Made by a program: the position numbers and the translations under genes
The notes under the pieces: generated by a model
Seen by the model: the letters and a program-made list of their open reading frames with translations, nothing else
Database searches by the model: none
What the model was told of the DNA's origin: nothing
Assembly: GCA_965203935.1 (NCBI GenBank)
Contig: OZ241921.1
Coordinates: 839,354 to 903,353 of the forward strand
Reading direction: 5' to 3'
From: Bdellovibrionales bacterium
GTDB lineage: Bacteria; Bdellovibrionota; Bdellovibrionia; Bdellovibrionales; UBA1609
Length of the DNA stretch: 64,000 bases
Part shown: positions 1 to 64,000 of the stretch, in pieces
How the letters are laid out: the number at the start of each line of letters is the position of its first letter
Numbering within the stretch: the stretch's first letter is position 1

Positions 1-5
1 GCCGG

Positions 6-278
6 GTGCCGGATAAAATTCGAAAAAATCGTGGCACAGACGGTTTTTTTCATGAAACGAAAAACAGGCTTTTTTATATGATATATAAACCTGATCTAAA
101 ATTCCTGCAAAGTAATGATTCCGCTTTAAACGGCGATCGCATGGAAAGAATAGCCAAACAAGCGCTCAAAAAAAAGAAAAAAGCTGTCGTATATGCCTCT
201 CATAAGTTTGTGGGGCAAAAAGAGCTGACTCAAAACGGCATTGTATTTTGCAGCCTCCCATACGGAATTTTAAAATGA
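6..278 (+). CDS. hypothetical protein, probably the 3' end of a gene that starts before the window
   Basis: ORF abuts window start with a non-ATG first codon (gtg at 6) and no stop upstream, so the frame probably continues beyond the window. Lysine-rich with no recognisable motif. Confidence 0.25.
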   Translation: MPDKIRKNRGTDGFFHETKNRLFYMIYKPDLKFLQSNDSALNGDRMERIAKQALKKKKKAVVYASHKFVGQKELTQNGIVFCSLPYGILK

Positions 279-316
279 TCACAACAAAATTATACCTTTA
301 TTGAAAGGGCTGTATA

Positions 317-1087
317 ATGAAAAATTGGCAATGTCCTTATTGCGGACATTTTCAGATTCTGTTAGAAGGAAAGAATTGGAGAGCTATGCGTGAACTTTAT
401 GCGATTGTTCAGATAAGTGAACATAAAAAGATTGGCTTTCAAGTTGAAAGTATTGCTTGTTTAAATAAACCGTGTAAAAAGCTCAGCTTGAAATTCCTTT
501 TGAAGAAAACTTATGAAGACCATCAAGATGGTAAGAGTTTTGACAAAACAATTCAGGAATGGCATTTATTGCCGGATTCCATAGCCAAACCTCAGCCGGA
601 CTATATACCTGAATTTGTCAAAAAAGATTATGAGGAATCTTGTAAGATTGCTCACCTCAGCCCCAATGCGTCCGCAGTTCTTGCCCGCCGATGCCTGCAA
701 AGTATGATTCGGGATTTTTGCAAAATTGAAAAAAGAACTCTTCATGAGGAAATAGAAGAGTTGAAAAAGAAAGTGAATGAGCGTAACATTCCCGGTGTTA
801 CAAAAGAATCTATACGCTCTATTGACAGCATAAGAGAAATGGGCAATATCGGCGCGCATATGAAAGAACCTACAGAAATGTTAATTAATATTGAGCCAAA
901 CGAAGCCCATTTTCTTATTCAGTTGATAGAAGTCTTGTTTAAGGATTGGTATGTCACCCGGTACGACAGGCAACAAAGATTAAAAAACATTCAAGCTATT
1001 GCCACTAAAAAGGGACAAAAAGAATCTGTAAATAAGAAAGGTGTAAATCAAAATCTGAAAAAGTCTGAGGGAGCTGAAATTGATTAA
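317..1087 (+). CDS. DUF4145 (HEPN-like) domain protein with N-terminal CxxC zinc-ribbon
   Basis: N-terminus has CPYCGH. The C-terminal half (LARRCLQSMIRD...IRSIDSIREMGNIGAHM...) fits the DUF4145 pattern R..LE...lh.iR..GN.aaH. This domain is typically found beside or fused to restriction helicase subunits. It lies directly upstream of the helicase-nuclease gene. Confidence 0.6.
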   Translation: MKNWQCPYCGHFQILLEGKNWRAMRELYAIVQISEHKKIGFQVESIACLNKPCKKLSLKFLLKKTYEDHQDGKSFDKTIQEWHLLPDSIAKPQPDYIPEFVKKDYEESCKIAHLSPNASAVLARRCLQSMIRDFCKIEKRTLHEEIEELKKKVNERNIPGVTKESIRSIDSIREMGNIGAHMKEPTEMLINIEPNEAHFLIQLIEVLFKDWYVTRYDRQQRLKNIQAIATKKGQKESVNKKGVNQNLKKSEGAEID

Positions 1088-1183
1088 AAAAACAGCGAAA
1101 GATTTTGGTAAAATGAAATATACAAATCATTATTAAAGCATAAAAATATACCTCATGAATAAATAACAATGGAAATGTAAAGT

Positions 1184-3736
1184 ATGCAAATAAAACATTA
1201 TCAACAAAAAGCGCTTGAGAGGCTTCATCTTTGGTTTGAGGAGCTTAAAAGCTCCCGGATAAAGACCGAAAACACAAGGCGGATTATGGAGGAGCAGGGG
1301 AAAAAGTTTCCCCGACATCTTGAAAATTACCCTCTAAATGCTTGGGATGATCTTAAGGATAAAAAGTCAATTCCCGCTGTTTTGGAGAGAGAGGAAAAAG
1401 TTTTTCCTCAGTATATCTCACGAACAGGGGCAAACGAAGCGCCTGTTCCTCATGTGTGTTTAAAAGTGCCTACCGGTGGCGGAAAAACCCTTCTGGGTGT
1501 GTCTGCTTTTCAATACATGGCCGGGGATACGGGTTTTGTCCTCTGGATTGTTCCTACAAAAGCCATCTATGAGCAAACCTTAAAAGCTTTCAGAACACGA
1601 GAGCATCCTTACAGGCAAATTCTTGAGAATATTTCAGGAGGAAGAGTTAAACTGCTTGAAAAAAACGATCGTTTTACAAAACAGGATGTGGAGAATTATT
1701 TTTGCCTGATGATGCTGATGCTTCCTTCGGCCAACAGACAAAAAAATAAAAATTTTCTTAAGATTTTCAGGGATAGTGGCGACTATAATTCTTTTTTTCC
1801 TGAAGTGGATGATGTGATGGAGAATCAAAACTTTATGAAAAAATATCCTGATTTAGACAAAAACAATTCTGGGGATTGGGTCAGGAACAGTCTGATAAAT
1901 GTTCTGAAACTTATTCGTCCCACCGTTATTTTGGATGAGGCGCACAAGGCTTATGGCAGAGATGATGAAAACAACAAACAGTTTGTGAAATCTGTTAATC
2001 GTCTAAACCCCCGGTTCGTTTTAGAGCTTTCCGCAACGCCCAGGCCGGGCATCAGCAATATTCTTGTCAATATATCGGGGACAGAGTTGAAAACGGAAGA
2101 AATGATAAAACTCCCGGTGGAAATTCACAGTTTCAACAATTCAAATTGGAAACATACATTGGCTGAAACTCAAAAAAAGTTAAATGAACTGGAAAAAGAG
2201 GCTGTACGCCTTTACGCAAAGAAAAATCGCTATATCCGTCCTATGGCGCTTGTGAGAGTAGAGCAAACAGGCAGAGCGCAGATGGATAGAGAAGGTCGGA
2301 TTCACGCGGAAGACGCAAAAAAATATCTGACAAAAAACTTGGCTGTGCCGGAAGAGCAAATACGGATTCAATCTGCAGAAAAAAAGGAGCTTGCAGGAGA
2401 AAATTTAACAAGTGAGGAAAGCTCTGTCCGCTGGATCATCACGAAAGACGCTTTAAAAGAGGGTTGGGATTGCTCTTTTGCTTATATACTTGCACTTTTG
2501 GACAACACGAAAGCAAACACGGCGATTACACAAATGGTGGGGCGAGTGATGAGGCAACCACAAGCGGAGCTGGTTTCAGAGGCGGAGGCGCTTAATCGCT
2601 GTTATATTTATTGCTTTAACAAAAAAGTGGGGGAGGCTGTTCAAAAAGTAAAGGAAAGCCTGCAAAATGAAGGTCTGACCGGTGTGGATCAATTTATTTA
2701 CGGCTATGACGGTAAAGGATCAGGGGAAACAAAAAAGGTCACTTTCCATCGTAGAAAAAAATATAAAAAGTGCAAAATTTTTCTTCCTCAAGTTCTGCAT
2801 AAACAAGGCAGGCGTTGGCGGAATATTGATTACGATCGTCATATCTTGGGCGCTTTGAATTGGAGGAATGTTTTTGTTGGAAACGCTGTCAATTTAGATG
2901 ACAAAGATATAATTCAGGAAATAACAGCTACACTTGGTTTACGGGGGCAGGAGGAAGTTACAACACAAATCATTAACACAGATGAAAATTTGACGCTGGA
3001 TTATTTTGTTCGCAGGCTGGTGGATGTTGTTCCTAACCCTTGGCAGGCTGTTCGTTTGGCGGATAACTTTATTAAAAAGCATAAAAAGCGGGGACATAAT
3101 GTTAACCGATTGCTCAATAACCGGGTGTATTTATCAGAGGTGTTAAAAAAAAGAATTAAAAAAGATGTAGACACAAAAGCTGAAGATGTTTTTCGCGATA
3201 AAGTAAAAAAAGATGAAATTAGATTTCGTCTTGAAACAGACGAGCGGTTAAACTATGAAATGGAGCATTCTTTTTCTGTAAACCTTCCCGTTAAATCCAG
3301 AACTCTTCAAGGAGATCTTGGCAGGGAAATACAATGCAGTCTTTTTGAGCCGGTATTTGAGAGTGCTTTTGATACGGAAATTGAAAAAAACGCCGCAATT
3401 TATTTGGATAAAAGTAATGCCATATATTGGTGGCACAGGATAGCTGCCCGGCAGGCCTATTCCTTGCAAGGCTGGAGACGGCATAAAGTTTATCCTGATT
3501 TTCTGGCTTATCGCCGGGATAATGAAAAGCTTTTTATTATTGAATTAAAAGGCGATCAATTTAGAGGGAACCCGGACACGACATATAAGAAAAATTTGCT
3601 TAAGAAACTGGAGAAAACCTATAAATCCTCTTATGACAGAGGAGAAATGAGAATGAACAGCCCTTCTGCTGTTTTAAGAATGATGTTTGAGGACAGTTGG
3701 GAGCAGGATTTAGGGGCTTTGGTTGGAGGTTTGTGA
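1184..3736 (+). CDS. SF2 (DEAD/DEAH-type) helicase fused to a C-terminal PD-(D/E)xK-like nuclease; Type III restriction Res-like
   Basis: Walker A is VPTGGGKTLLG and motif II is ILDEAHKAY. It is 850 aa long. The C-terminus has YPDF...D-x-EKLFIIELKG, resembling a D..(E/D)xK nuclease core. There is no Mod methyltransferase on either side. Confidence 0.7.
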   Translation: MQIKHYQQKALERLHLWFEELKSSRIKTENTRRIMEEQGKKFPRHLENYPLNAWDDLKDKKSIPAVLEREEKVFPQYISRTGANEAPVPHVCLKVPTGGGKTLLGVSAFQYMAGDTGFVLWIVPTKAIYEQTLKAFRTREHPYRQILENISGGRVKLLEKNDRFTKQDVENYFCLMMLMLPSANRQKNKNFLKIFRDSGDYNSFFPEVDDVMENQNFMKKYPDLDKNNSGDWVRNSLINVLKLIRPTVILDEAHKAYGRDDENNKQFVKSVNRLNPRFVLELSATPRPGISNILVNISGTELKTEEMIKLPVEIHSFNNSNWKHTLAETQKKLNELEKEAVRLYAKKNRYIRPMALVRVEQTGRAQMDREGRIHAEDAKKYLTKNLAVPEEQIRIQSAEKKELAGENLTSEESSVRWIITKDALKEGWDCSFAYILALLDNTKANTAITQMVGRVMRQPQAELVSEAEALNRCYIYCFNKKVGEAVQKVKESLQNEGLTGVDQFIYGYDGKGSGETKKVTFHRRKKYKKCKIFLPQVLHKQGRRWRNIDYDRHILGALNWRNVFVGNAVNLDDKDIIQEITATLGLRGQEEVTTQIINTDENLTLDYFVRRLVDVVPNPWQAVRLADNFIKKHKKRGHNVNRLLNNRVYLSEVLKKRIKKDVDTKAEDVFRDKVKKDEIRFRLETDERLNYEMEHSFSVNLPVKSRTLQGDLGREIQCSLFEPVFESAFDTEIEKNAAIYLDKSNAIYWWHRIAARQAYSLQGWRRHKVYPDFLAYRRDNEKLFIIELKGDQFRGNPDTTYKKNLLKKLEKTYKSSYDRGEMRMNSPSAVLRMMFEDSWEQDLGALVGGL

Positions 3737-3748
3737 AAAATTTTAGGA

Positions 3749-6490
3749 TCATTGTTGGGGGTAATGGTCTGTAGCTCCTAATGAGTATAACAGGCTGACT
3801 AGTTGGTGCTGGTCGTACATTTCAGCTATTTTCAAGACCTTCTTCCAACGATGATCCTTGAGATCTATATCAGCTCCTCTTCTGATCAACAGTTCGATTG
3901 CTTTTATATGCCTCATTCTTACGGCCTCCGTTAAGGCCGTCCACCCATCATCATTCTTGATATTTATATCCGCTCCTCTATCGATCAACAGTTCGATTGT
4001 TATTACTGGATCCTTTTTTGCTGGATCCTTGTCTGCTATTACAGCGAACATCAAAGCTGTGTGCCCTGCCGAGCGAGTTCTGTAATTTACATCAGCTCCG
4101 CTGTCGATCAGGAGTCTGACTGTTTCTGTATGGCCTTCGTATGCGGCCTCCATTAAGGCTGTCCTCCCCCGGTGATAGTCGTCATTTACATCAGCTCCGC
4201 TGTCGATCAGGAGTCTGACTGTTTCTGTACGGCCTTTTCTTGCGGCTAATATCAAGGCCGTAACCTTATAATGATCCCTGGCGTGTATATCAGCTCCTCT
4301 ATTGATCAAGAATCTGACTGATTCTGTACGGCCTTCGCTTGCGGCCTCCATTAAGGCTGTTCTCCCTTCCTCATTTTTGTAGTCTATATAAACCCCTCTA
4401 TCGAGCAACAGTGTGAGGAAGCTGGTACTCTGTTCGTTTCTTGCGAAATCAATCAACATAGCGCCTTGATTCAAAACCCGGCTCCAAGGGGAATCTAAAA
4501 TTTGCTTAAGCTGAGACAGATCCCGGGCTGATGCTATTTCATTTTCAGTAAGCTTTGTTATAAACTCTTTTCTGTAACCTACAGCGTTCTTCCAGTTGCT
4601 CATTTCTCCTATTAAAGCCTCTTTTTCTTTTTCTGAAAATAAAGATGCTTTTTCCTCTAAAAATGAAATATGCCGTGTTGTCTTTTGCGGTGGCTCTATT
4701 GTCAGAGAAAACTCTATTAAAGTGTAAAAAGCCTTCTTTCTTACTTTAAAGGAAAAATCTTTATGTCGCATAACAAAGTTCAGATGATTATCCACATACT
4801 GATCTGACAAATTAAGCTCCTTTATCTGTCTCATAGTAAGAAGATTATTTAAAAATTGTATCTGATCTTGATTGATTGTGGATTTTTCCAAAAGCAACAC
4901 AGGCTCGTATAAAGAGAGAATACTTAATTCGGGGTGGACTTTTCTAAGTGCGGGAATCTCCCCAGGGCTTATTTTAACTCCCCCTAAGGGCACAGCCTCA
5001 AACTTCAAAAGCTGTAGCCGGCTGTAGGCTCTGGAATAACCTGTCGCTGTATATAATAAGTTTTTATACTCATGCTCATGCGGTTTAAAGTTGTTAAGGA
5101 TTATTGAGAGATCAGGCAGAATTTTCCTTCCCACATAATCACTCACCAAAGCCTCATTGGAAAGTCCGTTTAGGTCTCCCACATCCTTTGGCAGGGCCAA
5201 TACATAGCCTTGTTCTTTTAAGCTTAGATAAATCCCCTGTAACACGGCATTAAGCTTTTGCGGTTCTATATTCTGAATTTTATCCACAAAAGCGGTTTTT
5301 ACTGTCAGGCCCTTTGGGCTTTGAGCTTCCCCCAAAACTAAAGTGACATGGCCTGAGGATTCATGACGGCTGTTTGTCAAAGTGAAGTACAAAAAATTAG
5401 GATCCAAAGCCGTCTCAAAATAAGTATTGGTGGCACAGTCTCCACTAAGGCAAGATCTAAAAGGCGACTCCTGAATGGAAAGGGGCCTTAGTCTTAACAC
5501 TTCTGTTCCTCTAACAGCAGTATCCGGCTGATTTTGAATCTCCTCTGTGATTTGAGTTAAATATTTTGTTTTATCCGGTATTTTGGCCTTAAAGTGTGCT
5601 TTAAGCTCTGCAAAATGCCCGGTAAAGCCCAGTTCAAAAGCCAAAATATCCTGTTCGTTTAAAATACTGCGCAAAGCGTTTAAGCTTTCATGTGGGTCTT
5701 TGCTTTTTAAAAGCTCCACCCAAGTTTTATTTCCAAAGCCTGCGGTATGAATTAAATCCGCTATAACCTGAGAAATGTTTTGAATAATTTTTTGACGGGA
5801 CTCACGGGATTCGTAGGATTCATGGGAGAAATGAATAATATCTTTGATGGAGGAGTCAGCTTCTGCTGTTTCTAAAGAATGTCTTATCTTTTCCAAAGCT
5901 TTGTATAAGGCAATAGTTCTTTCCCGGTAAGGCTTTGAGTCATCTTTTATAAAATCGCGAAGTTTTTTATTTAAAGCTGTGCTGTCCAAATAGGCTGTAA
6001 GATCTTTATTGCGCTTTTTCCTAAGAGCCTTTTTTTCCTCTTTGCTTAAAGAAGAGTCTTCTATCTTGCTGAATCCCAGTGTTTTAGCCCAAAAGCCCAA
6101 GTTTGCCTCCACCTGAAACAGGCTGTTTCGTAATCTGGAGCTTTCGTTTCGGAAAGAGGAAATAAAGTCTTTAAGACTGTTAGGTGTTTCTTTTTTTGTT
6201 ACAGTAAACTCCAGAATTTGCTCTCTTACAATCAGCTTGGAAAGCTCAGGATATTGGTTTAAGATATTTAGGACATCCTGTAAGGAATGAAATCTTACAA
6301 CATCTCTCGGATAAGGGGTTTTGTTTGTGAGATAGAGTTTAAAGAGCGGGTCTTGCCCTTTACTTAAAGCGAGCTGTTTGGTCATGGCCTCATAAAAGGA
6401 ATCCGGATCAGAAAAGGCTTCTTCACAAATATTTGCATAAGCCGAGCCAACAGCAAAAATAAAAACAGCTATAAAAGCGCGCATAATCAT
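3749..6490 (-). CDS. secreted ankyrin-repeat protein, paralogue 1 (large conserved N-domain plus about 7 C-terminal ANK repeats)
   Basis: Signal peptide MIMRAFIAVFIFAVGSAYA. The C-terminus has repeated G.TALM.AA..GH.E.V.LLI..GADVN units typical of ankyrin repeats. It is 86-90% identical over most of its length to the gene at 7387-9912. Confidence 0.75.
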   Translation of the reverse strand: MIMRAFIAVFIFAVGSAYANICEEAFSDPDSFYEAMTKQLALSKGQDPLFKLYLTNKTPYPRDVVRFHSLQDVLNILNQYPELSKLIVREQILEFTVTKKETPNSLKDFISSFRNESSRLRNSLFQVEANLGFWAKTLGFSKIEDSSLSKEEKKALRKKRNKDLTAYLDSTALNKKLRDFIKDDSKPYRERTIALYKALEKIRHSLETAEADSSIKDIIHFSHESYESRESRQKIIQNISQVIADLIHTAGFGNKTWVELLKSKDPHESLNALRSILNEQDILAFELGFTGHFAELKAHFKAKIPDKTKYLTQITEEIQNQPDTAVRGTEVLRLRPLSIQESPFRSCLSGDCATNTYFETALDPNFLYFTLTNSRHESSGHVTLVLGEAQSPKGLTVKTAFVDKIQNIEPQKLNAVLQGIYLSLKEQGYVLALPKDVGDLNGLSNEALVSDYVGRKILPDLSIILNNFKPHEHEYKNLLYTATGYSRAYSRLQLLKFEAVPLGGVKISPGEIPALRKVHPELSILSLYEPVLLLEKSTINQDQIQFLNNLLTMRQIKELNLSDQYVDNHLNFVMRHKDFSFKVRKKAFYTLIEFSLTIEPPQKTTRHISFLEEKASLFSEKEKEALIGEMSNWKNAVGYRKEFITKLTENEIASARDLSQLKQILDSPWSRVLNQGAMLIDFARNEQSTSFLTLLLDRGVYIDYKNEEGRTALMEAASEGRTESVRFLINRGADIHARDHYKVTALILAARKGRTETVRLLIDSGADVNDDYHRGRTALMEAAYEGHTETVRLLIDSGADVNYRTRSAGHTALMFAVIADKDPAKKDPVITIELLIDRGADINIKNDDGWTALTEAVRMRHIKAIELLIRRGADIDLKDHRWKKVLKIAEMYDQHQLVSLLYSLGATDHYPQQ

Positions 6491-6904
6491 CCTCTGTGAA
6501 AAAATTCCGACTTTTCACTATAGCAGACTATGTAAAAAAACTGTAGAAAAAGGGCTTATTTGTTGGGGAGCGGGAGTGAAAAATAAGCCAAGTATGTAAA
6601 AAATACACAAAAGCACACTTTTTTACAGTTTATCAAACTGAAGAAAATTAAAAAAATATATTCCTTACAAAAATCTGTAAATATTCAAAATCACTTATTC
6701 TGTCATGTCCTTGACCTCCATTTTTTGGCTATCTTTTGAAGAGAAGGTAAAAATAGGGGCCACTCTAAAAATCATTTATTTACCGCATTGCATTGTGTGA
6801 AATTTGGAGGCTTGATTTTGCCAAAATTCCTTTGTCTCTGCAAATAGATATGTTAAATTCTTTTTTATTGATGAAATACAAAAACTTCAAAACGAAAGCT
6901 GACA

Positions 6905-7290
6905 AAAAAGCCAGTAAAAATCTGAGGGAGCTTAAATTGATTAAAAAAACAGGACTATGAATCATATACTGAAAAAACAAAATCATACCCTTTGGCTATG
7001 AAAAAAAGCAAAATGAAATACAAAAATCACTATTACGGTTTTCCGGTTATGACCAAGCAGGAAACAGAACTTCAGTTTCCTTTTTTAAAATCTGTAAGTT
7101 TGCTTAGTAACAATGTGATTTCCGCTGAGCATTCTTTTATGGCCGATAAACCTTTATCTACAACCGGCCTGAAGGGTTTTAATGCGAAAAAAATCAAATC
7201 CACAAACTATAAGCAAATAACAATGGAAATATAATGTTTGAGGATACTTGGGAGCAGGATTTAGGGGGGTTAGTTGGAGGTTTGTGAAAA
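6905..7290 (+). pseudogene. decayed duplicate of the 3' end of the DUF4145 gene, the helicase-upstream region and the helicase 3' end (deletion derivative)
   Basis: 6921-6955 matches 1063-1095 (tctgagggagctgaaattgattaaaaaaacag). 7010-7035 and 7210-7235 resemble 1110-1185. 7235-7285 encodes MFEDTWEQDLGGLVGGL*, which matches the helicase C-terminus MFEDSWEQDLGALVGGL* at 3683-3736. Confidence 0.55.
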
Positions 7291-7386
7291 ACTTTCTGAT
7301 AATTGTTGGGGGTAATGGTCTTTAGCTCCTTTTTCGCGTAGCAGTTTGATTATTTCTATATGGTCACGCTCTACAAGAAAGGATAA

Positions 7387-9912
7387 TCAAAGAATGTCCG
7401 CCCTCGCCCCCCATTGATCCTTGGCCTCTGTATCAGCTCCTTCGTCAATCAACAGTCTGACTGTTTCTATATGGCCTGCGATTGCGGCCTCCATCAAAGC
7501 CGTGCGCCCCGACTTATCCTTAGCGTTTATATCAGCTCCTTCGTTAATCAACAGTCTGATTGTTTCTATATGGCCTTCGCTTGCGGCCTCCATCAAAGCC
7601 GTGCGCCCCGATTTATCCTTAGCGTTTATATCAGCTCCTTCGTTAATCAACAGTCTGACTGTTTCTATACGGCCTGCGATTGCGGCTTTCATCAAGGCTG
7701 TTTTTCCCTGTTCATCCTTGGCGTTTATATCAGCTCCTCTGTTAATTAATATTCTGACTGTTTCTATATGGCCAAGCATTGTGGCCACCATCAAGACTGT
7801 TCTTCCTGTCTCATCTTTGTAGTCTATATAGGTCCCTCTATCCAAGAGCAGTGTAAGAAAGTTGATGTCCTGTTTGTTGTATATGAGATAAGTCCACATA
7901 ACCCTTGGATCCAAAATCTGATTCCAAGGGGAATCTAAAATTTGCTTAAACTGAGACAGATCCTGGGCTGATGTTATTTCATTGTCAGTAAGCTTCGTTA
8001 TAAACTCTTTTCTGTAACCCACAGCGTTTTTCCAGTTGCTCATTTCTCCTATTAAAGCCTCTTTTTCTTTTTCTGAAAATAAAGATGTTTTTTCCTCTAA
8101 AAATGAAATATGCCGTGTTGTCTTTTGCGGTGGCTCTATTGTCAGAGAATACTCTATCAGAGAATATTCTATCAGAGAATACTCTATTAAAATGTAAAAG
8201 GCCTTCTTTCTTACTTTAAAGGAAAAATTTTTGTTTTGCATAACAAAGTTCAGATGATTATCCACATACTGATCTGACAGGTTAAGCTCCTTTATCTGTC
8301 TCATAGTAAGAAGATTATTTAAAAATTGTATCTGATCTTCATCTTTTGTGGATTTTTCCAAAAGCAACACAGGCTCGTATAAAGAGAGAATACTTAATTC
8401 AGGGTGGGCTTTTCTAAGTGCGGGAATCTCCCCAGGGCTTATTTTAACTCCCCCTAAGGGCACAGCCTCAAACTTCAAAAGCTGTAGCCGGCTGTAGGCT
8501 CTGGAATAACCTGTCTCTGCATATAATAAGTCTTTATACTTATGCTCATGCAGTTTAAAATCGTTAAGGTTTTTTGAGAGATCAGGCAAAATTTCCCTTC
8601 CCACATAATCACGCACTGAAGCCTCATTGGAAAGTCCGTTTAGGTCTCCCACATCCTTTGGCAGGGCCAGTATATAGCCTTGTTCCTTAAGGCTTACACT
8701 AATTCCCTGTAGCACGGCCTTAAGCTTTTGCGGTTCTATATCCTGAATTTTATCCACAAAAGCGGTTTTGACTGTCAGGCCCTTTGGGGTTTGAGCTTCC
8801 CCCAGCGCTAAAGTGACATGGCCTGAGGATTCATGACGGCTGTTTGTCAAAGTAAAGTACAAAAAATTAGGATCCAAAGCCGTCTCAAAATAAGTATCGG
8901 TGGCACAGTCTCCACTAAGGCAAGATCTAAAAGGCGACTCTTGAATGGAAAGTGGCCTTAGTCTTAAAACTTCTGCTCCTCTAACAGCAGTATCCGGCTG
9001 ATTTTGAATCTCCTCTGTGATTTGAGTTAAATATTTTGTTTTATCCGGTATTTTGGCCTTAAAGTGTGCTTTAAGCTCTGCAAAATGCCCGGTAAAGCCC
9101 AGTTCAAAAGCCAAAATATCCTGTTCGTTTAAAATACTGCGCAAAGCGTTTAAGCTTTCATGTGGGTCTTTGCTTTTTAAAAGCTCCACCCAAGTTTTGT
9201 TTCCAAAGCCTGCGGTATGAATTAAAACCGCCATGACTTGAGAAATATTTTGAATAATATCTTTGGTGGAGGAGTCAGCTCCTGCTGTTTCTAAAGAATG
9301 TCTTATCTTTTCCAAAGCTTTGTATAAGGCGACAGTTCTTTCCCGGTAAGGCTTTGAGTCATCTTTTATAAAATCGCGAAGTTTTTTATTTAAAGCTGTG
9401 CTGTCCAAATAGGCTGTAAGATCTTTATTGCGCTTTTTCCTAAGAGCCTTTTTTTCCTCTTTGCTTAAAGAAGAGTCTTCTATCTTGCTGAATCCCAGTG
9501 TTTTAGCCCAAAAGCCCAAGTTTGCCTCCACTTGAAACAGGCTGTTTCGCAATCTGGAGCTTTCGTTTCGGAAAGAGGAAATAAAGTCTTTAAGACTGTT
9601 AGGTGTTTCTTTTTTTGTTACAGTAAACTCCAGAATTTGCTCTCTTACAATCAGCTTGGAAAGCTCAGGATATTGGTTTAAGATATTTAGGACATCCTGT
9701 AGGGAATAATCAGTGTCTCTTTGGTAAGGGGTTTTGTTTATGAAATAGAGTTTAAAGAGTGGTTCCTGCCCTTCCTTTAAAACAAGCTGTTTGGTCATGG
9801 CCTCATAAAAGGAATCCGGATCAGAAAAGACTTCCTCACAAGGGCCTGTTGCATAAGCTGGAAACAGGTAGCAGAAAAAAAGTACAGCTTTTAAACCGCG
9901 CATAATAATCAT
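7387..9912 (-). CDS. secreted ankyrin-repeat protein, paralogue 2 (tandem duplicate of 3749-6490)
   Basis: The ORF track gives 7387-10146. The start was reassigned to the ATG at 9912 (MIIMRGLKAVLFFCYLFPAYA), which aligns with the signal peptide of paralogue 1. C-terminal ANK repeats are present. It contains an in-frame 15-bp x3 repeat (IEYSL x3) at 8143-8187. Confidence 0.7.
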   Translation of the reverse strand: MIIMRGLKAVLFFCYLFPAYATGPCEEVFSDPDSFYEAMTKQLVLKEGQEPLFKLYFINKTPYQRDTDYSLQDVLNILNQYPELSKLIVREQILEFTVTKKETPNSLKDFISSFRNESSRLRNSLFQVEANLGFWAKTLGFSKIEDSSLSKEEKKALRKKRNKDLTAYLDSTALNKKLRDFIKDDSKPYRERTVALYKALEKIRHSLETAGADSSTKDIIQNISQVMAVLIHTAGFGNKTWVELLKSKDPHESLNALRSILNEQDILAFELGFTGHFAELKAHFKAKIPDKTKYLTQITEEIQNQPDTAVRGAEVLRLRPLSIQESPFRSCLSGDCATDTYFETALDPNFLYFTLTNSRHESSGHVTLALGEAQTPKGLTVKTAFVDKIQDIEPQKLKAVLQGISVSLKEQGYILALPKDVGDLNGLSNEASVRDYVGREILPDLSKNLNDFKLHEHKYKDLLYAETGYSRAYSRLQLLKFEAVPLGGVKISPGEIPALRKAHPELSILSLYEPVLLLEKSTKDEDQIQFLNNLLTMRQIKELNLSDQYVDNHLNFVMQNKNFSFKVRKKAFYILIEYSLIEYSLIEYSLTIEPPQKTTRHISFLEEKTSLFSEKEKEALIGEMSNWKNAVGYRKEFITKLTDNEITSAQDLSQFKQILDSPWNQILDPRVMWTYLIYNKQDINFLTLLLDRGTYIDYKDETGRTVLMVATMLGHIETVRILINRGADINAKDEQGKTALMKAAIAGRIETVRLLINEGADINAKDKSGRTALMEAASEGHIETIRLLINEGADINAKDKSGRTALMEAAIAGHIETVRLLIDEGADTEAKDQWGARADIL

Positions 9913-20261: not shown

Positions 20262-21491
20262 ATGAATCTGACAGAAATGACCCAAGCAAATTATTTGTTC
20301 AAGCTGGGTAAAAATCAATGCTCCACAGGGGATTTTCCCCCTGCGATAAGAAATCTTAAGCAGGCAAGCGCCCTTTTTTTAAAGGAAAAAAGCTATCACT
20401 CCTATTTGAAATGCCAACATATTTTAATCATTATGTATACAGAAATGGAGGATTTTCAGGCTGTTGAGCGTGTGCGCGGCGACTTGGCCAAGGTGATATG
20501 GAGCCATAAATATTTGGGCGCGGATTATTCCCGATTTCATTATTCTTTGGGGTTTTGTTTTTTGAGGCAAAAAGAGTACGCCAAGGCTCAGGCGCAGTTT
20601 GAGCAGGCCCTTAATCAAAATCTGAAACTTCAAAGGCGGGCGGGGGAGTGGAAGGATCAAAAAAACCTGCTGATGTCCAAAGTGTCCGCCTGTTATGTCT
20701 CTTACGGGTTTGTATGTCTTTATACTTCCAATAATCAAATTCCCGAGGCTGTGCAGGAGCTGAAAAATCTGGAATCTCTCATCAAACAGCTTAAGGACTT
20801 TCGCGCTCAGCTGAAACCGGCTAAAGGGGAGTTTACAGCGCTCTATGAGGATTCCGTGGAAGAGCAAAACTCTTTGGATTTTATATATAATTTTTCTAAA
20901 GCGAATATTTTAAGGCTGGAGCAAAAATATGAGTCCGCAGAACAACTGTACTGGCTTTGTTATGAGCAGGCTCAGCGCAATGTGAGAAGAAAATATATGT
21001 CTTTGCACTTGTTTTACCACTTAAGCAAAAACTATATCGGGAAAAAAAATTACGAACAGGCCGCTTTGTTTCTGGATCTGGCTAAAAAGTCTGTTAACCC
21101 CGATATTTTTAAAGACATGAACGCCAAAATCAATCAAACTTATGAAGAGCTGAAAACCGCCATGACAGACAACTATGATATTGTAGTGAACTTTGACAAT
21201 AAAATGATAGTGGAAAAGCAAAAAGGCTATATTGAGATCCGCAACCAATTTGTTTTGTTAGACATGCTGAAGCTGTTTGTTTCTCATCAAGGCGCTGTGT
21301 ATTCAAAAGAAATGCTGGTGGAAAAAGTTTGGAAACAAAAATACGACCCCCGTGTGCATGACAATAAAATATATGTGACTGTTAAGCGACTTAGGGAATT
21401 AGTTGAGCCGGATCATAAAAAACCAAAGTATATTTTCAGAACAAAACAAGGATATTATATCAGTAAAAATGTAAGAATTTTACTTAAGTAA
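20262..21491 (+). CDS. transcriptional regulator with N-terminal TPR-like helical domain and C-terminal OmpR/PhoB-type winged-helix DNA-binding domain
   Basis: The C-terminus (VLLDMLKLFVSHQGAVYSKEMLVEKVW...NKIYVTVKRLRELV...IFRTKQGYYI) fits the trans_reg_C pattern (LL..L....G.v.sre.L...vW......r.vdv.I.rLR.KL....I.TvrG.GY). The N-terminus resembles a TPR-like repeat region. There is no receiver domain. Confidence 0.6.
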   Translation: MNLTEMTQANYLFKLGKNQCSTGDFPPAIRNLKQASALFLKEKSYHSYLKCQHILIIMYTEMEDFQAVERVRGDLAKVIWSHKYLGADYSRFHYSLGFCFLRQKEYAKAQAQFEQALNQNLKLQRRAGEWKDQKNLLMSKVSACYVSYGFVCLYTSNNQIPEAVQELKNLESLIKQLKDFRAQLKPAKGEFTALYEDSVEEQNSLDFIYNFSKANILRLEQKYESAEQLYWLCYEQAQRNVRRKYMSLHLFYHLSKNYIGKKNYEQAALFLDLAKKSVNPDIFKDMNAKINQTYEELKTAMTDNYDIVVNFDNKMIVEKQKGYIEIRNQFVLLDMLKLFVSHQGAVYSKEMLVEKVWKQKYDPRVHDNKIYVTVKRLRELVEPDHKKPKYIFRTKQGYYISKNVRILLK

Positions 21492-21579
21492 GGGGGGCAT
21501 ATTATGATACATTGGTTTAGTTTAAAGATGGACGATAATCCTCTTCCCATACCTATACCTGGCATAGGGTGAAGAACCG

Positions 21580-22272
21580 GTGAAGCTTTTTATTTACGAT
21601 CATTGCCCTTATTGTGTGAAAGCCCGTATGATTTTCGGCTTAAAAAATATAGCTGTTGATTTAGTTACCCTTCTTAATGACGATGAAAAAACCCCCGTTG
21701 GTATGATTGGGAAAAAAATGGTGCCGATTTTGGAAAAAACGCCCGGCCGATTTATGCCGGAGAGCATGGACATTGTGCAATTTATTGATAAAAAACACCC
21801 CCCGGCCCTTGTCGTGAAAGAAGAAGACGAAGATCTGTTAAGCTTGTTGGATGAAGCGCGCACAGCCTGTTACAGTTTGGTCATGCCCAGGTGGCTTAAT
21901 TCTGAAATGGAGGAGTTTAAAACCCCTCTTGCGCGAAAGTATTTTCAGCAAAAAAAAGAAAAAATGATTGGGCCTTTTGCCACAGCTTTAAAAAACACAA
22001 AAATTTTTAAAAAAGAAGTGGAAAATCTTTTGTTAAAAACAGAAGACAGGTTTTTGCAAAAAAGCAAAACCCGCGGGGCACACCGCAGGTGGTACTTGGG
22101 AGATCAAATCAGCTTTAATGATTTTCATCTGTTCGCTTTTTTAAGAGGCTTAAGTATAGTAAAAGATCTTTGTTTCCCCCCCGCTTTAGCACACTACATG
22201 AAACATTGCTCGAAAAAAACCCGCATTCCCCTAAACATCAGCCCTTTAAACCAACTGGCAGGCAGGAGGTAA
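21580..22272 (+). CDS. grxB: glutaredoxin 2
   Basis: MKLFIYDHCPYCVKARMIFGLKNIAVDLVTLLNDDEKTPVGMIGKKMVPILEK...FMPESMDIVQFIDK is near-identical in pattern to E. coli Grx2 (MKLYIYDHCPFCVKARMIFGLKNIPVELHVLLNDD...QVPILQK...YMPESMDIVHYVDK). Confidence 0.88.
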   Translation: MKLFIYDHCPYCVKARMIFGLKNIAVDLVTLLNDDEKTPVGMIGKKMVPILEKTPGRFMPESMDIVQFIDKKHPPALVVKEEDEDLLSLLDEARTACYSLVMPRWLNSEMEEFKTPLARKYFQQKKEKMIGPFATALKNTKIFKKEVENLLLKTEDRFLQKSKTRGAHRRWYLGDQISFNDFHLFAFLRGLSIVKDLCFPPALAHYMKHCSKKTRIPLNISPLNQLAGRR

Positions 22273-22274
22273 AA

Positions 22275-22706
22275 ATGGAAGAAGATGTGGCTATTGTCAG
22301 AATTAAAGAACAAAACTTTAGAGCATTTAGTTGTTTTCAGATAGCTGATCGCCAAGGTGATAAGGTGATTTTCATCAAATACGGTGTGGAACACCTTTTG
22401 AAGCCTCTTATAAAAGAAAACAACACAAATACTTTTATTAAAAAAATGGAGAAGTACACAAAAGATTTTTTGTTAAAAAATCTGAAAGATCCGGAGGAGA
22501 TTATTTTATCAGGCGGAATCAAAAACGAAAAAGGCGAAGAATATAATGTGGCCTTTCACAAGATACCTGCTTTGGTGTTCGCCTTTCTTTTAAAGCCCAT
22601 TAGCTCTGCCGAGTTGCGTGAACTGGAGCGCACTGCAACAGGAAAAATTTACCTTACAGGGGATATAAATAACCCAATCAAAACCGAAAAGGATTTTATT
22701 CAGTAA
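22275..22706 (+). CDS. hypothetical protein (143 aa)
   Basis: ATG at 22275 preceded by ggcaggaggt. The longer ORF in the track (from 22170) would overlap the grxB 3' end. No known motif. Confidence 0.4.
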   Translation: MEEDVAIVRIKEQNFRAFSCFQIADRQGDKVIFIKYGVEHLLKPLIKENNTNTFIKKMEKYTKDFLLKNLKDPEEIILSGGIKNEKGEEYNVAFHKIPALVFAFLLKPISSAELRELERTATGKIYLTGDINNPIKTEKDFIQ

Positions 22707-22875
22707 CAACAGCGGAGCGGAACTTCTTTATATCGCAAGGGCAGGCTCATATAAAACCGGCCAGCCACCTATACATGATGTAAAATTTTCATCCTTAAAA
22801 AAAAATCTTGACACAGCATATAATCCATATTAAATCATGAGCGCTGATCTTTAAAACTTTAATAAGGGGGTTTTA

Positions 22876-23085
22876 TTGTCCTCAATTTTTTGGTTTTTTG
22901 GCTTTTTCCTGTTTTTGTCCTCCTGCACTCCGAGCAGGCCTGTTTCCGTATCCTGTTCAGGGATTAACATTAAAGTAAAAAAAAGCTCCTTAAGTAAAGC
23001 ACAGATACAAGAAAAATGCGCCCGGCTGAGCATAAAGCTTTTTGGACAGATTGAACAAAACCGGCAAATTCTTTTTACTCAATAA
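22876..23085 (+). CDS. small putative lipoprotein (69 aa)
   Basis: TTG start after aagggggttttat. Hydrophobic N-terminus with LSSC lipobox-like motif. Weak. Confidence 0.25.
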   Translation: MSSIFWFFGFFLFLSSCTPSRPVSVSCSGINIKVKKSSLSKAQIQEKCARLSIKLFGQIEQNRQILFTQ

Positions 23086-23202
23086 GCCGAAGAACAGCCA
23101 TCAATGAGGTAAAAGCCGGAACCCGAAACCGACACTTAACAAACGAACAGGTGAATAAGTTATTTCATATCAGTTCCAAAAACATTGAAGTGGATAATGT
23201 AA

Positions 23203-23421
23203 TTGGATTTAACGATTGACAATGTCAGAAATCTGTTTAGAGTTGGTAAAAGAACATTAACCAAAGATGATATTGCGACAAAAATTAAAGATGATCCAAA
23301 TGCATATAAATTCACCCATATCATAGGACATATAGCAAAAAGAAAAGGCTTTAAGGCCATTAAAACCCCATCTGCTCATGGAGGAACCAATGTAATTAGC
23401 TTTGTGGAGCTGGCAAAATGA
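23203..23421 (+). CDS. possible C-terminal fragment of a RES-domain-like toxin (truncated)
   Basis: The frame opens immediately after a TAA stop, with a TTG first codon. The motif KGFKAIKTPSAHGGTNVISF resembles the RES-domain C-terminal pattern GydGi.vPSa..gg.NlvlF. The R/E/S-bearing N-terminal part is absent. Confidence 0.3.
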   Translation: MDLTIDNVRNLFRVGKRTLTKDDIATKIKDDPNAYKFTHIIGHIAKRKGFKAIKTPSAHGGTNVISFVELAK

Positions 23422-23903
23422 AAATACAAAAATTTATAGATATTTTGGATGAATACGGAAGAGTGGCGATAGAGTTTTTTAAAAAAACCGGAAAAGATAT
23501 TTTTACAAATGATCATTTGCTATTGGCTTTAATGGAAGAAAAATGGAGTAGAAAAAAAATCCTTAAATTATTTCGCTTGGGATGGATTATAGATATGGAA
23601 ATAGACACACAGTGCCGTAAAGAAAAAACACATTTTGATAATATACTGCCGATTTATCGTTATTTTGCTGATTATATGAACTGTGGTTGCGCTTTTTTCG
23701 GAGACAAGCGAATCCCTTGGGAGGAGTGGGAGGATCTGGCAAAAGAGCAGGTGGATTTGTTACAAACTTTGGTGGAAGAAAATAAACTGGAAAAATTTGA
23801 AGATGATAAGCGTTATCATGCTTTTTGTGATAAATATGAACAAAGGGAGGAGGAGCTGGTGAAAAAAGGCTACAATCAGCTTTGGGATGGAGAGTATGTA
23901 TAA
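23418..23903 (+). CDS. hypothetical protein (161 aa), translationally coupled to the preceding fragment
   Basis: ATGA overlap with the preceding ORF. Acidic C-terminus. No recognisable motif. Confidence 0.45.
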   Translation: MKIQKFIDILDEYGRVAIEFFKKTGKDIFTNDHLLLALMEEKWSRKKILKLFRLGWIIDMEIDTQCRKEKTHFDNILPIYRYFADYMNCGCAFFGDKRIPWEEWEDLAKEQVDLLQTLVEENKLEKFEDDKRYHAFCDKYEQREEELVKKGYNQLWDGEYV

Positions 23904-23968
23904 GGTGCTGGATTTAACGAAGAACAACCTTAAAAAGATTAAAAAAAACAAGAACGGAGGTAAATAGA

Positions 23969-24910
23969 ATGAAAAAAATCAACCTGCACACACTACTGTG
24001 CCCGGTCAGCCTTGTATTTTGTAGCATTCTGTCGGCAGGAGCGGGCGCTGGCACAACTCAGATGAATCAAGAAAGACAAAGCCTTAGGGAGGAGTTTTCG
24101 CGGTACGCCCATCAAGTAAACAGCTGTGGTGAAACATTAAACAACCTTTCCACGGAGGCTGAAAATGTGCGACAGCTCATCTCTCAAAGAACAGCTGTTT
24201 GTGAAAGCCCTGTAACTACGCGTGAGAGATACAGCAAATGCGTGGATATAACAAATGAAGTTATTTCCAGAACCCAATCTTTCCAAAGCGCTGTTTCAAA
24301 AGCCAAGGAGCTTTGCTCTTTGTTTACCTCTTTATCCTCGGTTGCACAAAAGCTGGAGGCTCCTCTCAAAAGTATGCAGAAAAACCTTAGATATATAGGA
24401 GACGAAGGGCTTGGCAATATAGTGTGGTTTTTTAAAAACTCAGAACAGCAAATTTACGAAAAACATAAACCTCAAGATTGCCTTTTAGATCTTATAAGAA
24501 TTTCAAAGTTTATAGCCAGCCCGATGTGGCAAATGGAAGCGGGACATTTATTTGGAGATATATACAGTTTAAACAGAATTTTGTCTGAACTGCACATAAT
24601 AAAAGATTACGCCCTTACTGTGGAAAAGGTGTGCAATGCCGATGGTTTCAATTTACCGGAGGACAATGAAAAAACACAGGAATATATGCAAAGAAGTATT
24701 ACCAAAATGCAAAACAAAGTAAAAGAAATTACACAAATGGTGGATAATTTGATAAGCAAATATGGTGACATTGATTTTGACACTTTATCCGGGAAGATGT
24801 GTGAAACTTTAAGAGAAAAAAACAGGGATGAACAAGGTGTTTGTGACTTTCCCGTTGACACTCCGGAATGGGCCTACTCCGCGCAATATATGCTTTTTGG
24901 AAAAAAATAA
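23969..24910 (+). CDS. secreted hypothetical protein (313 aa)
   Basis: RBS ggaggt precedes the start. Signal peptide MKKINLHTLLCPVSLVFCSILSAGAGA. Coiled-coil-like composition. Confidence 0.5.
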   Translation: MKKINLHTLLCPVSLVFCSILSAGAGAGTTQMNQERQSLREEFSRYAHQVNSCGETLNNLSTEAENVRQLISQRTAVCESPVTTRERYSKCVDITNEVISRTQSFQSAVSKAKELCSLFTSLSSVAQKLEAPLKSMQKNLRYIGDEGLGNIVWFFKNSEQQIYEKHKPQDCLLDLIRISKFIASPMWQMEAGHLFGDIYSLNRILSELHIIKDYALTVEKVCNADGFNLPEDNEKTQEYMQRSITKMQNKVKEITQMVDNLISKYGDIDFDTLSGKMCETLREKNRDEQGVCDFPVDTPEWAYSAQYMLFGKK

Positions 24911-24933
24911 TTTGCTGATAGGGCGGGGTGTGC

Positions 24934-26820
24934 TTAGATTCTGCGACAGAAGTCTTTTTCCAAGCGGGAAAGGGGGTATTCTACAAAAACCGGACGGCCG
25001 TGCGGGCAAAAACTGGAAAGAGGAAACTCATCCATTTGAGTTAAAAGATCCTGCATTTCCTCACGGCTTAAAGCCTGCCCGGCCCTAACTGCCGAGTGGC
25101 AGGCCATGCTCCCGCATAAATCAGAGATTTTTTTCTCCACTGCGAAACTTCCCCCCACAGATCGAATTTCCTCAGCCAGCTTGGTTAAAGCTTTTTGCAA
25201 GGCCAAGTCCTTTAAAACCGCCGGGGCGGAATGAATCACCAAGCCATCCGGCCCGGCCTGCTCCATTTTAAGACCCAGCTTTAAAAGCTCTTTTTGCACA
25301 GAGAGCAGGGTTTTTACCAATGACTCATCCATATCCAAAGCCAAGGGCACAAGGCGGTTTTGAACATCCCCTTTGCCTGTGTTCCATGATTGCATAAGTC
25401 TTTCGTATAAAATTCTTTCATGGGCCGCGTGCTGATCCACAAAAACAATGGCGGACCGGGTTTGCGCCAAAATGTAAGTAAGGTGAGCCTGAGATAAAAT
25501 ATACAAAGATGACCAATAGTTGTTTTCTTTCTTAATATTTTGCGCCTCTTCCATTTTCATATTTTTAAGGGCGGATCTTATATCTCCTGTTTGCCCCGAC
25601 GGGATAGCAGGATAAGAGGAAGAAAACTCGTTTTTCCCCGCAGGCTTGGTAAAAGTGTGTGGGTTTGAGGGGCTGTCGCTCTCACGCGCTTTTGCCGGAA
25701 AATGAGTTTTGTTAAAGGCCGGCCCTGGAAAAGCCAGTTCTTTTTCCATGTTTCCCCCTGCCGGGGTTTTGCTTTGGCCGGTTGGGATCCAAGGGGCTTT
25801 TTCCAAAACCGCCCGCAGGCTCCCGTGCACCGCCTTAAAAATTAAAGAGGGTTTTTTAAACCTGACTTTGGATTTTGCCGGATGCACATTCACATCCAAG
25901 TCTTCCTGTCGGCAAAAGATATTGATTGCCACAATGGGGTACTCCCCGTGCAGGAGCAAGCCCCGGTAAGCGGCCATAACCGCAGAGTAAATGGCGCTGT
26001 CCTCCACATAGCGCCCCCCTACGAAGAACCAGAGATTTCGGCGGGTGGCCGATGTATCATTAGGCGCGCACAGCACAGCCTCCACTTTTATATCCTGATA
26101 TTGTGTTTTTGTGTAAAAAGTGTTTTTTAAACTTAAGACTTCTTCAGTTCTTTTTTGAAAGCTGTCCTTTGCAGGCCAGTAGAAAAGCAGTTTTTTTTTG
26201 TACAGAACCCGAAACTCCACCTGCGGGCGGGAGAGAGCCATAGCTTTGATAATGTTTTTGATTAAGGCTGTTTCTGAGGATTCCGCTTTTAAAAACTTCA
26301 GTCGTGCGGGGGTTTTTTCAAACAAGTTTTTTACGATGACAGTGGTGCCTTTTTCAGATCCTACGGATTCCACCGGGGTTTTTTTTCCAAATTCACTTCT
26401 TAAACAACCGGCCCGGCTTTGACTTTCCGGCTTTGAGACCAAGGTCAGGTCACTGACTTCTGCAATGCCGGCTAAGGCTTCGCCTCGAAATCCGTAGCTC
26501 CCGATAGCCCATATATCCTGAAGAGAGGAGATTTTACTGGTGCTGTGCGGGGAGAGCGCCAAAGGCAATTCAGTATCCTTAATGCCACAGCCGTTGTCTT
26601 TTATCTGGACAAAACGGCCCCCGTCGGAGAAATGGATCTCAATTTTGTCCGCGCCCGCGTCTAAACTGTTTTCAATCAGCTCTTTTACAAGGTTTGCCGG
26701 ACGCTCCACCACCTCCCCGGCGGCTATTTGGTTTATTACTTCTGTTGAAAGAGGGCGAATGGTTCCCGGTATTTTTGTCATATCAACAAGCAATTTGCCT
26801 TTAAATTTTCGGGCCGTCAA
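24934..26820 (-). CDS. mutL: DNA mismatch repair protein MutL
   Basis: GHKL ATPase motifs INQIAAGEVVERPANLVKELIENSLDAGADKIEI and DNGCGI. The C-terminal dimerisation region has the FVDQHAAHERILYE motif. Confidence 0.9.
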   Translation of the reverse strand: MTARKFKGKLLVDMTKIPGTIRPLSTEVINQIAAGEVVERPANLVKELIENSLDAGADKIEIHFSDGGRFVQIKDNGCGIKDTELPLALSPHSTSKISSLQDIWAIGSYGFRGEALAGIAEVSDLTLVSKPESQSRAGCLRSEFGKKTPVESVGSEKGTTVIVKNLFEKTPARLKFLKAESSETALIKNIIKAMALSRPQVEFRVLYKKKLLFYWPAKDSFQKRTEEVLSLKNTFYTKTQYQDIKVEAVLCAPNDTSATRRNLWFFVGGRYVEDSAIYSAVMAAYRGLLLHGEYPIVAINIFCRQEDLDVNVHPAKSKVRFKKPSLIFKAVHGSLRAVLEKAPWIPTGQSKTPAGGNMEKELAFPGPAFNKTHFPAKARESDSPSNPHTFTKPAGKNEFSSSYPAIPSGQTGDIRSALKNMKMEEAQNIKKENNYWSSLYILSQAHLTYILAQTRSAIVFVDQHAAHERILYERLMQSWNTGKGDVQNRLVPLALDMDESLVKTLLSVQKELLKLGLKMEQAGPDGLVIHSAPAVLKDLALQKALTKLAEEIRSVGGSFAVEKKISDLCGSMACHSAVRAGQALSREEMQDLLTQMDEFPLSSFCPHGRPVFVEYPLSRLEKDFCRRI

Positions 26821-26946
26821 GAGCTAAGTGTGTAAAAATTACATAACTTAAAACTTTTATTTACTTTTTTCTTGCCTTTTCTTGATTTTTCTCAAAAAGT
26901 TGTGCTTTTATTTGATCTCCAACTAATAAACAGGAGAATTTTGTAG

Positions 26947-28335
26947 ATGAAAAAATCAGTAAAAGCGTTTGTGTTTATTATTACCACAGTTCTTGCCTCA
27001 CTACCGGTTGTTGGCAATTCCACTGATAGCTATTCACCACCGGCTGTCAGCGATTTGTCTACAGAGCAAATAGCGATTGTTTCACGGCTTTCCACCGTCC
27101 TGCCTGAAAAAAGAAAGTTTTACACTCATTTTTATTATAATTTGGACTGGGCCATCACCGGCCAATCAGGGCCGGGAATTTTATCAAGCAGTCTTTGGCA
27201 CGCCTTTCAAAAAGGCAAACTAATAGATGACAATAAAAACTTTGAAAAGGGTGAGCAGAACTTTAAAGAGGCTGTGCAGACAGCGTTTTCAGAAACAGAA
27301 AGAACACCCGCAGGAAAAGGAATATATGCTTCAGAAAGTATTATATCCTCCGCTTCGCATACTAATACTCTTGTGGAGGTGGAAGTGGCGCAGGGGTTAA
27401 GATATCTGGATTTAACAGATTTTAAGGTGACGAATGCATTAAAAAGAGCCGGCATTAGTGTACAGGATGTGTACAAGCTTGGTGATGTGTCACTTAAAAT
27501 GACGAACCACTTTTCAGCGAAGAGGCAATGGGTTTTGAAAGATATGGAGAAAGTGTCACTTTCCCCTTTTAGGTTGAGTGCAAAAAGCTTGGTGGAGATT
27601 CAGAATTTACTGCGCCCTATATTTAGTGGTAATTTTAAAAGCTCTCAAGACGATGCAGTCAGAATTATCAAACTGCTGATCCATAACTCCAAATCAGAGG
27701 TGGAACAGCTGATTAGAGTGTTCAATACCACTCCTGCTTTATGGAACCACTTAAACGCTGATTCACAGGATCGGGTGATAGACTCTTTGGTAAGAAACCA
27801 TGTCGAATCAGTGGCGGGGGGAATAGTGTTGTTCCAGAGCTTTCGTAGCGCCGCCACAAATCATGAAAGTGTAAGCATGCTGTTAGAAGGTTTCACAACT
27901 CATAAGCTGACCCCTAAAACCAATGGAGACCAGCTCCCTCAGACCTTTGAGAACACAGGTGTAATTTTTTCTGAAAAGCATGTACTAAGAATATTATCAG
28001 AGGCCAAAAGGCATATTTACTCAGTGGCGGAGGGAATATTTTTAATAAGCTATATGGATTCCGCAAGTCTTTCCGGCCCCATGCAAACACTGCTGGAAAG
28101 GGTATTTCACAAAACACTTTCGCGTGTTAAATCTCTTGAGGATGGCATTTTATTGTTGGACTTCTTAAAGGAAAAGCGACCTCATTTATATATCGTTAAA
28201 AGGGGTGATATTATAGACAAAATATCTCCTTATGTAGATAATATGTCGGTTATGAGACAATTGTCCAATCATATTAGTGATGCGTCTGTTGCGGATATAC
28301 TTCGCCGGCAAAAATGTAGCTTTGGCTTTGAATAA
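26947..28335 (+). CDS. secreted hypothetical protein (462 aa)
   Basis: Signal peptide MKKSVKAFVFIITTVLASLPVVGNS. No known catalytic motif. Confidence 0.5.
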   Translation: MKKSVKAFVFIITTVLASLPVVGNSTDSYSPPAVSDLSTEQIAIVSRLSTVLPEKRKFYTHFYYNLDWAITGQSGPGILSSSLWHAFQKGKLIDDNKNFEKGEQNFKEAVQTAFSETERTPAGKGIYASESIISSASHTNTLVEVEVAQGLRYLDLTDFKVTNALKRAGISVQDVYKLGDVSLKMTNHFSAKRQWVLKDMEKVSLSPFRLSAKSLVEIQNLLRPIFSGNFKSSQDDAVRIIKLLIHNSKSEVEQLIRVFNTTPALWNHLNADSQDRVIDSLVRNHVESVAGGIVLFQSFRSAATNHESVSMLLEGFTTHKLTPKTNGDQLPQTFENTGVIFSEKHVLRILSEAKRHIYSVAEGIFLISYMDSASLSGPMQTLLERVFHKTLSRVKSLEDGILLLDFLKEKRPHLYIVKRGDIIDKISPYVDNMSVMRQLSNHISDASVADILRRQKCSFGFE

Positions 28336-28377
28336 AAAAATCACTTTACGCGCAAGGTATTTATTTTAAGGCGCACA

Positions 28378-29271
28378 CTACAAAAAATTTTTTAATTCTT
28401 TTCTTATAAATTCCGGCTGGGCAAAGGCGGATTGGTGCAGACAGCTGTTGTAGTAAGATAAATTCCAGCCCTTGGTTTCTTTTTTAGTTTTTTCTTTCTT
28501 AAAATCCTTTAAAGGGTGATATTTTTTGGAAGCCAAAGCAAAAGACCAAAGCCCCCCCGGATACACCGTGTTGCTGTAGTTGTATAAAGCGGTTATAGGA
28601 AACACAGACTTAAGAGATTGCAGGATAAATTTTTGTGTCGCTATCTCAAAAAAAGGGGACTCCGCCTGAACCACCAATATCCCTTCATCGGACAGAAGGT
28701 GAAATATATCCTTGTAAAAAGCTTTGCTAAACAAATCCCGGGCCGGCCCGAAAGGATCGGTGGAGTCCACTAAGGCCACATCAAACTTTTGATTTGTTTG
28801 TTTTACGAACTTAACTCCGTCTTGAACTTTTAAGTTTAGTCTTGGATCTTGAAAAGAACAGGATATTTTTGGGAAATATTTTTTAGCTGTTTCCACAACC
28901 ATTTTGTCAATCTCCACCAGCACACAATGAGTAAGGTTTTTGTGGCGAAGCGCCTCGCGGGCGGCCCCTCCATCCCCCCCTCCGATGATCAGCGCTTTTT
29001 CAGGTTTGGGGTGCGTAAACAAAGGAACATGAGCCATCATTTCGTGGTACACAAATTCATCTTTCTCACTTAACATGACAATGCCGTCGTTAAGCAGGAT
29101 GCGCCCGTGCCCTTTAGTTTCCACCACATCAATATACTGATAGGCGCTTTTGCCGGAAAACAAAACTTTCCGACATCGAAAGCGTGTGCCGTAGTAATTT
29201 CTGTGGCGCTCCTCCACCCATAGATCCATGGGTGAAGTTTTTTCGTCCCAGTGTGGTTTTTTTTGTGTCAT
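28378..29271 (-). CDS. speE: spermidine synthase
   Basis: YHEMMAHVPLFTHPKPEKALIIGGGDGGAAREALRH and VEIDKMVVETAKKYFP match the spermidine synthase signature. The start overlaps the stop of the upstream AdoMetDC gene. Confidence 0.9.
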   Translation of the reverse strand: MTQKKPHWDEKTSPMDLWVEERHRNYYGTRFRCRKVLFSGKSAYQYIDVVETKGHGRILLNDGIVMLSEKDEFVYHEMMAHVPLFTHPKPEKALIIGGGDGGAAREALRHKNLTHCVLVEIDKMVVETAKKYFPKISCSFQDPRLNLKVQDGVKFVKQTNQKFDVALVDSTDPFGPARDLFSKAFYKDIFHLLSDEGILVVQAESPFFEIATQKFILQSLKSVFPITALYNYSNTVYPGGLWSFALASKKYHPLKDFKKEKTKKETKGWNLSYYNSCLHQSAFAQPEFIRKELKNFL

Positions 29272-30248
29272 ATTGCTTTTTCTCCTTTGCAGTTTAATTC
29301 AAAAGCCGGGCGGGGTGTATCAAAGGATGTAAAAAAACCGGAAAAATCCACTTTGTATCCACACTCCAAGTTTCTGCTGAAATAAGAAGATCGGACAAAA
29401 GAGGAATCTTTCGGGTGTTTAAAGCTTTCCTCCTTCTCGTTAAGTCCGGCGGAAAACACAATAATATCAAAACTTAAGGGCTTGAAAACAGAAAGTACGG
29501 TTGTTGCGATTTCAGTTACGGATATGTCCATGATATTGGTTTCAAAGCTGACATAAAAGCCCGGCTCCTGAGGGGTTATGTGAATGGTGTAATATTGTGA
29601 CTTTCCCACAAGCCCGTTTAGGGAGTAGCCCATCGGCTCAAAAAAGTGGTCGTCCACTTGTGCATTGTCAAAAATCTTGCTTAAATTTAAGTGATTTCTT
29701 ATTTGCTCCGCTGAAGAGGCTGTAAAAAAAAGGTTTTTTATATGATCGTCCAGATCATACATTAGTATTTCAATGGTGCGGTCGGGCCGGCCCGATTGGT
29801 AACAGCCGTCGGAATGAAAAAGATAAAAATGATGTTCATCCGGCGCGCCAAACAGGTAGGCTTTGCCTTTTATTTTTTTATTGATTTTTCTTAAATCGTC
29901 CATAAAAGAGCTGTTTTGTTTATAAGGAAAAAACTCGTTTTTTCGCTGATAAAACAAAAGCTCTGTATCCGATTTTTTTAAACTTCGAGAAAGCTGTAAA
30001 AGGGCTTTAACCAAAGAGGTTTCTCCGCAGGTGAGCATAAGAAGACGATGATCCCAGACAAACAAACTGGATTCAGAAAGTATATAAGCGTCACAAAAGG
30101 AATTGGAAAAGCGGGACACTAAACGCGCGCCCGCGCGGGCGCAAAGTTTTTTCCAAAAAGCTTCGGGCCGGTTTCTCAAAGGTTCCCTTACCGGTGACAA
30201 CACAAGCTCCAGTTTTTTTTCAGAACCTTCAAATAAAAGTTGTTTCAT
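29268..30248 (-). CDS. S-adenosylmethionine decarboxylase proenzyme, eukaryotic type (class II, Glu-Ser autoprocessing site)
   Basis: FEGSEKKLELV matches human FEGTEKLLEVW. AYILSESSLFVWDHRLLMLTCGETSLVKAL matches [30 protein letters not shown], including the ESS pyruvoyl-forming site. TIEILMYDLD matches TLEILMSELD. GYSLNGLVGKSQYYTIHITPQEPGFYVSFETN matches [32 protein letters not shown]. Confidence 0.85.
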   Translation of the reverse strand: MKQLLFEGSEKKLELVLSPVREPLRNRPEAFWKKLCARAGARLVSRFSNSFCDAYILSESSLFVWDHRLLMLTCGETSLVKALLQLSRSLKKSDTELLFYQRKNEFFPYKQNSSFMDDLRKINKKIKGKAYLFGAPDEHHFYLFHSDGCYQSGRPDRTIEILMYDLDDHIKNLFFTASSAEQIRNHLNLSKIFDNAQVDDHFFEPMGYSLNGLVGKSQYYTIHITPQEPGFYVSFETNIMDISVTEIATTVLSVFKPLSFDIIVFSAGLNEKEESFKHPKDSSFVRSSYFSRNLECGYKVDFSGFFTSFDTPRPAFELNCKGEKAI

Positions 30249-30409
30249 TGGTTCTTATCCTCCGCTTTTTTTCGCGGTCTGCTGTTTAATCAGCTTTTTT
30301 TACGGATGACTGAAAAACTCTTGTTTGCCTTACCTTTTTTATTTAAGCTGTATTTTTACATATTCCCAAGGTCATACAGAAAAACCCCTGTCAGTGCAAG
30401 CTTAAAGCT

Positions 30410-31267
30410 ATGATAGATGTTGTAATACCCACTTTTAACCGCGCGCGCTTTCTCGGAAGAGCCATCCGGTCGGTGTTCCGGCAGACCTTTCGCCAATATA
30501 TCTTGTGGGTGGTGGATGATGGCTCCACAGACAATACTTCCCCGGTCTTAAATACATGGCAGGCTCTGTTCCCCCAGGGACAAATGCGGGTGATAAAGCT
30601 TGTAGGCAACAAAGGCGTAAGCTTTGCCCGTAATACAGGCATTCGGGCGGGCTGTGCGCCCTATCTGGCTTTTTTGGACTCAGATGACGAGTGGATGACA
30701 GATAAACTGGCCCGGCAAATGGAGTGGGTGAAAAAACATCCTGTGCGCCCCTTAATCCACACAGAGGAAATATGGATACGAAACGGCCGGCGGGCCAATC
30801 AAAAGAAAAAACACCAAAAAAAAGGGGGGCGTGTTTTCATGCACAGCTTGGAGTTTTGTCGGATCAGCCCTTCCTCCGCTATGATAAAAAGATCGTTTTT
30901 AAACAGTATTGGCTTGTTTCGTGAGGATTTTCCTGTGTGTGAGGATTATGAGCTGTGGCTCAGAGTAAGCGCGCGGGCGGAGGTGGGCTTTGTCAAACAG
31001 CCTTTGATTATCAAGTACGGTGGCCATGCGGGTCAGCTGTCTAAAAAATATAAGGCTGTGGATGAATGGCGTGTGCGTGCTATGGCCCTCTTGCGGGACA
31101 GTCCTTTTATCAGCGGGGAGGAAAAACAACAACTGATTGAAACTTTAAGAAAAAAATGCCGGATCCTTCTTAAAGGCTACAAAAAACACAGTAACTTCGC
31201 CCACTTTGCGGAAATACAGAAAATTTATGAAGACACTCAAAAAAAAGACCTTGTTTTGCAAGCTTAG
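30410..31267 (+). CDS. family 2 glycosyltransferase
   Basis: MIDVVIPTFNRARFLGRAIRSVFRQTF..WVVDDGSTDNT and DSDDEW are classic GT-A/GT2 motifs. Confidence 0.8.
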   Translation: MIDVVIPTFNRARFLGRAIRSVFRQTFRQYILWVVDDGSTDNTSPVLNTWQALFPQGQMRVIKLVGNKGVSFARNTGIRAGCAPYLAFLDSDDEWMTDKLARQMEWVKKHPVRPLIHTEEIWIRNGRRANQKKKHQKKGGRVFMHSLEFCRISPSSAMIKRSFLNSIGLFREDFPVCEDYELWLRVSARAEVGFVKQPLIIKYGGHAGQLSKKYKAVDEWRVRAMALLRDSPFISGEEKQQLIETLRKKCRILLKGYKKHSNFAHFAEIQKIYEDTQKKDLVLQA

Positions 31268-31280
31268 GCCAAGCTTATGT

Positions 31281-31496
31281 AGTAGCCCGTGAACAACCTC
31301 TGTCCTATTAGTTTTCAGCAGGCAAAGGCTTAAGCTTGTTCGTGACGGAATAAGTAGTCGGGTGTGATAAAGTGCCCCTTAAGCATTTTTGTCCAAAGTC
31401 CGTGCCGTGAGGGTCCAAGGTACTCCGTCCCGAAACGGTGCGGACTTTGGACAAAAACAGCTAAAGAGCAAGGGTTTTTCACGGACCACTAAGTAG
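31281..31496. repeat. mosaic palindromic repeat cluster R2 (one hairpin unit interrupted in its loop by a second junction-bounded unit)
   Basis: The stem ggcaggcaaaggcttaagc plus loop ttgttcgtgacggaata is followed by the inserted junction agtagtcgggtgtgataaag. A second unit follows: ttgtccaaagtccgtgc-[cgtgagggtccaaggtactccgtcccgaaacgg]-tgcggactttggacaa. It ends with tttttcacggaccactaagtag. Confidence 0.75.
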
Positions 31497-31621
31497 ATTT
31501 TTTTGACTCAAAACACAGTTTTTTAGCGGTTTTTCACGAGACTTAAAAGAGTCTTGACAATATTCTTAATTTATGATGTAAAAAAACCTGTTCTTTCAAC
31601 AATGGCAAAAAGGAGAGTAAA

Positions 31622-32377
31622 GTGATGCTCAGTTTTGGAACCATTATAGCCATTCTGGCTTTTCTGCTGTTTTCCTGCTTTAAAATTCTGCCGGAATGGC
31701 AAAGGGGCCTTGTCCTTAGATTCGGCCGCTTTGTGGGTATTCGCGGCCCCGGGCTTATCATCCTGATTCCAGGTGTGGAAAGATTGATCCGGGTGGACAC
31801 CCGCACCATCACTATGGACATTCCCCCGCAGGATATCATTACACTGGACAATGTGAGCCTTAAAGTAAACGCCGTACTCTACTACCGCATCACCGATCCG
31901 GAAAAAGCCATCACCAAAGTGGAGGATTTTCACTTTGCCACCGCTCAGTCGGCGCAAACCACTTTGCGCTCCACCTTGGGGCAGTACCAGATGGATGATC
32001 TGCTCTCTCAAAGAGACAAAATCAACCACACACTTCAAGAGATTTTGGATCGCGACACAGAGCCTTGGGGCATTAAAATCTCCAAAGTGGAGGTTAAACA
32101 TATTGACCTGCCCAAGGAAATGCAAAGGGCTATGGCCCGTCAGGCGGAGGCGGAAAGAGAGCGCCGGGCCAAAGTCATCAGCGCGGAAGGGGAGTTTCAA
32201 AGGGCGGAAAAACTAAAAGACGCTTCAAAGGTTATTTCCTCCACCCCCGCCGCCATTCAGCTGGCCTATCTTCAAGCTTTAAACGAAATTTCCAGCGAAG
32301 GGGCTACAACCATTGTGTTCCCCATCCCCATGAATCTGCTGGAGGCCTTTAAAAAAAGCCAAAACCCTGATAATTAG
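31622..32377 (+). CDS. SPFH/band-7 (stomatin/prohibitin-like) membrane protein
   Basis: N-terminal TM helix followed by ILPEWQRGLVLRFGRFVG...ITMDIPPQDIITLDNVSLKVNAVLYYRITDPEKAI, typical of stomatin-family proteins. RBS aaggagag precedes the start. Confidence 0.8.
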   Translation: MMLSFGTIIAILAFLLFSCFKILPEWQRGLVLRFGRFVGIRGPGLIILIPGVERLIRVDTRTITMDIPPQDIITLDNVSLKVNAVLYYRITDPEKAITKVEDFHFATAQSAQTTLRSTLGQYQMDDLLSQRDKINHTLQEILDRDTEPWGIKISKVEVKHIDLPKEMQRAMARQAEAERERRAKVISAEGEFQRAEKLKDASKVISSTPAAIQLAYLQALNEISSEGATTIVFPIPMNLLEAFKKSQNPDN

Positions 32378-32697
32378 TCGGGCGTGAAAAAGGCCGGCTT
32401 TCATAGTTGGCATAAGCAAAACCCCGCCTTGTTCGAGACGGAGTACCTTGGACTCTCACCGGCGGGGTTTTGCTTATGCCACAAAGAACAAGGGTTTTTC
32501 ACGGGCTACTAATTAGTCGTCCGTAAAAAACCTCTTTAAATTATGTCTCAAAAGCAAAGCCAAGCGAAGAGGGTCCAAGTGTAAAACTGGAAGTCGCCTG
32601 TGCGACTTCCAGCCCGAATGAGCTTGGACTTTGCTTTTGAGACCAGCAGTTTAGTAGCCTTTTTCACGCCCCACTAATTAGTCGTCCGTAAAAAACC
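32370..32697. repeat. mosaic palindromic repeat cluster R3 (two hairpin units, three junctions), abutting IS copy 1
   Basis: The junction taattagtcgggcgtgaaaaagg is followed by gcataagcaaaaccccgcc-[ttgttcgagacggagtaccttggactctcaccg]-gcggggttttgcttatgc and a junction. A second unit carries a nested small hairpin ctggaagtcgcctgtgcgacttccag, followed by a junction. It ends in the GC hairpin ccccccttgggggg plus a T-rich tract. Confidence 0.8.
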
Positions 32698-32728
32698 TCA
32701 GCTCCCCCCTTGGGGGGATTTTCTTTGT

Positions 32729-34686
32729 CCCGACTTCGACACAACACTATGAGTTAAAAAATATTTTGAGGTTTTTTTAGACCAGCCGGGTTGTTTTTGT
32801 TTGGTTTTGAGTGGTAAAATCAGTAAAAATTAAAGTTGTGTTCCCGACCCCGACCTTTACTTCCTCGATCTCTTCTGGAACAGTAAAAACATGTTTATCA
32901 AGGTCACTGAAAAAATCTCAAGCAAAAACCGAAAAATTAAATCTTTCCGGATTATGGAATCGGTACGCAAAGGCTCAAAAACCATTCATAAAACAGTGCG
33001 CTTTGTGGGATCCTCCACGAACCCGGATATCATCAAGTCTTTGGAACAGATATCTCATAATCTGATCGTAAAGCTCAGCAATGACCGACAGCCCGCCCTT
33101 CCCGGCATGGCCAAAGTCATCTACAGCAAAGAATCTCAGTACATAAACAAAAAACCAAAACAACAGAAGAAAAAACAAAAGCCTGTTTCTATCTTCTCCC
33201 TTAAAAAGCCACAGGAAACAGCACGCATCCAGCACGGCATTAAAGGAGTATGCGGGGCTGTCTATGAACAGTTAGGCTTTCATACCCTCATACAAGACAC
33301 CAACAAAGATCAACAATGGAACAACATCTTAAAATACTGTGTCCTTGCCAGAGTGGCCCACCCGGATTCCAAAAGAAAAACAGTAGACACTTTGGCAGAG
33401 GATTTTAACGAGACTGTTCCTTTGGAAAAAATGTATCGCATGATGGACAGGCTTTATCCACGCATAGAAAAAGCAAAAGACATGGCGGCCAAAAACACCC
33501 TGAGCCTGTTTAACCAAGAAGTGGATATTCTTTTCTTTGATGTCACCACCCTTTACTTTGAAAGCTTTGAAGAAGACGATACAAGACAGTTCGGCTTCAG
33601 CAAAGATAAAAAGTTCAACGAAACACAAGTGGTCTTAGCCCTTATCACCAACCAAGAAGGTCATCCCCTAAGCTATGAGCTGTTTCCCGGAAGCACAAGC
33701 GAAGGATCCACCCTTATTGCCACAGTTCAGAGATTAAAACAAAGATTTACAGTCAAAAACGCCGTATTGGTGGCCGACAGAGCCATGTTTAATGAGCAAA
33801 ACCTTACACTCATGGAGGAAGAGGGGATTCAATATGTGGTGTCCGCCAAGTTAAAGTCCCTGCCCAAAAGCAAGAAAGATGAGATTTTAGACAAAAACTT
33901 AAAATCTTCCACTGTCTCAGAAGACCCACACAGGGTAAAGATAAAAGAGCTTGAGTATAAACAAAGAAGACTCATTATAAGCCACTCAGAAAAAAGAGCC
34001 AAAAAGGATGAGGCGGACAGACTAAGACTCATTAAAAGACTGATGAAAAAAGTAAAGAACAAGCAAATCCCCATAAAAAGCCTTATCCCCAATCATGGCA
34101 CCAAAAAATACATCACAGTTCAAAAAACCAAAGCTACACTCAATGAACAAAAAATAGCTGAAGACAGCCGTTGGGACGGCCTGCATGGACTTATTACCAA
34201 CATGAAAGATAAGCCCCCCCAAGAACTCCTCACCCGATACAGACAGCTCTGGAAGATAGAAGAGGCTTTTCGTGTGTGCAAACACACTCTTAAGATGAGA
34301 CCCATTTACCACTGGAAGAGGAAAAGAATCGAGGCTCATATTGCTATATGCTTCTTGGCTTACTCGCTTTCTTACACTATGAAACACAGAATGGAGCAAA
34401 GAGGACTGAACTTCAGTATCCGAAAGATGAGAGAGATTTTAAAAAGAGATCAATACAGTATTATAGAGGATGCAAATAAAAATCTCTATCGTATGCCCTC
34501 TAAATCCACAGAACCGATACAGGCTATATACGAGGCTTTGGGGCTTAAAAGAACTTCTCAATTTATTCCTTTTTCCTAAGCCCTGTTAAACTCCCTTCTT
34601 AAATGTTCTTACAAGATGTGTGGCCCCAAGAATTTATAAGTTATTGATATCACTCACTTAATGCCTTGCGTTGTGTCGAAGTCGGG
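32729..34686 (+). mobile_element. IS4/IS1634-family insertion sequence, copy 1 (1958 bp, about 19-bp terminal inverted repeats cccgacttcgacacaacac)
   Basis: IRL cccgacttcgacacaacac at 32729. IRR gcgttgtgtcgaagtcggg ends at 34686. A single 562-aa transposase ORF lies inside. Confidence 0.8.
32891..34579 (+). CDS. DDE transposase, IS4 superfamily (IS1634-like)
   Basis: LFFDVTTLYFES (D1, DxT..yFE), VLVADRAMFN (D2) and YRQLWKIEEAFRVCK (Y-2-R-3-E-6-K signature). The 562-aa length is typical of the IS1634 group. Confidence 0.75.
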   Translation: MFIKVTEKISSKNRKIKSFRIMESVRKGSKTIHKTVRFVGSSTNPDIIKSLEQISHNLIVKLSNDRQPALPGMAKVIYSKESQYINKKPKQQKKKQKPVSIFSLKKPQETARIQHGIKGVCGAVYEQLGFHTLIQDTNKDQQWNNILKYCVLARVAHPDSKRKTVDTLAEDFNETVPLEKMYRMMDRLYPRIEKAKDMAAKNTLSLFNQEVDILFFDVTTLYFESFEEDDTRQFGFSKDKKFNETQVVLALITNQEGHPLSYELFPGSTSEGSTLIATVQRLKQRFTVKNAVLVADRAMFNEQNLTLMEEEGIQYVVSAKLKSLPKSKKDEILDKNLKSSTVSEDPHRVKIKELEYKQRRLIISHSEKRAKKDEADRLRLIKRLMKKVKNKQIPIKSLIPNHGTKKYITVQKTKATLNEQKIAEDSRWDGLHGLITNMKDKPPQELLTRYRQLWKIEEAFRVCKHTLKMRPIYHWKRKRIEAHIAICFLAYSLSYTMKHRMEQRGLNFSIRKMREILKRDQYSIIEDANKNLYRMPSKSTEPIQAIYEALGLKRTSQFIPFS

Positions 34687-34771
34687 AAAAAAGCAAAAAA
34701 AAGCGCAAAAATGTCACCACTGTAAGAAAAATAAACACTTTTGGCCGGGTGCTTGGATTTTTCAGGCGGTG

Positions 34772-34943
34772 AAAAAAATAAAAAAATACAGTAATTTCAA
34801 TAATTTACGATATTTTTTTGAAAACAACAAACTTTCGGCCCCTGTTTTGCATCATTATAGACAAAAAACCATTTTATCAGGAGGTAAAAAAAATGAAAAA
34901 ATCAGGTATCCTTATATTGTTTATTGCTTATTGTCACTGTTCT
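34772..34943 (+). repeat. 172-bp direct repeat (left copy) flanking IS copy 2; contains RBS plus first 17 codons of the gene at 37014
   Basis: Identical to 36893-37064. It includes aggaggtaaaaaaaatgaaaaaatcaggtatccttatattgtttattgcttattgtcactgttct, then runs directly into the IS left end. Confidence 0.8.
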
Positions 34944-36892
34944 CCTGACTTCGACACAACACTATGAGTTAAAAAATATTTTGAGGTTTTTTTAGACCAG
35001 CCGGGTTGTTTTTGTTTGGTTTTGAGTGGTAAAATCAGTAAAAATTAAAGTTGTGTTCCCGACCCCGACCTTTACTTCCTCGATCTCTTCTGGAACAGTA
35101 AAAACATGTTTATCAAGGTCACTGAAAAAATCTCAAGCAAAAACCGAAAAATTAAATCTTTCCGGATTATGGAATCGGTACGCAAAGGCTCAAAAACCAT
35201 TCATAAAACAGTGCGCTTTGTGGGATCCTCCACGAACCCGGATATCATCAAGTCTTTGGAACAGATATCTCATAATCTGATCGTAAAGCTCAGCAATGAC
35301 CGACAGCCCGCTCTTTCCGGCATGGCCAAAGTCATCTACAGCAAAGAATCTCAGTACATAAACAAAAAACCAAAACAACAGAAGAAAAAACAAAAGCCTG
35401 TTTCTATCTTCTCCCTTAAAAAGCCACAGGAAACAGCACGCATCCAGCACGGCATTAAAGGAGTATGCGGGGCTGTCTATGAACAGTTAGGCTTTCATAC
35501 CCTCATACAAGACACCAACAAAGATCAACAATGGAACAACATCTTAAAATACTGTGTCCTTGCCAGAGTGGCCCACCCGGATTCCAAAAGAAAAACAGTA
35601 GACACTTTGGCAGAGGATTTTAACGAGACTGTTCCTTTGGAAAAAATGTATCGCATGATGGACAGGCTTTATCCACGCATAGAAAAAGCAAAAGACATGG
35701 TGGCCAAAAACACCCTGAGCCTGTTTAACCAAGAAGTGGATATTCTTTTCTTTGATGTCACCACCCTTTACTTTGAAAGCTTTGAAGAAGACGATACAAG
35801 ACAGTTCGGCTTCAGCAAAGATAAGAAGTTCAACGAAACACAAGTGGTCTTAGCCCTTATCACCAACCAGCAAGGTCATCCCCTAAGCTATGAGCTGTTT
35901 CCCGGAAGCACAAGCGAAGGATCCACCCTTATTGCCACAGTTCAGAGATTAAAACAAAGATTTACAGTCAAAAACGCCGTATTGGTGGCCGACAGAGCCA
36001 TGTTTAATGAGCAAAACCTTACACTCATGGAGGAAGAGGGGATTCAATATGTGGTGTCCGCCAAGTTAAAGTCCCTGCCCAAAAGCAAGAAAGATGAGAT
36101 TTTAGACAAAAACTTAAAATCTTCCACTGTCTCAGAAGACCCACACAGGGTAAAGATAAAAGAGCTTGAGTATAAACAAAGAAGACTCATTATAAGCCAC
36201 TCAGAAAAAAGAGCCAAAAAGGATGAGGCGGACAGACTAAGACTCATTAAAAGACTGATGAAAAAAGTAAAGAACAAGCAAATCCCCATAAAAAGCCTTA
36301 TCCCCAATCATGGCACCAAAAAATACATCACAGTTCAAAAAACCAAAGCCACACTCAATGAACAAAAAATAGCTGAAGACAGCCGTTGGGACGGCCTACA
36401 TGGACTTATTACCAACATGAAAGATAAGCCCCCCCAAGAACTCCTCACCCGATACAGACAGCTCTGGAAGATAGAAGAGGCTTTTCGTGTGTGCAAACAC
36501 ACTCTTAAGATGAGACCCATTTACCACTGGAAGAGGAAAAGAATCGAGGCTCATATTGCTATATGCTTCTTGGCTTACTCGCTTTCTTACACTATGAAAC
36601 ACAGAATGGAGCAAAGAGGACTGAACTTCAGTATCCGAAAGATGAGAGAGATTTTAAAAAGAGATCAATACAGTATTATAGAGGATGCGAACAAAAATCT
36701 TTATCGTATGCCCTCTAAATCCACAGAACCGATACAGGCCATATACGAGGCTTTGGGGCTTAAAAGAGTGTCTGACTTTGTATCCGGTTCCTGAAGTTTT
36801 ACCGGACTTCAGTCTTAAAATGTGTGCCCCCGTAAAAACTCATAAGTATATGATATCACTCACTTAATGCCTTGCATTGTGTCGAAGTCGGG
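34944..36892 (+). mobile_element. IS4/IS1634-family insertion sequence, copy 2 (1949 bp)
   Basis: IRL cctgacttcgacacaacac at 34944. IRR gcattgtgtcgaagtcggg ends at 36892. Near-identical to copy 1 except the last ~100 bp before the IRR, which also changes the transposase C-terminus. Confidence 0.8.
35106..36794 (+). CDS. DDE transposase, IS4 superfamily (IS1634-like), copy 2
   Basis: About 99% identical to 32891-34579 until the last 10 codons (..LGLKRVSDFVSGS versus ..LGLKRTSQFIPFS). Confidence 0.75.
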   Translation: MFIKVTEKISSKNRKIKSFRIMESVRKGSKTIHKTVRFVGSSTNPDIIKSLEQISHNLIVKLSNDRQPALSGMAKVIYSKESQYINKKPKQQKKKQKPVSIFSLKKPQETARIQHGIKGVCGAVYEQLGFHTLIQDTNKDQQWNNILKYCVLARVAHPDSKRKTVDTLAEDFNETVPLEKMYRMMDRLYPRIEKAKDMVAKNTLSLFNQEVDILFFDVTTLYFESFEEDDTRQFGFSKDKKFNETQVVLALITNQQGHPLSYELFPGSTSEGSTLIATVQRLKQRFTVKNAVLVADRAMFNEQNLTLMEEEGIQYVVSAKLKSLPKSKKDEILDKNLKSSTVSEDPHRVKIKELEYKQRRLIISHSEKRAKKDEADRLRLIKRLMKKVKNKQIPIKSLIPNHGTKKYITVQKTKATLNEQKIAEDSRWDGLHGLITNMKDKPPQELLTRYRQLWKIEEAFRVCKHTLKMRPIYHWKRKRIEAHIAICFLAYSLSYTMKHRMEQRGLNFSIRKMREILKRDQYSIIEDANKNLYRMPSKSTEPIQAIYEALGLKRVSDFVSGS

Positions 36893-37064
36893 AAAAAAAT
36901 AAAAAAATACAGTAATTTCAATAATTTACGATATTTTTTTGAAAACAACAAACTTTCGGCCCCTGTTTTGCATCATTATAGACAAAAAACCATTTTATCA
37001 GGAGGTAAAAAAAATGAAAAAATCAGGTATCCTTATATTGTTTATTGCTTATTGTCACTGTTCT
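36893..37064 (+). repeat. 172-bp direct repeat (right copy) flanking IS copy 2
   Basis: Identical to 34772-34943. It continues into the intact gene. Confidence 0.8.
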
Positions 37065-37754
37065 TTTTCAGAAGAAATTTTTTTTGTGTTGGAAGCAGAT
37101 CTTCCTCAAGGAAGTGAGGTTATTGCTACAACACCACTTTATGACGGCGCTGTTATGCATTATTATCAGGGCGCTTTAAAAGAGTATGGAGACTGTATTA
37201 AAATTGATCGTCAGCCTGTACAATTTACTTTTAAAAGGCCTAAAACTGAAGAAGAGCTTAAAGAATCGCACAGCCTTCTGTCGGATATGTATGAGGAGCG
37301 AAAACAAATAAAAAAAGATGTGGAATATTATAAAGCCATGAGATATACTCCATGGGACTGGATTGTGTGGACGATGACATCATCAGAAGATGGTGGTGCA
37401 TTATCAACAAGCGCAAGCAGAACAAGACGGGGTATATTAAGAAAACGTTTTAAATTACAAGAAGAGCTTTCCGATCTCGATTTCAAGATAATAAGAGAAC
37501 GCACAAATAAATATAAATCCTTTTTAATAAGACCTTGTGAGGATTGCTATGAAGCTCAAGATGGTATATATCAAGCTTCAGATGATATTCATGCTATTTC
37601 GTTTTACGAAGATAGTGACGACTTGCATATACTTCCCCATAATGAAGGTGACAAAATAGATTTGTCACAGTGTAAAGATTTAGAAAAAATACTAACAAGT
37701 ACAATACAGTATCTTGACGGCAATGGAAAACTAAGATTAAGATCTATGCCTTAG
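37014..37754 (+). CDS. secreted hypothetical protein (246 aa)
   Basis: The ATG at 37014 is preceded by caggaggtaaaaaaa. Signal peptide MKKSGILILFIAYCHCSFSEE. The longer ORF in the track (36939) reads through IS-flank sequence. Confidence 0.5.
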   Translation: MKKSGILILFIAYCHCSFSEEIFFVLEADLPQGSEVIATTPLYDGAVMHYYQGALKEYGDCIKIDRQPVQFTFKRPKTEEELKESHSLLSDMYEERKQIKKDVEYYKAMRYTPWDWIVWTMTSSEDGGALSTSASRTRRGILRKRFKLQEELSDLDFKIIRERTNKYKSFLIRPCEDCYEAQDGIYQASDDIHAISFYEDSDDLHILPHNEGDKIDLSQCKDLEKILTSTIQYLDGNGKLRLRSMP

Positions 37755-37803
37755 AAAGTTTTTTTGTGAATTTTTGAGCGAGCTTAATAAGCCTGATTAA
37801 AGT

Positions 37804-38652
37804 TTAGAAAAATTGGTCTCCTGAAAGGCCCATGCGGGCGCGGATAATTCTTATCACCTCTCCCGCTGTTTCCTCTAAAGCTCTGTCTGTGACATTGATC
37901 ACGGGCCATCTGCGTTTTTCAAAAATTTCTCTTGAATAGTTCATCTCTTTTAGAATATGCGCTCTGTCTGCGTATTCCCGATTAAAATTCCAGCCGAATT
38001 TTTTTAATCTGTTTTTTCTGATTTTTATCAGATTATCTGTATCAATGGTAAGACCTATGATTTTTCTGTAATCCACATCGGAAAGAGCTTGAGGAAGAGG
38101 TATACCCAAAACCAAAGGCACATTGGCCACCTTCCAGCCTTTAAAGCTTAAGTAAATGGACAAAGGGGTTTTACTGGTCCGGCTGACCCCCACCAGCACA
38201 ATGTCCGCGTCTTTCAGCCGGCCTGCAGCCTTTCCGTCATCGTGACGGAGAGAAAACTCGGTCGCGGAAATTCTTTTAAAATAATCCTCATCCACACTTC
38301 TTAAAAGGCCCGGTTTTTTTTCTTTATTGCTTTCCAATACGCCGTCAAAGTTTTGAAAAAGCGGCCCCAAGAGGTCAATGCTTTTGATGTTTTCTTTACC
38401 GCTTATTTCTTGAATGGTTTTTCGCATTTCAGGTAAAACCATAGTGTAGATTAAAAGGCTTTTTTCACGGTCTTGTATTTTTTGAAAGGAAGATAAAATT
38501 TGCTCTTTTGTTCTGATGTTCTGATGGCGGATAATGTTTACCTGATCCTGCTTATACTGCACCAACACCGCCTGCGCAACGGCGCCTGCGGTTTCTCCGG
38601 TGCCGTCAGACATAATATGAAGTGTAAAGTCCGGTTTTGTTTTTTCGCTCAT
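37804..38652 (-). CDS. ppsR: phosphoenolpyruvate synthase / pyruvate phosphate dikinase regulatory protein (bifunctional kinase-pyrophosphorylase, DUF299)
   Basis: N-terminus has HIMSDGTGETAGAVAQAV. The P-loop-like motif ADIVLVGVSRTSKTPLSIYLSFKGWKVANVPLV is the PSRP family hallmark. Confidence 0.78.
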   Translation of the reverse strand: MSEKTKPDFTLHIMSDGTGETAGAVAQAVLVQYKQDQVNIIRHQNIRTKEQILSSFQKIQDREKSLLIYTMVLPEMRKTIQEISGKENIKSIDLLGPLFQNFDGVLESNKEKKPGLLRSVDEDYFKRISATEFSLRHDDGKAAGRLKDADIVLVGVSRTSKTPLSIYLSFKGWKVANVPLVLGIPLPQALSDVDYRKIIGLTIDTDNLIKIRKNRLKKFGWNFNREYADRAHILKEMNYSREIFEKRRWPVINVTDRALEETAGEVIRIIRARMGLSGDQFF

Positions 38653-38661
38653 TCAGGTATC

Positions 38662-39057
38662 TCACAAATTGATTTTTCCCTCTTGATATATCACACACTG
38701 AACCACCGCGCCCGCTGTGTCAGAGCGCCACCTTTTTGCCACTTTTTCTTTATCTTTTGTTTTTTGTGGCATAAAAATCCGCAAAGAGGGTCTGTTTAAA
38801 CCCTTCCATATATTGTATACTGTATTCGGCCATTCAGCGGTATAACTTATTTGCAAGGTCCAAAGGTTAGGCAAAAAGCGGGAGCTTTCCAGCAGAAGAG
38901 GGGAGGCGAGCGAAGCGCTGTGTTTTGTGATCTGAAACCTTAGATACCAGTCTATTACCGCGCTGTAGGGGTTTTCTTCAAATCCGGCCACGGCCCAAAG
39001 GTCCGCCCCTTTTTTAAAGGCTGAATCAGGATGAAGAAACTGCACTTCGTGTGTCAT
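38662..39057 (-). CDS. hypothetical protein (131 aa)
   Basis: ORF lying between the ppsR-like gene and nusB, in the same orientation. No motif recognised. Confidence 0.35.
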   Translation of the reverse strand: MTHEVQFLHPDSAFKKGADLWAVAGFEENPYSAVIDWYLRFQITKHSASLASPLLLESSRFLPNLWTLQISYTAEWPNTVYNIWKGLNRPSLRIFMPQKTKDKEKVAKRWRSDTAGAVVQCVIYQEGKINL

Positions 39058-39530
39058 TTTTCACCCACGGCAGGGGTTATTGTTTTTGGCTCCTGCAAAG
39101 GGGCTAAGAGCTGTTTGTTCCGCGTATGCGGAAATCTTTTTGAAATATCATCTAAATGGCCGTTAACAAAACGAAAAGAGTCCTCAGCGCCGTAGATTTT
39201 GGCCATTTCCACAGATTCATCAATACAGACTTTAAAGGGAACAGGGGGGGTGGCGTAAAGCATTTCGTAAAGGGCTATTCTCATGATATTAAGATCAATG
39301 AGGGATATTCTTTCCATTTTCCACGACTTACTGCTTTGCTTTATTTGCCGGTCAATTTCCCCTCTGTATTGCTCCACCCCCTTTAACAGCCTGCTTACAT
39401 GAGCGCGGGTCGTTTTGCTTAAACCGGATAGTTCTTTTTTACAGTTTTTATTTTCTTTATTAAATTCCCGCCCGTAAAGAATTTTAAGAGCGATTTCCCG
39501 GGCTTTGCTTTTTTTGGTTTTGTGTTTCAT
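39054..39530 (-). CDS. nusB: transcription antitermination factor NusB
   Basis: KSKAREIALKILYGREF...ERISLIDLNIMRIALYEMLY...PFKVCIDESVEMAKIYGAEDSFRFVNGHLD follows the conserved NusB pattern. Confidence 0.85.
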   Translation of the reverse strand: MKHKTKKSKAREIALKILYGREFNKENKNCKKELSGLSKTTRAHVSRLLKGVEQYRGEIDRQIKQSSKSWKMERISLIDLNIMRIALYEMLYATPPVPFKVCIDESVEMAKIYGAEDSFRFVNGHLDDISKRFPHTRNKQLLAPLQEPKTITPAVGEK

Positions 39531-39603
39531 AACAGCTTTGGAAGATAGCAGGTTTTTTTTCGTTAGGCAATTTAAAACCTGTGGGGTTTATAGCCCGTGA
39601 GGT

Positions 39604-42522
39604 TTAAATACCGGCTTGAAATTGAAAGCCCAAATAAAAATTGTTTTCCGGTTGCTTGTTCAGCCCTCCCTCCTTGGCTGGGGATCTTTGTTTTGTCTCT
39701 TGAGTGAAAAAAGACAGAAAAGAGTTTAAAGAATGGCTCCAGCCGGAATAAACATGGATTTTAGCCTTCACTTTATGATGAATAAGGATGCCGGTTTTTA
39801 TTCCGAAAGTCCATTCCACAAAATGAGGGTACTCTTGTTTGTCGTTATCCAGAAAACGAAGATACCTGCCTCCCAAAGTGGGAGTCAGGCTTATTAAAGA
39901 AAGGGGAAAGCGCGCAAAGTAAAGAGGGACTTCAATAAATTTTTGAAGCTTCAGTCCGGCGGAAAGATAGTCGTTTGTCTCTTCAAATATTCTTCTCCCG
40001 ACAGGAAAACTCAGAGAATTTAAAAATTCCATTCTTCTGTCTGCGCTTAAAGGGAGGAAATACCGAAAAGGCAGTGACTTGGGCTTTAGGGCGCGTTGAT
40101 AGGTAAAAAAAGGTGTTGTGTAAAACTCCCAGCCCCAATTTACAGTATAGTGGGATTTTGTTTTTAAGCGCCAGCTGTAAAGCTCATTTGAGAGGCCGAG
40201 CCGGTACTGTAAAGAGACTTCAGTAAAAAACTTTCTGTGAAAATCAAAGTTTTGACTGTACTTTCTCCCGTATTGCAGTTGTAAAGAAGGCTCCATACTT
40301 AAGTGATAAGTCGTATGATTTTGCAGTTGATTTTGCCGGGGCTTTAGTTCTAAAGAGGATAAGGCGTTTTTCCAATACAAACGGGACTTCCAGTATCCGG
40401 TTTTAAAAAAAGGAAAAGAAAAGCCCTGGCTTAACTCATGAATATAAGCGTAAGTTCGGGAACCGGAAAAATTTTCAGGGCCTTCACTGTAAATATGCTG
40501 TATATCCCAAGACAGGCGGTACGCCTGATTTGTATACTTGCTTCGGATGGCCCAATTTTCATACGATGCCTGATAAGTGAACTGAATGGAGTTGTAGGCC
40601 ATTGGGTCGCTGAAAGTGATGCCGAAGGTGCCGTTATACCCTGTAATGGCATCGTAGAACCCCCCTAACTCCAGACCGTTAAAGCGGAGGCGCCAAAGAG
40701 AATAATAAGTGGAGTAAGAAATATCGTTTGAGCTTTTATAAGACGCTGTTTCTTCCGGCCGGGAGGAAACAAGTTTGGTCTGAGGAAAAGAGTAATCGTA
40801 AAAAGCCGGTGCTTCCGGCCGTTCCTGCAGAGGTATCATCTTATAGCTGTAAGAATCCGGCTCCAGTTCGCAGACCAAAAACCGGTCTTTATTTCCCCGC
40901 ACGGCGTTCACCACCACATCGGAAGAGGAAAGCCGGTAAATGCCCCCGCCTGGGATCCAGGCGAACAAGGAAGATCCGTACAAAGTGGCTGAAATAAAGT
41001 AGACAATTCCTTGTTCGTCTATTTCCACCGGCTTTCCGTAAAAGCCCTTGAATTGAAAAACAGGCTCTTTGTTTTTATACATTACCCGCCGGTCCCCGTC
41101 CTGTTTAAAGTAATACACTTTTCCATCGGGGCCGAAAAGGGCGGGGGAGTGGGTATAATCATAAAACTTTCCGTTTAGCAGAAGGCGAAAGCCGCTCATG
41201 TTGTCTGAGGTGTCAATCGAAAGAACATCATTGCCTCTGATATCCTGCACGCTTTGGGATTTGTATTTATTTATCATATACATACCTTCAGAAAAAAGCC
41301 CGTAAGCTCTTTGTGTGGTGTTTATTTTATCGGACGAGGAGACATAATATTCATTTCCGATTTTAAACACCTTTCCTGATTTGAATACTTTTCTTTGTCT
41401 TTTCCATTTGCCGGTTTTGAGGTTAAAAACACTTAAAACGGGAGTGCTTTTTAAGTCCGGGCTGAGAAAAAAAATCTCATCGCCTTTTTTATTAAACGGC
41501 GGGCAGGTTCTGCTGTGGAACAAAGCAGGCTCCTTAGACTGGTTTTGCTGACCGGCCAGAGGAAGATAAGTTTGAATATAATGGTTTGTCAGGCTTTCAA
41601 AACTGCGGTCAAAAGTGGATTCAAAAGCGCTTTTTACAGAAACAAAAGCCAAAGGAAACATAAAATACTCAGCGTGGTTTTTAAACATGCTGTTAATGGT
41701 TTTCAGCTTGTATTTTTTTAAAAGAGAGTTAAAAAAATACGCGCCGTGAAAGTAAGGCTGTTGCGTGCTGAAAGTGTCTTCTGTAATATTGACAAGATAA
41801 TTTTTTATAAAGTGATTTGTATTTTTGAATTTGTGTTTTATTTGGGAAAAAACAAGAGCGCGCACAAAACCGCTGTAAAGCCTCCCCCCCGGCGCAAATA
41901 AAGACTCGTTAAGTGTGGCGTGCCCCTCCAGAAGAAACAAAGGCATAACCATATTGACATTAAAAAAAACAGGCAGAGGAATAAAAATAACTTCTGAGTT
42001 TCCGAATATTTTGTTCAGGTATTTTAAGTGTGGTGAAGTTTGCCCCAACTGAAATACATGGGCCATTTCATGTGCGATAACTGTATCCGCCCAAGAAATG
42101 TTGGACATATTTTGCATCATATCCACGCCCGTGGGGTAGAACAACGCTCTTAAAAAAGGCACAGCGGAGGTGGAGGCGTTGGAAATTTGATTTTGGGAGG
42201 AGGCGAAAATATATACGGGCTTTTGTTTTAATTTGCTGTTAAAAAACTCTTGATATACATCATTGTAATAATGAAGTTTTTTGTGTAAAAGATTTTTTTT
42301 GTCCCCTTCTAAAAAGCTTTCACTGAAGATAAAAGAAAAAGAAGGGTTATTGTGTATGTAGTAGTCTGTATCGCTTGGTTGAACCTTCGTTCGGCCGGGC
42401 GCGCAAAAGGGGAGCGAAAACAATATAAAGCACAAAATAGGGGCAAAACGAAATCGTGGACGCACAAGATACGCGAGGTATGCAGGGCGCACAAGGTGGG
42501 AGTTACAGCTTGGTTTTTTCAT
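39604..42522 (-). CDS. large (972 aa) exported protein with an HExxH zinc-metallopeptidase-like motif
   Basis: Hydrophobic N-terminus. Only one HExxH motif is present (TVIAHEMAHVFQLGQ). The rest is a long Tyr/Gly/Ser-rich region suggestive of beta-rich structure. Function unknown. Confidence 0.45.
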   Translation of the reverse strand: MKKPSCNSHLVRPAYLAYLVRPRFRFAPILCFILFSLPFCAPGRTKVQPSDTDYYIHNNPSFSFIFSESFLEGDKKNLLHKKLHYYNDVYQEFFNSKLKQKPVYIFASSQNQISNASTSAVPFLRALFYPTGVDMMQNMSNISWADTVIAHEMAHVFQLGQTSPHLKYLNKIFGNSEVIFIPLPVFFNVNMVMPLFLLEGHATLNESLFAPGGRLYSGFVRALVFSQIKHKFKNTNHFIKNYLVNITEDTFSTQQPYFHGAYFFNSLLKKYKLKTINSMFKNHAEYFMFPLAFVSVKSAFESTFDRSFESLTNHYIQTYLPLAGQQNQSKEPALFHSRTCPPFNKKGDEIFFLSPDLKSTPVLSVFNLKTGKWKRQRKVFKSGKVFKIGNEYYVSSSDKINTTQRAYGLFSEGMYMINKYKSQSVQDIRGNDVLSIDTSDNMSGFRLLLNGKFYDYTHSPALFGPDGKVYYFKQDGDRRVMYKNKEPVFQFKGFYGKPVEIDEQGIVYFISATLYGSSLFAWIPGGGIYRLSSSDVVVNAVRGNKDRFLVCELEPDSYSYKMIPLQERPEAPAFYDYSFPQTKLVSSRPEETASYKSSNDISYSTYYSLWRLRFNGLELGGFYDAITGYNGTFGITFSDPMAYNSIQFTYQASYENWAIRSKYTNQAYRLSWDIQHIYSEGPENFSGSRTYAYIHELSQGFSFPFFKTGYWKSRLYWKNALSSLELKPRQNQLQNHTTYHLSMEPSLQLQYGRKYSQNFDFHRKFFTEVSLQYRLGLSNELYSWRLKTKSHYTVNWGWEFYTTPFFTYQRALKPKSLPFRYFLPLSADRRMEFLNSLSFPVGRRIFEETNDYLSAGLKLQKFIEVPLYFARFPLSLISLTPTLGGRYLRFLDNDKQEYPHFVEWTFGIKTGILIHHKVKAKIHVYSGWSHSLNSFLSFFTQETKQRSPAKEGGLNKQPENNFYLGFQFQAGI

Positions 42523-42528
42523 GCTTTT

Positions 42529-43857
42529 TTATTCAAGCCGGACTTTTTCGGAGCGGGCCAAGAACAATGCCGCTACAGAGTCCCCCGTGACATTAGTCAC
42601 AGTGCGACACATATCCAAAAGACGATCCACACCTATAATCAGAGCTATCCCTTCCGCCGGTATGTTTAAAGAGGCCATTGCCGCGATTAAAATCGGGATG
42701 GAGCCACCAGGCACCCCGGCCACTCCAATGGAAGTAATAAGGACTAAAATTACGAGAGTAAAATGCTCCATAAGGGAAAGATCCACACCAAAGACCTGCG
42801 CGATAAATAAGGCTGCTACAACTTCAAACAAGGCGGTTCCGTCCATATTGACGGTAACACCGATGGGAACGCTGAAAGTGGTGATGCTGTCGGGCACGCC
42901 AAAAGATTTTTCCAATGTGCGGATGGTCACCGGCATAGTGGCCGCAGAAGAGCTGGTGCTGAACGCGGTTAGAAAAATGGGCATGGCTTTTTTATAAAAT
43001 TGAAAGGGGGATATTTTGAGAAAACACTTGAGAATCAAACCATACACAATAAAAAACTGTATCAACAAAGCAACGGCCACAATTGAAACATATTTTATAA
43101 CTTTTACCATAATTTCCAGCCCGAAGTTGGCGACCACTTCAATCATCAGCGCCGCTACGGCGTAGGGGGCGATTTTCATAATCCAGCCCACAATTTTTAT
43201 GGAAATTTCCGAAAGGGTGGAGAAAAAACCCACAAAGGCTGTTTTTGGAGGGCCGTTTTGCATGGCCAAAAGGGCCATTCCAAACAAAATGGACACAAAA
43301 ATAATGGCCAGCATATTGGCCTTGGAATATTCACGCAAAATGTTTGTGGGAATAATCTTGCCGACAATGCCCGGCCAAAGTGATTTTCCCACCCATGAGC
43401 TTTTTTCTTTATAGTCCGCCACTTTGTCTTTTTCTTTTTCAATCAACTGCTGTGTCACTTCTTCAGAAAAGCCCACCCCCGGTTGAAAGCTGTTAATCAT
43501 GCCTTGGCCTATCAAAATAGCGCAAAAAGTGGTGCTCATATAGAAAAGAAGAACTTTCCAGCCAAGCTTTTTCAGCAGTTCTCCGCTTCCGAGGTTCACC
43601 ACACCCACTAAAAGAGAACCGACCACAAGAGGCACGATCACCATCTTAAGGGAGTTAAGGAAAATATCGCCTAAAGGCTCAATCAGGTTGCGTAGCAACC
43701 CGTTGCGAAGGGGACTTGCCCCCCATTCATGGAACAGAAATCCGATAAGGGTTCCTATGACAAGGCCGATAAAGATGCCCCAGCTGGATAAGGAACCGGC
43801 GGAAGGTTTTTGTGACGACATGGGAATAAAAATATAACGGCTGAAACCAAAAATCAA
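42529..43857 (-). CDS. dicarboxylate/amino acid:cation symporter (DAACS family, GltP/DctA-like)
   Basis: Multiple TM helices. Family motifs include FVSILFGMALLAM, TSSSAATMPVT and GTALFEVVAALFIAQVFG. Length 442 aa. Confidence 0.8.
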   Translation of the reverse strand: MIFGFSRYIFIPMSSQKPSAGSLSSWGIFIGLVIGTLIGFLFHEWGASPLRNGLLRNLIEPLGDIFLNSLKMVIVPLVVGSLLVGVVNLGSGELLKKLGWKVLLFYMSTTFCAILIGQGMINSFQPGVGFSEEVTQQLIEKEKDKVADYKEKSSWVGKSLWPGIVGKIIPTNILREYSKANMLAIIFVSILFGMALLAMQNGPPKTAFVGFFSTLSEISIKIVGWIMKIAPYAVAALMIEVVANFGLEIMVKVIKYVSIVAVALLIQFFIVYGLILKCFLKISPFQFYKKAMPIFLTAFSTSSSAATMPVTIRTLEKSFGVPDSITTFSVPIGVTVNMDGTALFEVVAALFIAQVFGVDLSLMEHFTLVILVLITSIGVAGVPGGSIPILIAAMASLNIPAEGIALIIGVDRLLDMCRTVTNVTGDSVAALFLARSEKVRLE

Positions 43858-43869
43858 TTTTTTTTAACA

Positions 43870-44190
43870 GACGACTACTTTAGTCGGGGGTGAAAAACCC
43901 TTGCTCTTTAGCTGTTTTTGTCCAAAGTCCGCACCGTTTCGGGCTGAAAGCTCTGAAAGGCAAGCCTTTGCCTTTCAGTATAGGGCTTTCAGTTTTACGC
44001 AAAAACAAAGAAGAACGGAAGGCCAAATTGTTGGCCTTCCGCCTCACGGCACGGACTTTGGACAAAAATGCTAAGGGGGCACTTGTTTACGGACGACTAC
44101 TTTAGTCTTAAGCGGTGAGAGTTAAATCGTATTCCGTCTCGAACAAGCTTGGACTTTGCTTTTGAGACATAATTTAAAAGGGTTTTCACA
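43870..44190. repeat. mosaic palindromic repeat cluster R4 (hairpin unit with two nested small hairpins in its loop, plus a chimeric second unit)
   Basis: The junction acgactactttagtcgggggtgaaaaacc is followed by ttgtccaaagtccgcac cgtttcggg. The loop carries [ctgaaagctctgaaaggcaagcctttgcctttcagtatagggctttcag ttttacgc ... gaaggccaaattgttggccttccgc] ctcacggc acggactttggacaa. A junction follows, then cttaagc-[ggtgagagttaaatcgtattccgtctcgaa]-caagcttggactttgc. Confidence 0.75.
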
Positions 44191-44336
44191 GATGACGCGG
44201 GTCGCTAAAATTGGTTTGGCGAAAGGGTATTGACAAAAAAAAGCTTATCTGTTAGCCTGCTTGCGAGGTTTTGTTCCCGAAAAAGGGAAAAATATCGTTT
44301 ATTTGCTTAAAATACAAAAAACTAAGGAGGACTAAA

Positions 44337-44789
44337 GTGAGTGTTTCTGTAAACCCCGGATTATATCAACCAAACACAAGTAAAGCGAACCCTGTGAGAG
44401 CCTTTTCTTCCGTTATGGAGGATGAGGATATCGCCCACTTGGATAAAATTAAAAATATACTGGATGTGGATGAGTCTCAGCATCCCTCATTTGTTTTGGC
44501 CAAAAACAAGGCCCGTTTCAGAAAAAAGCTGACATGGTACAAGTCTAAAAAAGATTGGCTGGATGTGGCTCCTGTATACAAGGTGAACAAGCTTTTTAAA
44601 CAACAATCCAAGGAGCTGGAGTGCATTCGTTCCAACAAGATGGACTATGAAATGGAGCTGGAGACCTGCTCTCTTACTCCCAGTCAGCGCTCTCACCGCA
44701 AAGATGAGCTGAAAATGTGCAAAATTCACGAAAAAATGGCCATTCAGCTGATTACAAAAATGCAGCTAAAGTTTAAACTTTGTCGCTGA
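44337..44789 (+). CDS. hypothetical protein (about 150 aa)
   Basis: The probable GTG start at 44337 is preceded by aaggagg. It lies between repeat clusters R4 and R5. No motif recognised. Confidence 0.35.
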   Translation: MSVSVNPGLYQPNTSKANPVRAFSSVMEDEDIAHLDKIKNILDVDESQHPSFVLAKNKARFRKKLTWYKSKKDWLDVAPVYKVNKLFKQQSKELECIRSNKMDYEMELETCSLTPSQRSHRKDELKMCKIHEKMAIQLITKMQLKFKLCR

Positions 44790-44946
44790 TTTCAGCAAAG
44801 TGTAACTTTTTCTAAAAACAGCACAAAATAGCTTTAAAACTTGATTTTTCGGGTTTTAAAGCTTTTTGGCTGTTTGTCACAGTCTTGAAAAACCCGCTTT
44901 TCAATAGGAAAAGGATATGATAAAATGTTATTATTATACTTAGTAT

Positions 44947-45097
44947 AATAATTAGTCGCCCGTGATAAACACCTGTAAATTATGTCTCAAAAGCAAAGCC
45001 AAGCGGTGAGGGTCCAAGGTATTCCGTCCCGAACAAGCTTGGCTTTGCTTTTGAGACCATGCAGTTTAGTAGCCTTTTTCACGCCCGACTAATTAAG
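44947..45097. repeat. mosaic palindromic repeat cluster R5
   Basis: The junction taattagtcgcccgtgataaa is followed by tctcaaaagcaaagccaagc-[ggtgagggtccaaggtattccgtcccgaacaa]-gcttggctttgcttttgagac. It ends ...agtttagtagcctttttcacgcccgactaatta. Confidence 0.8.
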
Positions 45098-45107
45098 AGG
45101 CTGTAGT

Positions 45108-45308
45108 ATGGACATAACTTTAAATGTGACTTTATTAACAGCTTTAATGGCTTTGCTTTTGACAGGCAGTATTTTTTTAGTTGGTTTTCTGGCATTACTT
45201 TTGACTGCCTTCAATGCTATGTTGAAATCAAAGACACAACCTTTGGAAACCCGTATGGATCGCATAGAGTCCAAACTTGATCAGTTAATTCCCAAGCAAA
45301 GAGCTTGA
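45108..45308 (+). CDS. small single-TM membrane protein (66 aa)
   Basis: TALMALLLTGSIFLVGFLALLLTAF is a TM helix, followed by a charged tail. The ORF sits between repeat clusters R5 and R6. Coding status uncertain. Confidence 0.3.
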   Translation: MDITLNVTLLTALMALLLTGSIFLVGFLALLLTAFNAMLKSKTQPLETRMDRIESKLDQLIPKQRA

Positions 45309-45324
45309 ACAGTCGGCAAGGGGT

Positions 45325-45466
45325 TTAATTAGTCGGGGGTGAAAAACCTTGCTCTTTAGCTGTTTTTGTCCAAAGTCCGCACCGTTTCGGGACGGAATAC
45401 CTTGGACCCTCACGGCACGGACTTTGGACAAAAATGCTCAAGGGGGTACTTTTTCACGGGCTATTA
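45325..45466. repeat. mosaic palindromic repeat cluster R6
   Basis: The junction gtttaattagtcgggggtgaaaaacc is followed by ttgtccaaagtccgcac-[cgtttcgggacggaataccttggaccctcacgg]-cacggactttggacaa. It ends ctttttcacgggctattaaaaaag. Confidence 0.8.
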
Positions 45467-45564
45467 AAAAAGTTTTATTGCCCGGCCACTGTATGTAAAT
45501 TTTACACCTTCACAAATAAAGCTTGCCGGATTTGTGCTTTTTATGTATTAAGTCCGGTACAATG

Positions 45565-46413
45565 AAACTTATCTTTATATTTTTTTCCTGTTTTTTAGCT
45601 CACGGCCAAGCCTTTGCTCAAACAAACAATCCTTTAACACCCCGGCGGATAAGTTATGATACATGCGGGACTGATTTTATTACAGAAAATAAACGCACAA
45701 TGGAGATGTTGCCTTATAACAAATATCCGTGGGGAATGTGTTTCAATGAATATAACCACTTTTCCTATAATGAAAGAAAATGGACAAGGGAGGCTATGAG
45801 CAAGTGGAATATTGGATATGACAATTATAAGATAAGAAGGTGGGGATATGGGGGTTATCAAAATATGTACAATATCCCTAACGGAAAACTGTTTATTGAG
45901 TCTTGCGATAGTGACAAATACAATATTATTCACCTAAAAAAAGAAGATTTAAGACACAGGAAGGCAATAGCTTATTACAGTGCGATTGACACTATATGGG
46001 ACGGGGAGTATTTTTATGGAAAAATAATAATGACCGATTGGAAAGATTGGACGAAAGCTCACTTTATAAATGTTATGATCCATGAAATGGGCCATGCCCT
46101 CGGACTTCCACATGTTATGGATCATGGGAGATATGAGAGGTATAAAAATTTATCCGAGTTTATGATCCCGCGGGGTTTTGGCTGTAAAAATTATTGGATA
46201 GATAATATTTGCAAATTTACAGACTATGATTTTGAGGCTTTTATTGTGCCTTTTCCGGGACGGCCTATGACTAAGGCGGAAGATATAGATCGAATCAAAC
46301 AGCTTGCGGAGGAGAATGAAAGGCGAGCACAATTTAGTAGAACTTGGTATTGTCCTGGAAGAAAAACTGGATATGGCTTTAGTTTTAGTACAGCAGGCTG
46401 TAGGATGTATTAA
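45565..46413 (+). CDS. secreted metzincin-type zinc metalloprotease
   Basis: Start reassigned to MKLIFIFFSCFLAHGQAFAQ (signal peptide). HEMGHALGLPH is the extended metzincin HExxHxxGxxH motif. Confidence 0.6.
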   Translation, partial: KLIFIFFSCFLAHGQAFAQTNNPLTPRRISYDTCGTDFITENKRTMEMLPYNKYPWGMCFNEYNHFSYNERKWTREAMSKWNIGYDNYKIRRWGYGGYQNMYNIPNGKLFIESCDSDKYNIIHLKKEDLRHRKAIAYYSAIDTIWDGEYFYGKIIMTDWKDWTKAHFINVMIHEMGHALGLPHVMDHGRYERYKNLSEFMIPRGFGCKNYWIDNICKFTDYDFEAFIVPFPGRPMTKAEDIDRIKQLAEENERRAQFSRTWYCPGRKTGYGFSFSTAGCRMY

Positions 46414-46414
46414 A

Positions 46415-46765
46415 ATGAAATACATAATAGTTTTTATTTTTTTCTTTTTGTTTGTGTCTTGCGAGGATTGTATAAAGGCTGATCCCTCCACTTCTTACGA
46501 CAAAAGGTGTAGAGTCTTTGAAAAAGAGGCATGGAAAAAAGGAAGAGAAACCGGAGTGTGTTATAAAGTCCCTGAAGGTGAAGCGATGTTGTCAAGTGAA
46601 GTTGAGAAACTTCACCCTAATCCAGAGGCTTGCGAAGCTATACATGCAGAGGCAAAGAAAAAGTGTGATGCTTTACCGCCCGCAGGTCCCGGTGATATGG
46701 TGTATACAAGCGGTTCAGCTTTTTATAAAGGCGGCAAACCTATCTGTCCCCCCTCTAAAAAATGA
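46415..46765 (+). CDS. small Cys-rich lipoprotein (116 aa)
   Basis: ATG at 46415. MKYIIVFIFFFLFVSC carries a lipobox. A partial duplicate of its first 26 codons follows at 46764-46842. Confidence 0.4.
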   Translation: MKYIIVFIFFFLFVSCEDCIKADPSTSYDKRCRVFEKEAWKKGRETGVCYKVPEGEAMLSSEVEKLHPNPEACEAIHAEAKKKCDALPPAGPGDMVYTSGSAFYKGGKPICPPSKK

Positions 46766-46842
46766 AATACATAATAATTTTTATTTTTTTCTTTTTGTTT
46801 GTGTCTTGCGAGGATTGCATAAAAGCCGTCCTCTCATCTTAA
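46764..46842 (+). repeat. tandem partial duplicate of the lipoprotein gene 5' end (signal sequence only, ends in stop)
   Basis: aatgaaatacataataatttttattttttt ctttttgtttgtgtcttgcgaggattgcataaaagc is repeated from 46412-46480. It encodes MKYIIIFIFFFLFVSCEDCIKAVLSS*. Confidence 0.6.
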
Positions 46843-48101
46843 GCTTGTTCCCTGTTTTTAAAGAAGGGTAAAACTTGGTCTGTGGGGATGGATTGTTGGC
46901 TTTTTTCGTCCAGATTTTTTAAGGAAAGGCTTTTGTTTTTAAGCTCTTCAGGACCGAAAATTAAAGCATAGCGCGCCTGCATCTGCACAGCTCTTTTCAT
47001 TTTCTTGCTTAGGTTGCCTGTGGCGCGGGGGTGAAAAACAGTAAGCCCCTCTTTTCGCAAATCATAAGCCAATTTTACGGCCATAAGCTCGGCCTCTTCC
47101 CCCAAAGGCACAAGAGCAATGGGTCTTTTTGGAGCGGGCGTATCTTCGATAAGAAAACAAATTCGCTCCACCCCGGCCCCCCAACCTGTGCCGTGGACCC
47201 GCTCTCCCCCTTCGGCCATTGTTTCGATAAGGCGGTCGTAGCGGCCCCCGGCCAAAACCGTGTTTTGCGCGCCCGCGCTTTTGTCTTTGCTTTTAAATTC
47301 AAAAACCGAGTGGTTATAGTAATCCAAGCCCCGCACAAGCAAAGGGTTTAATGTGTAAGGGATATTCAGCCTGTTAAGGCCTTTTAGAACTTCGTCTTGA
47401 AATTTTTTTGATCTCTTGTTCAAAAAATCCTGTATGGAGGGGGCGGACTTAACCAGCTCTTGATCCTGCAGATCTTTGGAGTCCAAGATTCTTAAAGGGT
47501 TTTTTTTCAGCCGTTTTTGGCTGTCTTTGCTCAACTTGTTTTTAAGAGGTTTTAAGTAAGCCAGCAGGGCGGTGCGATGCTGATCTCTGCTGTCAGGGTC
47601 GCCGATACTGTTTACTTCCAATGTCACCTTGTTTTCTATCTTTAATTTTTTGAAAAAAAGAAAAGCTAAAGAGATACATTCAATGTCCCCGCGGGGGCTG
47701 TCTTCCCCCAAAAGCTCCACTCCCACTGTGTGAAATTGCCTGAGCCTTCCTTTTTGCGGTCTTTCATATCGAAACATCGGCCCTTGATAAAAAAACCTTA
47801 AGGGGAGCTGTTGGTACAGTTTTTCTGTAATAAAGTGGCGGGCCACCCCTGCGGTGCCTTCGGGCCGGAGGGTGAGGCTTTCGCCACTGCGGGACTTAAA
47901 AGTGAACATTTCCTTATTGACTATGTCGGATACGGCCCCCAGGGTTTTGCTGAACACTTCTGTAAATTCAAAAACGGGGGTGGATATTTCCTGAAAGCAA
48001 AATTGCCGGGCTGTTACCCGGGCTGTATCCACAATAAGGTTATGCTTTTGCTTTTGTTTTTGTTTAAGATCTTCTGTGCCACGCACTTTTTTTAAAGACA
48101 T
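46839..48101 (-). CDS. hisS: histidine--tRNA ligase
   Basis: Class II aaRS motifs are present: VRGTEDL, FQEISTPVFEFTEVF, MFTFKSRSGESLTLRPEGTAGVAR and GGRYD. Confidence 0.9.
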   Translation of the reverse strand: MSLKKVRGTEDLKQKQKQKHNLIVDTARVTARQFCFQEISTPVFEFTEVFSKTLGAVSDIVNKEMFTFKSRSGESLTLRPEGTAGVARHFITEKLYQQLPLRFFYQGPMFRYERPQKGRLRQFHTVGVELLGEDSPRGDIECISLAFLFFKKLKIENKVTLEVNSIGDPDSRDQHRTALLAYLKPLKNKLSKDSQKRLKKNPLRILDSKDLQDQELVKSAPSIQDFLNKRSKKFQDEVLKGLNRLNIPYTLNPLLVRGLDYYNHSVFEFKSKDKSAGAQNTVLAGGRYDRLIETMAEGGERVHGTGWGAGVERICFLIEDTPAPKRPIALVPLGEEAELMAVKLAYDLRKEGLTVFHPRATGNLSKKMKRAVQMQARYALIFGPEELKNKSLSLKNLDEKSQQSIPTDQVLPFFKNREQA

Positions 48102-48186
48102 ATTTTGAATGTTCCCTTAAACCGTTATTCCCAAATTTCCACAGAGCTTTTGTAAGTCCTTTTGAGGGCTTGCAGTTCTGCGCCTG

Positions 48187-48774
48187 TCAGCCTTGCAGGT
48201 TCTGTTTTAAAAAATCCCAATTCACTATATTCCAAAAGGCTTTCAGGTAAGCGGGCCGGGCGTTTTTGTAGTCAATATAATAAGCGTGCTCCCAGACATC
48301 GCAGGTTAAAAGGGGCACAGTCCCCTTCTGCTGAAGGGGGTTTTTTGCGTTTCCGGTGGATTGTATCTCCAAGGCGCCTTCCGCGGTTTTCACCAGCCAG
48401 GCCCAGCCGGAGCCAAATTGCCCAAGGGCGCGGGCTGTAAATTGCTCTTTAAACTTCTCCACAGAACCAAAATATTTTTCCAAAATATCGGCTGTTTCTT
48501 TTGGAGGCTCGCCACCCCCTTCAGGAGAAAGGCAGTTCCAGTAAAAAGTGTGATTCCACACTTGAGCGGCATTATTGAACAAGGCTCCTGAGGACTCTTT
48601 AATTATATGCTCCAAAGAGGCTTTTTCAAATCCGCTGTTTTCCAAAAGGCCGTTTAATTTGTTTACATAAGCCTGATGATGTTTCCCGTAGTGGTAATTA
48701 AGTGTTTCTTCAGAAATATGAGGGCTGAGGGCGTTTTTGGGATAGGGAAGCTCCGGCAAGGTAATGGCGGGCAT
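48187..48774 (-). CDS. sodB: superoxide dismutase, Fe type
   Basis: [36 protein letters not shown]. The [14 protein letters not shown] motif is characteristic of Fe-[14 protein letters not shown] is also present. Confidence 0.9.
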
Positions 48775-48845
48775 GGCAATCTCCTTTTTATTTTACAGTA
48801 TTTTCAAAACCGGATGTTTCAGTCAAGCTTTTTTACAAAATAAAT

Positions 48846-48874
48846 GGTTGGGATAAGCGGACTTGAACCGCTGT
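48846..48874 (-). repeat. 29-bp direct repeat of the tRNA-Val 3' end (att-like boundary of islet)
   Basis: tggttgggataagcggacttgaaccgctg is identical to 50775-50803, the CCA, acceptor and T-arm portion of tRNA-Val. It is in the same orientation and diverges immediately afterwards. Confidence 0.75.
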
Positions 48875-48951
48875 TTCGCAAATCCTTAAAATCACTGGAA
48901 AACCCGTACAATCAACTATTTAACCCATCATAACCTATCCCCGGTTTCCTC

Positions 48952-49045
48952 TCATTTGTGCCATTTATTGTGCCATTTATTGTGTCATTTATTGTGTCAT
49001 TTATTGTGCCATTTATTGTGTCATTTATTGTGCCATTTATTCCCG
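48952..49045. repeat. 13-bp tandem repeat (c/t)catttattgtg, about 7 copies
   Basis: ccatttattgtgccatttattgtgtcatttattgtgtcatttattgtgccatttattgtgtcatttattgtgccatttatt runs directly into the solo IS end. Confidence 0.85.
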
Positions 49046-49095
49046 ACTTCGACACAACACCTATGAGTTAGAGAATATTTTGAAGTTTTTATTGC
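49043..49095 (+). mobile_element. solo left-end remnant of the IS1634-like element (about 50 bp)
   Basis: cccgacttcgacacaacacctatgagttagagaatattttgaag matches the IS left end cccgacttcgacacaacactatgagttaaaaaatattttgagg, then diverges. No transposase ORF. Confidence 0.6.
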
Positions 49096-49240
49096 ATTTA
49101 AATCAGAAATTGTATAGACAGGGAACAAAAGGGACTGAAAATCACTGGACTAGGATTGTCACTCTGCATCAAAAAGATCAGAGACTTTATTTCAAAGGAC
49201 TGTATATCTTTACCTTCATCAATAATAATAATGGAGAAGC

Positions 49241-49474
49241 ATGAAAGATATTGATTTTGCCCTGGTGGAGAACACTCGCCCTCCTTTATATACCGCCATG
49301 AAATATTGGGGCAAAAAACCTCATAATATCTGGCGGGCATATATAGAAACCTACACCCCTGAAAAGGGCCTGTATTTGGATCCCTTTGCTGGAAGCGCCA
49401 TGAGTGCGTTTGAGGCTGTAAAAGCGGGCTTTATGGCATTACAAAGGTGTGGAAACAGAACAAATATTTACTGA
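49241..49474 (+). CDS. DNA methyltransferase fragment (N6/N4 family motif I region only)
   Basis: YWGKKPHNIW...GLYLDPFAGSAMSAFEAVKAG matches the HPtqKP...VLDPFaGSGTT pattern of N6_N4 methylases. It is 77 aa long, with no DPPY motif. Confidence 0.45.
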   Translation: MKDIDFALVENTRPPLYTAMKYWGKKPHNIWRAYIETYTPEKGLYLDPFAGSAMSAFEAVKAGFMALQRCGNRTNIY

Positions 49475-49946
49475 ACACACAAAACAACTGGCCCTGCTAT
49501 CCCGAACAGGCAAATTAATGGGATTTAAAGTATATATAGGCAAGCCGGAGCAATCGGACCGATATAAAGATAAAAAACTTTCAGAATATGCTGATTTTAC
49601 TGATTTAAACGAACTGAATTTGGAACAGAGAAAAAAAGACAGAATTGAAATGATAGACATGCTTTGGATCAAAAACAAGCATATTGAATACGCCGTTGAA
49701 GTGGAAAATTCCACTAAATTCACTTCAGGTCTTCAAAGGGCATCCAACTTGAATTATGATACAAAAAAAATTATGGTCTTGCCGGAGACAAGAAAACAGG
49801 AATTTTTATCCATACAGGATCCATTGTTTTTGGACACTTTTAAAAAATACAATTGGAAATATCTTTTTTATGAGGATGTGATTGTTTTACAATCCAGCCG
49901 GGCTGTGGATAAGATGTTGTTAAATAAATTCCTAAAAACACTGTAA
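49449..49946 (+). CDS. hypothetical protein, possible PD-(D/E)xK restriction endonuclease
   Basis: The ORF lies between two methylase-like ORFs. It has a weak D...(E/D)xK-like arrangement IEMIDMLWIK...IEYAVEVENSTK. No firmer evidence. Confidence 0.3.
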   Translation: METEQIFTEHTKQLALLSRTGKLMGFKVYIGKPEQSDRYKDKKLSEYADFTDLNELNLEQRKKDRIEMIDMLWIKNKHIEYAVEVENSTKFTSGLQRASNLNYDTKKIMVLPETRKQEFLSIQDPLFLDTFKKYNWKYLFYEDVIVLQSSRAVDKMLLNKFLKTL

Positions 49947-49952
49947 CAAACA

Positions 49953-50774
49953 ATGAACAAAGCGGACACAAGAAACCAATTGAATGATCTGACAGGCAAA
50001 GAATGGCTGAAACTCACCAAAAGTTGGTGGTTGAGTGAAGCATGCAAAGAGGATAAATTTGCTTTTCAGCATCCGGCCCCTTTTTTGATAAAAGACATTA
50101 AAAAGCTCATATCCCTTTTTACAAAAAAGGATATGGTGGTGTTGGATCCTTTTAACGGACTGGGGACCACTTTAACAGCCTCAGCCATGACAGGCAGAAA
50201 AGGCATAGGGATTGACCTTAATAAAGATTATTGTGATATGACAAAAAAAAGGCTAAAAGAGTTGAACCTGATAAAAGGTCAAAAAGTTATTTGTGGCGAT
50301 TCCATGCAGGAAATTAAAAAAATAAAAAAGCCTGTTGATTATTGTGTCACCTCCCCGCCTTATCACAATATTTTAAGGAATAACGGAAAGGGATTAAGAG
50401 AAAAAAAACAAGGGAGAAGAAATGGAGCCAGAACTGTTATTGAATGTTACTCAGAAGATAAAAGGGATTTGGGTAATCAAAACAGCTATGATGATTTTTT
50501 GCAGATGTTTGGCCGCATAATACAGGCTGTTTATAAAAAACTGAAAAACAAAAGGTATGCCAGCATCATTATCAGTGATTTTACAGTGGACAAAAAAGAA
50601 AAATGTGTGCAAGGGGATATTGTTCGTGTTGTCAAAAAATCCGGCTTCGAGTTTTGTGGCACAGTGGCCCTTCTTCAGAATCATAAGCCCCTTTACCCTT
50701 TTGGCTACCCTTTTGCCTATAAAATAAATCATCAGCATCAAAATATTATCACTTTTCGCAAAAACAGCTTTTAG
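49953..50774 (+). CDS. DNA methyltransferase, N6-adenine/N4-cytosine family
   Basis: FQHPAPFLIKDIKKLISLF...VVLDPFNGLGTTLTASAMTGRKGIGIDLNKDY covers motif X and motif I (HP..fP...DPFxGxGTT...GR..iGiE). CVTSPPYHNIL is motif IV ((D/N/S)PPY). Motif I precedes motif IV. Confidence 0.75.
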   Translation: MNKADTRNQLNDLTGKEWLKLTKSWWLSEACKEDKFAFQHPAPFLIKDIKKLISLFTKKDMVVLDPFNGLGTTLTASAMTGRKGIGIDLNKDYCDMTKKRLKELNLIKGQKVICGDSMQEIKKIKKPVDYCVTSPPYHNILRNNGKGLREKKQGRRNGARTVIECYSEDKRDLGNQNSYDDFLQMFGRIIQAVYKKLKNKRYASIIISDFTVDKKEKCVQGDIVRVVKKSGFEFCGTVALLQNHKPLYPFGYPFAYKINHQHQNIITFRKNSF

Positions 50775-50775
50775 T

Positions 50776-50852
<77 letters not shown>

Positions 50853-51098
50853 ATCAACCAAAACAGCCTTTTTAAGCAAATTTAACATAAAAAATCTACT
50901 TGACTAATGTAATTTTTACACCCTATCTCTTATTTTCGCCATTTTTAGTATTTTTATGACTTTATATGTGATATAAGAACTTCATGTTTGTGTCCTTTGT
51001 CCTTGACACCTAATTTTTAGGCTGTCTTCTGAAAAGGAGGTAAAGTGCAAAAGTTTTCAAAAATAGGGGCCACTTCAGTAAGAGAGGGAATAGACATT

Positions 51099-53918
51099 AT
51101 GAGACGGTTATTCTTTATCATGTTTTTGTGTTCTTTAACAGCCAGCCCGGTTTATGCCGGACTTTGCGACGAGGCTTTTTCTGATAAGGGAGAGACTTTT
51201 TCTGCTGTGGAATCTTTTGCCTCAGCGATGACAAAAGGGCTTATTTTAAGAAAGGGGCAGGACAGTCTGTTTGATTTGTATGTAAACCTTTATTTTCCCT
51301 ATCCTTCCAAAAAAAATATTGGAGATGTGGCTGATGTGTTAGGCCGTTTAGAATCCTCCCCTTATTTGTCCAAGCTTCCTGTAAGAGAGCAAACACTTCA
51401 TTTTTCCATAAAAGAGCGGGATCGCCCGGAAAGCCTTAAAAAATTTATCGCTTCTTTTAGCAGGTCCGCCCGTCGGATCCAAGACAATCTTTTTCAGATA
51501 GAGGCCAATTGGTTTTTTTTGGCCAAACTGCTTGATTTTCCCGCAATGCCGTCAAACTTTTTTGCAGGTAAATTGGATGCAAGCGCCTTAAACAGAGAAA
51601 ACCGCGCCTTCATACAAGATCCCATGCGGGATTATCGGGAAAAAGTGATGGTTTTATACAAAGCTCTATCTAAAAAGGAAAAACAGCGGTTCAAGCAAGA
51701 ATACAGAGATGATTTTATGGCCTATTTGGATGCAAGCGCCCTAAACAGCGAAACCCGCGCCTTTATACGAGATCCCAGCCGGGATTATCGGGAAAAAGTG
51801 ATGGTTTTATACAAAGCTCTACAGGAGATTAAACAGTCCTCTGTCAGCGATTTGGCAAAGCGAAACCTATCGCAGACTATGGCGGAACTTATTTGGACAG
51901 CGGGTTTTGGGAATCCGGCTTACAGAGTCGCTCTTGCCGACAAATCTCCTGAAGAAAGCCTGGAGGCTTTACGAAATATTTTAAATGAAAGGGATATCAT
52001 AGCTTTTCGTTTGGGCTTTAACGGACATTTCGCTCAGCTTAAAAAAGAACTTAGGGCGAATATCCCGGAGGAAACAAAAATATTACAGCAAATCACACAG
52101 GACATTCAAAACCAGCCGGGCCGGGTGAAAAAAACCGAGATTTTAAGACTCAGAGCTTTATCCTTTATAGAGTCGCCTTTTCGATCTTGTTTGAGCGGAG
52201 ACTGCGCGACGGAGAATTATTTTACAAAAGCCTTGGATCCTAATTTTCTTTACTTCACTTTAACGGATATTCATCATCGATCTTCCGGCCATGTTACTGT
52301 GGTTTTGGGCACAGCTGAGACAAAAACCGGCGAAAGGGTAAACACGGCTTTTGTGGATCAGATTCAAAATATTGCTCCTAACAGGCTTAAAGCTGTGCTT
52401 GAGGGGATTCGTTTAAGTCTTGAAGAATCCGGCTACAGGCTGGGTCTTCCAGAGGATGTGGGGGATACTCTCTACGGCCTTTCCAATGAGGCTTTGGTGG
52501 GTCTTTATGTGGAATCAAAGATTTATTCGAATTTGCAAAACAAGCTAAAGGACTTTGAGCCTCATATACTGGAGGAAAGTTTTAATTCGTCTTTAAGGAG
52601 GAATAATCTTGAAGAGGCTTTTGGCGATTACGGCTTCACCTCTCTTAATACCGGTGTCCGCGCCGAAGACTGGAACTTTTCTTTCAAGGTGAAAGATGAG
52701 AAGAAAAAGAGATATGATAATAAGAACTATGATAAGGGAGAGTTGAATACTACGAGAGATTACGAATACCTTTATGGCCTTTACGGCTCCGAAGAATCCT
52801 CCGCCGGCCCTAGATGGCACTACTATGATTATGCAGACATCGCCGAAGCCGATTATCCAAGCAGAGCTTATGATAAACTTTTAGAGCTTGAGCCTTTAAA
52901 ACTTAAAGATGTGAGGATCGTTGAGGGAGAAGAACCTTTTATCCGGTTGGCCGACGAAAATTTAAGCGTTCACTCTTTATATGAGAAAATTTTACCTTTG
53001 GCGGATTCCCACAAAGAGGAAGACAGGATAAAATTCTTAAATAACCTCTCCGCCCTAAACCAGGTGGAAGATCTTAATTGGCGCATAGAGGATATAAGGC
53101 GGTATTTGCATTCTGTGCTTGAGAATAAAGATTTTTCTTTTAAACTGAGGAAAAAAGCTTTTTTTACTGTTATTGAATTTGAATGGTATAACAGTAAAGA
53201 TTCAGACAAGTTTGAGTTTTCCGATTTGAAGCAAAAAATATCTGATTATTTTTCTTCAAAGGCGGAAAAAAAGGCCCTTATAGGTGAAATGAGCAGTTGG
53301 AAAAAGACAAGGGAGGATTATCGCCTGCACTTTATCGAAGAATTAAACGATAACGCCTATGCTTATATGCTTGCGGAATTTAAAAACTCAGGTGTCTTTG
53401 ACCCCTTAAGATATGGTGAGCTTACTCCCTTGTGGGATCTGAGCTATATGTTGATTAAAACCATCAAATACGATGGACATCCTATAGCCCTTGTGCGAAA
53501 GCTTTTGGAGGCGGGCGCGGATCCCAATGTTAGGGATAAAAGTATGAAAGGGGGCTCAGGCTGGATATCCCACGGGCTTTTCGTGATGCGGGATGAGCCT
53601 CATAATGACGGGTATTCCCTCCTAATGCTTTCTGCGGGTGAAGGCCGAACAGATACAGCCCGGCTCCTGCTGGAGTGGGGCGCTGATGTGCATGCCAAAA
53701 GTAAGTTCGCGCATAATGATACGGCGCTTAATGTGTCGGTGGATACGGGCCATAAAGATACAGCTCTTTTATTTTTGGAATGGGGTGCGAATATCAATGA
53801 AGCATTCGCACAAAGAACGATTCTCGATGAACAGTTGGACAGAAAAAATACAGACATGGTGGATTTTTTGAAAAGCCGGGGCGCTAAACAGTTTCAAGCA
53901 CTTGACACTTCTTATTAG
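51099..53918 (+). CDS. secreted ankyrin-repeat protein, paralogue 3 (divergent; shares conserved core with 3749-6490)
   Basis: Start reassigned to the ATG at 51099 (MRRLFFIMFLCSLTASPVYAGLCDEAFSD, which aligns with the N-terminus of paralogue 1). The conserved block ESPFRSCLSGDCAT.NYF..ALDPNFLYFTLT....SSGHVTVVLG is present. An internal ~105-bp duplication lies at 51573-51677 and 51726-51830. The C-terminus has ANK repeats. Confidence 0.7.
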   Translation: MRRLFFIMFLCSLTASPVYAGLCDEAFSDKGETFSAVESFASAMTKGLILRKGQDSLFDLYVNLYFPYPSKKNIGDVADVLGRLESSPYLSKLPVREQTLHFSIKERDRPESLKKFIASFSRSARRIQDNLFQIEANWFFLAKLLDFPAMPSNFFAGKLDASALNRENRAFIQDPMRDYREKVMVLYKALSKKEKQRFKQEYRDDFMAYLDASALNSETRAFIRDPSRDYREKVMVLYKALQEIKQSSVSDLAKRNLSQTMAELIWTAGFGNPAYRVALADKSPEESLEALRNILNERDIIAFRLGFNGHFAQLKKELRANIPEETKILQQITQDIQNQPGRVKKTEILRLRALSFIESPFRSCLSGDCATENYFTKALDPNFLYFTLTDIHHRSSGHVTVVLGTAETKTGERVNTAFVDQIQNIAPNRLKAVLEGIRLSLEESGYRLGLPEDVGDTLYGLSNEALVGLYVESKIYSNLQNKLKDFEPHILEESFNSSLRRNNLEEAFGDYGFTSLNTGVRAEDWNFSFKVKDEKKKRYDNKNYDKGELNTTRDYEYLYGLYGSEESSAGPRWHYYDYADIAEADYPSRAYDKLLELEPLKLKDVRIVEGEEPFIRLADENLSVHSLYEKILPLADSHKEEDRIKFLNNLSALNQVEDLNWRIEDIRRYLHSVLENKDFSFKLRKKAFFTVIEFEWYNSKDSDKFEFSDLKQKISDYFSSKAEKKALIGEMSSWKKTREDYRLHFIEELNDNAYAYMLAEFKNSGVFDPLRYGELTPLWDLSYMLIKTIKYDGHPIALVRKLLEAGADPNVRDKSMKGGSGWISHGLFVMRDEPHNDGYSLLMLSAGEGRTDTARLLLEWGADVHAKSKFAHNDTALNVSVDTGHKDTALLFLEWGANINEAFAQRTILDEQLDRKNTDMVDFLKSRGAKQFQALDTSY

Positions 53919-53969
53919 CGCAGGCATAATATAGAAAATACGGCGCTTAAAAGCAAAAACGCGCCGAAA

Positions 53970-54178
53970 CTAAATAGTCGGGCGTGAAAAAGGCTATTAA
54001 ACTGCTGGTCTGCAAGCAAGTCCAAGCTTGTTCAGGCTGGAAGCCCTACGGATAGGGCTTCCAGTTTTACGAAAAAACAAAGAAGAACGGAAGGCCAAAT
54101 TGCCCACCTATACGCCTTCACCGCTTGGCTTTGCTTTTGAGACATAATTTAAAGGGGTTTTTCACGGGCCATTAAATA
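53970..54178. repeat. mosaic palindromic repeat cluster R7 (hairpin with nested sub-hairpins)
   Basis: The junction ctaaatagtcgggcgtgaaaaaggctattaaactgctggtc is followed by tgcaagcaagtccaagc ttgttcagg [ctggaagccctacggatagggcttccag ttttacg...gaaggccaaattgcccacc...] accg cttggctttgc. It ends ...ggtttttcacgggccattaaatag. Confidence 0.75.
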
Positions 54179-54195
54179 GACAAAAGGAGAAAAAT

Positions 54196-54501
54196 ATGGC
54201 TAAAAAGAGCGCTGTTGTAAAAAACAACAGAAGGAAAGAAAAAGCCTTCAAATATTTGAGTATTCGCTCTGCGCTCAGAAAAAAAGTTGTTAATATGAAT
54301 CTTTCTGAAGAGGAAAGGGCTGAAGCCGGGGTGGCTTTGCAAAAACTGCCCAGAAACAGCTCTTTATCCCGTGTGGTTCGCCGTTGCAATATATCCGGCC
54401 GGCCCCGGGGCAATTTGCGGCGCTTTGGGCTTTCCCGCCTGATGTTTCGCAAATTGGCCCACCAAGGGCGTATCCCGGGCGTTATCAAGTCCAGCTGGTG
54501 A
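54196..54501 (+). CDS. rpsN: 30S ribosomal protein S14 (long, non-zinc-ribbon form)
   Basis: [31 protein letters not shown]....[40 protein letters not shown] is a full-length S14. The CxxC..CxxC tetrad is absent, so it is the zinc-independent form. It lies outside any ribosomal protein operon. Confidence 0.88.
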
Positions 54502-55061
54502 TGAAATACATTATCTCCGCCACTAACCGCCCCGGATCCAACAGCCGTATTGTGTCCGGCATTCTTCAGGAAATATACCAAAAAAGGGCCTGCCGGGCGC
54601 AAATCATTTCTTTGCGGGATCTTCCTTTTGATAAACTGCTGGCTCAGCCTTACCCTGAAAAGCTTCCGAAAGAAGTTCAGCAGGTGATTACAAAACTGAA
54701 CGGCTCTTCCGCTTTTACTGTTGTATGTCCTGAATACAACGGCTCTTTTCCCGGTATTTTTAAGTTTTTTATAGATCACTGGAGCTACCCCGAAACCTTT
54801 GAATACCGCCCTATTTCTTTTGTGGGTTTGGGAGGTCGGTTCGGGGGCTTAAGAGCGGTGGAGCAGTTACAGCAGATTATGGGCTACCGAAACGCTTTTA
54901 TTTATCCGCAAAGGGTTTTTTTGCAAAATATCTCTAATCTGCTTTCAAAAGGAAAAATAACAGATCCGGAAATCATACAGCTTCTTAACACACAGGCGGA
55001 GGGTTTTTTAAAATTCATATCCGCTTTGGAGGAACACAAACTGTCCGCCCGTTTTCGTTAA
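54501..55061 (+). CDS. NAD(P)H-dependent FMN reductase-like flavodoxin-fold oxidoreductase
   Basis: The ATG at 54501 overlaps the rpsN stop (tgATG). [20 protein letters not shown]....VVCPEYNGSFPGIFKFFIDHWS matches the FMN_red family pattern (ivsPEYngs.pg.lKn.iD). Confidence 0.7.
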   Translation: MKYIISATNRPGSNSRIVSGILQEIYQKRACRAQIISLRDLPFDKLLAQPYPEKLPKEVQQVITKLNGSSAFTVVCPEYNGSFPGIFKFFIDHWSYPETFEYRPISFVGLGGRFGGLRAVEQLQQIMGYRNAFIYPQRVFLQNISNLLSKGKITDPEIIQLLNTQAEGFLKFISALEEHKLSARFR

Positions 55062-55112
55062 GCTGAAAAAAAGCGGTTTTTAGCTGATTTTGGCTGATTT
55101 AACCTTGTATAT

Positions 55113-56297
55113 TTGGAGTTTATATACGAAAATACAAGGATGATTAAAAGGTCTGTTATTTCTGATTTAAACCGGGCTTTGGACAATCAGTCTGCTGTAG
55201 CGCTTTTAGGTCCAAGACAAACCGGAAAAACCACTCTGGCCCGTTTTATAGCCAAAGATCGCCCGGCGATTTACATGGATCTGGAGTCACCCGCAGATCT
55301 GTTAAAGCTGGATCAGCCTTTATTGTTTTTGTCTCAACACCCGAACAAGCTGATTATATTGGATGAGATTCAAAGAAAGCCGGATCTGTTTATGGTTTTG
55401 CGGGGCTTGATTGATAAAAGGCGAACAGAGGGACACAAAGACGCGCGGTTTTTAATCTTGGGTTCCGCCAACAGAGATTTGTTAAAACAATCATCACAGA
55501 GCCTGGCCGGCCGTATCAGTTATTTTGAACTGACCGGGTTTAATTTGCTGGAAACAAAAGAAACAAAAAAGCTGTGGCTGAGGGGTGGCTTTCCTGAGAG
55601 TTTTCTTGCCGACAGTCTTCGCGTCAGTCTGCATTGGCGGGAGGATTTTATACGCACTTACTTGGAAAGAGACATTCCTCAATTTGGTTTTCGCATCCCT
55701 TCTGAAAGAATGCGCAGATTATGGACTATGTTGGCACACCTGCAAGGGCAAACATTAAATGCGTCCGGTTTGGCCGGTAATTTGGATTTAAACAGCAAAA
55801 CCATAAAATATTACATTGATATTCTGACAGATCTGCTGTTGGTGCGCTGTTTGAAACCTTGGCACAGCAATATTAAAAAGCGACTGGTGAAAGCTCCCCG
55901 TGTTTATATCCGCGACAGCGGTCTTCTGCATCAGCTGATTGGCATTCACAGTTACGATCAACTTATTTCTCATCCTGTTGTAGGAGCCGGTTGGGAGGGC
56001 TTTGTTATTGAAAACATTATATCCATCTTGCCCAAAGGGGCGGATGCTTATTTTTACAGAACACAAGCGGGTGCGGAAATTGATCTTATCATCAGATTTT
56101 CTGAAAAGGATCTGTGGGCGGTGGAAATAAAAAGAGGTTTTTCCCCAAAAATTCAAAAAGGTTTTTATTCAGCCTGTGAGGATGTAAAACCGGCAAAAAA
56201 ATATATTGTGTACAGTGGGGACGACGAATTTCAGATAAGAGACAATATCACTGTTTTAAGCCTGCTTAAAATAATGAAACATATCCAAAATCTATAG
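55113..56297 (+). CDS. AAA+ superfamily ATPase (AAA_14 + DUF4143 type)
   Basis: Walker A is LLGPRQTGKTTLARFIA. Walker B is LIILDEIQ. Length and C-terminal pattern are typical of the widespread uncharacterised DUF4143 ATPases. Confidence 0.75.
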   Translation: MEFIYENTRMIKRSVISDLNRALDNQSAVALLGPRQTGKTTLARFIAKDRPAIYMDLESPADLLKLDQPLLFLSQHPNKLIILDEIQRKPDLFMVLRGLIDKRRTEGHKDARFLILGSANRDLLKQSSQSLAGRISYFELTGFNLLETKETKKLWLRGGFPESFLADSLRVSLHWREDFIRTYLERDIPQFGFRIPSERMRRLWTMLAHLQGQTLNASGLAGNLDLNSKTIKYYIDILTDLLLVRCLKPWHSNIKKRLVKAPRVYIRDSGLLHQLIGIHSYDQLISHPVVGAGWEGFVIENIISILPKGADAYFYRTQAGAEIDLIIRFSEKDLWAVEIKRGFSPKIQKGFYSACEDVKPAKKYIVYSGDDEFQIRDNITVLSLLKIMKHIQNL

Positions 56298-56303
56298 AAC
56301 CCA

Positions 56304-56585
56304 CATTAGTCGGGTGTGAAAAAGAACCGTATTGCACTCTCCGCCCGGTTTTTAAAGGGCCGGAGGGTTCAGACAGGCGCCGTTTGGCGATATTTGATTT
56401 TCACGACCATCCTGTTGTTCAAGAAAAGTCCTTTATTTGAGACATGCTGTTTGGCTTGACCAATTTTTAAGTTTATTGTTTCCTGTTTTGCCATTACTCA
56501 AATATCGCCAAAGGCGAACTCACCTCCAGCCCTTTAAAAACCGGGCGGAGACCAAAGTCTGTTTTTCACAGGCGACTACATTAAT
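56304..56585. repeat. mosaic palindromic repeat cluster R8 (junctions flanking a ~240-bp long imperfect hairpin of different sequence)
   Basis: The junction cattagtcgggtgtgaaaaag is followed by long inverted arms (ctctccgcccggtttttaaagggccggagg...gccgtttggcgatatttg // caaatatcgccaaaggcg...cctccagccctttaaaaaccgggcggagac). The end junction gtttttcacaggcgactacattaatg is degenerate. Confidence 0.7.
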
Positions 56586-56620
56586 GTGAATATATTACAC
56601 TAATGTGAATATATTACACT
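56579..56620. promoter_or_regulatory. tandem 19-bp direct repeat taatgtgaatatattacac x2, each containing a TGTGA-N6-TACAC dyad (CRP/FNR-like)
   Basis: Seen directly at 56581-56600 and 56601-56619, about 135 bp upstream of the secreted-protein gene at 56755. It overlaps the degenerate end junction of R8. Confidence 0.3.
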
Positions 56621-56754
56621 GTTTTTTAATTTTAGAGTTTGAAAAACAGACTTTTTTCGCTCGATTATATTTTTAGCTTGACTTATCAACTTATCGGGGT
56701 GATTTTAAGAAAACATATAGTTTATTATTAGAGTCTGAAAAAGGAGAATATGCC

Positions 56755-57279
56755 ATGAAAAACAATATTTTATCTGTGTTTTTTTCTTTATGCGCTTTTT
56801 CTGCAGTTGCAGTAAACAGCGCGCCGGCCTTCGGGCAAAGCGCCTCAGCTGATCTCGAATCCTCAGAAGTAAGATGGGAAGTGTCAAATCTTTTAGATGC
56901 TGTGTCGGGTGTGTGTGAATATCAAAAAATTGATTTATTGCGACAAAATTTGAGAGCGATTAATACTGTTATTGAAGATTACTTTTCTAATCCTTATTTT
57001 TTAGATCCTTCTGCCAAGAAACCGAAGTTGGCTGTTTATTTGAATGATGTAAGGGCGAATATATCTCCTTTCGCGCTTTCCGGCGGCGGGCAGGATCAGA
57101 CTTATGATTTCGTTCGCCTGCACAATCAAGAAGAGGAGTTAAAGAATAATTTTTTGAGGCATTATTACAATTATTTTAATATAAAGGATGGGGGATTTGA
57201 ACTGGGAGTTGATGTAATAATACCGGATGAATGGGCCGTATCCATATACAGAGGCTTAAGCTGTCTGAAAAGTCCTTAA
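56755..57279 (+). CDS. secreted hypothetical protein (174 aa), paralogue of 57718-58356
   Basis: RBS aaaggag. Signal peptide MKNNILSVFFSLCAFSAVAVNSAPA. Its C-terminus (NFLRHYYNYFNI...DEWAVSIYRGLSCLK) aligns with the C-terminus of the next gene (NFLTHYYGYFNI...DEWAVKIYKALTCLK). Confidence 0.5.
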   Translation: MKNNILSVFFSLCAFSAVAVNSAPAFGQSASADLESSEVRWEVSNLLDAVSGVCEYQKIDLLRQNLRAINTVIEDYFSNPYFLDPSAKKPKLAVYLNDVRANISPFALSGGGQDQTYDFVRLHNQEEELKNNFLRHYYNYFNIKDGGFELGVDVIIPDEWAVSIYRGLSCLKSP

Positions 57280-57384
57280 ATACCTATTTCTTATAAGCTT
57301 TTGGAAATATACATGCAGGCAAAAAAGTCTGGTTTTTTGCCTTTTTTTCATAAAAAAATTGCCAAACAGATAAACAAGGTACTA

Positions 57385-57695
57385 TAATCAGTCGGGCGTG
57401 AAAAAGGCCAGCTTGAGTGGTTCTGTATGCTTTAGCCTTAAGCTCATTCGGGACGGAATACCTTGGACCCTCTTCGCTTGGCTTTGCTTGCAGACATAAT
57501 TTAAAGGGCTTCTTCACGGGCTAATAATTAGTCGCCTGTGAAAAAGCTTCATTTTGTCCTGTTAGTGATGTTGGCAGGCAAAGGCTTAAGCGGTGAGTGT
57601 TAAATCGTATTCCGTCACGAACAAGCTTAAGCCTTTGCCTGCTGAAAACTAATAGGTCAGAGGTTTTTCACGCCCGACTAATTAGTGGCCCGTGA
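57385..57695. repeat. mosaic palindromic repeat cluster R9 (two hairpin units, three junctions)
   Basis: Junction, then gccttaagc-[tcattcgggacggaataccttggaccctcttcg]-cttggctttgcttgc. Next is the junction gggctaataattagtcgcctgtgaaaaag, then ggcaggcaaaggcttaagc-[ggtgagtgttaaatcgtattccgtcacgaacaa]-gcttaagcctttgcctgc. The end junction is gtttttcacgcccgactaattagtggcccgtga. Confidence 0.8.
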
Positions 57696-57717
57696 TACAG
57701 TGTTAAATGGAGAAAAT

Positions 57718-58356
57718 ATGCCTGTTACTGTTAGAAAAAGCGCTTTACTTTTGTTTTTTTGTTTTATTTTTTCCGCCGGGGCTAAAGCTCCGCAGGCGGA
57801 CAGGCAAAGCCCGACCGCTGAAAAGGCCGGAAAGGCTGTTAAAGCGGAGTCCCGGGCGGGCGGTAAAAAAAGCACAGCATCAAAAAATCGAAAACCCGGG
57901 GGCACCTTTAAGGGGGATCTGCTAAGTAAGGGTTATTATAAACCGGTAAATTCCGCGGAAGTGCGGGCGCGAATTTTACAACATATATCCGCTGTGGAAC
58001 AGATCTGTAAAAATCCCCTGTCGGCCGGGGAAAAAGCCGGGTTGTTGGTGGAACGGCTGACGCAATTAAACAATGCTATTGATTTTTATCTCAAACAACC
58101 TTATCTGCTGACACCGGATCGTCTGTTTTTACAGCATATAAAAGAAAATATATCGCCTGTAACGCTTTCGTTCGGGCGGGATCGGACTTATGCTTTTGCG
58201 CGAAATCAAGAACTTGACTGGTCAGATAATTTTTTAACGCACTACTATGGGTATTTTAATATAGAAGAAGGCGAAGGCGAAAAACTGACAGCAAAAGGTT
58301 TAAAAGACGAATGGGCTGTAAAAATATACAAAGCTTTAACTTGTCTTAAAATCTGA
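57718..58356 (+). CDS. secreted hypothetical protein (212 aa), paralogue of 56755-57279
   Basis: Start reassigned to the ATG at 57718 (gagaaaatatg). MPVTVRKSALLLFFCFIFSAGAKA is a signal peptide, followed by a Lys/Ala-rich linker. The conserved C-terminal block is shared with the previous gene. Confidence 0.5.
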   Translation: MPVTVRKSALLLFFCFIFSAGAKAPQADRQSPTAEKAGKAVKAESRAGGKKSTASKNRKPGGTFKGDLLSKGYYKPVNSAEVRARILQHISAVEQICKNPLSAGEKAGLLVERLTQLNNAIDFYLKQPYLLTPDRLFLQHIKENISPVTLSFGRDRTYAFARNQELDWSDNFLTHYYGYFNIEEGEGEKLTAKGLKDEWAVKIYKALTCLKI

Positions 58357-58389
58357 ATCCCGCCTCCGGGGATATATCAGGGAAGTATT

Positions 58390-59922
58390 ATGATGGGTAC
58401 TGTGCAGAACTATAAACTTGTGATTTTTTATTGTATAATAACTTTGTTATTTATACATAAGGGTTTTTCCTCTGAAATTCCTTATGAACAATGCGAAGGA
58501 AGAAAAAAAGAATGGACAGATCAAATGGTGGCTTTGGCCGATCAGTTTACGCTTTACCGGTCTCAAAATGATACGGAAGCTCAAGATTGCTCTGATTGTT
58601 CCTCGGCGGGGGCGCATGACAACTCTTATCCTCTTCCGTTGGAGATAAAAGAGCTGAAAGGCGCTGTTCATAAGGCGCGGGATATTCCTCCTGTGTGTTT
58701 TTTTGCGGGCGCGCTCAGGGGAGTGGGTTTATCCACAAAAAAAAACTATAACTGTGAACACCGGGATTCAGTATGGCCGGGCAGATTTGAAGGCAAACGC
58801 AAAAAGAAAACAAGGCCTTGCCTTAACAAAGCTTATATTGACATGACCGCAAAAGCTTTTAACGAAACAGCCGATTGTTTTGGCTTTTCGCCTCAGGAAA
58901 AACAACAAATATTTGCTCTTTTTAACCATGAGTCAAGGTTTATTTTAAACGCCAAAAGTAACAGTAAAGCCCGCTGTTACGGGCAAATAACCATGCCTCT
59001 TATAAAAGACATCAATAAAAATATCTATTACAGAAACAGAGGATTCAAGTTTGGGCATATTTACGAAAATGCCGTTAACAACTGCCCCGGTTTGGAAGAT
59101 AAAGTGGCCCCTCCCAGCATTATCAATCAAAAAGAGCGCAGTCCCAAACGGCTTAAAAGATTGCACAAAAATGCCCCCATTACCTGTAACATGACTCACG
59201 ACCCTTATACCTGCTTATTTTATTCTATGTTCAATGTAAAAATAAACCAAGAATATTTTGATAACCGTTACAGTGATACACCTAATTATATGGGAAGGCG
59301 GGAGCCACCTCCAAAAATGGAAGAAGATTTTTTATTTCCCATTCAGTTAAATGAAATGTTGGTTGTAAAAGGCCGGGTAACAATAGATGGACGGGAAGAG
59401 GAAGTGGAATGGGTCTTTTGGGACACTTCTGAAGCTTACGATGTTTTTAACCGGGTGAAATATAATGTCCAAAATTTGGAGATAAAAAAAACAGCTGTAT
59501 TTGACAAAGAAACATTAAGAAGCGCATTCACGCACTACGCCCATAACGGCGGTAACTCCGCTGTTAAAACACACTTAACAACTTTTATTGAGGAAACAAA
59601 AAGGCAGGTTGCAAGCGGAAAATACTGCTCTAAAAATCCACAATGCCAAACAAGAAGAGACGCCCTCATCAAAGGCAGGGCCTTGAGCGCGAGTGACTTA
59701 CAGGATTTATTTAGCGGTTATGTGCGTCGAAATAGAAGAAACTTTAACAACCCACAGGAGGTTTCAAAGTTTTCGCATAAAATTGCATCAGATATGAATT
59801 TTATTCATGATATTAAATCTGCCGAAAGACCTGACATTATGAATCAATTCAATCTGACTGATACATTTCAACAAGAGGTAAACGGCAAATGTCCCAAGGT
59901 AAAAGACATATACCCATATTAA
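58390..59922 (+). CDS. hypothetical exported Cys-rich protein (510 aa)
   Basis: N-terminal hydrophobic segment LVIFYCIITLLFIHKGFS. About 20 Cys residues. No recognisable domain. Confidence 0.45.
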   Translation: MMGTVQNYKLVIFYCIITLLFIHKGFSSEIPYEQCEGRKKEWTDQMVALADQFTLYRSQNDTEAQDCSDCSSAGAHDNSYPLPLEIKELKGAVHKARDIPPVCFFAGALRGVGLSTKKNYNCEHRDSVWPGRFEGKRKKKTRPCLNKAYIDMTAKAFNETADCFGFSPQEKQQIFALFNHESRFILNAKSNSKARCYGQITMPLIKDINKNIYYRNRGFKFGHIYENAVNNCPGLEDKVAPPSIINQKERSPKRLKRLHKNAPITCNMTHDPYTCLFYSMFNVKINQEYFDNRYSDTPNYMGRREPPPKMEEDFLFPIQLNEMLVVKGRVTIDGREEEVEWVFWDTSEAYDVFNRVKYNVQNLEIKKTAVFDKETLRSAFTHYAHNGGNSAVKTHLTTFIEETKRQVASGKYCSKNPQCQTRRDALIKGRALSASDLQDLFSGYVRRNRRNFNNPQEVSKFSHKIASDMNFIHDIKSAERPDIMNQFNLTDTFQQEVNGKCPKVKDIYPY

Positions 59923-59935
59923 AAAAAAGTGTGAT

Positions 59936-60808
59936 ATGATTTTTGTAAATCCTGATATAAACAAAAAACGGCAAAAGTTCAGAAAAGACCTTAAAAGCGG
60001 GAAAACTCTTCGCTTTGTGGGGTCTTTTTCCCCCTTGGTTTCCCGCTTAGTGGAAAGAACAGGCTTTGAGGGGATTTATGTGTCCGGCGCCGTGCTTTCC
60101 AGTGATTTGGCTTTGCCGGATCTGGAGCTGATGACCCTTTCAGAGTTAAGCGGGCGGGGGGGCTTATTATCGGGGGCCTGCGCGCTTCCCGCTTTAGCGG
60201 ACGCAGACACCGGCTTTGGAGGGGCTTTGAACATCGCCCGCACAGTGCAAACATTAGAGCGGGCCGGGTTTTGCGGACTGCACTTGGAAGATCAACAAAG
60301 CCCCAAAAGGTGCGGTCATTTAAACAATAAAAAACTTGTTGATCTTAAACAAATGCAGAAAAAAATTGAAACCGCCCTTAAAGCAAGATCTGACAAGTCC
60401 TTTTTGATCATCGCCCGCACAGACAGCCGGGGGGTGGAGGGTTTAAGCAAGGCTGTTGAGAGGGCAAAAGCTTATATATCCGCCGGTGCGGAGGCGATTT
60501 TTCCCGAAGCTTTGGAAACAAGAGAAGAGTTTGAAACATTTAGGGGGCAGGTGAGGGATGTTCCGCTGATAGCCAATATGACTGAATTTGGAAAGTCAGA
60601 ACTGCTTTCTTTTAAAACTTTGGAGAGCATGGGTTTTAATATTGTGCTTTATCCTGTAACTGTTTGGAGGCTGGCCCTGAAAGCCGTGGAGAAAGGGTTA
60701 AAACATATCGCCTCTGAAGGGCATCAAAAAGATCTGCTGAAGGATATGTTTACGAGAGATGAGCTTTATGATTTGCTGGATTATGACGAATATTCAAAAT
60801 GGGACTAA
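59936..60808 (+). CDS. prpB: 2-methylisocitrate lyase (PEP mutase/isocitrate lyase superfamily)
   Basis: Closely matches the E. coli PrpB pattern: ALPDLE versus GLPDLG, ADADTGFG, NIARTVQ, EDQQSPKRCGH (the KRCGH catalytic motif), IIARTDS, ANMTEFG, VLYPVTVWRL and TRDELYDLLDY. Confidence 0.9.
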   Translation: MIFVNPDINKKRQKFRKDLKSGKTLRFVGSFSPLVSRLVERTGFEGIYVSGAVLSSDLALPDLELMTLSELSGRGGLLSGACALPALADADTGFGGALNIARTVQTLERAGFCGLHLEDQQSPKRCGHLNNKKLVDLKQMQKKIETALKARSDKSFLIIARTDSRGVEGLSKAVERAKAYISAGAEAIFPEALETREEFETFRGQVRDVPLIANMTEFGKSELLSFKTLESMGFNIVLYPVTVWRLALKAVEKGLKHIASEGHQKDLLKDMFTRDELYDLLDYDEYSKWD

Positions 60809-60978
60809 AGAGAGGCATGTGAAAAACCCCTGTAAATTATGTCTCAAAAGCAAAGCCAAGCGGTGAGGGTCCAAGTGTAAAACTGAAAGCCCTATACTTA
60901 GGGCTTCCAGCCCGAACAAGCTTGGACTTTGCTTGCAGACCAGCAGTTTAGTAACCTTTTTCACGGAGGACTAAAGAG
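60805..60978. repeat. mosaic palindromic repeat cluster R10
   Basis: A degenerate junction is followed by tctcaaaagcaaagccaagc-[ggtgagggtccaag tgtaaaa ctgaaagccctatacttagggcttccag cccgaacaa]-gcttggactttgcttgcagac. It ends cagcagtttagtaacctttttcacggaggactaaag. Confidence 0.75.
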
Positions 60979-61051
60979 AATTAAAAAGGCTTGACAGCGA
61001 ACCGGCAAATTTCTTCATAATATATAAAGATTATCAGGAGGCCCTAACTTT

Positions 61052-62173
61052 ATGAAAGCCAAAAAAGGTTTGGAAGGCATTATCGCGGACGAAAGCGCCG
61101 TCTCAAAAGTGATACCTGAAAAAAGCTCTCTTATTTACAGGGGTTACTCTGCTGAGGCTTTGGCCCGGCAGTCCTCCTTTTTGGCGGTGGTGTATCTTTT
61201 ATGGAAGGGGGAGCTTCCCTCCCGCGGGGCCTTGGAGACTTTTTCCGCTCAGGAAAAGCAAGCCAGAAAGACCGATGACCGTATTTTAAAAACGATAAAA
61301 GAATGTGCCAAGGGCCACCCTATGGATGTGCTGAGGACCGCTGTTTCAATGGCCGGTGCCTTAGACAGCTCCCCTTGGGACGAAAGCGAAGAAGTTTTGG
61401 AGAAAAAGGCCCTTAACCTGCTGGCCAATATCCCGTTTTGGATTTCCGCTCATAACCGCTACAGAAAAAACCTGCCCTTGATCCGGCACAGCCCGGACAA
61501 ATCTTTTGTAGAAAACTTTTTTCAAACTTTTTTTGGAAAAATACCTCAAAAAGAGGTGGTGTCCGCTTTTTCCTCCTCTATGGTTCTTTATGCGGAGCAC
61601 GGCTTTAACGCCTCCACCTTTACCGCGCGGGTTATTACCTCCACCACTTCTGATATTTATTCCGCTGTGGCGGGGGCTATAGGCTCTTTAAAAGGCCCTT
61701 TGCACGGGGGAGCCAACGAGCAGGTTATGTATATGATGAAAGAAATAGGCGATCCGGAAAAAGCCCAAGAATGGATACTAAAAGCCTTAAAGGAAAAAAG
61801 AAAAATCATGGGTTTTGGCCACCGGGTTTACAAAAAAGGCGATTCCCGTGTTCCGCAAATGCGTGCCTGCGCCGAAACAATGGCAAAAGTCACAAACAAC
61901 AGCAAATGGATGAAAATATACAGCATACTTGAAGATACCATATTAAAGGAAAAGGGCATTTATCCCAACTTGGATTTTCCGGCCGGGCCGGCTTATTATA
62001 TGATGGGCTTTGATATTGATATGTTTACTCCCTTGTTTGTGATGAGCCGTATTTCAGGATGGACCGCTCATATTATGGAGCAGAAAAAAAACAACCGCAT
62101 CATACGCCCTTTATGTGAATACACCGGCCCGGTAAATAAGCCTGTTCCGCCGGATGGCTTATTGTCGCCGTAA
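61052..62173 (+). CDS. prpC: 2-methylcitrate synthase / citrate synthase family
   Basis: Citrate synthase signature GFGHRVYKKGDSRVPQMR. The 373-aa length is the PrpC size class. It is adjacent to prpB. Confidence 0.78.
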   Translation: MKAKKGLEGIIADESAVSKVIPEKSSLIYRGYSAEALARQSSFLAVVYLLWKGELPSRGALETFSAQEKQARKTDDRILKTIKECAKGHPMDVLRTAVSMAGALDSSPWDESEEVLEKKALNLLANIPFWISAHNRYRKNLPLIRHSPDKSFVENFFQTFFGKIPQKEVVSAFSSSMVLYAEHGFNASTFTARVITSTTSDIYSAVAGAIGSLKGPLHGGANEQVMYMMKEIGDPEKAQEWILKALKEKRKIMGFGHRVYKKGDSRVPQMRACAETMAKVTNNSKWMKIYSILEDTILKEKGIYPNLDFPAGPAYYMMGFDIDMFTPLFVMSRISGWTAHIMEQKKNNRIIRPLCEYTGPVNKPVPPDGLLSP

Positions 62174-62183
62174 GGAGTCACAT

Positions 62184-62335
62184 CGAATTAGTCGTTCGTG
62201 AAAAAGGCTGGCTTTCATAATTGGCATAAGCAAAACCCCGCCTTGTTCGGGACGGAATACCTTGGACCCTCACCGCCGGAGTTTTGCTTATGCCACAAAT
62301 AACAAGGGTTTTTTACGGACCGCGAATTAGTCACG
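62184..62335. repeat. mosaic palindromic repeat cluster R11
   Basis: The junction cgaattagtcgttcgtgaaaaagg is followed by gcataagcaaaaccccgcc-[ttgttcgggacggaataccttggaccctcaccg]-ccggagttttgcttatgc. It ends ...ggttttttacggaccgcgaattagtc. Confidence 0.8.
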
Positions 62336-62379
62336 ATCAGAGAAGTCAGCCGCGTCGAATTAGCTCCCCCCTTGGGGGG

Positions 62380-62402
62380 GTGGATGGGGTGGCAGGATTC
62401 GC
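62380..62402 (-). repeat. partial direct repeat of the tRNA-Gln 3' end (about 21-23 bp)
   Basis: ggtggatggggtggcaggattcg repeats 62566-62588 (CCA + acceptor 3' strand + T-arm half) in the same orientation. It is preceded by the GC hairpin agctccccccttggggggg, which is also seen at 32698. Confidence 0.6.
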
Positions 62403-62567
62403 CTGCTATGTTCGTTCGCGTCCGGCTCACTCACGGCGCAGGCCCCCCTCAGTCGCTCATAAAATCATCCAGATTTTATGCCCCGTGCTAACTGCTCCCA
62501 ATAGGTCGCAGTCATCACGGGTCGCTCCTTCGCTTCGAATCCTGCCGGGATTTTTTGTTAGAAAAAA

Positions 62568-62642
62568 TGGATGGGGTGGCAGGATTCGAACCTGCGAATG
62601 ACAGAACCAAAATCTGTTGGCTTACCACTTGCCGACACCCCA
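62568..62642 (-). tRNA. tRNA-Gln (anticodon UUG), CCA encoded
   Basis: The reverse complement gives tggggtg tc ggc aagtggtaa gcc a acaga ttttggt tctgt cattc gcagg ttcgaat cctgc cacccca t cca. It has a U1:A72 first pair (bacterial tRNA-Gln hallmark), UUG at anticodon positions 34-36 and a TTCGAAT T-loop. The D-stem is short (3 bp), so confidence is moderate. Confidence 0.72.
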
Positions 62643-62687
62643 TTTAAGATAAAAAATATCCGGTATTTTAAGAAAAAAATCAATACT

Positions 62688-63023
62688 TTAATCTTTATTG
62701 TCTTCCGGCTCTTTTGCCTGAGGAGGATTCAGCATGTTGATGCTTTCTTTGTCCGCTTTAAAACCTTTCAGGGTGGATTCATATTCCGCAAAAACCGCGT
62801 TTTGAATCATAGATCTGGTTTGCCGGTTCAAGGGGTGGGCAATATCCCGAAAAGCGCTTTGATTTTTGTGCCTTTTGCTGGGCATGGAGACAAACAGCTT
62901 ATCGTCTGTTCGTATGATTTTCAGGTCATGGACCACAAAACAGTCATCAAAAATGATGCTGGCGTAGGCTTTCAGGCGGTCCTCACCTGGCACGACAGTT
63001 ATTTTGACTGATGTTACTTTCAT
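62688..63023 (-). CDS. spoVG: SpoVG family protein
   Basis: Start reassigned to M12 (ATG at 63023). MKVTSVKITVVPGEDRLKAYASIIFDDCFVVHDLKIIRTDDKLFVSMPSKRHKNQSAFRDIAHPLNRQTRSMIQNAV matches the SpoVG pattern (MKVTDVRLRK...[32 protein letters not shown]...EFRDIAHPIN...R..IQ.AV). Confidence 0.85.
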   Translation of the reverse strand: MKVTSVKITVVPGEDRLKAYASIIFDDCFVVHDLKIIRTDDKLFVSMPSKRHKNQSAFRDIAHPLNRQTRSMIQNAVFAEYESTLKGFKADKESINMLNPPQAKEPEDNKD

Positions 63024-63216
63024 TTTGCTTCCAAGAAGAGTCTCATTTTGAGACATTTTTTTTACAGCTCCTCATTTATGCTTATCGAAATAAAAAAAGA
63101 AAAAATTTAATTTATCCCAAAAATTTTGACTGAATCAGCCAAAAAAAGGGGCTTTTTTTATTTGTGTTCAGGGCTTATTATGCAGTGTATAAAAATAGAT
63201 CCTGCTCCAGAGCACA

Positions 63217-63531
63217 ATAATTAGTGGAGCGTGAAAAAGGCTTCCAAGTGTATTGTCTGCAAGCAAAGTCCAAGCTCATTCGGGACGGAATACCTTGGAC
63301 CCTCTTCGCTTGGCTTTGCTTGCAGACATAATTTAAAGGGCTTCTTCACGGACGACTAATTAGTGGCCTGTGAAAAAATGCCCCTTAAGCATTTTTGTCC
63401 AAAGTCCGTGCTGTGAGAGTCCAAGGTACTCCGTCTCGAAACAGTGCGGACTTTGGACAAAAACAGCTAAAGAGCAAGGGTTGTTCACGAGCTACTAATT
63501 AGTGGCCTTTTTCACGCCCGACTAATTAGGC
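63217..63531. repeat. mosaic palindromic repeat cluster R12 (two hairpin units, conserved loop in opposite orientations, four junctions)
   Basis: A junction is followed by tgcaagcaaagtccaagc-[tcattcgggacggaataccttggaccctcttcg]-cttggctttgcttgc and the junction cttcttcacggacgactaattagtggcctgtgaaaaaatg. The next unit is ttgtccaaagtccgtgc-[tgtgagagtccaaggtactccgtctcgaaacag]-tgcggactttggacaa. It ends with a double junction ttgttcacgagctactaattagtggcctttttcacgcccgactaattagg. Confidence 0.8.
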
Positions 63532-63595
63532 GGGGAATATTGCTTTTTTTGTGGATTTGGAGCAAGAGTAAACAATCTAAGCAGGTGAGGGGTTA

Positions 63596-64000
63596 ATGGC
63601 GCTGAGTCTTTATTCCATTAAGGATTTTGATCTGAGGGATCAAAAAGTGTTTATCCGCACAGACTTTAATATTCCTGTTGAAAACGGGCAGGTGGAGGAT
63701 CATATCCGCCTTCAGTCGGCCCTTCCCACCATTCGGCACGCCTTGGAAAATCAGGCCAAGGTGATTATCGCAAGTCACAGGGGTAAACCTGAACCACACA
63801 ATAAAAAGGAGTTCAGTTTAGAGCCTTTTGGCTACCACTTAAGCCGACACTTAAACTGTGAAACCCTGTTTATTGAGGAAATTGAAAAAGCTGTTCCCTC
63901 TTTTTTGCTGTCTTCCCTAAATGCGAAAAAAATTATTTTGCTCGAAAACCTGCGCTTTAACCCGGCAGAGGAAAAAGGGGATACTGACTGGTCTGAGACC
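63596..64000 (+). CDS. pgk: phosphoglycerate kinase (5' part; continues past window end)
   Basis: The ATG at 63596 follows the RBS ggtgagggg. DLRDQKVFIRTDFNIPVENGQVEDHIRLQSALPTIRHALENQAKVIIASHRGKP matches the PGK N-terminal pattern (L.gKrVlvRvDfNVP...g.itdd.RI.aalPTI.....gAkvil.SHlGRP), and LLENLRFNPAEEK matches LLENLRFh.eEEkN. There is no stop before position 64000. Confidence 0.85.
   Translation, partial: MALSLYSIKDFDLRDQKVFIRTDFNIPVENGQVEDHIRLQSALPTIRHALENQAKVIIASHRGKPEPHNKKEFSLEPFGYHLSRHLNCETLFIEEIEKAVPSFLLSSLNAKKIILLENLRFNPAEEKGDTDWSET

Follow-up and report, generated by a model that had tools for sequence, protein, structure and literature searches.

Analysis of the window, that is, the whole 64,000-nucleotide stretch of DNA examined here, revealed two overlapping genes on the minus strand whose products are assigned to spermidine synthesis. 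The first, amd (29268-30248), codes for a class 2 S-adenosylmethionine decarboxylase (AdoMetDC) proenzyme of 326 aa, an assignment based on a Pfam match, a PDB match, an AF2 model and individual residues. The second, speE (28378-29271), codes for a bacterial-type spermidine synthase (polyamine aminopropyltransferase) of 297 aa, assigned from NCBIfam models, PDB relatives and motifs. Reading of the sequence showed that the amd stop codon and the speE ATG share four bp (ATGA, 29268-29271). A Shine-Dalgarno sequence, GGAGGA (30258-30263, minus strand), lies 9 nt 5' of the amd ATG and represents a bacterial translation signal; the amd reading frame is unbroken and intron-free. A second one, AAGGAG (29282-29287, minus strand), falls inside the 3'-terminal part of amd and precedes the speE ATG by 10 nt; it supports translational coupling of the two genes.

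On the other side of amd a divergent gene coding for a GT2 family glycosyltransferase of 285 aa was identified (30410-31267, plus strand; Pfam PF00535, E 4.6e-27). The 161 bp that separate amd from the GT2 gene (30249-30409, no strand assigned) are presumed from their position to carry the promoter(s) of the operon. A scan for promoters and terminators gave no convincing candidate; one sigma-70-like match, on the minus strand at 30438-30410, is weak (9/12) and lies at the border with the GT2 reading frame, overlapping its start. No putrescine-producing gene was found within the window. The ANK and LRR proteins mentioned in an earlier note on this DNA are present in the window, as are two IS4-family transposases.

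Family, fold and predicted active sites of Amd and SpeE

Class 2 AdoMetDC is a core eukaryotic polyamine enzyme and a drug target, and each of its two halves resembles a class 1b subunit. Amd matched the Pfam family PF01536 (SAM_decarbox) with an E value of 5.8e-65 (220 bits, cut-off 22.2), the match spanning residues 5-295 of 326 and profile positions 3-333 of 343, and it matched the human AdoMetDC proenzyme in the PDB at E 9e-36. The AF2 model of Amd (pLDDT 88.6) was aligned by Foldseek with the human structure 1msv over 318 columns, with TM scores of 0.84/0.86, while the class 1b enzyme of T. maritima (1vr7/1tlu) aligned with one half of the model only, over 114 columns. The model thus has the class 2 architecture, in which two alpha/beta-sandwich halves are fused in one chain, and the agreement goes far beyond what chance would give. 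These results agree with the earlier note, in which the reading frame was described as a class 2 enzyme unlike the small SpeD, and the motifs quoted there (MKQLLFEGSEKKLEL, AYILSESSLFVW and YYTIHITPQEPGFYVSFETN) were all found in the translation. The score of Amd against NCBIfam TIGR00535 (SAM_DCase) was 168.4 bits, below the equivalog cut-off of 233.15; since this model was built around eukaryotic sequences, the low score points to a divergent bacterial subfamily. Amd is therefore a divergent member of class 2 and no close copy of a eukaryotic enzyme.

Self-cleavage of Amd is predicted between Glu59 and Ser60 (E67 and S68 in the human enzyme), with Ser60 giving rise to the pyruvoyl group. The residues L57-S58-E59|S60-S61, S209 and H223 were invariant in all sequences compared, bacterial-type (169/169) as well as eukaryotic (58/58), S209 and H223 being equivalent to the human processing residues Ser229 and His243. 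Residues F6, E7, E10, C74 and F203 of Amd match human F7, E8, E11, C82 and F223. Among the 169 bacterial-type sequences, Amd included, 165-169 retained the processing and catalytic residues and 155 the F7 equivalent. Amd therefore has in common with the human, plant and trypanosome enzymes (1jl0/1msv, 1mhm and 5tvf) the fold, the ES|S site and the residues F7, E8, E11, C82, F223, S229 and H243.

Amd is only about 30% identical to the eukaryotic enzymes, which are also longer (median length 372 aa, against 313 aa for the bacterial ones), and amd, unlike their genes, lies in an operon, is preceded by a Shine-Dalgarno sequence and has neither introns nor an upstream ORF. Four positions differ from the human enzyme. 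Human Glu247 is a ribose-binding residue; it was present in 57 of the 58 eukaryotic sequences, while its equivalent is Gln227 in Amd and Gln in 104 of the 169 bacterial members. Cys226, invariant among the eukaryotes, is Met in Amd and variable across the bacterial clade. Because Glu247 is replaced by Gln and Cys226 is not kept, the handling of the substrate by Amd may be altered. The third position, human L13, is occupied by Lys12 in Amd, by Arg in potato and by Lys in many protists, and the fourth, human K80, is L or I in the bacterial enzymes. The potato Arg mimics putrescine. Lys12 together with the K80 to L/I replacement was considered as a bacterial-specific sign of putrescine independence and was rejected as a signature of the clade, because R or K occurs at position 13 in 39 of the 58 eukaryotic sequences and I or L at position 80 in 27 of them.

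The partner protein exceeded the equivalog cut-offs, with 352.8 bits against NF002010 (polyamine aminopropyltransferase, cut-off 260) and 304.6 bits against TIGR00417 (speE, cut-off 249.55). It carries PF17284 (the N-terminal tetramerisation domain) and PF01564 (the catalytic domain), and the motifs GGGDGG and DSTDP were found in its translation. Its best solved relatives were those of T. maritima (1inl, 262 bits) and B. subtilis (1iy9, 256 bits), while the eukaryotic spermidine synthases all scored 216 bits or less. By these matches SpeE is a predicted bacterial-type spermidine synthase with putrescine as the probable acceptor, the specificity of bacterial aminopropyltransferases being a matter that needs experimental determination (PMC11107197). 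The overlap of the decarboxylase gene with speE in an operon, as it had been described earlier, was confirmed by the shared ATGA. The amd and speE genes appear to be a translationally coupled, ordinary spermidine-making pair, their activity being predicted.

Distribution and synteny of the bacterial class 2 genes

The search for homologues of Amd yielded 1078 proteins, graded in identity from 100% to 40% and encoded on Mb-scale bacterial contigs. Relatives occurred in at least 473 GTDB species genomes, of about 185,600 GTDB species. The carriers belonged mostly to the Bdellovibrionota and also included Shewanella, Ferrimonas, Pokkaliibacter and some Elusimicrobia. Class 2 AdoMetDC is thus rare in bacteria overall, as the earlier note had said, but common within the Bdellovibrionota, where the description as uncommon does not hold. 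The organism of the window belongs to a lineage with reduced genomes (1.3-2.3 Mb) labelled 'Bdellovibrionales'. Clustered at 50% identity, the bacterial clade gives more than 150 clusters, each scoring at least 242 bits. When the bacterial profile was run against the 50%-representative library, no eukaryote was among the 150 matches listed, which were all bacterial-type at 242 bits or more.

Bacterial class 2 enzymes were reportedly found to be active in 2019 by Li, Kurihara, Kim, Liang and Michael, whose abstract is said to describe them as 'phylogenetically limited'. That some bacteria encode a class 2 AdoMetDC is stated in PMC10407285, which cites Li et al. (2019, Biochem J 476:2579). As far as those enzymes are described in that account, they represent the same two-domain architecture in a bacterial genome, and Amd of the window differs in coming from a reduced-genome 'Bdellovibrionales' MAG lineage and in being paired with a canonical stand-alone speE. 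The window Amd is thus an addition to the bacterial class 2 AdoMetDCs already described, while the bacterial clade as a whole is much broader than the wording 'some bacteria' in PMC10407285, or the reported 'phylogenetically limited', would suggest.

Cultured Shewanella, Ferrimonas and Bacteriovorax isolates also carry the operon, as do many complete MAG chromosomes. In 67 of 82 loci amd and speE were direct neighbours with the same orientation. The identity of SpeE followed that of Amd in the closest loci; over all 67 loci the Pearson r was 0.91 while the Spearman rho was only 0.41, indicating that the link between the two identities is driven by the closest relatives. The divergent GT2 gene adjoined amd in 28 related loci and was nearby in four more, down to an Amd identity of 41%, and a SpoU methylase gene lay downstream of the operon in 19 of 51 loci. 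Neighbours in 59 related loci were SpoU methylase, EVE-domain and LD-carboxypeptidase genes, and no putrescine-pathway gene was found beside the operon in any of the 59. In Shewanella the class 2 gene belongs to a different polyamine cluster, speE-speA-amd, which supports a polyamine role of the class 2 enzyme in bacteria. Fusions of a class 2 Amd with SpeE also occurred among the relatives (P0307, 620 aa, and P0343, 633 aa).

Proposed pathway and the substrate of Amd

From the residues and the gene pairing, a pathway may be proposed. Amd would be made as a 326-aa proenzyme and would cleave itself between Glu59 and Ser60, leaving Ser60 as a covalently bound pyruvoyl cofactor. The enzyme would then decarboxylate S-adenosylmethionine by means of the equivalents of human Cys82, Glu8, Glu11 and His243, with the equivalents of Phe7 and Phe223 stacking on the adenine, and SpeE would move the aminopropyl group from the decarboxylated S-adenosylmethionine onto putrescine, forming spermidine. 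Within the bacterial subfamily, amd has for a long time had a bacterial-type speE as its partner and has been inherited with its flanking genes.

The arrangement is like that of the speED operons with a class 1a or 1b SpeD (E. coli, T. maritima), in which AdoMetDC and spermidine synthase are likewise co-transcribed, while the decarboxylase of the window is the fused, two-domain class 2 form; moreover, amd precedes speE in the window while speE comes first in E. coli (PMC9992855). In the class 1b AdoMetDC-spermidine synthase fusions of Green et al. (2011), as these are cited in PMC12803844, the two activities are physically coupled, whereas in the window amd and speE are separate genes and the coupling consists of the 4-bp overlap.

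We asked whether Amd may instead be a neofunctionalised decarboxylase that keeps the pyruvoyl machinery but has a different substrate, for example arginine or ornithine, or whether its decarboxylated S-adenosylmethionine may serve a role outside polyamine synthesis, a role that has been suggested for certain bacterial AdoMetDCs. Arginine and ornithine decarboxylases have evolved from SpeD homologues more than once (PMC10407285), but the known cases belong to the class 1b lineage and not to class 2. The exchange of E247 for Q and the variable C226 in the bacterial clade, the score of Amd below the TIGR00535 cut-off and the lack of a putrescine source near the operon are all consistent with such a change. 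They are set against the retention in Amd of the adenine-stacking Phe residues and of all catalytic residues, and against the separate arginine decarboxylase in the Shewanella cluster. The tight and conserved coupling to a canonical speE that exceeds its cut-offs is the signature of a genuine AdoMetDC, linkage to speE having been used as a criterion for this purpose (PMC10407285). Neofunctionalisation of Amd is therefore regarded as improbable, and synthesis of spermidine by Amd and SpeE remains the preferred reading.

Phylogeny, composition and origin of amd

Phylogenetic trees were constructed by NJ on Scoredist and Kimura distances from 227 sequences, 169 bacterial-type and 58 eukaryotic, with 200 bootstraps. 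A eukaryote profile made from the human, potato and yeast enzymes gave only vertebrates, plants and Saccharomyces, and a kinetoplastid (T. cruzi) bait, used instead, yielded diverse protists; the 58 eukaryotic representatives are skewed to euglenozoans and protists retrieved with this bait. With both distance methods a single split separated the 169 bacterial-type sequences from the 58 eukaryotic ones (183/200 bootstraps). In the NJ tree Amd was sister to the sequence L003 (191/200) and fell within a 10-member clan of small-genome 'Bdellovibrionales' MAGs (200/200) and within a 14-member clan (191/200). The closest eukaryotic sequences were about 30% identical to Amd, while hundreds of bacterial relatives were 40-89% identical, and the smallest Scoredist distance from Amd to any eukaryote was 1.31.

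The composition of amd was compared with that of 40 window genes. Its GC content is 0.406 (window mean 0.418±0.038; z -0.33), its GC3 is 0.416 (mean 0.437±0.067; z -0.32) and its codon log-likelihood has a z of +0.30.

These data bear on the suggestion in the earlier note that amd, found alongside ANK/LRR proteins, could have been acquired from a eukaryotic host. In its favour, this kind of enzyme is elsewhere characteristic of eukaryotes, bacterial class 2 genes are held to be originally eukaryotic (PMC10407285), and the window also contains the effector-like ANK and LRR proteins and two IS4-family transposases. Both IS copies, however, are on one side of the operon and are absent there in a strain-variant contig that bears the operon. 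Moreover, amd is typical of its neighbours in GC, GC3 and codon usage (|z|<1); it is free of introns and preceded by a Shine-Dalgarno sequence of the bacterial kind; its partner SpeE is bacterial-type; and the operon with its upstream GT2 gene is syntenic through the clade. The closest relatives of Amd are bacterial proteins, the human enzyme being 30% identical, and the tree of eukaryotic and bacterial class 2 enzymes, proposed in the note together with the codon comparison, nested Amd in a bacterial subclade at 200/200. A bacterial placement with normal codon usage is the outcome that the note itself had named as refuting a host-derived transfer. A recent transfer from a host is thus highly improbable. 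The same phylogeny, composition and synteny favour the other possibility named in the note, that the organism is one of the minority of bacteria having the class 2 enzyme, and we conclude that amd was inherited within a large, old and mainly Bdellovibrionota clade. Although the source is a metagenome assembly, it is hardly conceivable that assembly or binning wrongly placed a piece of eukaryotic DNA in a bacterial contig, since an identical amd is found in the same context in two independent assemblies (contigs of 2.03 Mb and 58 kb), the same operon occurs in the Shewanella, Ferrimonas and Bacteriovorax isolates and in many complete MAG chromosomes, and amd is native in composition and overlaps a bacterial speE by 4 bp.

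Taking these results together, it is very probable that the coupled amd-speE operon serves to make spermidine and that its amd belongs to an old bacterial class 2 subfamily with no recent capture from a host, the activity, the putrescine acceptor and the position of the promoter being predicted parts of this reading.

The deeper origin of the bacterial clade is a separate matter. In the literature, bacterial class 2 genes are treated as secondary acquisitions, and class 2 has been proposed to descend from a SpeD-SpeDC fusion of the Lentisphaerota or Omnitrophica (PMC10407285). The mean pairwise distance was 1.27 within the bacterial clade and 1.07 among the sampled eukaryotic enzymes. The attachment of the bacterial clan was unstable: it joined the branch between Euglenozoa with cryptophytes and the remaining eukaryotes in 59 of 200 bootstraps and the branch between opisthokonts and the rest in 27 of 200, many bootstraps being unresolved, so that no conclusion was drawn on where the clan joins the eukaryote tree. 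The bacterial sequences could represent a single clan with its stem deep in the eukaryote tree, never within a shallow eukaryotic group, and with a diversity equal to that of the sampled eukaryotes. This would fit a very ancient transfer, no later than the radiation of the sampled eukaryotes, or the reverse, in which the class 2 fusion originated in a bacterium like the Bdellovibrionota and the eukaryotic stem received it from there. We put this forward as a rather unlikely scenario; if the reverse direction were true, it would contradict the current view of class 2 as a eukaryotic invention.

For the window, the finding means that amd and speE form a predicted housekeeping spermidine operon, and the supposed tie to host-derived genes fails. 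In much of the Bdellovibrionota the 'eukaryotic' AdoMetDC belongs to the regular, syntenic equipment of polyamine metabolism, and its diversity in bacteria far exceeds what the wording of the literature suggests. The breadth of the bacterial clade also bears on the origin of the class 2 enzyme, and a rooted analysis that includes this clade would test the fusion-ancestor proposal of PMC10407285.

Identity of the Amd and SpeE proteins

Analysis of the window confirmed the two minus-strand ORFs described in the earlier note, amd (29268-30248(-), 326 aa) and speE (28378-29271(-), 297 aa), which overlap by 4 bases, the tetranucleotide ATGA holding both the speE start codon ATG and the amd stop codon TGA. 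Shine-Dalgarno sequences were found 9 nt ahead of amd (GGAGGA) and 10 nt ahead of speE (AAGGAG). A terminator scan picked up a 16-nt palindrome composed of G and C only, GCGCCCGCGCGGGCGC, inside the amd ORF at 30127-30142, the genome having about 41% GC; it occurs once in the window, where 0 occurrences are expected by chance, and codes for ARAGAR, the corresponding residues in the Amd relatives being KKAxAxI.

Comparison of Amd with the Pfam class 2 AdoMetDC family PF01536 gave an end-to-end match (E 5.8e-65), and a search of the PDB matched the human proenzyme (E 9e-36). The AlphaFold2 model of Amd, built from an alignment of 28 relatives (pLDDT 88.6, pTM 0.89), superposed on the uncleaved human proenzyme 1msv over 318 columns (TM 0.84/0.86), while the small class 1b enzyme of T. 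maritima matched one half of the model only (114 columns). Amd thus belongs to class 2, with two domains, and is not a SpeD; the enzyme class proposed earlier was upheld by the family match, the PDB match and the superposition alike. The NCBIfam TIGR00535 score of 168 bits lies under the 233-bit equivalog cut-off and Amd therefore represents a divergent subfamily.

Amd was aligned with the human, potato and yeast enzymes and then inspected in an alignment of 227 sequences. The cleavage site Glu59|Ser60 (human E67|S68), the processing residues Ser209 and His223 (S229, H243), the proton donor Cys74 (C82), Glu7 and Glu10 (E8, E11) and the adenine-stacking residues Phe6 and Phe203 (F7, F223) were all kept, and the listed processing and catalytic positions were invariant or nearly so across 169 bacterial-type and 58 eukaryotic sequences. 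Differences from the eukaryotic enzymes were also seen: Glu247, present in 57 of the 58 eukaryotes, is Gln in Amd and in 104 of the 169 bacterial members, while Cys226, invariant in eukaryotes, is not conserved on the bacterial side, and the median chain length is 313 aa for the bacterial-type as against 372 aa for the eukaryotic enzymes. Lys at human position 13 together with Leu/Ile at position 80 was considered as a bacterial signature of putrescine independence and was dropped because many protist enzymes have the same states.

SpeE exceeded two equivalog cut-offs, one for polyamine aminopropyltransferase and one for speE; its closest solved relatives came from T. maritima (262 bits), followed by B. 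subtilis at 256 bits, every eukaryotic enzyme reaching at most 216 bits, and the partner of Amd is bacterial-type. The conserved residues and the operon context suggest that Amd would process itself and decarboxylate AdoMet, and that putrescine would serve as the acceptor in the Amd-SpeE pathway. A putrescine source was not found within the window, nor was a putrescine-synthesis gene adjoining the operon downstream of speE found in the related loci examined.

Phylogeny and distribution of bacterial class 2 AdoMetDC

Two eukaryotic baits were checked before use: the potato bait was an exact match to PDB 1mhm, and the T. cruzi bait agreed fully (100% identity) with its database entry and scored 462 bits on the T. 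brucei structure. The eukaryotic baits returned vertebrates, plants, Saccharomyces, kinetoplastids, other euglenozoans, cryptophytes, stramenopiles, Polysphondylium and MMETSP protists. For two long contigs with "eukaryote-side" sequences, the surrounding genes confirmed a eukaryotic origin. The 227 de-replicated sequences were aligned with MAFFT L-INS-i, columns occupied in at least 70% of sequences were retained (308), and neighbour-joining trees were constructed on Scoredist and on Kimura distances.

Both trees showed a single split separating all 169 bacterial-type from all 58 eukaryotic sequences (bootstrap 183/200). Amd was sister to the homologue of related locus L003 (191/200), within a 10-member clan of small-genome Bdellovibrionales MAGs (200/200) that lies in a 14-member clan (191/200). 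The stem between the two groups was short (0.07 vs a median internal branch of 0.03), and pairwise distances averaged 1.27 in the bacterial clan and 1.07 in eukaryotes; between the two groups the mean was 1.59. The attachment point of the bacterial clan on the eukaryote tree was unstable, yet deep every time.

Searching a set of 5.8 billion proteins yielded 1078 Amd homologues, the best 120 of which ran gradually from 100% down to 40% identity, many on Mb-scale contigs, with lengths of about 305-330 aa (few outliers, 192–360 aa); the few with names were Bdellovibrionales. At least 473 genomes carried an Amd relative in a GTDB scan of one genome per species, the best 80 belonging to Bdellovibrionales, Pseudobdellovibrionaceae, Bacteriovoracaceae, Halobacteriovorax, Bacteriovorax and Oligoflexales, as well as cultured Shewanella, Ferrimonas and Pokkaliibacter and two Elusimicrobia MAGs. 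Among these representatives, which do not include the window genome, the nearest relative was 77% identical. In a 50%-identity representative library the AdoMetDC family comprised about 2,500 clusters, and the 150 top-scoring clusters for the bacterial profile were every one bacterial-type (at least 242 bits).

The window genome is 2.03 Mb, and the closest dozen relatives in the GTDB scan lie on complete Bdellovibrionales chromosomes of just 1.3-2.3 Mb; taken with the large ankyrin-repeat proteins and the LRR protein of the window, the lineage looks like a reduced-genome, possibly eukaryote-associated and seemingly uncharacterised branch of Bdellovibrionota.

Gene context and residence of the operon

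The gene order amd then speE on the same strand was found in 67 of 82 loci. Identity of SpeE tracked that of Amd in the closest relatives; over all 67 loci the Pearson coefficient was 0.91 and the Spearman coefficient 0.41, a much weaker rank relation. A family 2 glycosyltransferase gene (GT2, 30410-31267(+)), divergent from amd, was conserved upstream among loci L004-L082, being the immediate neighbour in 28 of the related loci and close by in a further 4, with Amd identity as low as 41%; its conservation could reflect a functional tie with polyamine metabolism, common regulation or merely old gene order. On the other side (L016-L080), more distant Bdellovibrionota had directly downstream of speE either a SpoU-family methylase on the same strand (19/51 loci) or an EVE-domain protein (7/51), and the closest relatives an LD-carboxypeptidase (4/51). 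Since flanks are kept on both sides across such divergence, these data indicate that amd-speE has long been resident in the lineage.

A different same-strand polyamine cluster, in the order speE, speA (biosynthetic arginine decarboxylase) and amd, was seen in Shewanella electrica (L048, 3137-6933). In two metagenomic proteins, P0307 (620 aa) and P0343 (633 aa), a class 2 AdoMetDC domain at the N-terminus is joined in one polypeptide to a spermidine synthase domain at the C-terminus; the AdoMetDC-aminopropyltransferase fusions treated in the literature consulted are class 1b, and class 2 fusions may be undescribed so far.

An ORF of 462 aa (26947-28335(+)), convergent to speE, was found among the fetched loci only on the window's own strain contigs; neither Pfam nor NCBIfam gave a match for it or for the ORFs at 14678-18295(-), 39604-42522(-) and 58390-59922(+) (1205, 972 and 510 aa).

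GC, GC3 and synonymous-codon likelihood of amd and speE all fell inside 1 standard deviation among 40 window genes, and amd is not foreign to the window genome. An identical Amd protein in the same gene context was carried by two independent contigs, of 2.03 Mb and 58 kb. Two tandem IS4-family DDE transposase genes (32891-34579(+) and 35106-36794(+)), 2.6 kb from the operon, encode proteins identical at 554/562 positions (99%); both are missing at this position in the 58-kb strain-variant contig L002, which points to recent IS activity, and relative L006 holds a 79%-identical copy. As both copies lie on one side, the operon is not bracketed by IS.

The earlier note had raised the possibility that amd, alongside ankyrin-repeat and LRR proteins, was acquired from a eukaryotic host. 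Such proteins are indeed present, three large ankyrin-repeat proteins (3749-6490(-), 7387-10146(-), 51045-53918(+)) and one LRR protein (18319-19785(-)); a link between them and amd found no support. Acquisition from a host fails on the firm position of Amd within a bacterial class II clade of long standing and on its normal codon usage, so that of the earlier interpretation the enzyme class and the operon stand and the host origin does not.

Bacterial class 2 enzymes within the AdoMetDC family

The bacterial class 2 sequences form a single clan that joins deep in the eukaryote tree. It seems improbable that the class 2 form began on the bacterial side or was transferred before the radiation of extant eukaryotes; the distance tree is unrooted and thus gives neither direction nor date for an ancient inter-domain transfer. 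Bacterial class 2 enzymes were reportedly found to be active by Li et al. 2019. Amd is an uncharacterised new example of this already described group; PMC10407285, with reference to Li et al. 2019, records class 2 AdoMetDC in part of the bacteria. The bacterial class 2 clade is far larger and more diverse than the wording "some bacteria" (PMC10407285) conveys.

Follow-up and report, generated by a model that had tools for sequence, protein, structure and literature searches.

The stretch of DNA analysed here, a 64-kb window that corresponds to positions 1477241–1541240 of the circular 2,030,416-bp metagenome assembly ena:ERZ25068400:ctg22163_58x_c, carries a mobile, hairpin-forming repeat of 132 bp, not described before, from an uncultured Bdellovibrionales-like bacterium; it is a fairly ordinary family of the MITE type. 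Its members are probably non-autonomous transposable hairpins, and the small extra hairpins that crown some of them are, on the same reading, lineage-specific outgrowths of the repeat rather than separate elements. Repeat finding, unit alignment and an nhmmer profile together put the number of copies in the window at about 20, partial ones included (Table 1), and the nhmmer catalogue includes four remnants that consist of unit ends alone. The canonical length of 132 bp was found in 7 of 15 measured units, with variants of 133–267 bp, and all window units are bounded by T-N5-GTGAAAAAGG...CCTTTTTCAC-N5-AC, that is, by imperfect terminal inverted repeats that include a variable 5-mer. The arms belong to at least five sequence types, named A to E, and the centre of the unit reads GTTCGGGACGGAATACCTTGGACCCTCACCGC. 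Specifically, a conserved 21-nt tip, GGGACGGAATACCTTGGACCC, forms a small hairpin, GGG-ACGGA-ATACC-TTGGA-CCC, that is kept across two species; as this hairpin sits on a GGG/CCC helix, the true apical loop is a helix-closed segment of about 15 nt (ACGGAATACCTTGGA). The string TTGTCCAAAGTCCGTGC has 8 matches where 0.22 would be expected by chance, and CTTYCAGTTTTAC has 5 where 0.40 would be expected. All units are non-coding and lie between called genes, many of them starting at or beside a stop codon, and they occur in both orientations relative to the neighbouring genes; every tandem pair is ordered + then −. We obtained no match to one unit in BLAST searches of plasmid and phage collections, nor any match in scans of JGI metagenomes with the junction palindrome and with a 25-nt tip.

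Table 1. Repeat units, their parts and related features in the 64-kb window
Feature	Position	Strand	Remarks
Degenerate unit, tip GGGACGGAATA + TCAGAGAA + hp2 (9985–10011)	9925–10054	+	nhmmer E = 1.6e-4; no change in two other strains
Canonical A-type unit, 132 bp	19800–19931	+	TAATTAG on both sides; ends-only remnant at 19774–19796
5′ half of D-type unit (R2)	31283–31350	+	Left end T-AGCCC-GTGAACAA, left arm, tip up to GACGGAA; nhmmer positions 6–77, E = 2e-11; 93% identical to reverse complement of 57608–57680
TAAGTAG, left duplication copy (R2)	31351–31357	.	7/7 identical to 31490–31496; single TAAGTAG in sister strain
Complete 132-bp B-type unit, canonical tip (R2)	31358–31489	−	nhmmer full length, E = 5e-36; forms long hairpin in fold; 97% match to unit at 45333–45464
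TAAGTAG, right duplication copy (R2)	31490–31496	.	Homology to sister strain L049 resumes exactly here
End-like motif GGTTTTTCACGAGAC	31528–31542	+	Local alignment p = 0.002–0.08
Canonical C-type unit	32378–32509	+	(+,−) tandem pair with 32517 unit
A-type unit, tip with hp1 (32587–32612; tail GTAAAA 32581–32586)	32517–32674	−	Identical in sister strain
B-type unit: hp1 (43944–43992), nested hairpin (43953–43978), spacer (43993–44014), hp2 (44015–44041)	43884–44097	+	8-bp direct repeat TACTTTAG at flanks; identical in sister strain
Truncated A-type unit, TTAAAT tip variant	44110–44190	−	Breaks in inner stem, not tip; nhmmer positions 14–96
Canonical A-type unit	44956–45089	−	
Canonical B-type unit	45333–45464	+	
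A-type unit: hp1 (54037–54064), spacer, left half of hp2 (~54087–54102)	53978–54172	+	TAAATAG on both sides
267-bp element, unit-type ends, unrelated interior	56310–56576	.	ACATTA direct repeat at flanks
Canonical-tip unit, mismatched (chimeric) arms	57392–57524	+	
D-type unit, TTAAAT tip variant, GTG/CAC instead of GGG/CCC helix	57532–57678	−	
A-type unit with hp1 (60883–60910)	60813–60971	−	TAAAGAG on both sides
Canonical C-type unit	62192–62323	+	GAATTAG on both sides
Canonical A-type unit, first of (+,−) pair	63225–63356	+	
Canonical B-type unit, second of pair	63364–63495	−	Followed by ends-only remnant at 63503–63529

A 7-bp target duplication, consensus TAATTAG, borders the units on either side. 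Read in a fixed register, the two flanking heptamers are identical at all seven positions in 9 of 15 units, mostly as the consensus itself; matching heptamers that depart from the consensus surround the inner unit of the R2 locus (31281–31496, described below) and the units at 53978 and 62192, and re-registering by eye adds those at 60813, 43884 and 56310, giving six window units in total with non-consensus, co-varying flanks (Table 1). One unit of a related genome, OZ251471.1, has TTATTTAT on both sides. These flanking repeats are direct rather than inverted, which identifies them as target duplications. The end of an element together with its duplication would recreate a TAATTAG-like palindrome, ACTAATTAGT, on which new copies could land beside old ones, and restoration of this palindrome would account for the stacking of copies into arrays that repeat every 139 bp. 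The 267-bp element of the window and a 127-bp element in a sister strain have the same ends and unrelated interiors, which points to a single shared, putative transposase. We saw no autonomous element in the window whose ends match those of the units. Its sole insertion sequence, which encodes a 562-aa DDE_Tnp_1 protein, was rejected as a partner, its ends (CCCGACTTCGACACAAC) being unrelated to those of the units, and the window's Pfam-annotated genes include no RAYT gene.

The family agrees with MITEs, which measure about 50–500 bp, in combining small size and non-coding sequence with terminal inverted repeats, target duplication and many copies that have moved. Like Correia/CREE of Neisseria, Nezha, Chunjie and ERIC, its units are small (the known families measure ~100–200 bp), multi-copy and intergenic, form a long hairpin between terminal inverted and flanking direct repeats, fall into subtypes by internal indels and vary in location between strains (PMC3184786, PMC10969869). 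They differ from these families in duplicating 7 bp at TAATTAG-like sites, where Correia and ERIC duplicate TA; in having no known partner insertion sequence; in subfamily arms that differ strongly yet stay paired; and in a 21-nt tip that is better conserved than the ends, with a core that in OZ251471.1 also occurs without them. The units share with the RAYT-associated REP/BIME/REPIN sequences a palindromic and intergenic nature, alternating orientation, compensated stems and use as targets for other insertions. They are nevertheless not REPs or REPINs, which are described as GC-rich palindromes 20–40 bp long, tagged by GTAG/CGTC and free of target duplication (PMC3733652), whereas the units are 132 bp long, have 7-bp duplications and carry GTAG beside the end in few copies.

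At the R2 locus, the original prediction placed a complete unit inside the loop of another unit. A whole unit is indeed present, bounded by a TAAGTAG duplication and preceded by the 5′ half of a second unit, but there is no complete outer unit around it. The sister strain L049 (ERZ25070167), in which the flanking genes are 99.3–99.5% identical to those of the window, reads ...GTATTCCGTCCTGAA TAAGTAG ATTTTTTTGAC... at this locus, with one TAAGTAG and no unit there, and this unit-free single heptamer establishes the inner R2 unit as a genuine insertion. This empty site is already missing the loop's canonical 3′ half, which means that this half was gone before the inner unit arrived. Downstream of 31496 in the window, neither the missing half of the loop nor a right arm could be recognised (nhmmer E = 4.9; arm body p = 0.95), and in a single-strand fold of the locus pairing is confined to the inner unit. 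The DNA after 31496 was thus rejected as the right arm of the outer unit, except for the 15-mer GGTTTTTCACGAGAC, which may be the relic right end of the interrupted unit. The interval has been rebuilt between the strains, measuring 366 bp in L049 and 246 bp in the window, and L049 has a B-type unit of its own near R2, in the opposite orientation and 8% different from the window copy; at this distance, the B-type copies of the two strains represent separate insertions. We considered whether a single inversion, deletion or loop-loop recombination could turn the L049 arrangement into that of the window and rejected all three on reasoning, as no single event fits.

Together, these observations make it likely that R2 is a compound, formed when a TAAGTAG heptamer beside an already damaged D-type copy took up a B-type copy, with no recognition of the loop. 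The position of the insertion is accounted for by the preference of the family for TAATTAG-like heptamers. This sets R2 apart from the insertion sequences that target REP elements (IS1397, ISKpn1 and the IS110 family), which likewise place a mobile element inside another palindromic repeat but are full insertion sequences with a transposase and a defined REP target. Among nine unit loci compared between strains, R2 alone differs and eight are unchanged. Between strains of 99.4% identity, this one locus has seen several rounds of remodelling.

The stem of the unit is maintained by extensive compensatory change. In an alignment of 31 canonical cores from the window, the sister strain and OZ251471.1, 19 of 21 pairs change on both sides with pairing kept; 88.6% of cells are paired, as compared to 70.6% in shuffles and 24–51% in controls with slid partners, and the two sides have both changed in 162 cells, where shuffles give 45.8. 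The tip helix takes part in this, GGG/CCC being swapped for GAG/CTC or GTG/CAC in several units. OZ251471.1, a 2.0-Mb MAG of a Bdellovibrionales bacterium, was the sole other genome with many copies of the loop motif among the matches listed in a scan of species-representative genomes. Its genes have 65–77% DNA identity to those of the window, versus 80–92% for the repeats, and the canonical tip occurs in both species. One of its subfamilies consists of the core hairpin without the GTGAAAAAG ends, and in some subfamilies the ends are altered (CCTGAAAAAG) or missing. For a MITE, stronger conservation of the tip than of the ends is out of the ordinary, and it gives a hint that the tip is the part being read. 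We found no orthologous empty site in the related species, where synteny is lost outside genes.

Two kinds of small hairpin occupy the tip in part of the units, in keeping with the original prediction that small hairpins replace the loop segment gtattccgt; the strings quoted there are all present at or near the places given for them, with the inner stems as quoted. The first hairpin, hp1, consists of CTGRAAG, an inner perfect hairpin and CTTYCAG, followed by TTTTAC. It takes the place of ACGGAATAC in the units at 32517–32674 and 60813–60971, as does a fifth copy that lies beyond the window at window-equivalent positions 71085–71256. In the units at 43884–44097 and 53978–54172, hp1, a spacer and the second hairpin, hp2, together take the place of ACGGAATACCTTGGAC: hp1 and a 16-nt spacer stand between GGG and ACGGAA, and hp2 follows, complete at 43884 and as its left half alone at 53978. 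The hairpin-in-hairpin organisation is real, since the 43884 unit folds into stacked hairpins, one upon the other (−63 kcal/mol, z = −9.3), and the hairpin nested in its hp1 re-uses hp1's own CTGAAAG/CTTTCAG arms. A further piece at 9955–10030 had been taken for a fragment of hp2; what stands there is a complete hp2 with compensating changes, and it is part of a degenerate unit, whose tip it occupies. The inner stems differ among the five copies of hp1 and are fully paired in all of them, a pattern that needs either a mechanism resembling template switching or selection for pairing. In OZ251471.1 neither hp1 nor hp2 was found; instead, at least four of its units have, between GGGAC and TTGGACCC and in place of GGAATACC, an 80-nt multi-hairpin insert seen in this genome alone. 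One of these units holds two further nested pieces.

All tip variants are seated on the GGG/CCC helix, and about 8–9 independent structural changes in the two species all fall in the ~17 of 132 nt above it. The recurring breakpoint that had been proposed therefore holds as a clustering within this 17-nt tip but not as a single bond: the left breakpoints are GGG|AC for hp1, GGGAC|GG for the 80-nt insert of OZ251471.1 and GGAATA| for hp2 at 9925 and for R2, and truncated copies break elsewhere, in the inner stem at 44110–44190 and in the four ends-only remnants. The inserts are not pure additions, as they replace 8–16 nt of the canonical tip, and in one sister-strain unit (L049:5095) the tip is reduced to GGG-CTGAA-CCTCAC. 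Tip variants are also not tied to particular arms. A 51-nt insert, 96% identical between its two copies, is common to the 53978 unit with A-type arms and the 43884 unit with B-type arms, and the TTAAAT and GAG/CTC variants are present on several arm types. The same insert on A-type and B-type arms suggests that tips or arms have been exchanged between copies, which the chimeric unit at 57392 fits. Against such exchange, recombination that moves a tip between arm types would have only 7–8 nt of shared flank to act on.

On the reading we favour, hp1, hp2 and the 80-nt insert would all be outgrowths of the unit's own tip, the one part of the palindrome that tolerates changes in length. Template switching during replication, or hairpin-primed copying at the tip, would create new perfect inverted repeats there; a tip variant, once formed, would spread passively with its unit, and recombination or gene conversion between copies could move it onto other arm types. 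The composition of hp2 speaks most directly to this. It reads ACGGAA|GGCCAA|ATTG|TTGGCC|TTCCG|CCTCAC, in which the canonical ACGGAA..TTGG.C..CCTCAC is kept in order and GGCCAA and TTCCG, the bases added, match the retained TTGGCC and CGGAA exactly in reverse complement. Since hp2 consists of canonical bases and their own reverse complements, it appears to have grown in place, and the make-up of hp2 and of the hairpin nested in hp1 suggests template switching as the source of both. Template switching is a documented route to perfect stems and perfects weak hairpins (PMC8794818). A single event of the kind described by Monttinen and Loytynoja in 2022 makes a perfect reverse-complement repeat from adjacent sequence and yields stems compensated at multiple bases (PMC8794818); those cases come from rRNA and other RNA genes, whereas ours concern the tips of a mobile repeat and are read from sequence make-up. 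A test of the tip inserts as patchworks of family sequence, using 9-mers, was weakly positive and mostly did not exceed shuffles.

A bolder extension of this reading is that the co-varying stem and the 21-nt tip GGGACGGAATACCTTGGACCC form a selected core, either a recognition hairpin for a protein or a multi-copy structured RNA, which is carried on several chassis and whose tip hairpins were born by template switching and swapped between copies. We regard this as a tentative proposal with the odds against it. If true, it would provide a natural and still-active case in which a bacterial repeat gives rise to hairpins de novo and exchanges them as modules.

A related possibility, to which we give slightly less credence and consider unlikely, is that the units are functional structured RNAs or protein-bound DNA hairpins, with the tip as a putative binding site and the extra hairpins as selected add-ons such as terminators or RNA-stability modules. 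The very strong stem covariation would be expected here, as would a tip conserved across species with genes only 65–77% identical and a core hairpin that persists in a repeat type without the usual ends; arm-to-arm correction inside palindromes can, however, also yield covariation, and the target duplications show that the units spread by transposition. There are known cases of MITE transcripts that serve as terminators or as targets of RNases (PMC10969869), many units directly follow stop codons, and the minus strand of hp2 is the top terminator-like match in 20 kb, with 13 pairs and the tail CTTCTTTGTT. Against this, hp1 fails terminator criteria (4 T) and its placement is sensible in two of five cases, units stand in both orientations relative to genes, and the distribution of G-U pairs versus A-C mismatches shows no clear transcribed strand. 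Rfam returned no match to a unit, either at the gathering threshold, where the window gave two tRNAs alone, or in E-value scans, which gave chance hairpins. Given the terminator results for hp1 and hp2 and the occurrence of both orientations, a regulatory role is possible but unsupported.

The original prediction interpreted the extra hairpins and whole units as independent mobile elements that a site-specific enzyme would place at a single, fixed point in the loop, producing a nested, Russian-doll arrangement, and this we now consider improbable. The clustering of changes in the 17-nt tip, the presence of the same insert on unrelated arm types and the nesting of one hp1-like hairpin in another would all follow from it, and there is precedent in insertion sequences that use REP palindromes as their target (PMC3184786). 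The expected hallmarks of insertion are nevertheless missing: the left boundaries differ (GGG|, GGGAC| and GGAATA|), sequence is replaced rather than added, and target duplications, which had been suggested as a check at the breakpoints, were looked for around hp1 and hp2 without finding any duplication or direct repeat. Free copies, the other suggested check, were equally absent: neither hp1 (5 copies) nor hp2 (3 copies), including the ctgRaag...cttccag hairpins, occurs outside unit tips in ~83 kb of the 2.03-Mb genome (the window and 19 kb of flanks), and neither occurs alone in 160 kb of OZ251471.1. Strains also show no polymorphism for the hairpins, with no presence/absence difference at six comparable loci that bear hairpins or variant tips; strains L052, L054, L049 and L056 showed no difference in the units at 9925, 32517 and 43884, those at 53978 and 60813 lying outside the comparison. 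Gene look-ups with S14 and PEP-mutase for further strains matched the source genome alone. R2 itself, the one whole-unit case, bears the 7-bp duplication usual for the family, at a TAATTAG-like heptamer, and its empty site was already without the 3′ loop half. We also considered hp1 as a mini-unit made of ends only and rejected it: its 5′ side with the loop flank, TCGGGC-TGRAA, resembles the unit left end TCGGGCGTGAAA (best p = 0.002, uncorrected, in 24 tests), but its 3′ side is unlike an element end and no duplication flanks it.

Equally doubtful is the idea that tip variation is non-functional scar tissue, left where SbcCD-type nucleases cut extruded hairpin tips that were then untidily repaired: palindromes are established to be fragile at their centre of symmetry (PMC3855049), and the confinement of changes to the tip, the reduced tip of L049:5095 and the R2 half unit that ends mid-tip agree with such damage, but what was added is not random filler but perfect hairpins whose stems are compensated, and the variants are stable between strains and present in several copies. 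Its mechanism overlaps with tip outgrowth, our preferred explanation, and does not exclude it.

The pneumococcal BOX, RUP and SPRITE elements are likewise small repeats with a changeable interior, being modular, variable at the centre (through boxB copy number), clustered and inserted into one another, with SPRITE resembling a terminator (PMC10969869). There is no sequence relation to them, and where they vary by tandem boxB modules, our units vary by hairpins stacked upon the conserved helix of the tip. The family adds a dense repeat (~20 copies per 64 kb) to the 2-Mb, ankyrin-rich genome of an uncultured lineage, and its tips form a series within one genome, from the canonical form through a perfected palindrome to a hairpin within a hairpin, that offers a test bed for the creation of stems by template switching in nature. 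Stem covariation together with conservation of the tip across species raises the testable question of what reads the loop. For annotation, the units account for many of the intergenic palindromes and terminator-like matches in such genomes.

The units have polarity, since the 5-mers at their two ends differ (CGGGC vs AGCCC). All five tandem pairs in the window place the loop of the first unit in plus and that of the second in minus orientation, so that the right ends of paired units point at each other. The same order recurs in two further pairs outside the window (sister strain L049, 2637-2865; compared sequence L009, 50-231), and the sole exception is one truncated pair, in compared sequence L020.

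Two elements (window 56310-56576; L049 2514-2640) share their terminal repeats with the units and have unrelated interiors, which implies that a single transposase would serve several non-autonomous families. In the related genome OZ251471.1, a subfamily has the core hairpin and the conserved apical tip as in the units and lacks the GTGAAAAAG ends; its 3′ tail contains TTTATCAAC...TCATTCAGGCTGTCATTCCCGC repeats. Remnants consisting of unit ends only also occur in the window, perhaps as products of internal deletion or as footprints of excision, and in the one at 63503-63529 the start of a left end is fused straight onto a right end. The tip of a C-type unit of the sister strain (L049 5095-5221) is cut down to GGG-CTGAA-CCTCAC, which looks like a tip bearing the small extra hairpin hp1 after deletion, suggesting that tips get shorter as well as longer.

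Coordinates of unit pairs, unit derivatives and the tRNA-associated repeat family
Feature	Sequence	Position	Loop orientation
Tandem unit pair	window	31283/31358	+/-
Tandem unit pair	window	32378/32517	+/-
Tandem unit pair	window	43884/44110	+/-
Tandem unit pair	window	57392/57532	+/-
Tandem unit pair	window	63225/63364	+/-
Ends-only remnant	window	19774-19796	
Ends-only remnant	window	32683-32704	
Ends-only remnant	window	57686-57702	
Ends-only remnant	window	63503-63529	
End-less core hairpin	OZ251471.1, L019	7399-7503	
End-less core hairpin	OZ251471.1, L022		
End-less core hairpin	OZ251471.1, L032		
End-less core hairpin	OZ251471.1, L043		
End-less core hairpin	OZ251471.1, L045		
CAGCTCCCCCCTTGGGGGGATTTTCTTTGTGAGAATCACGATCG... 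family	window	32700-32725	
CAGCTCCCCCCTTGGGGGGATTTTCTTTGTGAGAATCACGATCG... family	window	62350-62545	
CAGCTCCCCCCTTGGGGGGATTTTCTTTGTGAGAATCACGATCG... family	L049	4060-4230	
CAGCTCCCCCCTTGGGGGGATTTTCTTTGTGAGAATCACGATCG... family	L028 (at least 4 copies)		

The window also holds two tandem copies (32728-34687 and 34944-36891) of an insertion sequence with ends CCCGACTTCGACACAAC that codes for a 562-aa DDE_Tnp_1 transposase. The second copy lies between a 173-bp direct duplication (34771-34943 = 36892-37064), similar to the long duplications that IS1634-type elements generate. The sister strain lacks both copies, and synteny is broken there. A solitary left end of this insertion sequence (CCCGACTTCGACACAACACC...) is directly adjoined by about eight copies of a 12-nt tandem repeat, TTGTGYCATTTA (48944-49090).

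A second repeat family (CAGCTCCCCCCTTGGGGGGATTTTCTTTGTGAGAATCACGATCG...) adjoins tRNA genes, forms tandem repeats in the sister strain and is ~90% conserved in the related genome. Strong sigma-70-like promoter matches (11/12) lie immediately upstream of units 57392 (57359-57388) and 53978 (53902-53930), the −10 box of the former overlapping the 7-bp target heptamer of its unit. Two large paralogous ankyrin-repeat genes (3749-6490 and 7387-10146; internal periodicity 99 bp) have LRR and more ankyrin genes nearby, and such genes in a 2-Mb genome suggest a host-associated lifestyle.

Follow-up and report, generated by a model that had tools for sequence, protein, structure and literature searches.

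REP and REPIN sequences combine conserved palindromic stems of 20–40 bp with a variable spacer, lack inverted ends and target duplications, and go with a Y1 HUH enzyme. IS200/IS605 elements carry subterminal hairpins, have neither inverted repeats nor target duplication, and insert beside a specific tetra- or pentanucleotide. Integron attC sites lie between gene cassettes, near the integrase IntI; their base carries the GTTRRRY core sites, and their apex varies. Among MITEs and related repeats, QMITE2 of Coxiella burnetii has direct repeats of 7–9 bp, inverted repeats of 23–29 bp and a core of 113–145 bp (PMC10969869). Correia/NEMIS elements of Neisseria, in their 155-bp form, have a central IHF site suggested to aid transposition, Caulobacter/Brucella CIR elements expose a conserved GANTC in a terminal loop, and ERIC/IRU of enterobacteria is an imperfect intergenic palindrome of ~127 bp whose RNA structure is thought to be important (PMC2229807).

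We analyzed a 64-kb stretch of a Bdellovibrionales genome (the window), in which a conserved loop recurs on differing stems. A sequence-only reading had treated the hairpin as a self-standing unit; instead, each hairpin is the core of a ~145-bp non-coding mobile element, a MITE. Every full unit has an imperfect 14-nt terminal inverted repeat at both ends, T[C/A]G[GG/CC]CGTGAAAAA (in short form T[CA]GSSCGTGAAAAA), and a direct target duplication of 7–9 bp, mostly 8, of a CTAATTAG-like target. From the outside inward, a unit consists of the duplication, the 14-nt repeat, an arm of ~20 nt that is imperfectly complementary to its partner, a stem of 17–21 bp and a 27-nt apical module, followed by the mirror half. 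Twelve intergenic clusters of the window hold 15 full units and 6 fragments (Table 1), and all 34 ends found by regular expression and sequence model fall within these clusters. Units are 145–281 bp long, contain no ORF of at least 80 aa and make up ~4% of the window, sited on stop codons and gene ends, in arrays. We assign the family to the MITEs because it consists of small non-coding units with inverted ends, direct duplications and dispersed copies.

Wherever a non-palindromic sequence makes orientation informative, the duplications prove to be direct and not inverted: identity in direct versus inverted comparison is 8/8 versus 6/8 for R11, 8/8 versus 4/8 for R10 and 9/9 versus 6/9 for R4. 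In a related genome, one unit (L009a) has the duplication TTATTTAT, 8/8 direct versus 2/8 inverted, and another (L017a) matches at 7/8. Site-specific recombination at a palindromic attB-like site (CTAATTAGTCG-GG-CGACTAATTAG, with crossover at GG) was rejected because these non-palindromic flanks are direct. Tandem units are spaced by exactly one 8-bp copy. Each insertion recreates two copies of the target, so later insertions stack as arrays with one duplication in common. The GG/CC asymmetry of the ends is uncoupled from interior orientation; both features count against the explanation favored below. An invertible switch, considered for the flipped interiors, was rejected: no promoter was found, and the target duplications show transposition. 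Secondary inversion of interiors may have occurred.

Table 1. Units and fragments of the MITE family in the window, by position
Feature	Positions	Strand	Subfamily or form	Target duplication	Remarks
Solo right-end repeat	19778..19798	-			Adjoins R1
R1	19793..19937	+	A; GAG..CTC loop allele	CTAATTAG, 8/8	
R2a	31276..31350	+	D, left half		Broken off within the apical motif at the start of R2b
R2b	31351..31495	-	C	ATAAGTAG/CTAAGTAG, 7/8, direct	
R3a	32371..32515	+	B	Left ATAATTAG (32371 lies inside it), right CTAATTAG	Hairpin 32406-32478; 27-nt apical motif 32432-32458; left copy includes the TAG stop of the Band-7 gene
R3b	32510..32680	-	A, M form	One CTAATTAG copy in common with R3a	Apex ACGGAATAC replaced by hairpin CTGGAAGTCGC..GCGACTTCCAG plus TTTTACA
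Solo left end TAATTAGTCGTCCGTAAAAAACCTC	32675..32700	+			Truncated; adjoins IS4-like element
R4	43877..44103	+	C, L form	CTACTTTAG, 9 bp, direct	Apex replaced by two hairpins and an A-rich linker
Partial chimeric unit	44095..44163	-	S2 loop variant TTCGAGACGGAATACGATTTAACTCTCACC		
R5	44949..45095	-	A		
R6	45326..45470	+	C		
R7	53971..54178	+	A, L form	CTAAATAG/TTAAATAG, 7/8, direct	
R8	56303..56583			CCACATTA/CTACATTA, 8 bp	Same terminal repeats; interior unrelated, without apical motif
R9a	57385..57530	+	Chimera: left arm D-like, right arm A		Stem non-complementary because the arms come from different subfamilies
R9b	57525..57684	-	D, S2 loop variant		T-A at the co-varying inner pair
Solo left-end repeat	57679..57699	+			
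R10	60806..60977	-	A, M form	CTAAAGAG, 8/8, direct	Left copy overlaps the TAA stop of the PEP-mutase gene
R11	62185..62329	+	B	CGAATTAG, 8/8, direct	Duplication non-palindromic, hence informative
R12a	63218..63362	+	A		
R12b	63357..63501	-	C; GAG..CTC allele	One CTAATTAG copy in common with R12a	
Solo right-end repeat	63502..63528	-			

This anatomy resembles that of bacterial MITEs in general, for example QMITE2, which is likewise small, non-coding and intergenic, with terminal inverted repeats, 7–9-bp direct repeats and predicted long stem-loops (PMC10969869), and which also reaches many copies in a small genome that encodes ankyrin-repeat proteins. Unlike QMITE2, the present family has shorter ends (14 nt) that are less conserved than the center, carries several unrelated interiors on the same ends, and has no parent insertion sequence that we could find. 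Correia elements are similarly MITEs with a conserved, functional-looking motif central in a hairpin-forming element, but they duplicate TA, have 24-bp inverted repeats and carry a duplex IHF site (PMC2229807), whereas the units here lack the IHF consensus and co-vary in the pairing around and inside the center. CIR shares a short cross-species motif at the hairpin tip of an intergenic repeat, yet it is only partly MITE-like, as its inverted ends and duplications are not clear, and a methylase is known to act on its motif (PMC2229807). The effect of ERIC depends on its orientation in mRNA, whereas the family here is unbiased, and the duplication and ends differ. The attC sites, which are read as a folded single strand, also keep structure while sequence varies and have conserved mismatched or extrahelical positions, comparable to the mismatch (GG/GG or CC/CC) that the ends form here when folded; in contrast to attC, the apex is the conserved part here and the units are transposon-like.

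Related genomes hold further copies: OZ251471.1 has 31 or more and a second relative (L026) has 7 or more in 21 kb, compared with the 15 full units in 64 kb here. L026 carries window subfamilies at non-orthologous sites. The same intergenic spacer in two related genomes can hold different subfamilies with different duplications, and the spacer between citrate synthase and tRNA-Gln contains an insertion in the window but not in L026. No base-precise empty site could be aligned. Compensated stem change and loop conservation persist across genomes whose citrate synthases are only 79–89% identical. The same ends and duplications, without hairpin or loop, occur in R8 of the window, in family E of L026 and in units of a third relative (L028), and some of these hairpin-less units do not fold as rods.

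We next describe the loop itself. The motif TTCGRGACGGARTACCTTGGACYCTCACCG occurs at 9 window sites with up to 3 mismatches and matched in 0 of 100 dinucleotide shuffles, which bears out the recurrent conserved-loop hairpins of the sequence-only reading. The hairpin of R3a consists of gcataagcaaaaccccgcc, a loop of 27–30 nt and ggcggggttttgcttatgc, and the entire unit folds at -65.6 kcal/mol (z = -6.35). Loop identity between subfamilies is 0.89, so the proposed conservation of a ~30-nt loop holds in the main; the loop is, however, partly paired, and its 3' half and apex vary. The conserved core is the 5' half, TTCRGGACGRAATAC, whereas the 3' half may read CTTGGAC, GATTTAAC or GATTTCAC. The ambiguous R/Y positions of the loop co-vary as G-C, A-T and T-A, giving a 3-bp inner helix GNG/CN'C, and the pair adjoining the co-varying one is G-C or A-T. 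In 4 window units and 3 units of a related genome, the apex has been replaced by larger hairpin modules. The loop motif is unchanged even in a genome with a citrate synthase of only 79% identity. Folded as RNA, the minus strand is better by ~5 kcal/mol in 40 of 43 copies, since tandem G.U takes the place of conserved C.A/A.C appositions there. The difference hints that one strand is under a constraint of its own, possibly as RNA, and an explanation by MITE cargo makes no use of it.

To assess compensation in the stems, we aligned 31 distinct hairpins, drawn from the window and one related genome, over 27 pairs. Both sides had changed, with pairing kept, in 20 of the 27 pairs. Paired cells amounted to 88.8%, against 70.4% in column shuffles, and 0 of 500 shuffles reached the observed value, although this control overstates independence because the copies within a subfamily are kin; sliding the 3' partner by 1–3 columns lowered pairing to 24–54%. 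Between subfamilies, arms and stems are 0.56–0.58 identical, against 0.50 when shuffled, far below the loop. Because the 27 copies from OZ251471.1 were picked by requiring 21 of the 27 loop positions to match exactly, part of their invariance follows from how they were chosen; at the 6 free positions, the unbiased part, there is 1 change in 162 nt, to which 4 by-catch copies can be added. Subfamilies B, C and D are common to the window and L026 and 78–89% identical between them, their genes being 80% identical in nucleotides, and all stem substitutions between the two are compensated (3 of 3 pairs in B, 2 of 2 in C). Selection keeps the pairing of the stem and the 3-bp helix, together with TTCRGGACGRAATAC, in every subfamily and in three genomes, while arms and stems are otherwise close to random in sequence. 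The window contains at least four old subfamilies of this lineage, and further ones occur in a relative. The sequence-only reading is borne out on compensated stem change and loop conservation, which far exceed chance and persist across genomes, and on chimeric copies; together these agree with a structured nucleic acid under constraint rather than neutral decay. All four of the stem types that it listed are present, as are both of its chimeric copies (57436-57495 and 44100-44160); "unrelated" overstates the difference between the stems, which have a CAAAG core in common and an identity slightly above that of shuffled sequence.

We then looked for what moves these elements. We searched the window, 192 kb of OZ251471.1 (24 loci) and ~140 kb of six relatives (7 loci), ~400 kb with the end model, and found no autonomous element with the same ends. 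Two IS4-like elements in the window (32729-34686 and 34944-36892) were dismissed as the parent, as their ends differ (CCCGACTTCGACACAAC). The window ORFs scanned include no integrase, and the units lie between housekeeping genes. The ends point to a DDE-type cut-or-copy transposase. Because MITEs with the same ends and neither hairpin nor loop are also mobile, it is unlikely that this transposase recognizes the hairpin, one of the roles that the sequence-only reading had put forward. Hairpin and apical motif are a selected cargo module that is not needed for mobilization by these ends.

What the cargo does can be explained in several ways. The MITEs might have spread a host-level functional RNA module, with selection acting on the RNA fold; it could serve as a small RNA, as a decoy that binds protein or, in untranslated regions, as a cis-regulatory structure. 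The covariation fits this, and in the M and L forms the inserted hairpin shows a series from G-C through G.T to A-T. Also in favor are the better minus-strand fold, the three GGA triplets read in the apical motif, and an apex that accommodates large structured insertions without loss of the basal junction, a behavior seen in many RNAs. However, loops are not biased in orientation to flanking genes (4 versus 5 downstream of plus-strand genes in our tally) or to replication strand (8 plus versus 7 minus, with GC skew rising throughout the window, again in our tally), the units contain no promoter-like sites, and a separate terminator precedes R5 and R6. Searches of the units against Rfam returned no match even at E ≤10, only microRNA-type hairpin noise far below threshold, copy positions are not conserved between related genomes, and within modeled pairs the skew of G.U over A.C (18 versus 13) is non-significant. 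An RNA function, one option of the sequence-only reading, may exist, but we consider a host RNA module unlikely. The same indifference to orientation would suit a duplex DNA site for a nucleoid or modification protein, a bending or marking element comparable to the IHF site of Correia or the CcrM site of Caulobacter CIR (precedents in PMC2229807); it lies centrally in a 145-bp element, a length at which synapsis of the ends would demand a sharp bend, and the window has two DNA methylase genes. Against such a site, the IHF consensus WATCAANNNNTTR has 12 matches in the window and none inside units, and Watson-Crick pairing of the stems and the 3-bp helix through double changes would be left unexplained, making this quite improbable.

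The structure could also have no function, its complementarity being maintained by intrastrand template switching or arm-to-arm conversion and the loop conserved through recent copying or short conversion tracts. Chimeric units do reflect exchange at the loop, all four combinations of loop alleles occur across subfamilies A, B and C, and the perfect part of the palindrome adjoins the loop. Yet recency cannot explain a loop so much better conserved than arms of near-random identity, the distal arms are not homogenized, and the same subfamilies have been kept separately in genomes 80% identical at gene level; conversion tracts of 19–27 nt without flanking homology seem implausible. We regard this account as very unlikely. 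Least probable is a single-strand HUH transposase that uses the hairpins as its substrates, either REP/REPIN with RAYT or derived from IS200/IS605, the kind of partner (including TnpB-type) to which the sequence-only reading had pointed. The hairpin shape would suit it, the family resembles REP/REPIN in forming dispersed intergenic hairpins that multiply in the genome, and L028 has a Y1_Tnp gene (12507-12872). But neither system makes inverted ends with direct 8-bp duplications, variable stems with a conserved loop are the reverse of REP and REPIN, none of the 30 window ORFs scanned encodes a Y1 transposase (HUH/RAYT), and L028, the relative with the Y1 gene, has 0 hairpin copies in 21 kb.

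On balance, we favor, by a modest degree, the explanation that the hairpins are interiors of a lineage-specific, non-autonomous DNA transposon (MITE) family in a ~2-Mb Bdellovibrionales-type genome, with the structure as cargo that likely acts in cis. A transposase acting in trans would read the ends and make staggered cuts at the palindromic target, and the stem and apical motif would be the cargo of one successful lineage. This cargo is most likely a cis-acting site that a protein would read as a folded single strand, DNA or RNA; copies that keep such a site would be amplified or retained more readily, and only intact lineages would then continue to multiply. This role in propagation is purely inferential; hairpin-less elements with the same ends move without it. 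More tentatively, the stem and apical motif (core TTCRGGACGRAATAC, GNG/CN'C helix) may be a previously undescribed structured nucleic acid, maintained by selection and with a dedicated trans-acting reader, serving either as a folded-strand step that boosts a DDE-type MITE lineage or as a host-recruited RNA or ssDNA module; we hold this to be possible rather than probable. A folded-strand propagation step, if real, would be a structure-dependent requirement not described for DDE-type MITEs, and a host-recruited module would have been wired by MITEs into dozens of intergenic sites in several uncultured Bdellovibrionales-type genomes. If the module is functional, one end-type with several cargos would provide a clean natural experiment in which a 15–27-nt motif and its helices stay intact amid near-random divergence, while conserved proteins differ by ~20%. 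What a MITE gains from an internal structured motif would then become askable, and the motif with its covariation model would be a handle for finding the reader protein in an uncultured clade. In practical terms, insertion at stop codons and gene ends and in arrays will confuse assembly and annotation of these genomes.

In the window, only two tRNAs pass the gathering score of Rfam 15, and a long form from OZ251471.1 gave nothing above 11.7 bits. A tRNA-like origin was rejected, as ARAGORN finds only the two true tRNAs and TTCGGGA breaks the T-loop A58 rule. The loop had 0 matches in a JGI metagenome scan, and a two-unit query had 0 in plasmid and phage collections; the core had 2 matches in IMG/VR that lack a flanking hairpin and are thus attributable to chance. 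Full-text literature searches for the end sequences found only PCR primers. An intrinsic terminator or promoter role was set aside, as scans call nothing in the units, and in subfamily C a T-run before the stem and an A-run after it are the wrong way round for a terminator. We also disfavor the loop as a mini-element inserting into unrelated palindromes, given the common ends, the CAAAG stem core and the persistence of subfamilies across species. The end model finds no match in the loops of the window; by eye, the 5' half of the loop resembles the G-type end (TCGGG.CG.GAA). The string TTCAGGACGG may resemble the reverse complement of the Neisseria uptake sequence.

The hairpin at the reported site belongs to a family in which both the apical motif and the pairing around it have been conserved long-term. 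The 30-nt motif of the sequence-only reading matches nine window sites (≤3 mismatches) and none in 100 dinucleotide shuffles, bearing out its conserved-loop hairpins, and the printed flanks contain its four complementary stem types and confirm both of its chimeric copies. For 31 distinct hairpins from the window and the related genome OZ251471.1, RNAalifold returned one long helix and a small helix inside the "loop", with compensated double changes in 17 of the 23 pairs. With an added 4-bp loop-closing helix (27 pairs), 88.8% of cells are paired versus 70.4% in column shuffles (0/500), double changes occur in 20 pairs (1/500) and the covariation score is 0.50 versus 0.17, all against shuffles that ignore relatedness; sliding the partner by 1–3 columns lowers pairing to 24–54%.

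Because this control ignores relatedness, independent evidence was sought among the window subfamilies (A–D, distinguished by stems and arms) and between the window and L026, the citrate synthase locus of a relative. Window units were ascertained through their ends, not the loop; between subfamilies, identity is 0.56–0.58 in arms and stems (shuffled, 0.50 ± 0.06) and 0.89 in the 27-nt loop. The window and L026 have subfamilies B, C and D in common, at 78–89% identity (syntenic genes, 80% over 4.5 kb), and all stem substitutions between them are compensated (3/3 pairs in B, 2/2 in C). Inside the "loop", pair 5/23 is seen as G-C, A-T or T-A and its neighbour 4/24 as G-C or A-T. The shuffle tests, the compensated stems and the inner-pair variants thus give good support to selection for pairing or to an equivalent process, and the stem covariation proposed earlier holds in both the 27-pair test and the L026 comparison.

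Each hairpin copy is flanked ~45 nt outward on both sides by GTGAAAAA ... TTTTTCAC, with a TAATTAG-like sequence before and after these bracketing ends. Locating ends by regex and then by a sequence-only covariance model yielded 34 in the window, all within 12 intergenic clusters (R1–R12; a, b and c denote neighbours), which pair into 15 full units (145–281 bp) and 6 solo or truncated pieces, occupying together ~2.7 kb (4% of the window). Read inward, the end consensus is T(C/A)G(GG/CC)CGTGAAAAA, and outside the ends lie 7–9 bp (mostly 8) with consensus CTAATTAG. Since CTAATTAG is palindromic, direct and inverted repeats can be told apart only from deviant copies, and the deviant duplications, in window and OZ251471.1 units, are all direct. 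Units stack into arrays, with exactly one 8-bp copy between neighbours in R3a/b/c, R9a/b/c and R12a/b/c, as repeated insertion into a regenerated target would give. Small, non-coding, dispersed in many copies and bounded by inverted ends and direct target duplications, the hairpin units are MITEs, a class that the sequence-only reading overlooked. Exchange at the loop yields chimeras; the loop alleles (GAG..CTC/GGG..CCC and A12/G12) are found combined in all four ways and are spread over subfamilies A, B and C.

Reading both ends inward, 12 of 14 classifiable units have GG at positions 4–5 of one end and CC at those of the other, which would place a GG/GG or CC/CC mismatch in the folded strand. 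The choice of GG-bearing end is uncoupled from interior orientation, even inside one subfamily, and loop orientation is always opposite in neighbouring units. As the CTAATTAG-type target has stop codons on both strands, insertions fall exactly at gene ends.

Features of the window and of related loci
Feature	Location	Detail
Hairpin, reported site (R3a)	window 32406-32478	gttGGCATAAGCAAAACCCCGCC-ttgTTCGAGACGGAGTACCTTGGACTCTCAcc-GGCGGGGTTTTGCTTATGCC, read from window sequence
R8	window 56303-56583	same ends and duplications, no hairpin-family interior; long internal inverted repeats
Family E, two copies	L026 5600-5745, 11348-11465	one with 7/8 duplication; interior GTCATTCCCGCG..
L028 units	L028 8592-8862, 20046-20222	terminator-like AAAAAGCC..GGCTTTTT hairpin
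R11 duplication	window	CGAATTAG/CGAATTAG, direct
R10 duplication	window	CTAAAGAG/CTAAAGAG, direct
R4 duplication	window	CTACTTTAG/CTACTTTAG, direct
R7 duplication	window	CTAAATAG/TTAAATAG, direct
R2b duplication	window	ATAAGTAG/CTAAGTAG, direct
R8 duplication	window	CCACATTA/CTACATTA, direct
L009a duplication	OZ251471.1	TTATTTAT/TTATTTAT, direct
L017a duplication	OZ251471.1	CTAACCAA/CTAACTAA, direct
Compensated changes, subfamily B	window vs L026	GGCA/TGCC to GGCC/GGCC; AAGC/GCTT to AAGA/TCTT; CGCC/GGCG to CGGC/GCCG
Compensated changes, subfamily C	window vs L026	GTCC/GGAC to GTCT/AGAC; CCGT/ACGG to CTGT/ACAG
Upstream-gene stop codons in MITE target duplications	window 32370-32377, 60805-60813	Band-7 TAG; PEP-mutase TAA
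IS4-like copies	window 32729-34686, 34944-36892	each 562-aa DDE_Tnp_1 ORF, ends CCCGACTTCGACACAAC
MITE end truncated by first IS4-like copy	window 32675-32700	
Partial tRNA-Gln copy	window 62378-62406	29 nt of 3' end
Intact tRNA-Gln	window 62568-62642	~190 nt from partial copy, unrelated sequence between
Ankyrin-repeat protein genes	window 3749-6490, 7387-10146	neighbouring, ~915 aa, partly 82-95% identical
Restriction-modification-like trio	window 1-3736	methylase, DUF4145 and ResIII-helicase genes
Second N6_N4 DNA methylase	window 49953-50774	

The same ends and 8-bp duplications also bound other MITE families with unrelated interiors, namely R8 in the window, family E in L026 and three units at L028 (the citrate synthase locus of another relative). 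Family E and one L028 unit show no rod fold past the paired ends (z = -2.3 and -0.5). Because elements with these ends and unrelated interiors exist, the ends suffice for movement; the hairpin module is cargo, not the handle of the transposase, and the lineage carrying it must retain it for some other reason. By tally, that lineage is the most successful among units with these ends (full hairpin units versus others, 14 to 1 in the window and 5 to 2 in L026). A second short palindromic repeat, GTCATTCCCGCGAAAGCGGGAATC, lies, sometimes in tandem, beside four hairpin units of OZ251471.1 (L019a, L021a, L023b and L024a); its GTCATTCCCGCG word also opens the family E interior.

The window is part of a circular 2.03-Mb contig from an ENA metagenome assembly, with ordinary chromosomal genes, among them ClpP, NusB, SodB, citrate synthase and spermidine synthase. 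Searching GTDB (one genome per species) found the loop core only in OZ251471.1 ("MAG: Bdellovibrionales bacterium", 1.998 Mb), with 27 exact matches; a hairpin model added 4 copies within the same loci. Of seven sampled loci around citrate synthase homologues, L026 (citrate synthase 89% identical to the window's) is dense with the family, L028 (82%) has the same ends and other interiors, L027 (OZ251471.1, only 79%) has one solo end, and four others (72–83%) have no ends and no hairpin in 14–21 kb each. With the family also absent from the JGI metagenomes, IMG/VR, and plasmid and phage collections searched, it is patchy inside one uncultured clade. Unit positions differ between the window and L026: in one shared spacer the subfamilies and their duplications differ, and a second spacer is filled in one and empty in the other.

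The 5' half of the motif, TTCRGGACGRAATAC, is its core and is invariant over the three genomes; the 3' half is CTTGGAC (S1), GATTTAAC or GATTTCAC (S2), and two L026 copies have TTTTCA instead of CCCTCA. Basal TTCGGG ... CCCTCA is retained where larger structured modules replace the apex, namely one hairpin plus TTTTACA (R3b, R10), two hairpins plus an A-rich linker (R4, R7), or a conserved 75-nt insert with outer stems that differ in each of three OZ251471.1 copies. Rfam gave no match for the motif, units or replacement modules. The motif 5' half (TCGGGACGGAATA, e.g. 32432-32446) resembles the G-type end (TCGGGCGTGAAAA) at ~10 of 14 positions, one gap allowed; the end model gives it no score, and the likeness may be chance.

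The inverted ends and fixed-length direct duplication suggest that a DDE-type transposase acting in trans would mobilise the units. The same features speak against hairpins serving as HUH substrates, since the HUH enzymes of IS200/IS605 and RAYT are not known to make that combination; of the earlier interpretation, the constrained structure stood and the RAYT or IS200 substrate did not. With moderate confidence, we infer that the folded module would act in cis as a protein-binding site, and that copies keeping it would be amplified or retained more. Rival readings make the centre a site bound by protein as duplex DNA, on the model of Correia or CIR elements, or attribute the pairing to mechanical homogenisation of palindromes.

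The hairpin might also be an RNA module. Several points argue against a host RNA role linked to adjacent genes and favour either a function independent of position or selection among propagating element lineages: the even loop orientation (8 plus to 7 minus in the window, where cumulative GC skew rises throughout; 4 to 5 among units downstream of plus-strand genes), the lack of promoter-like sites inside window units, the separate terminator upstream of R5 and R6, and the shifting positions. Counting against that reading, the minus strand as RNA folds ~5 kcal/mol better in 40 of 43 copies, because a conserved CA/CA internal loop turns into tandem U.G/G.U; G.U and A.C in modelled pairs (18 versus 13) do not differ significantly.

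Among described elements, the nearest are bacterial MITEs whose centre or tip holds a motif: a central IHF site in Correia, GANTC in the terminal loop of CIR and an RNA structure in ERIC (PMC2229807); Coxiella QMITE2 is close in dimensions (PMC10969869). The hairpin units are a new family of a known element type, less usual in a centre more conserved than the ends, stems co-varying almost to randomness, and several cargos on one end-type.

Elsewhere in the window, a ~170-bp repeat, drawn from the first codons of the gene at ~37015 and the region upstream of it, flanks the second IS4-like copy; the arrangement resembles a tandem duplication of IS and target. The partial tRNA-Gln copy may be what is left of an element that integrated at the tRNA; L026 has the intact tRNA-Gln only. 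Ankyrin-repeat proteins of the kind encoded here are typical of host-associated bacteria.
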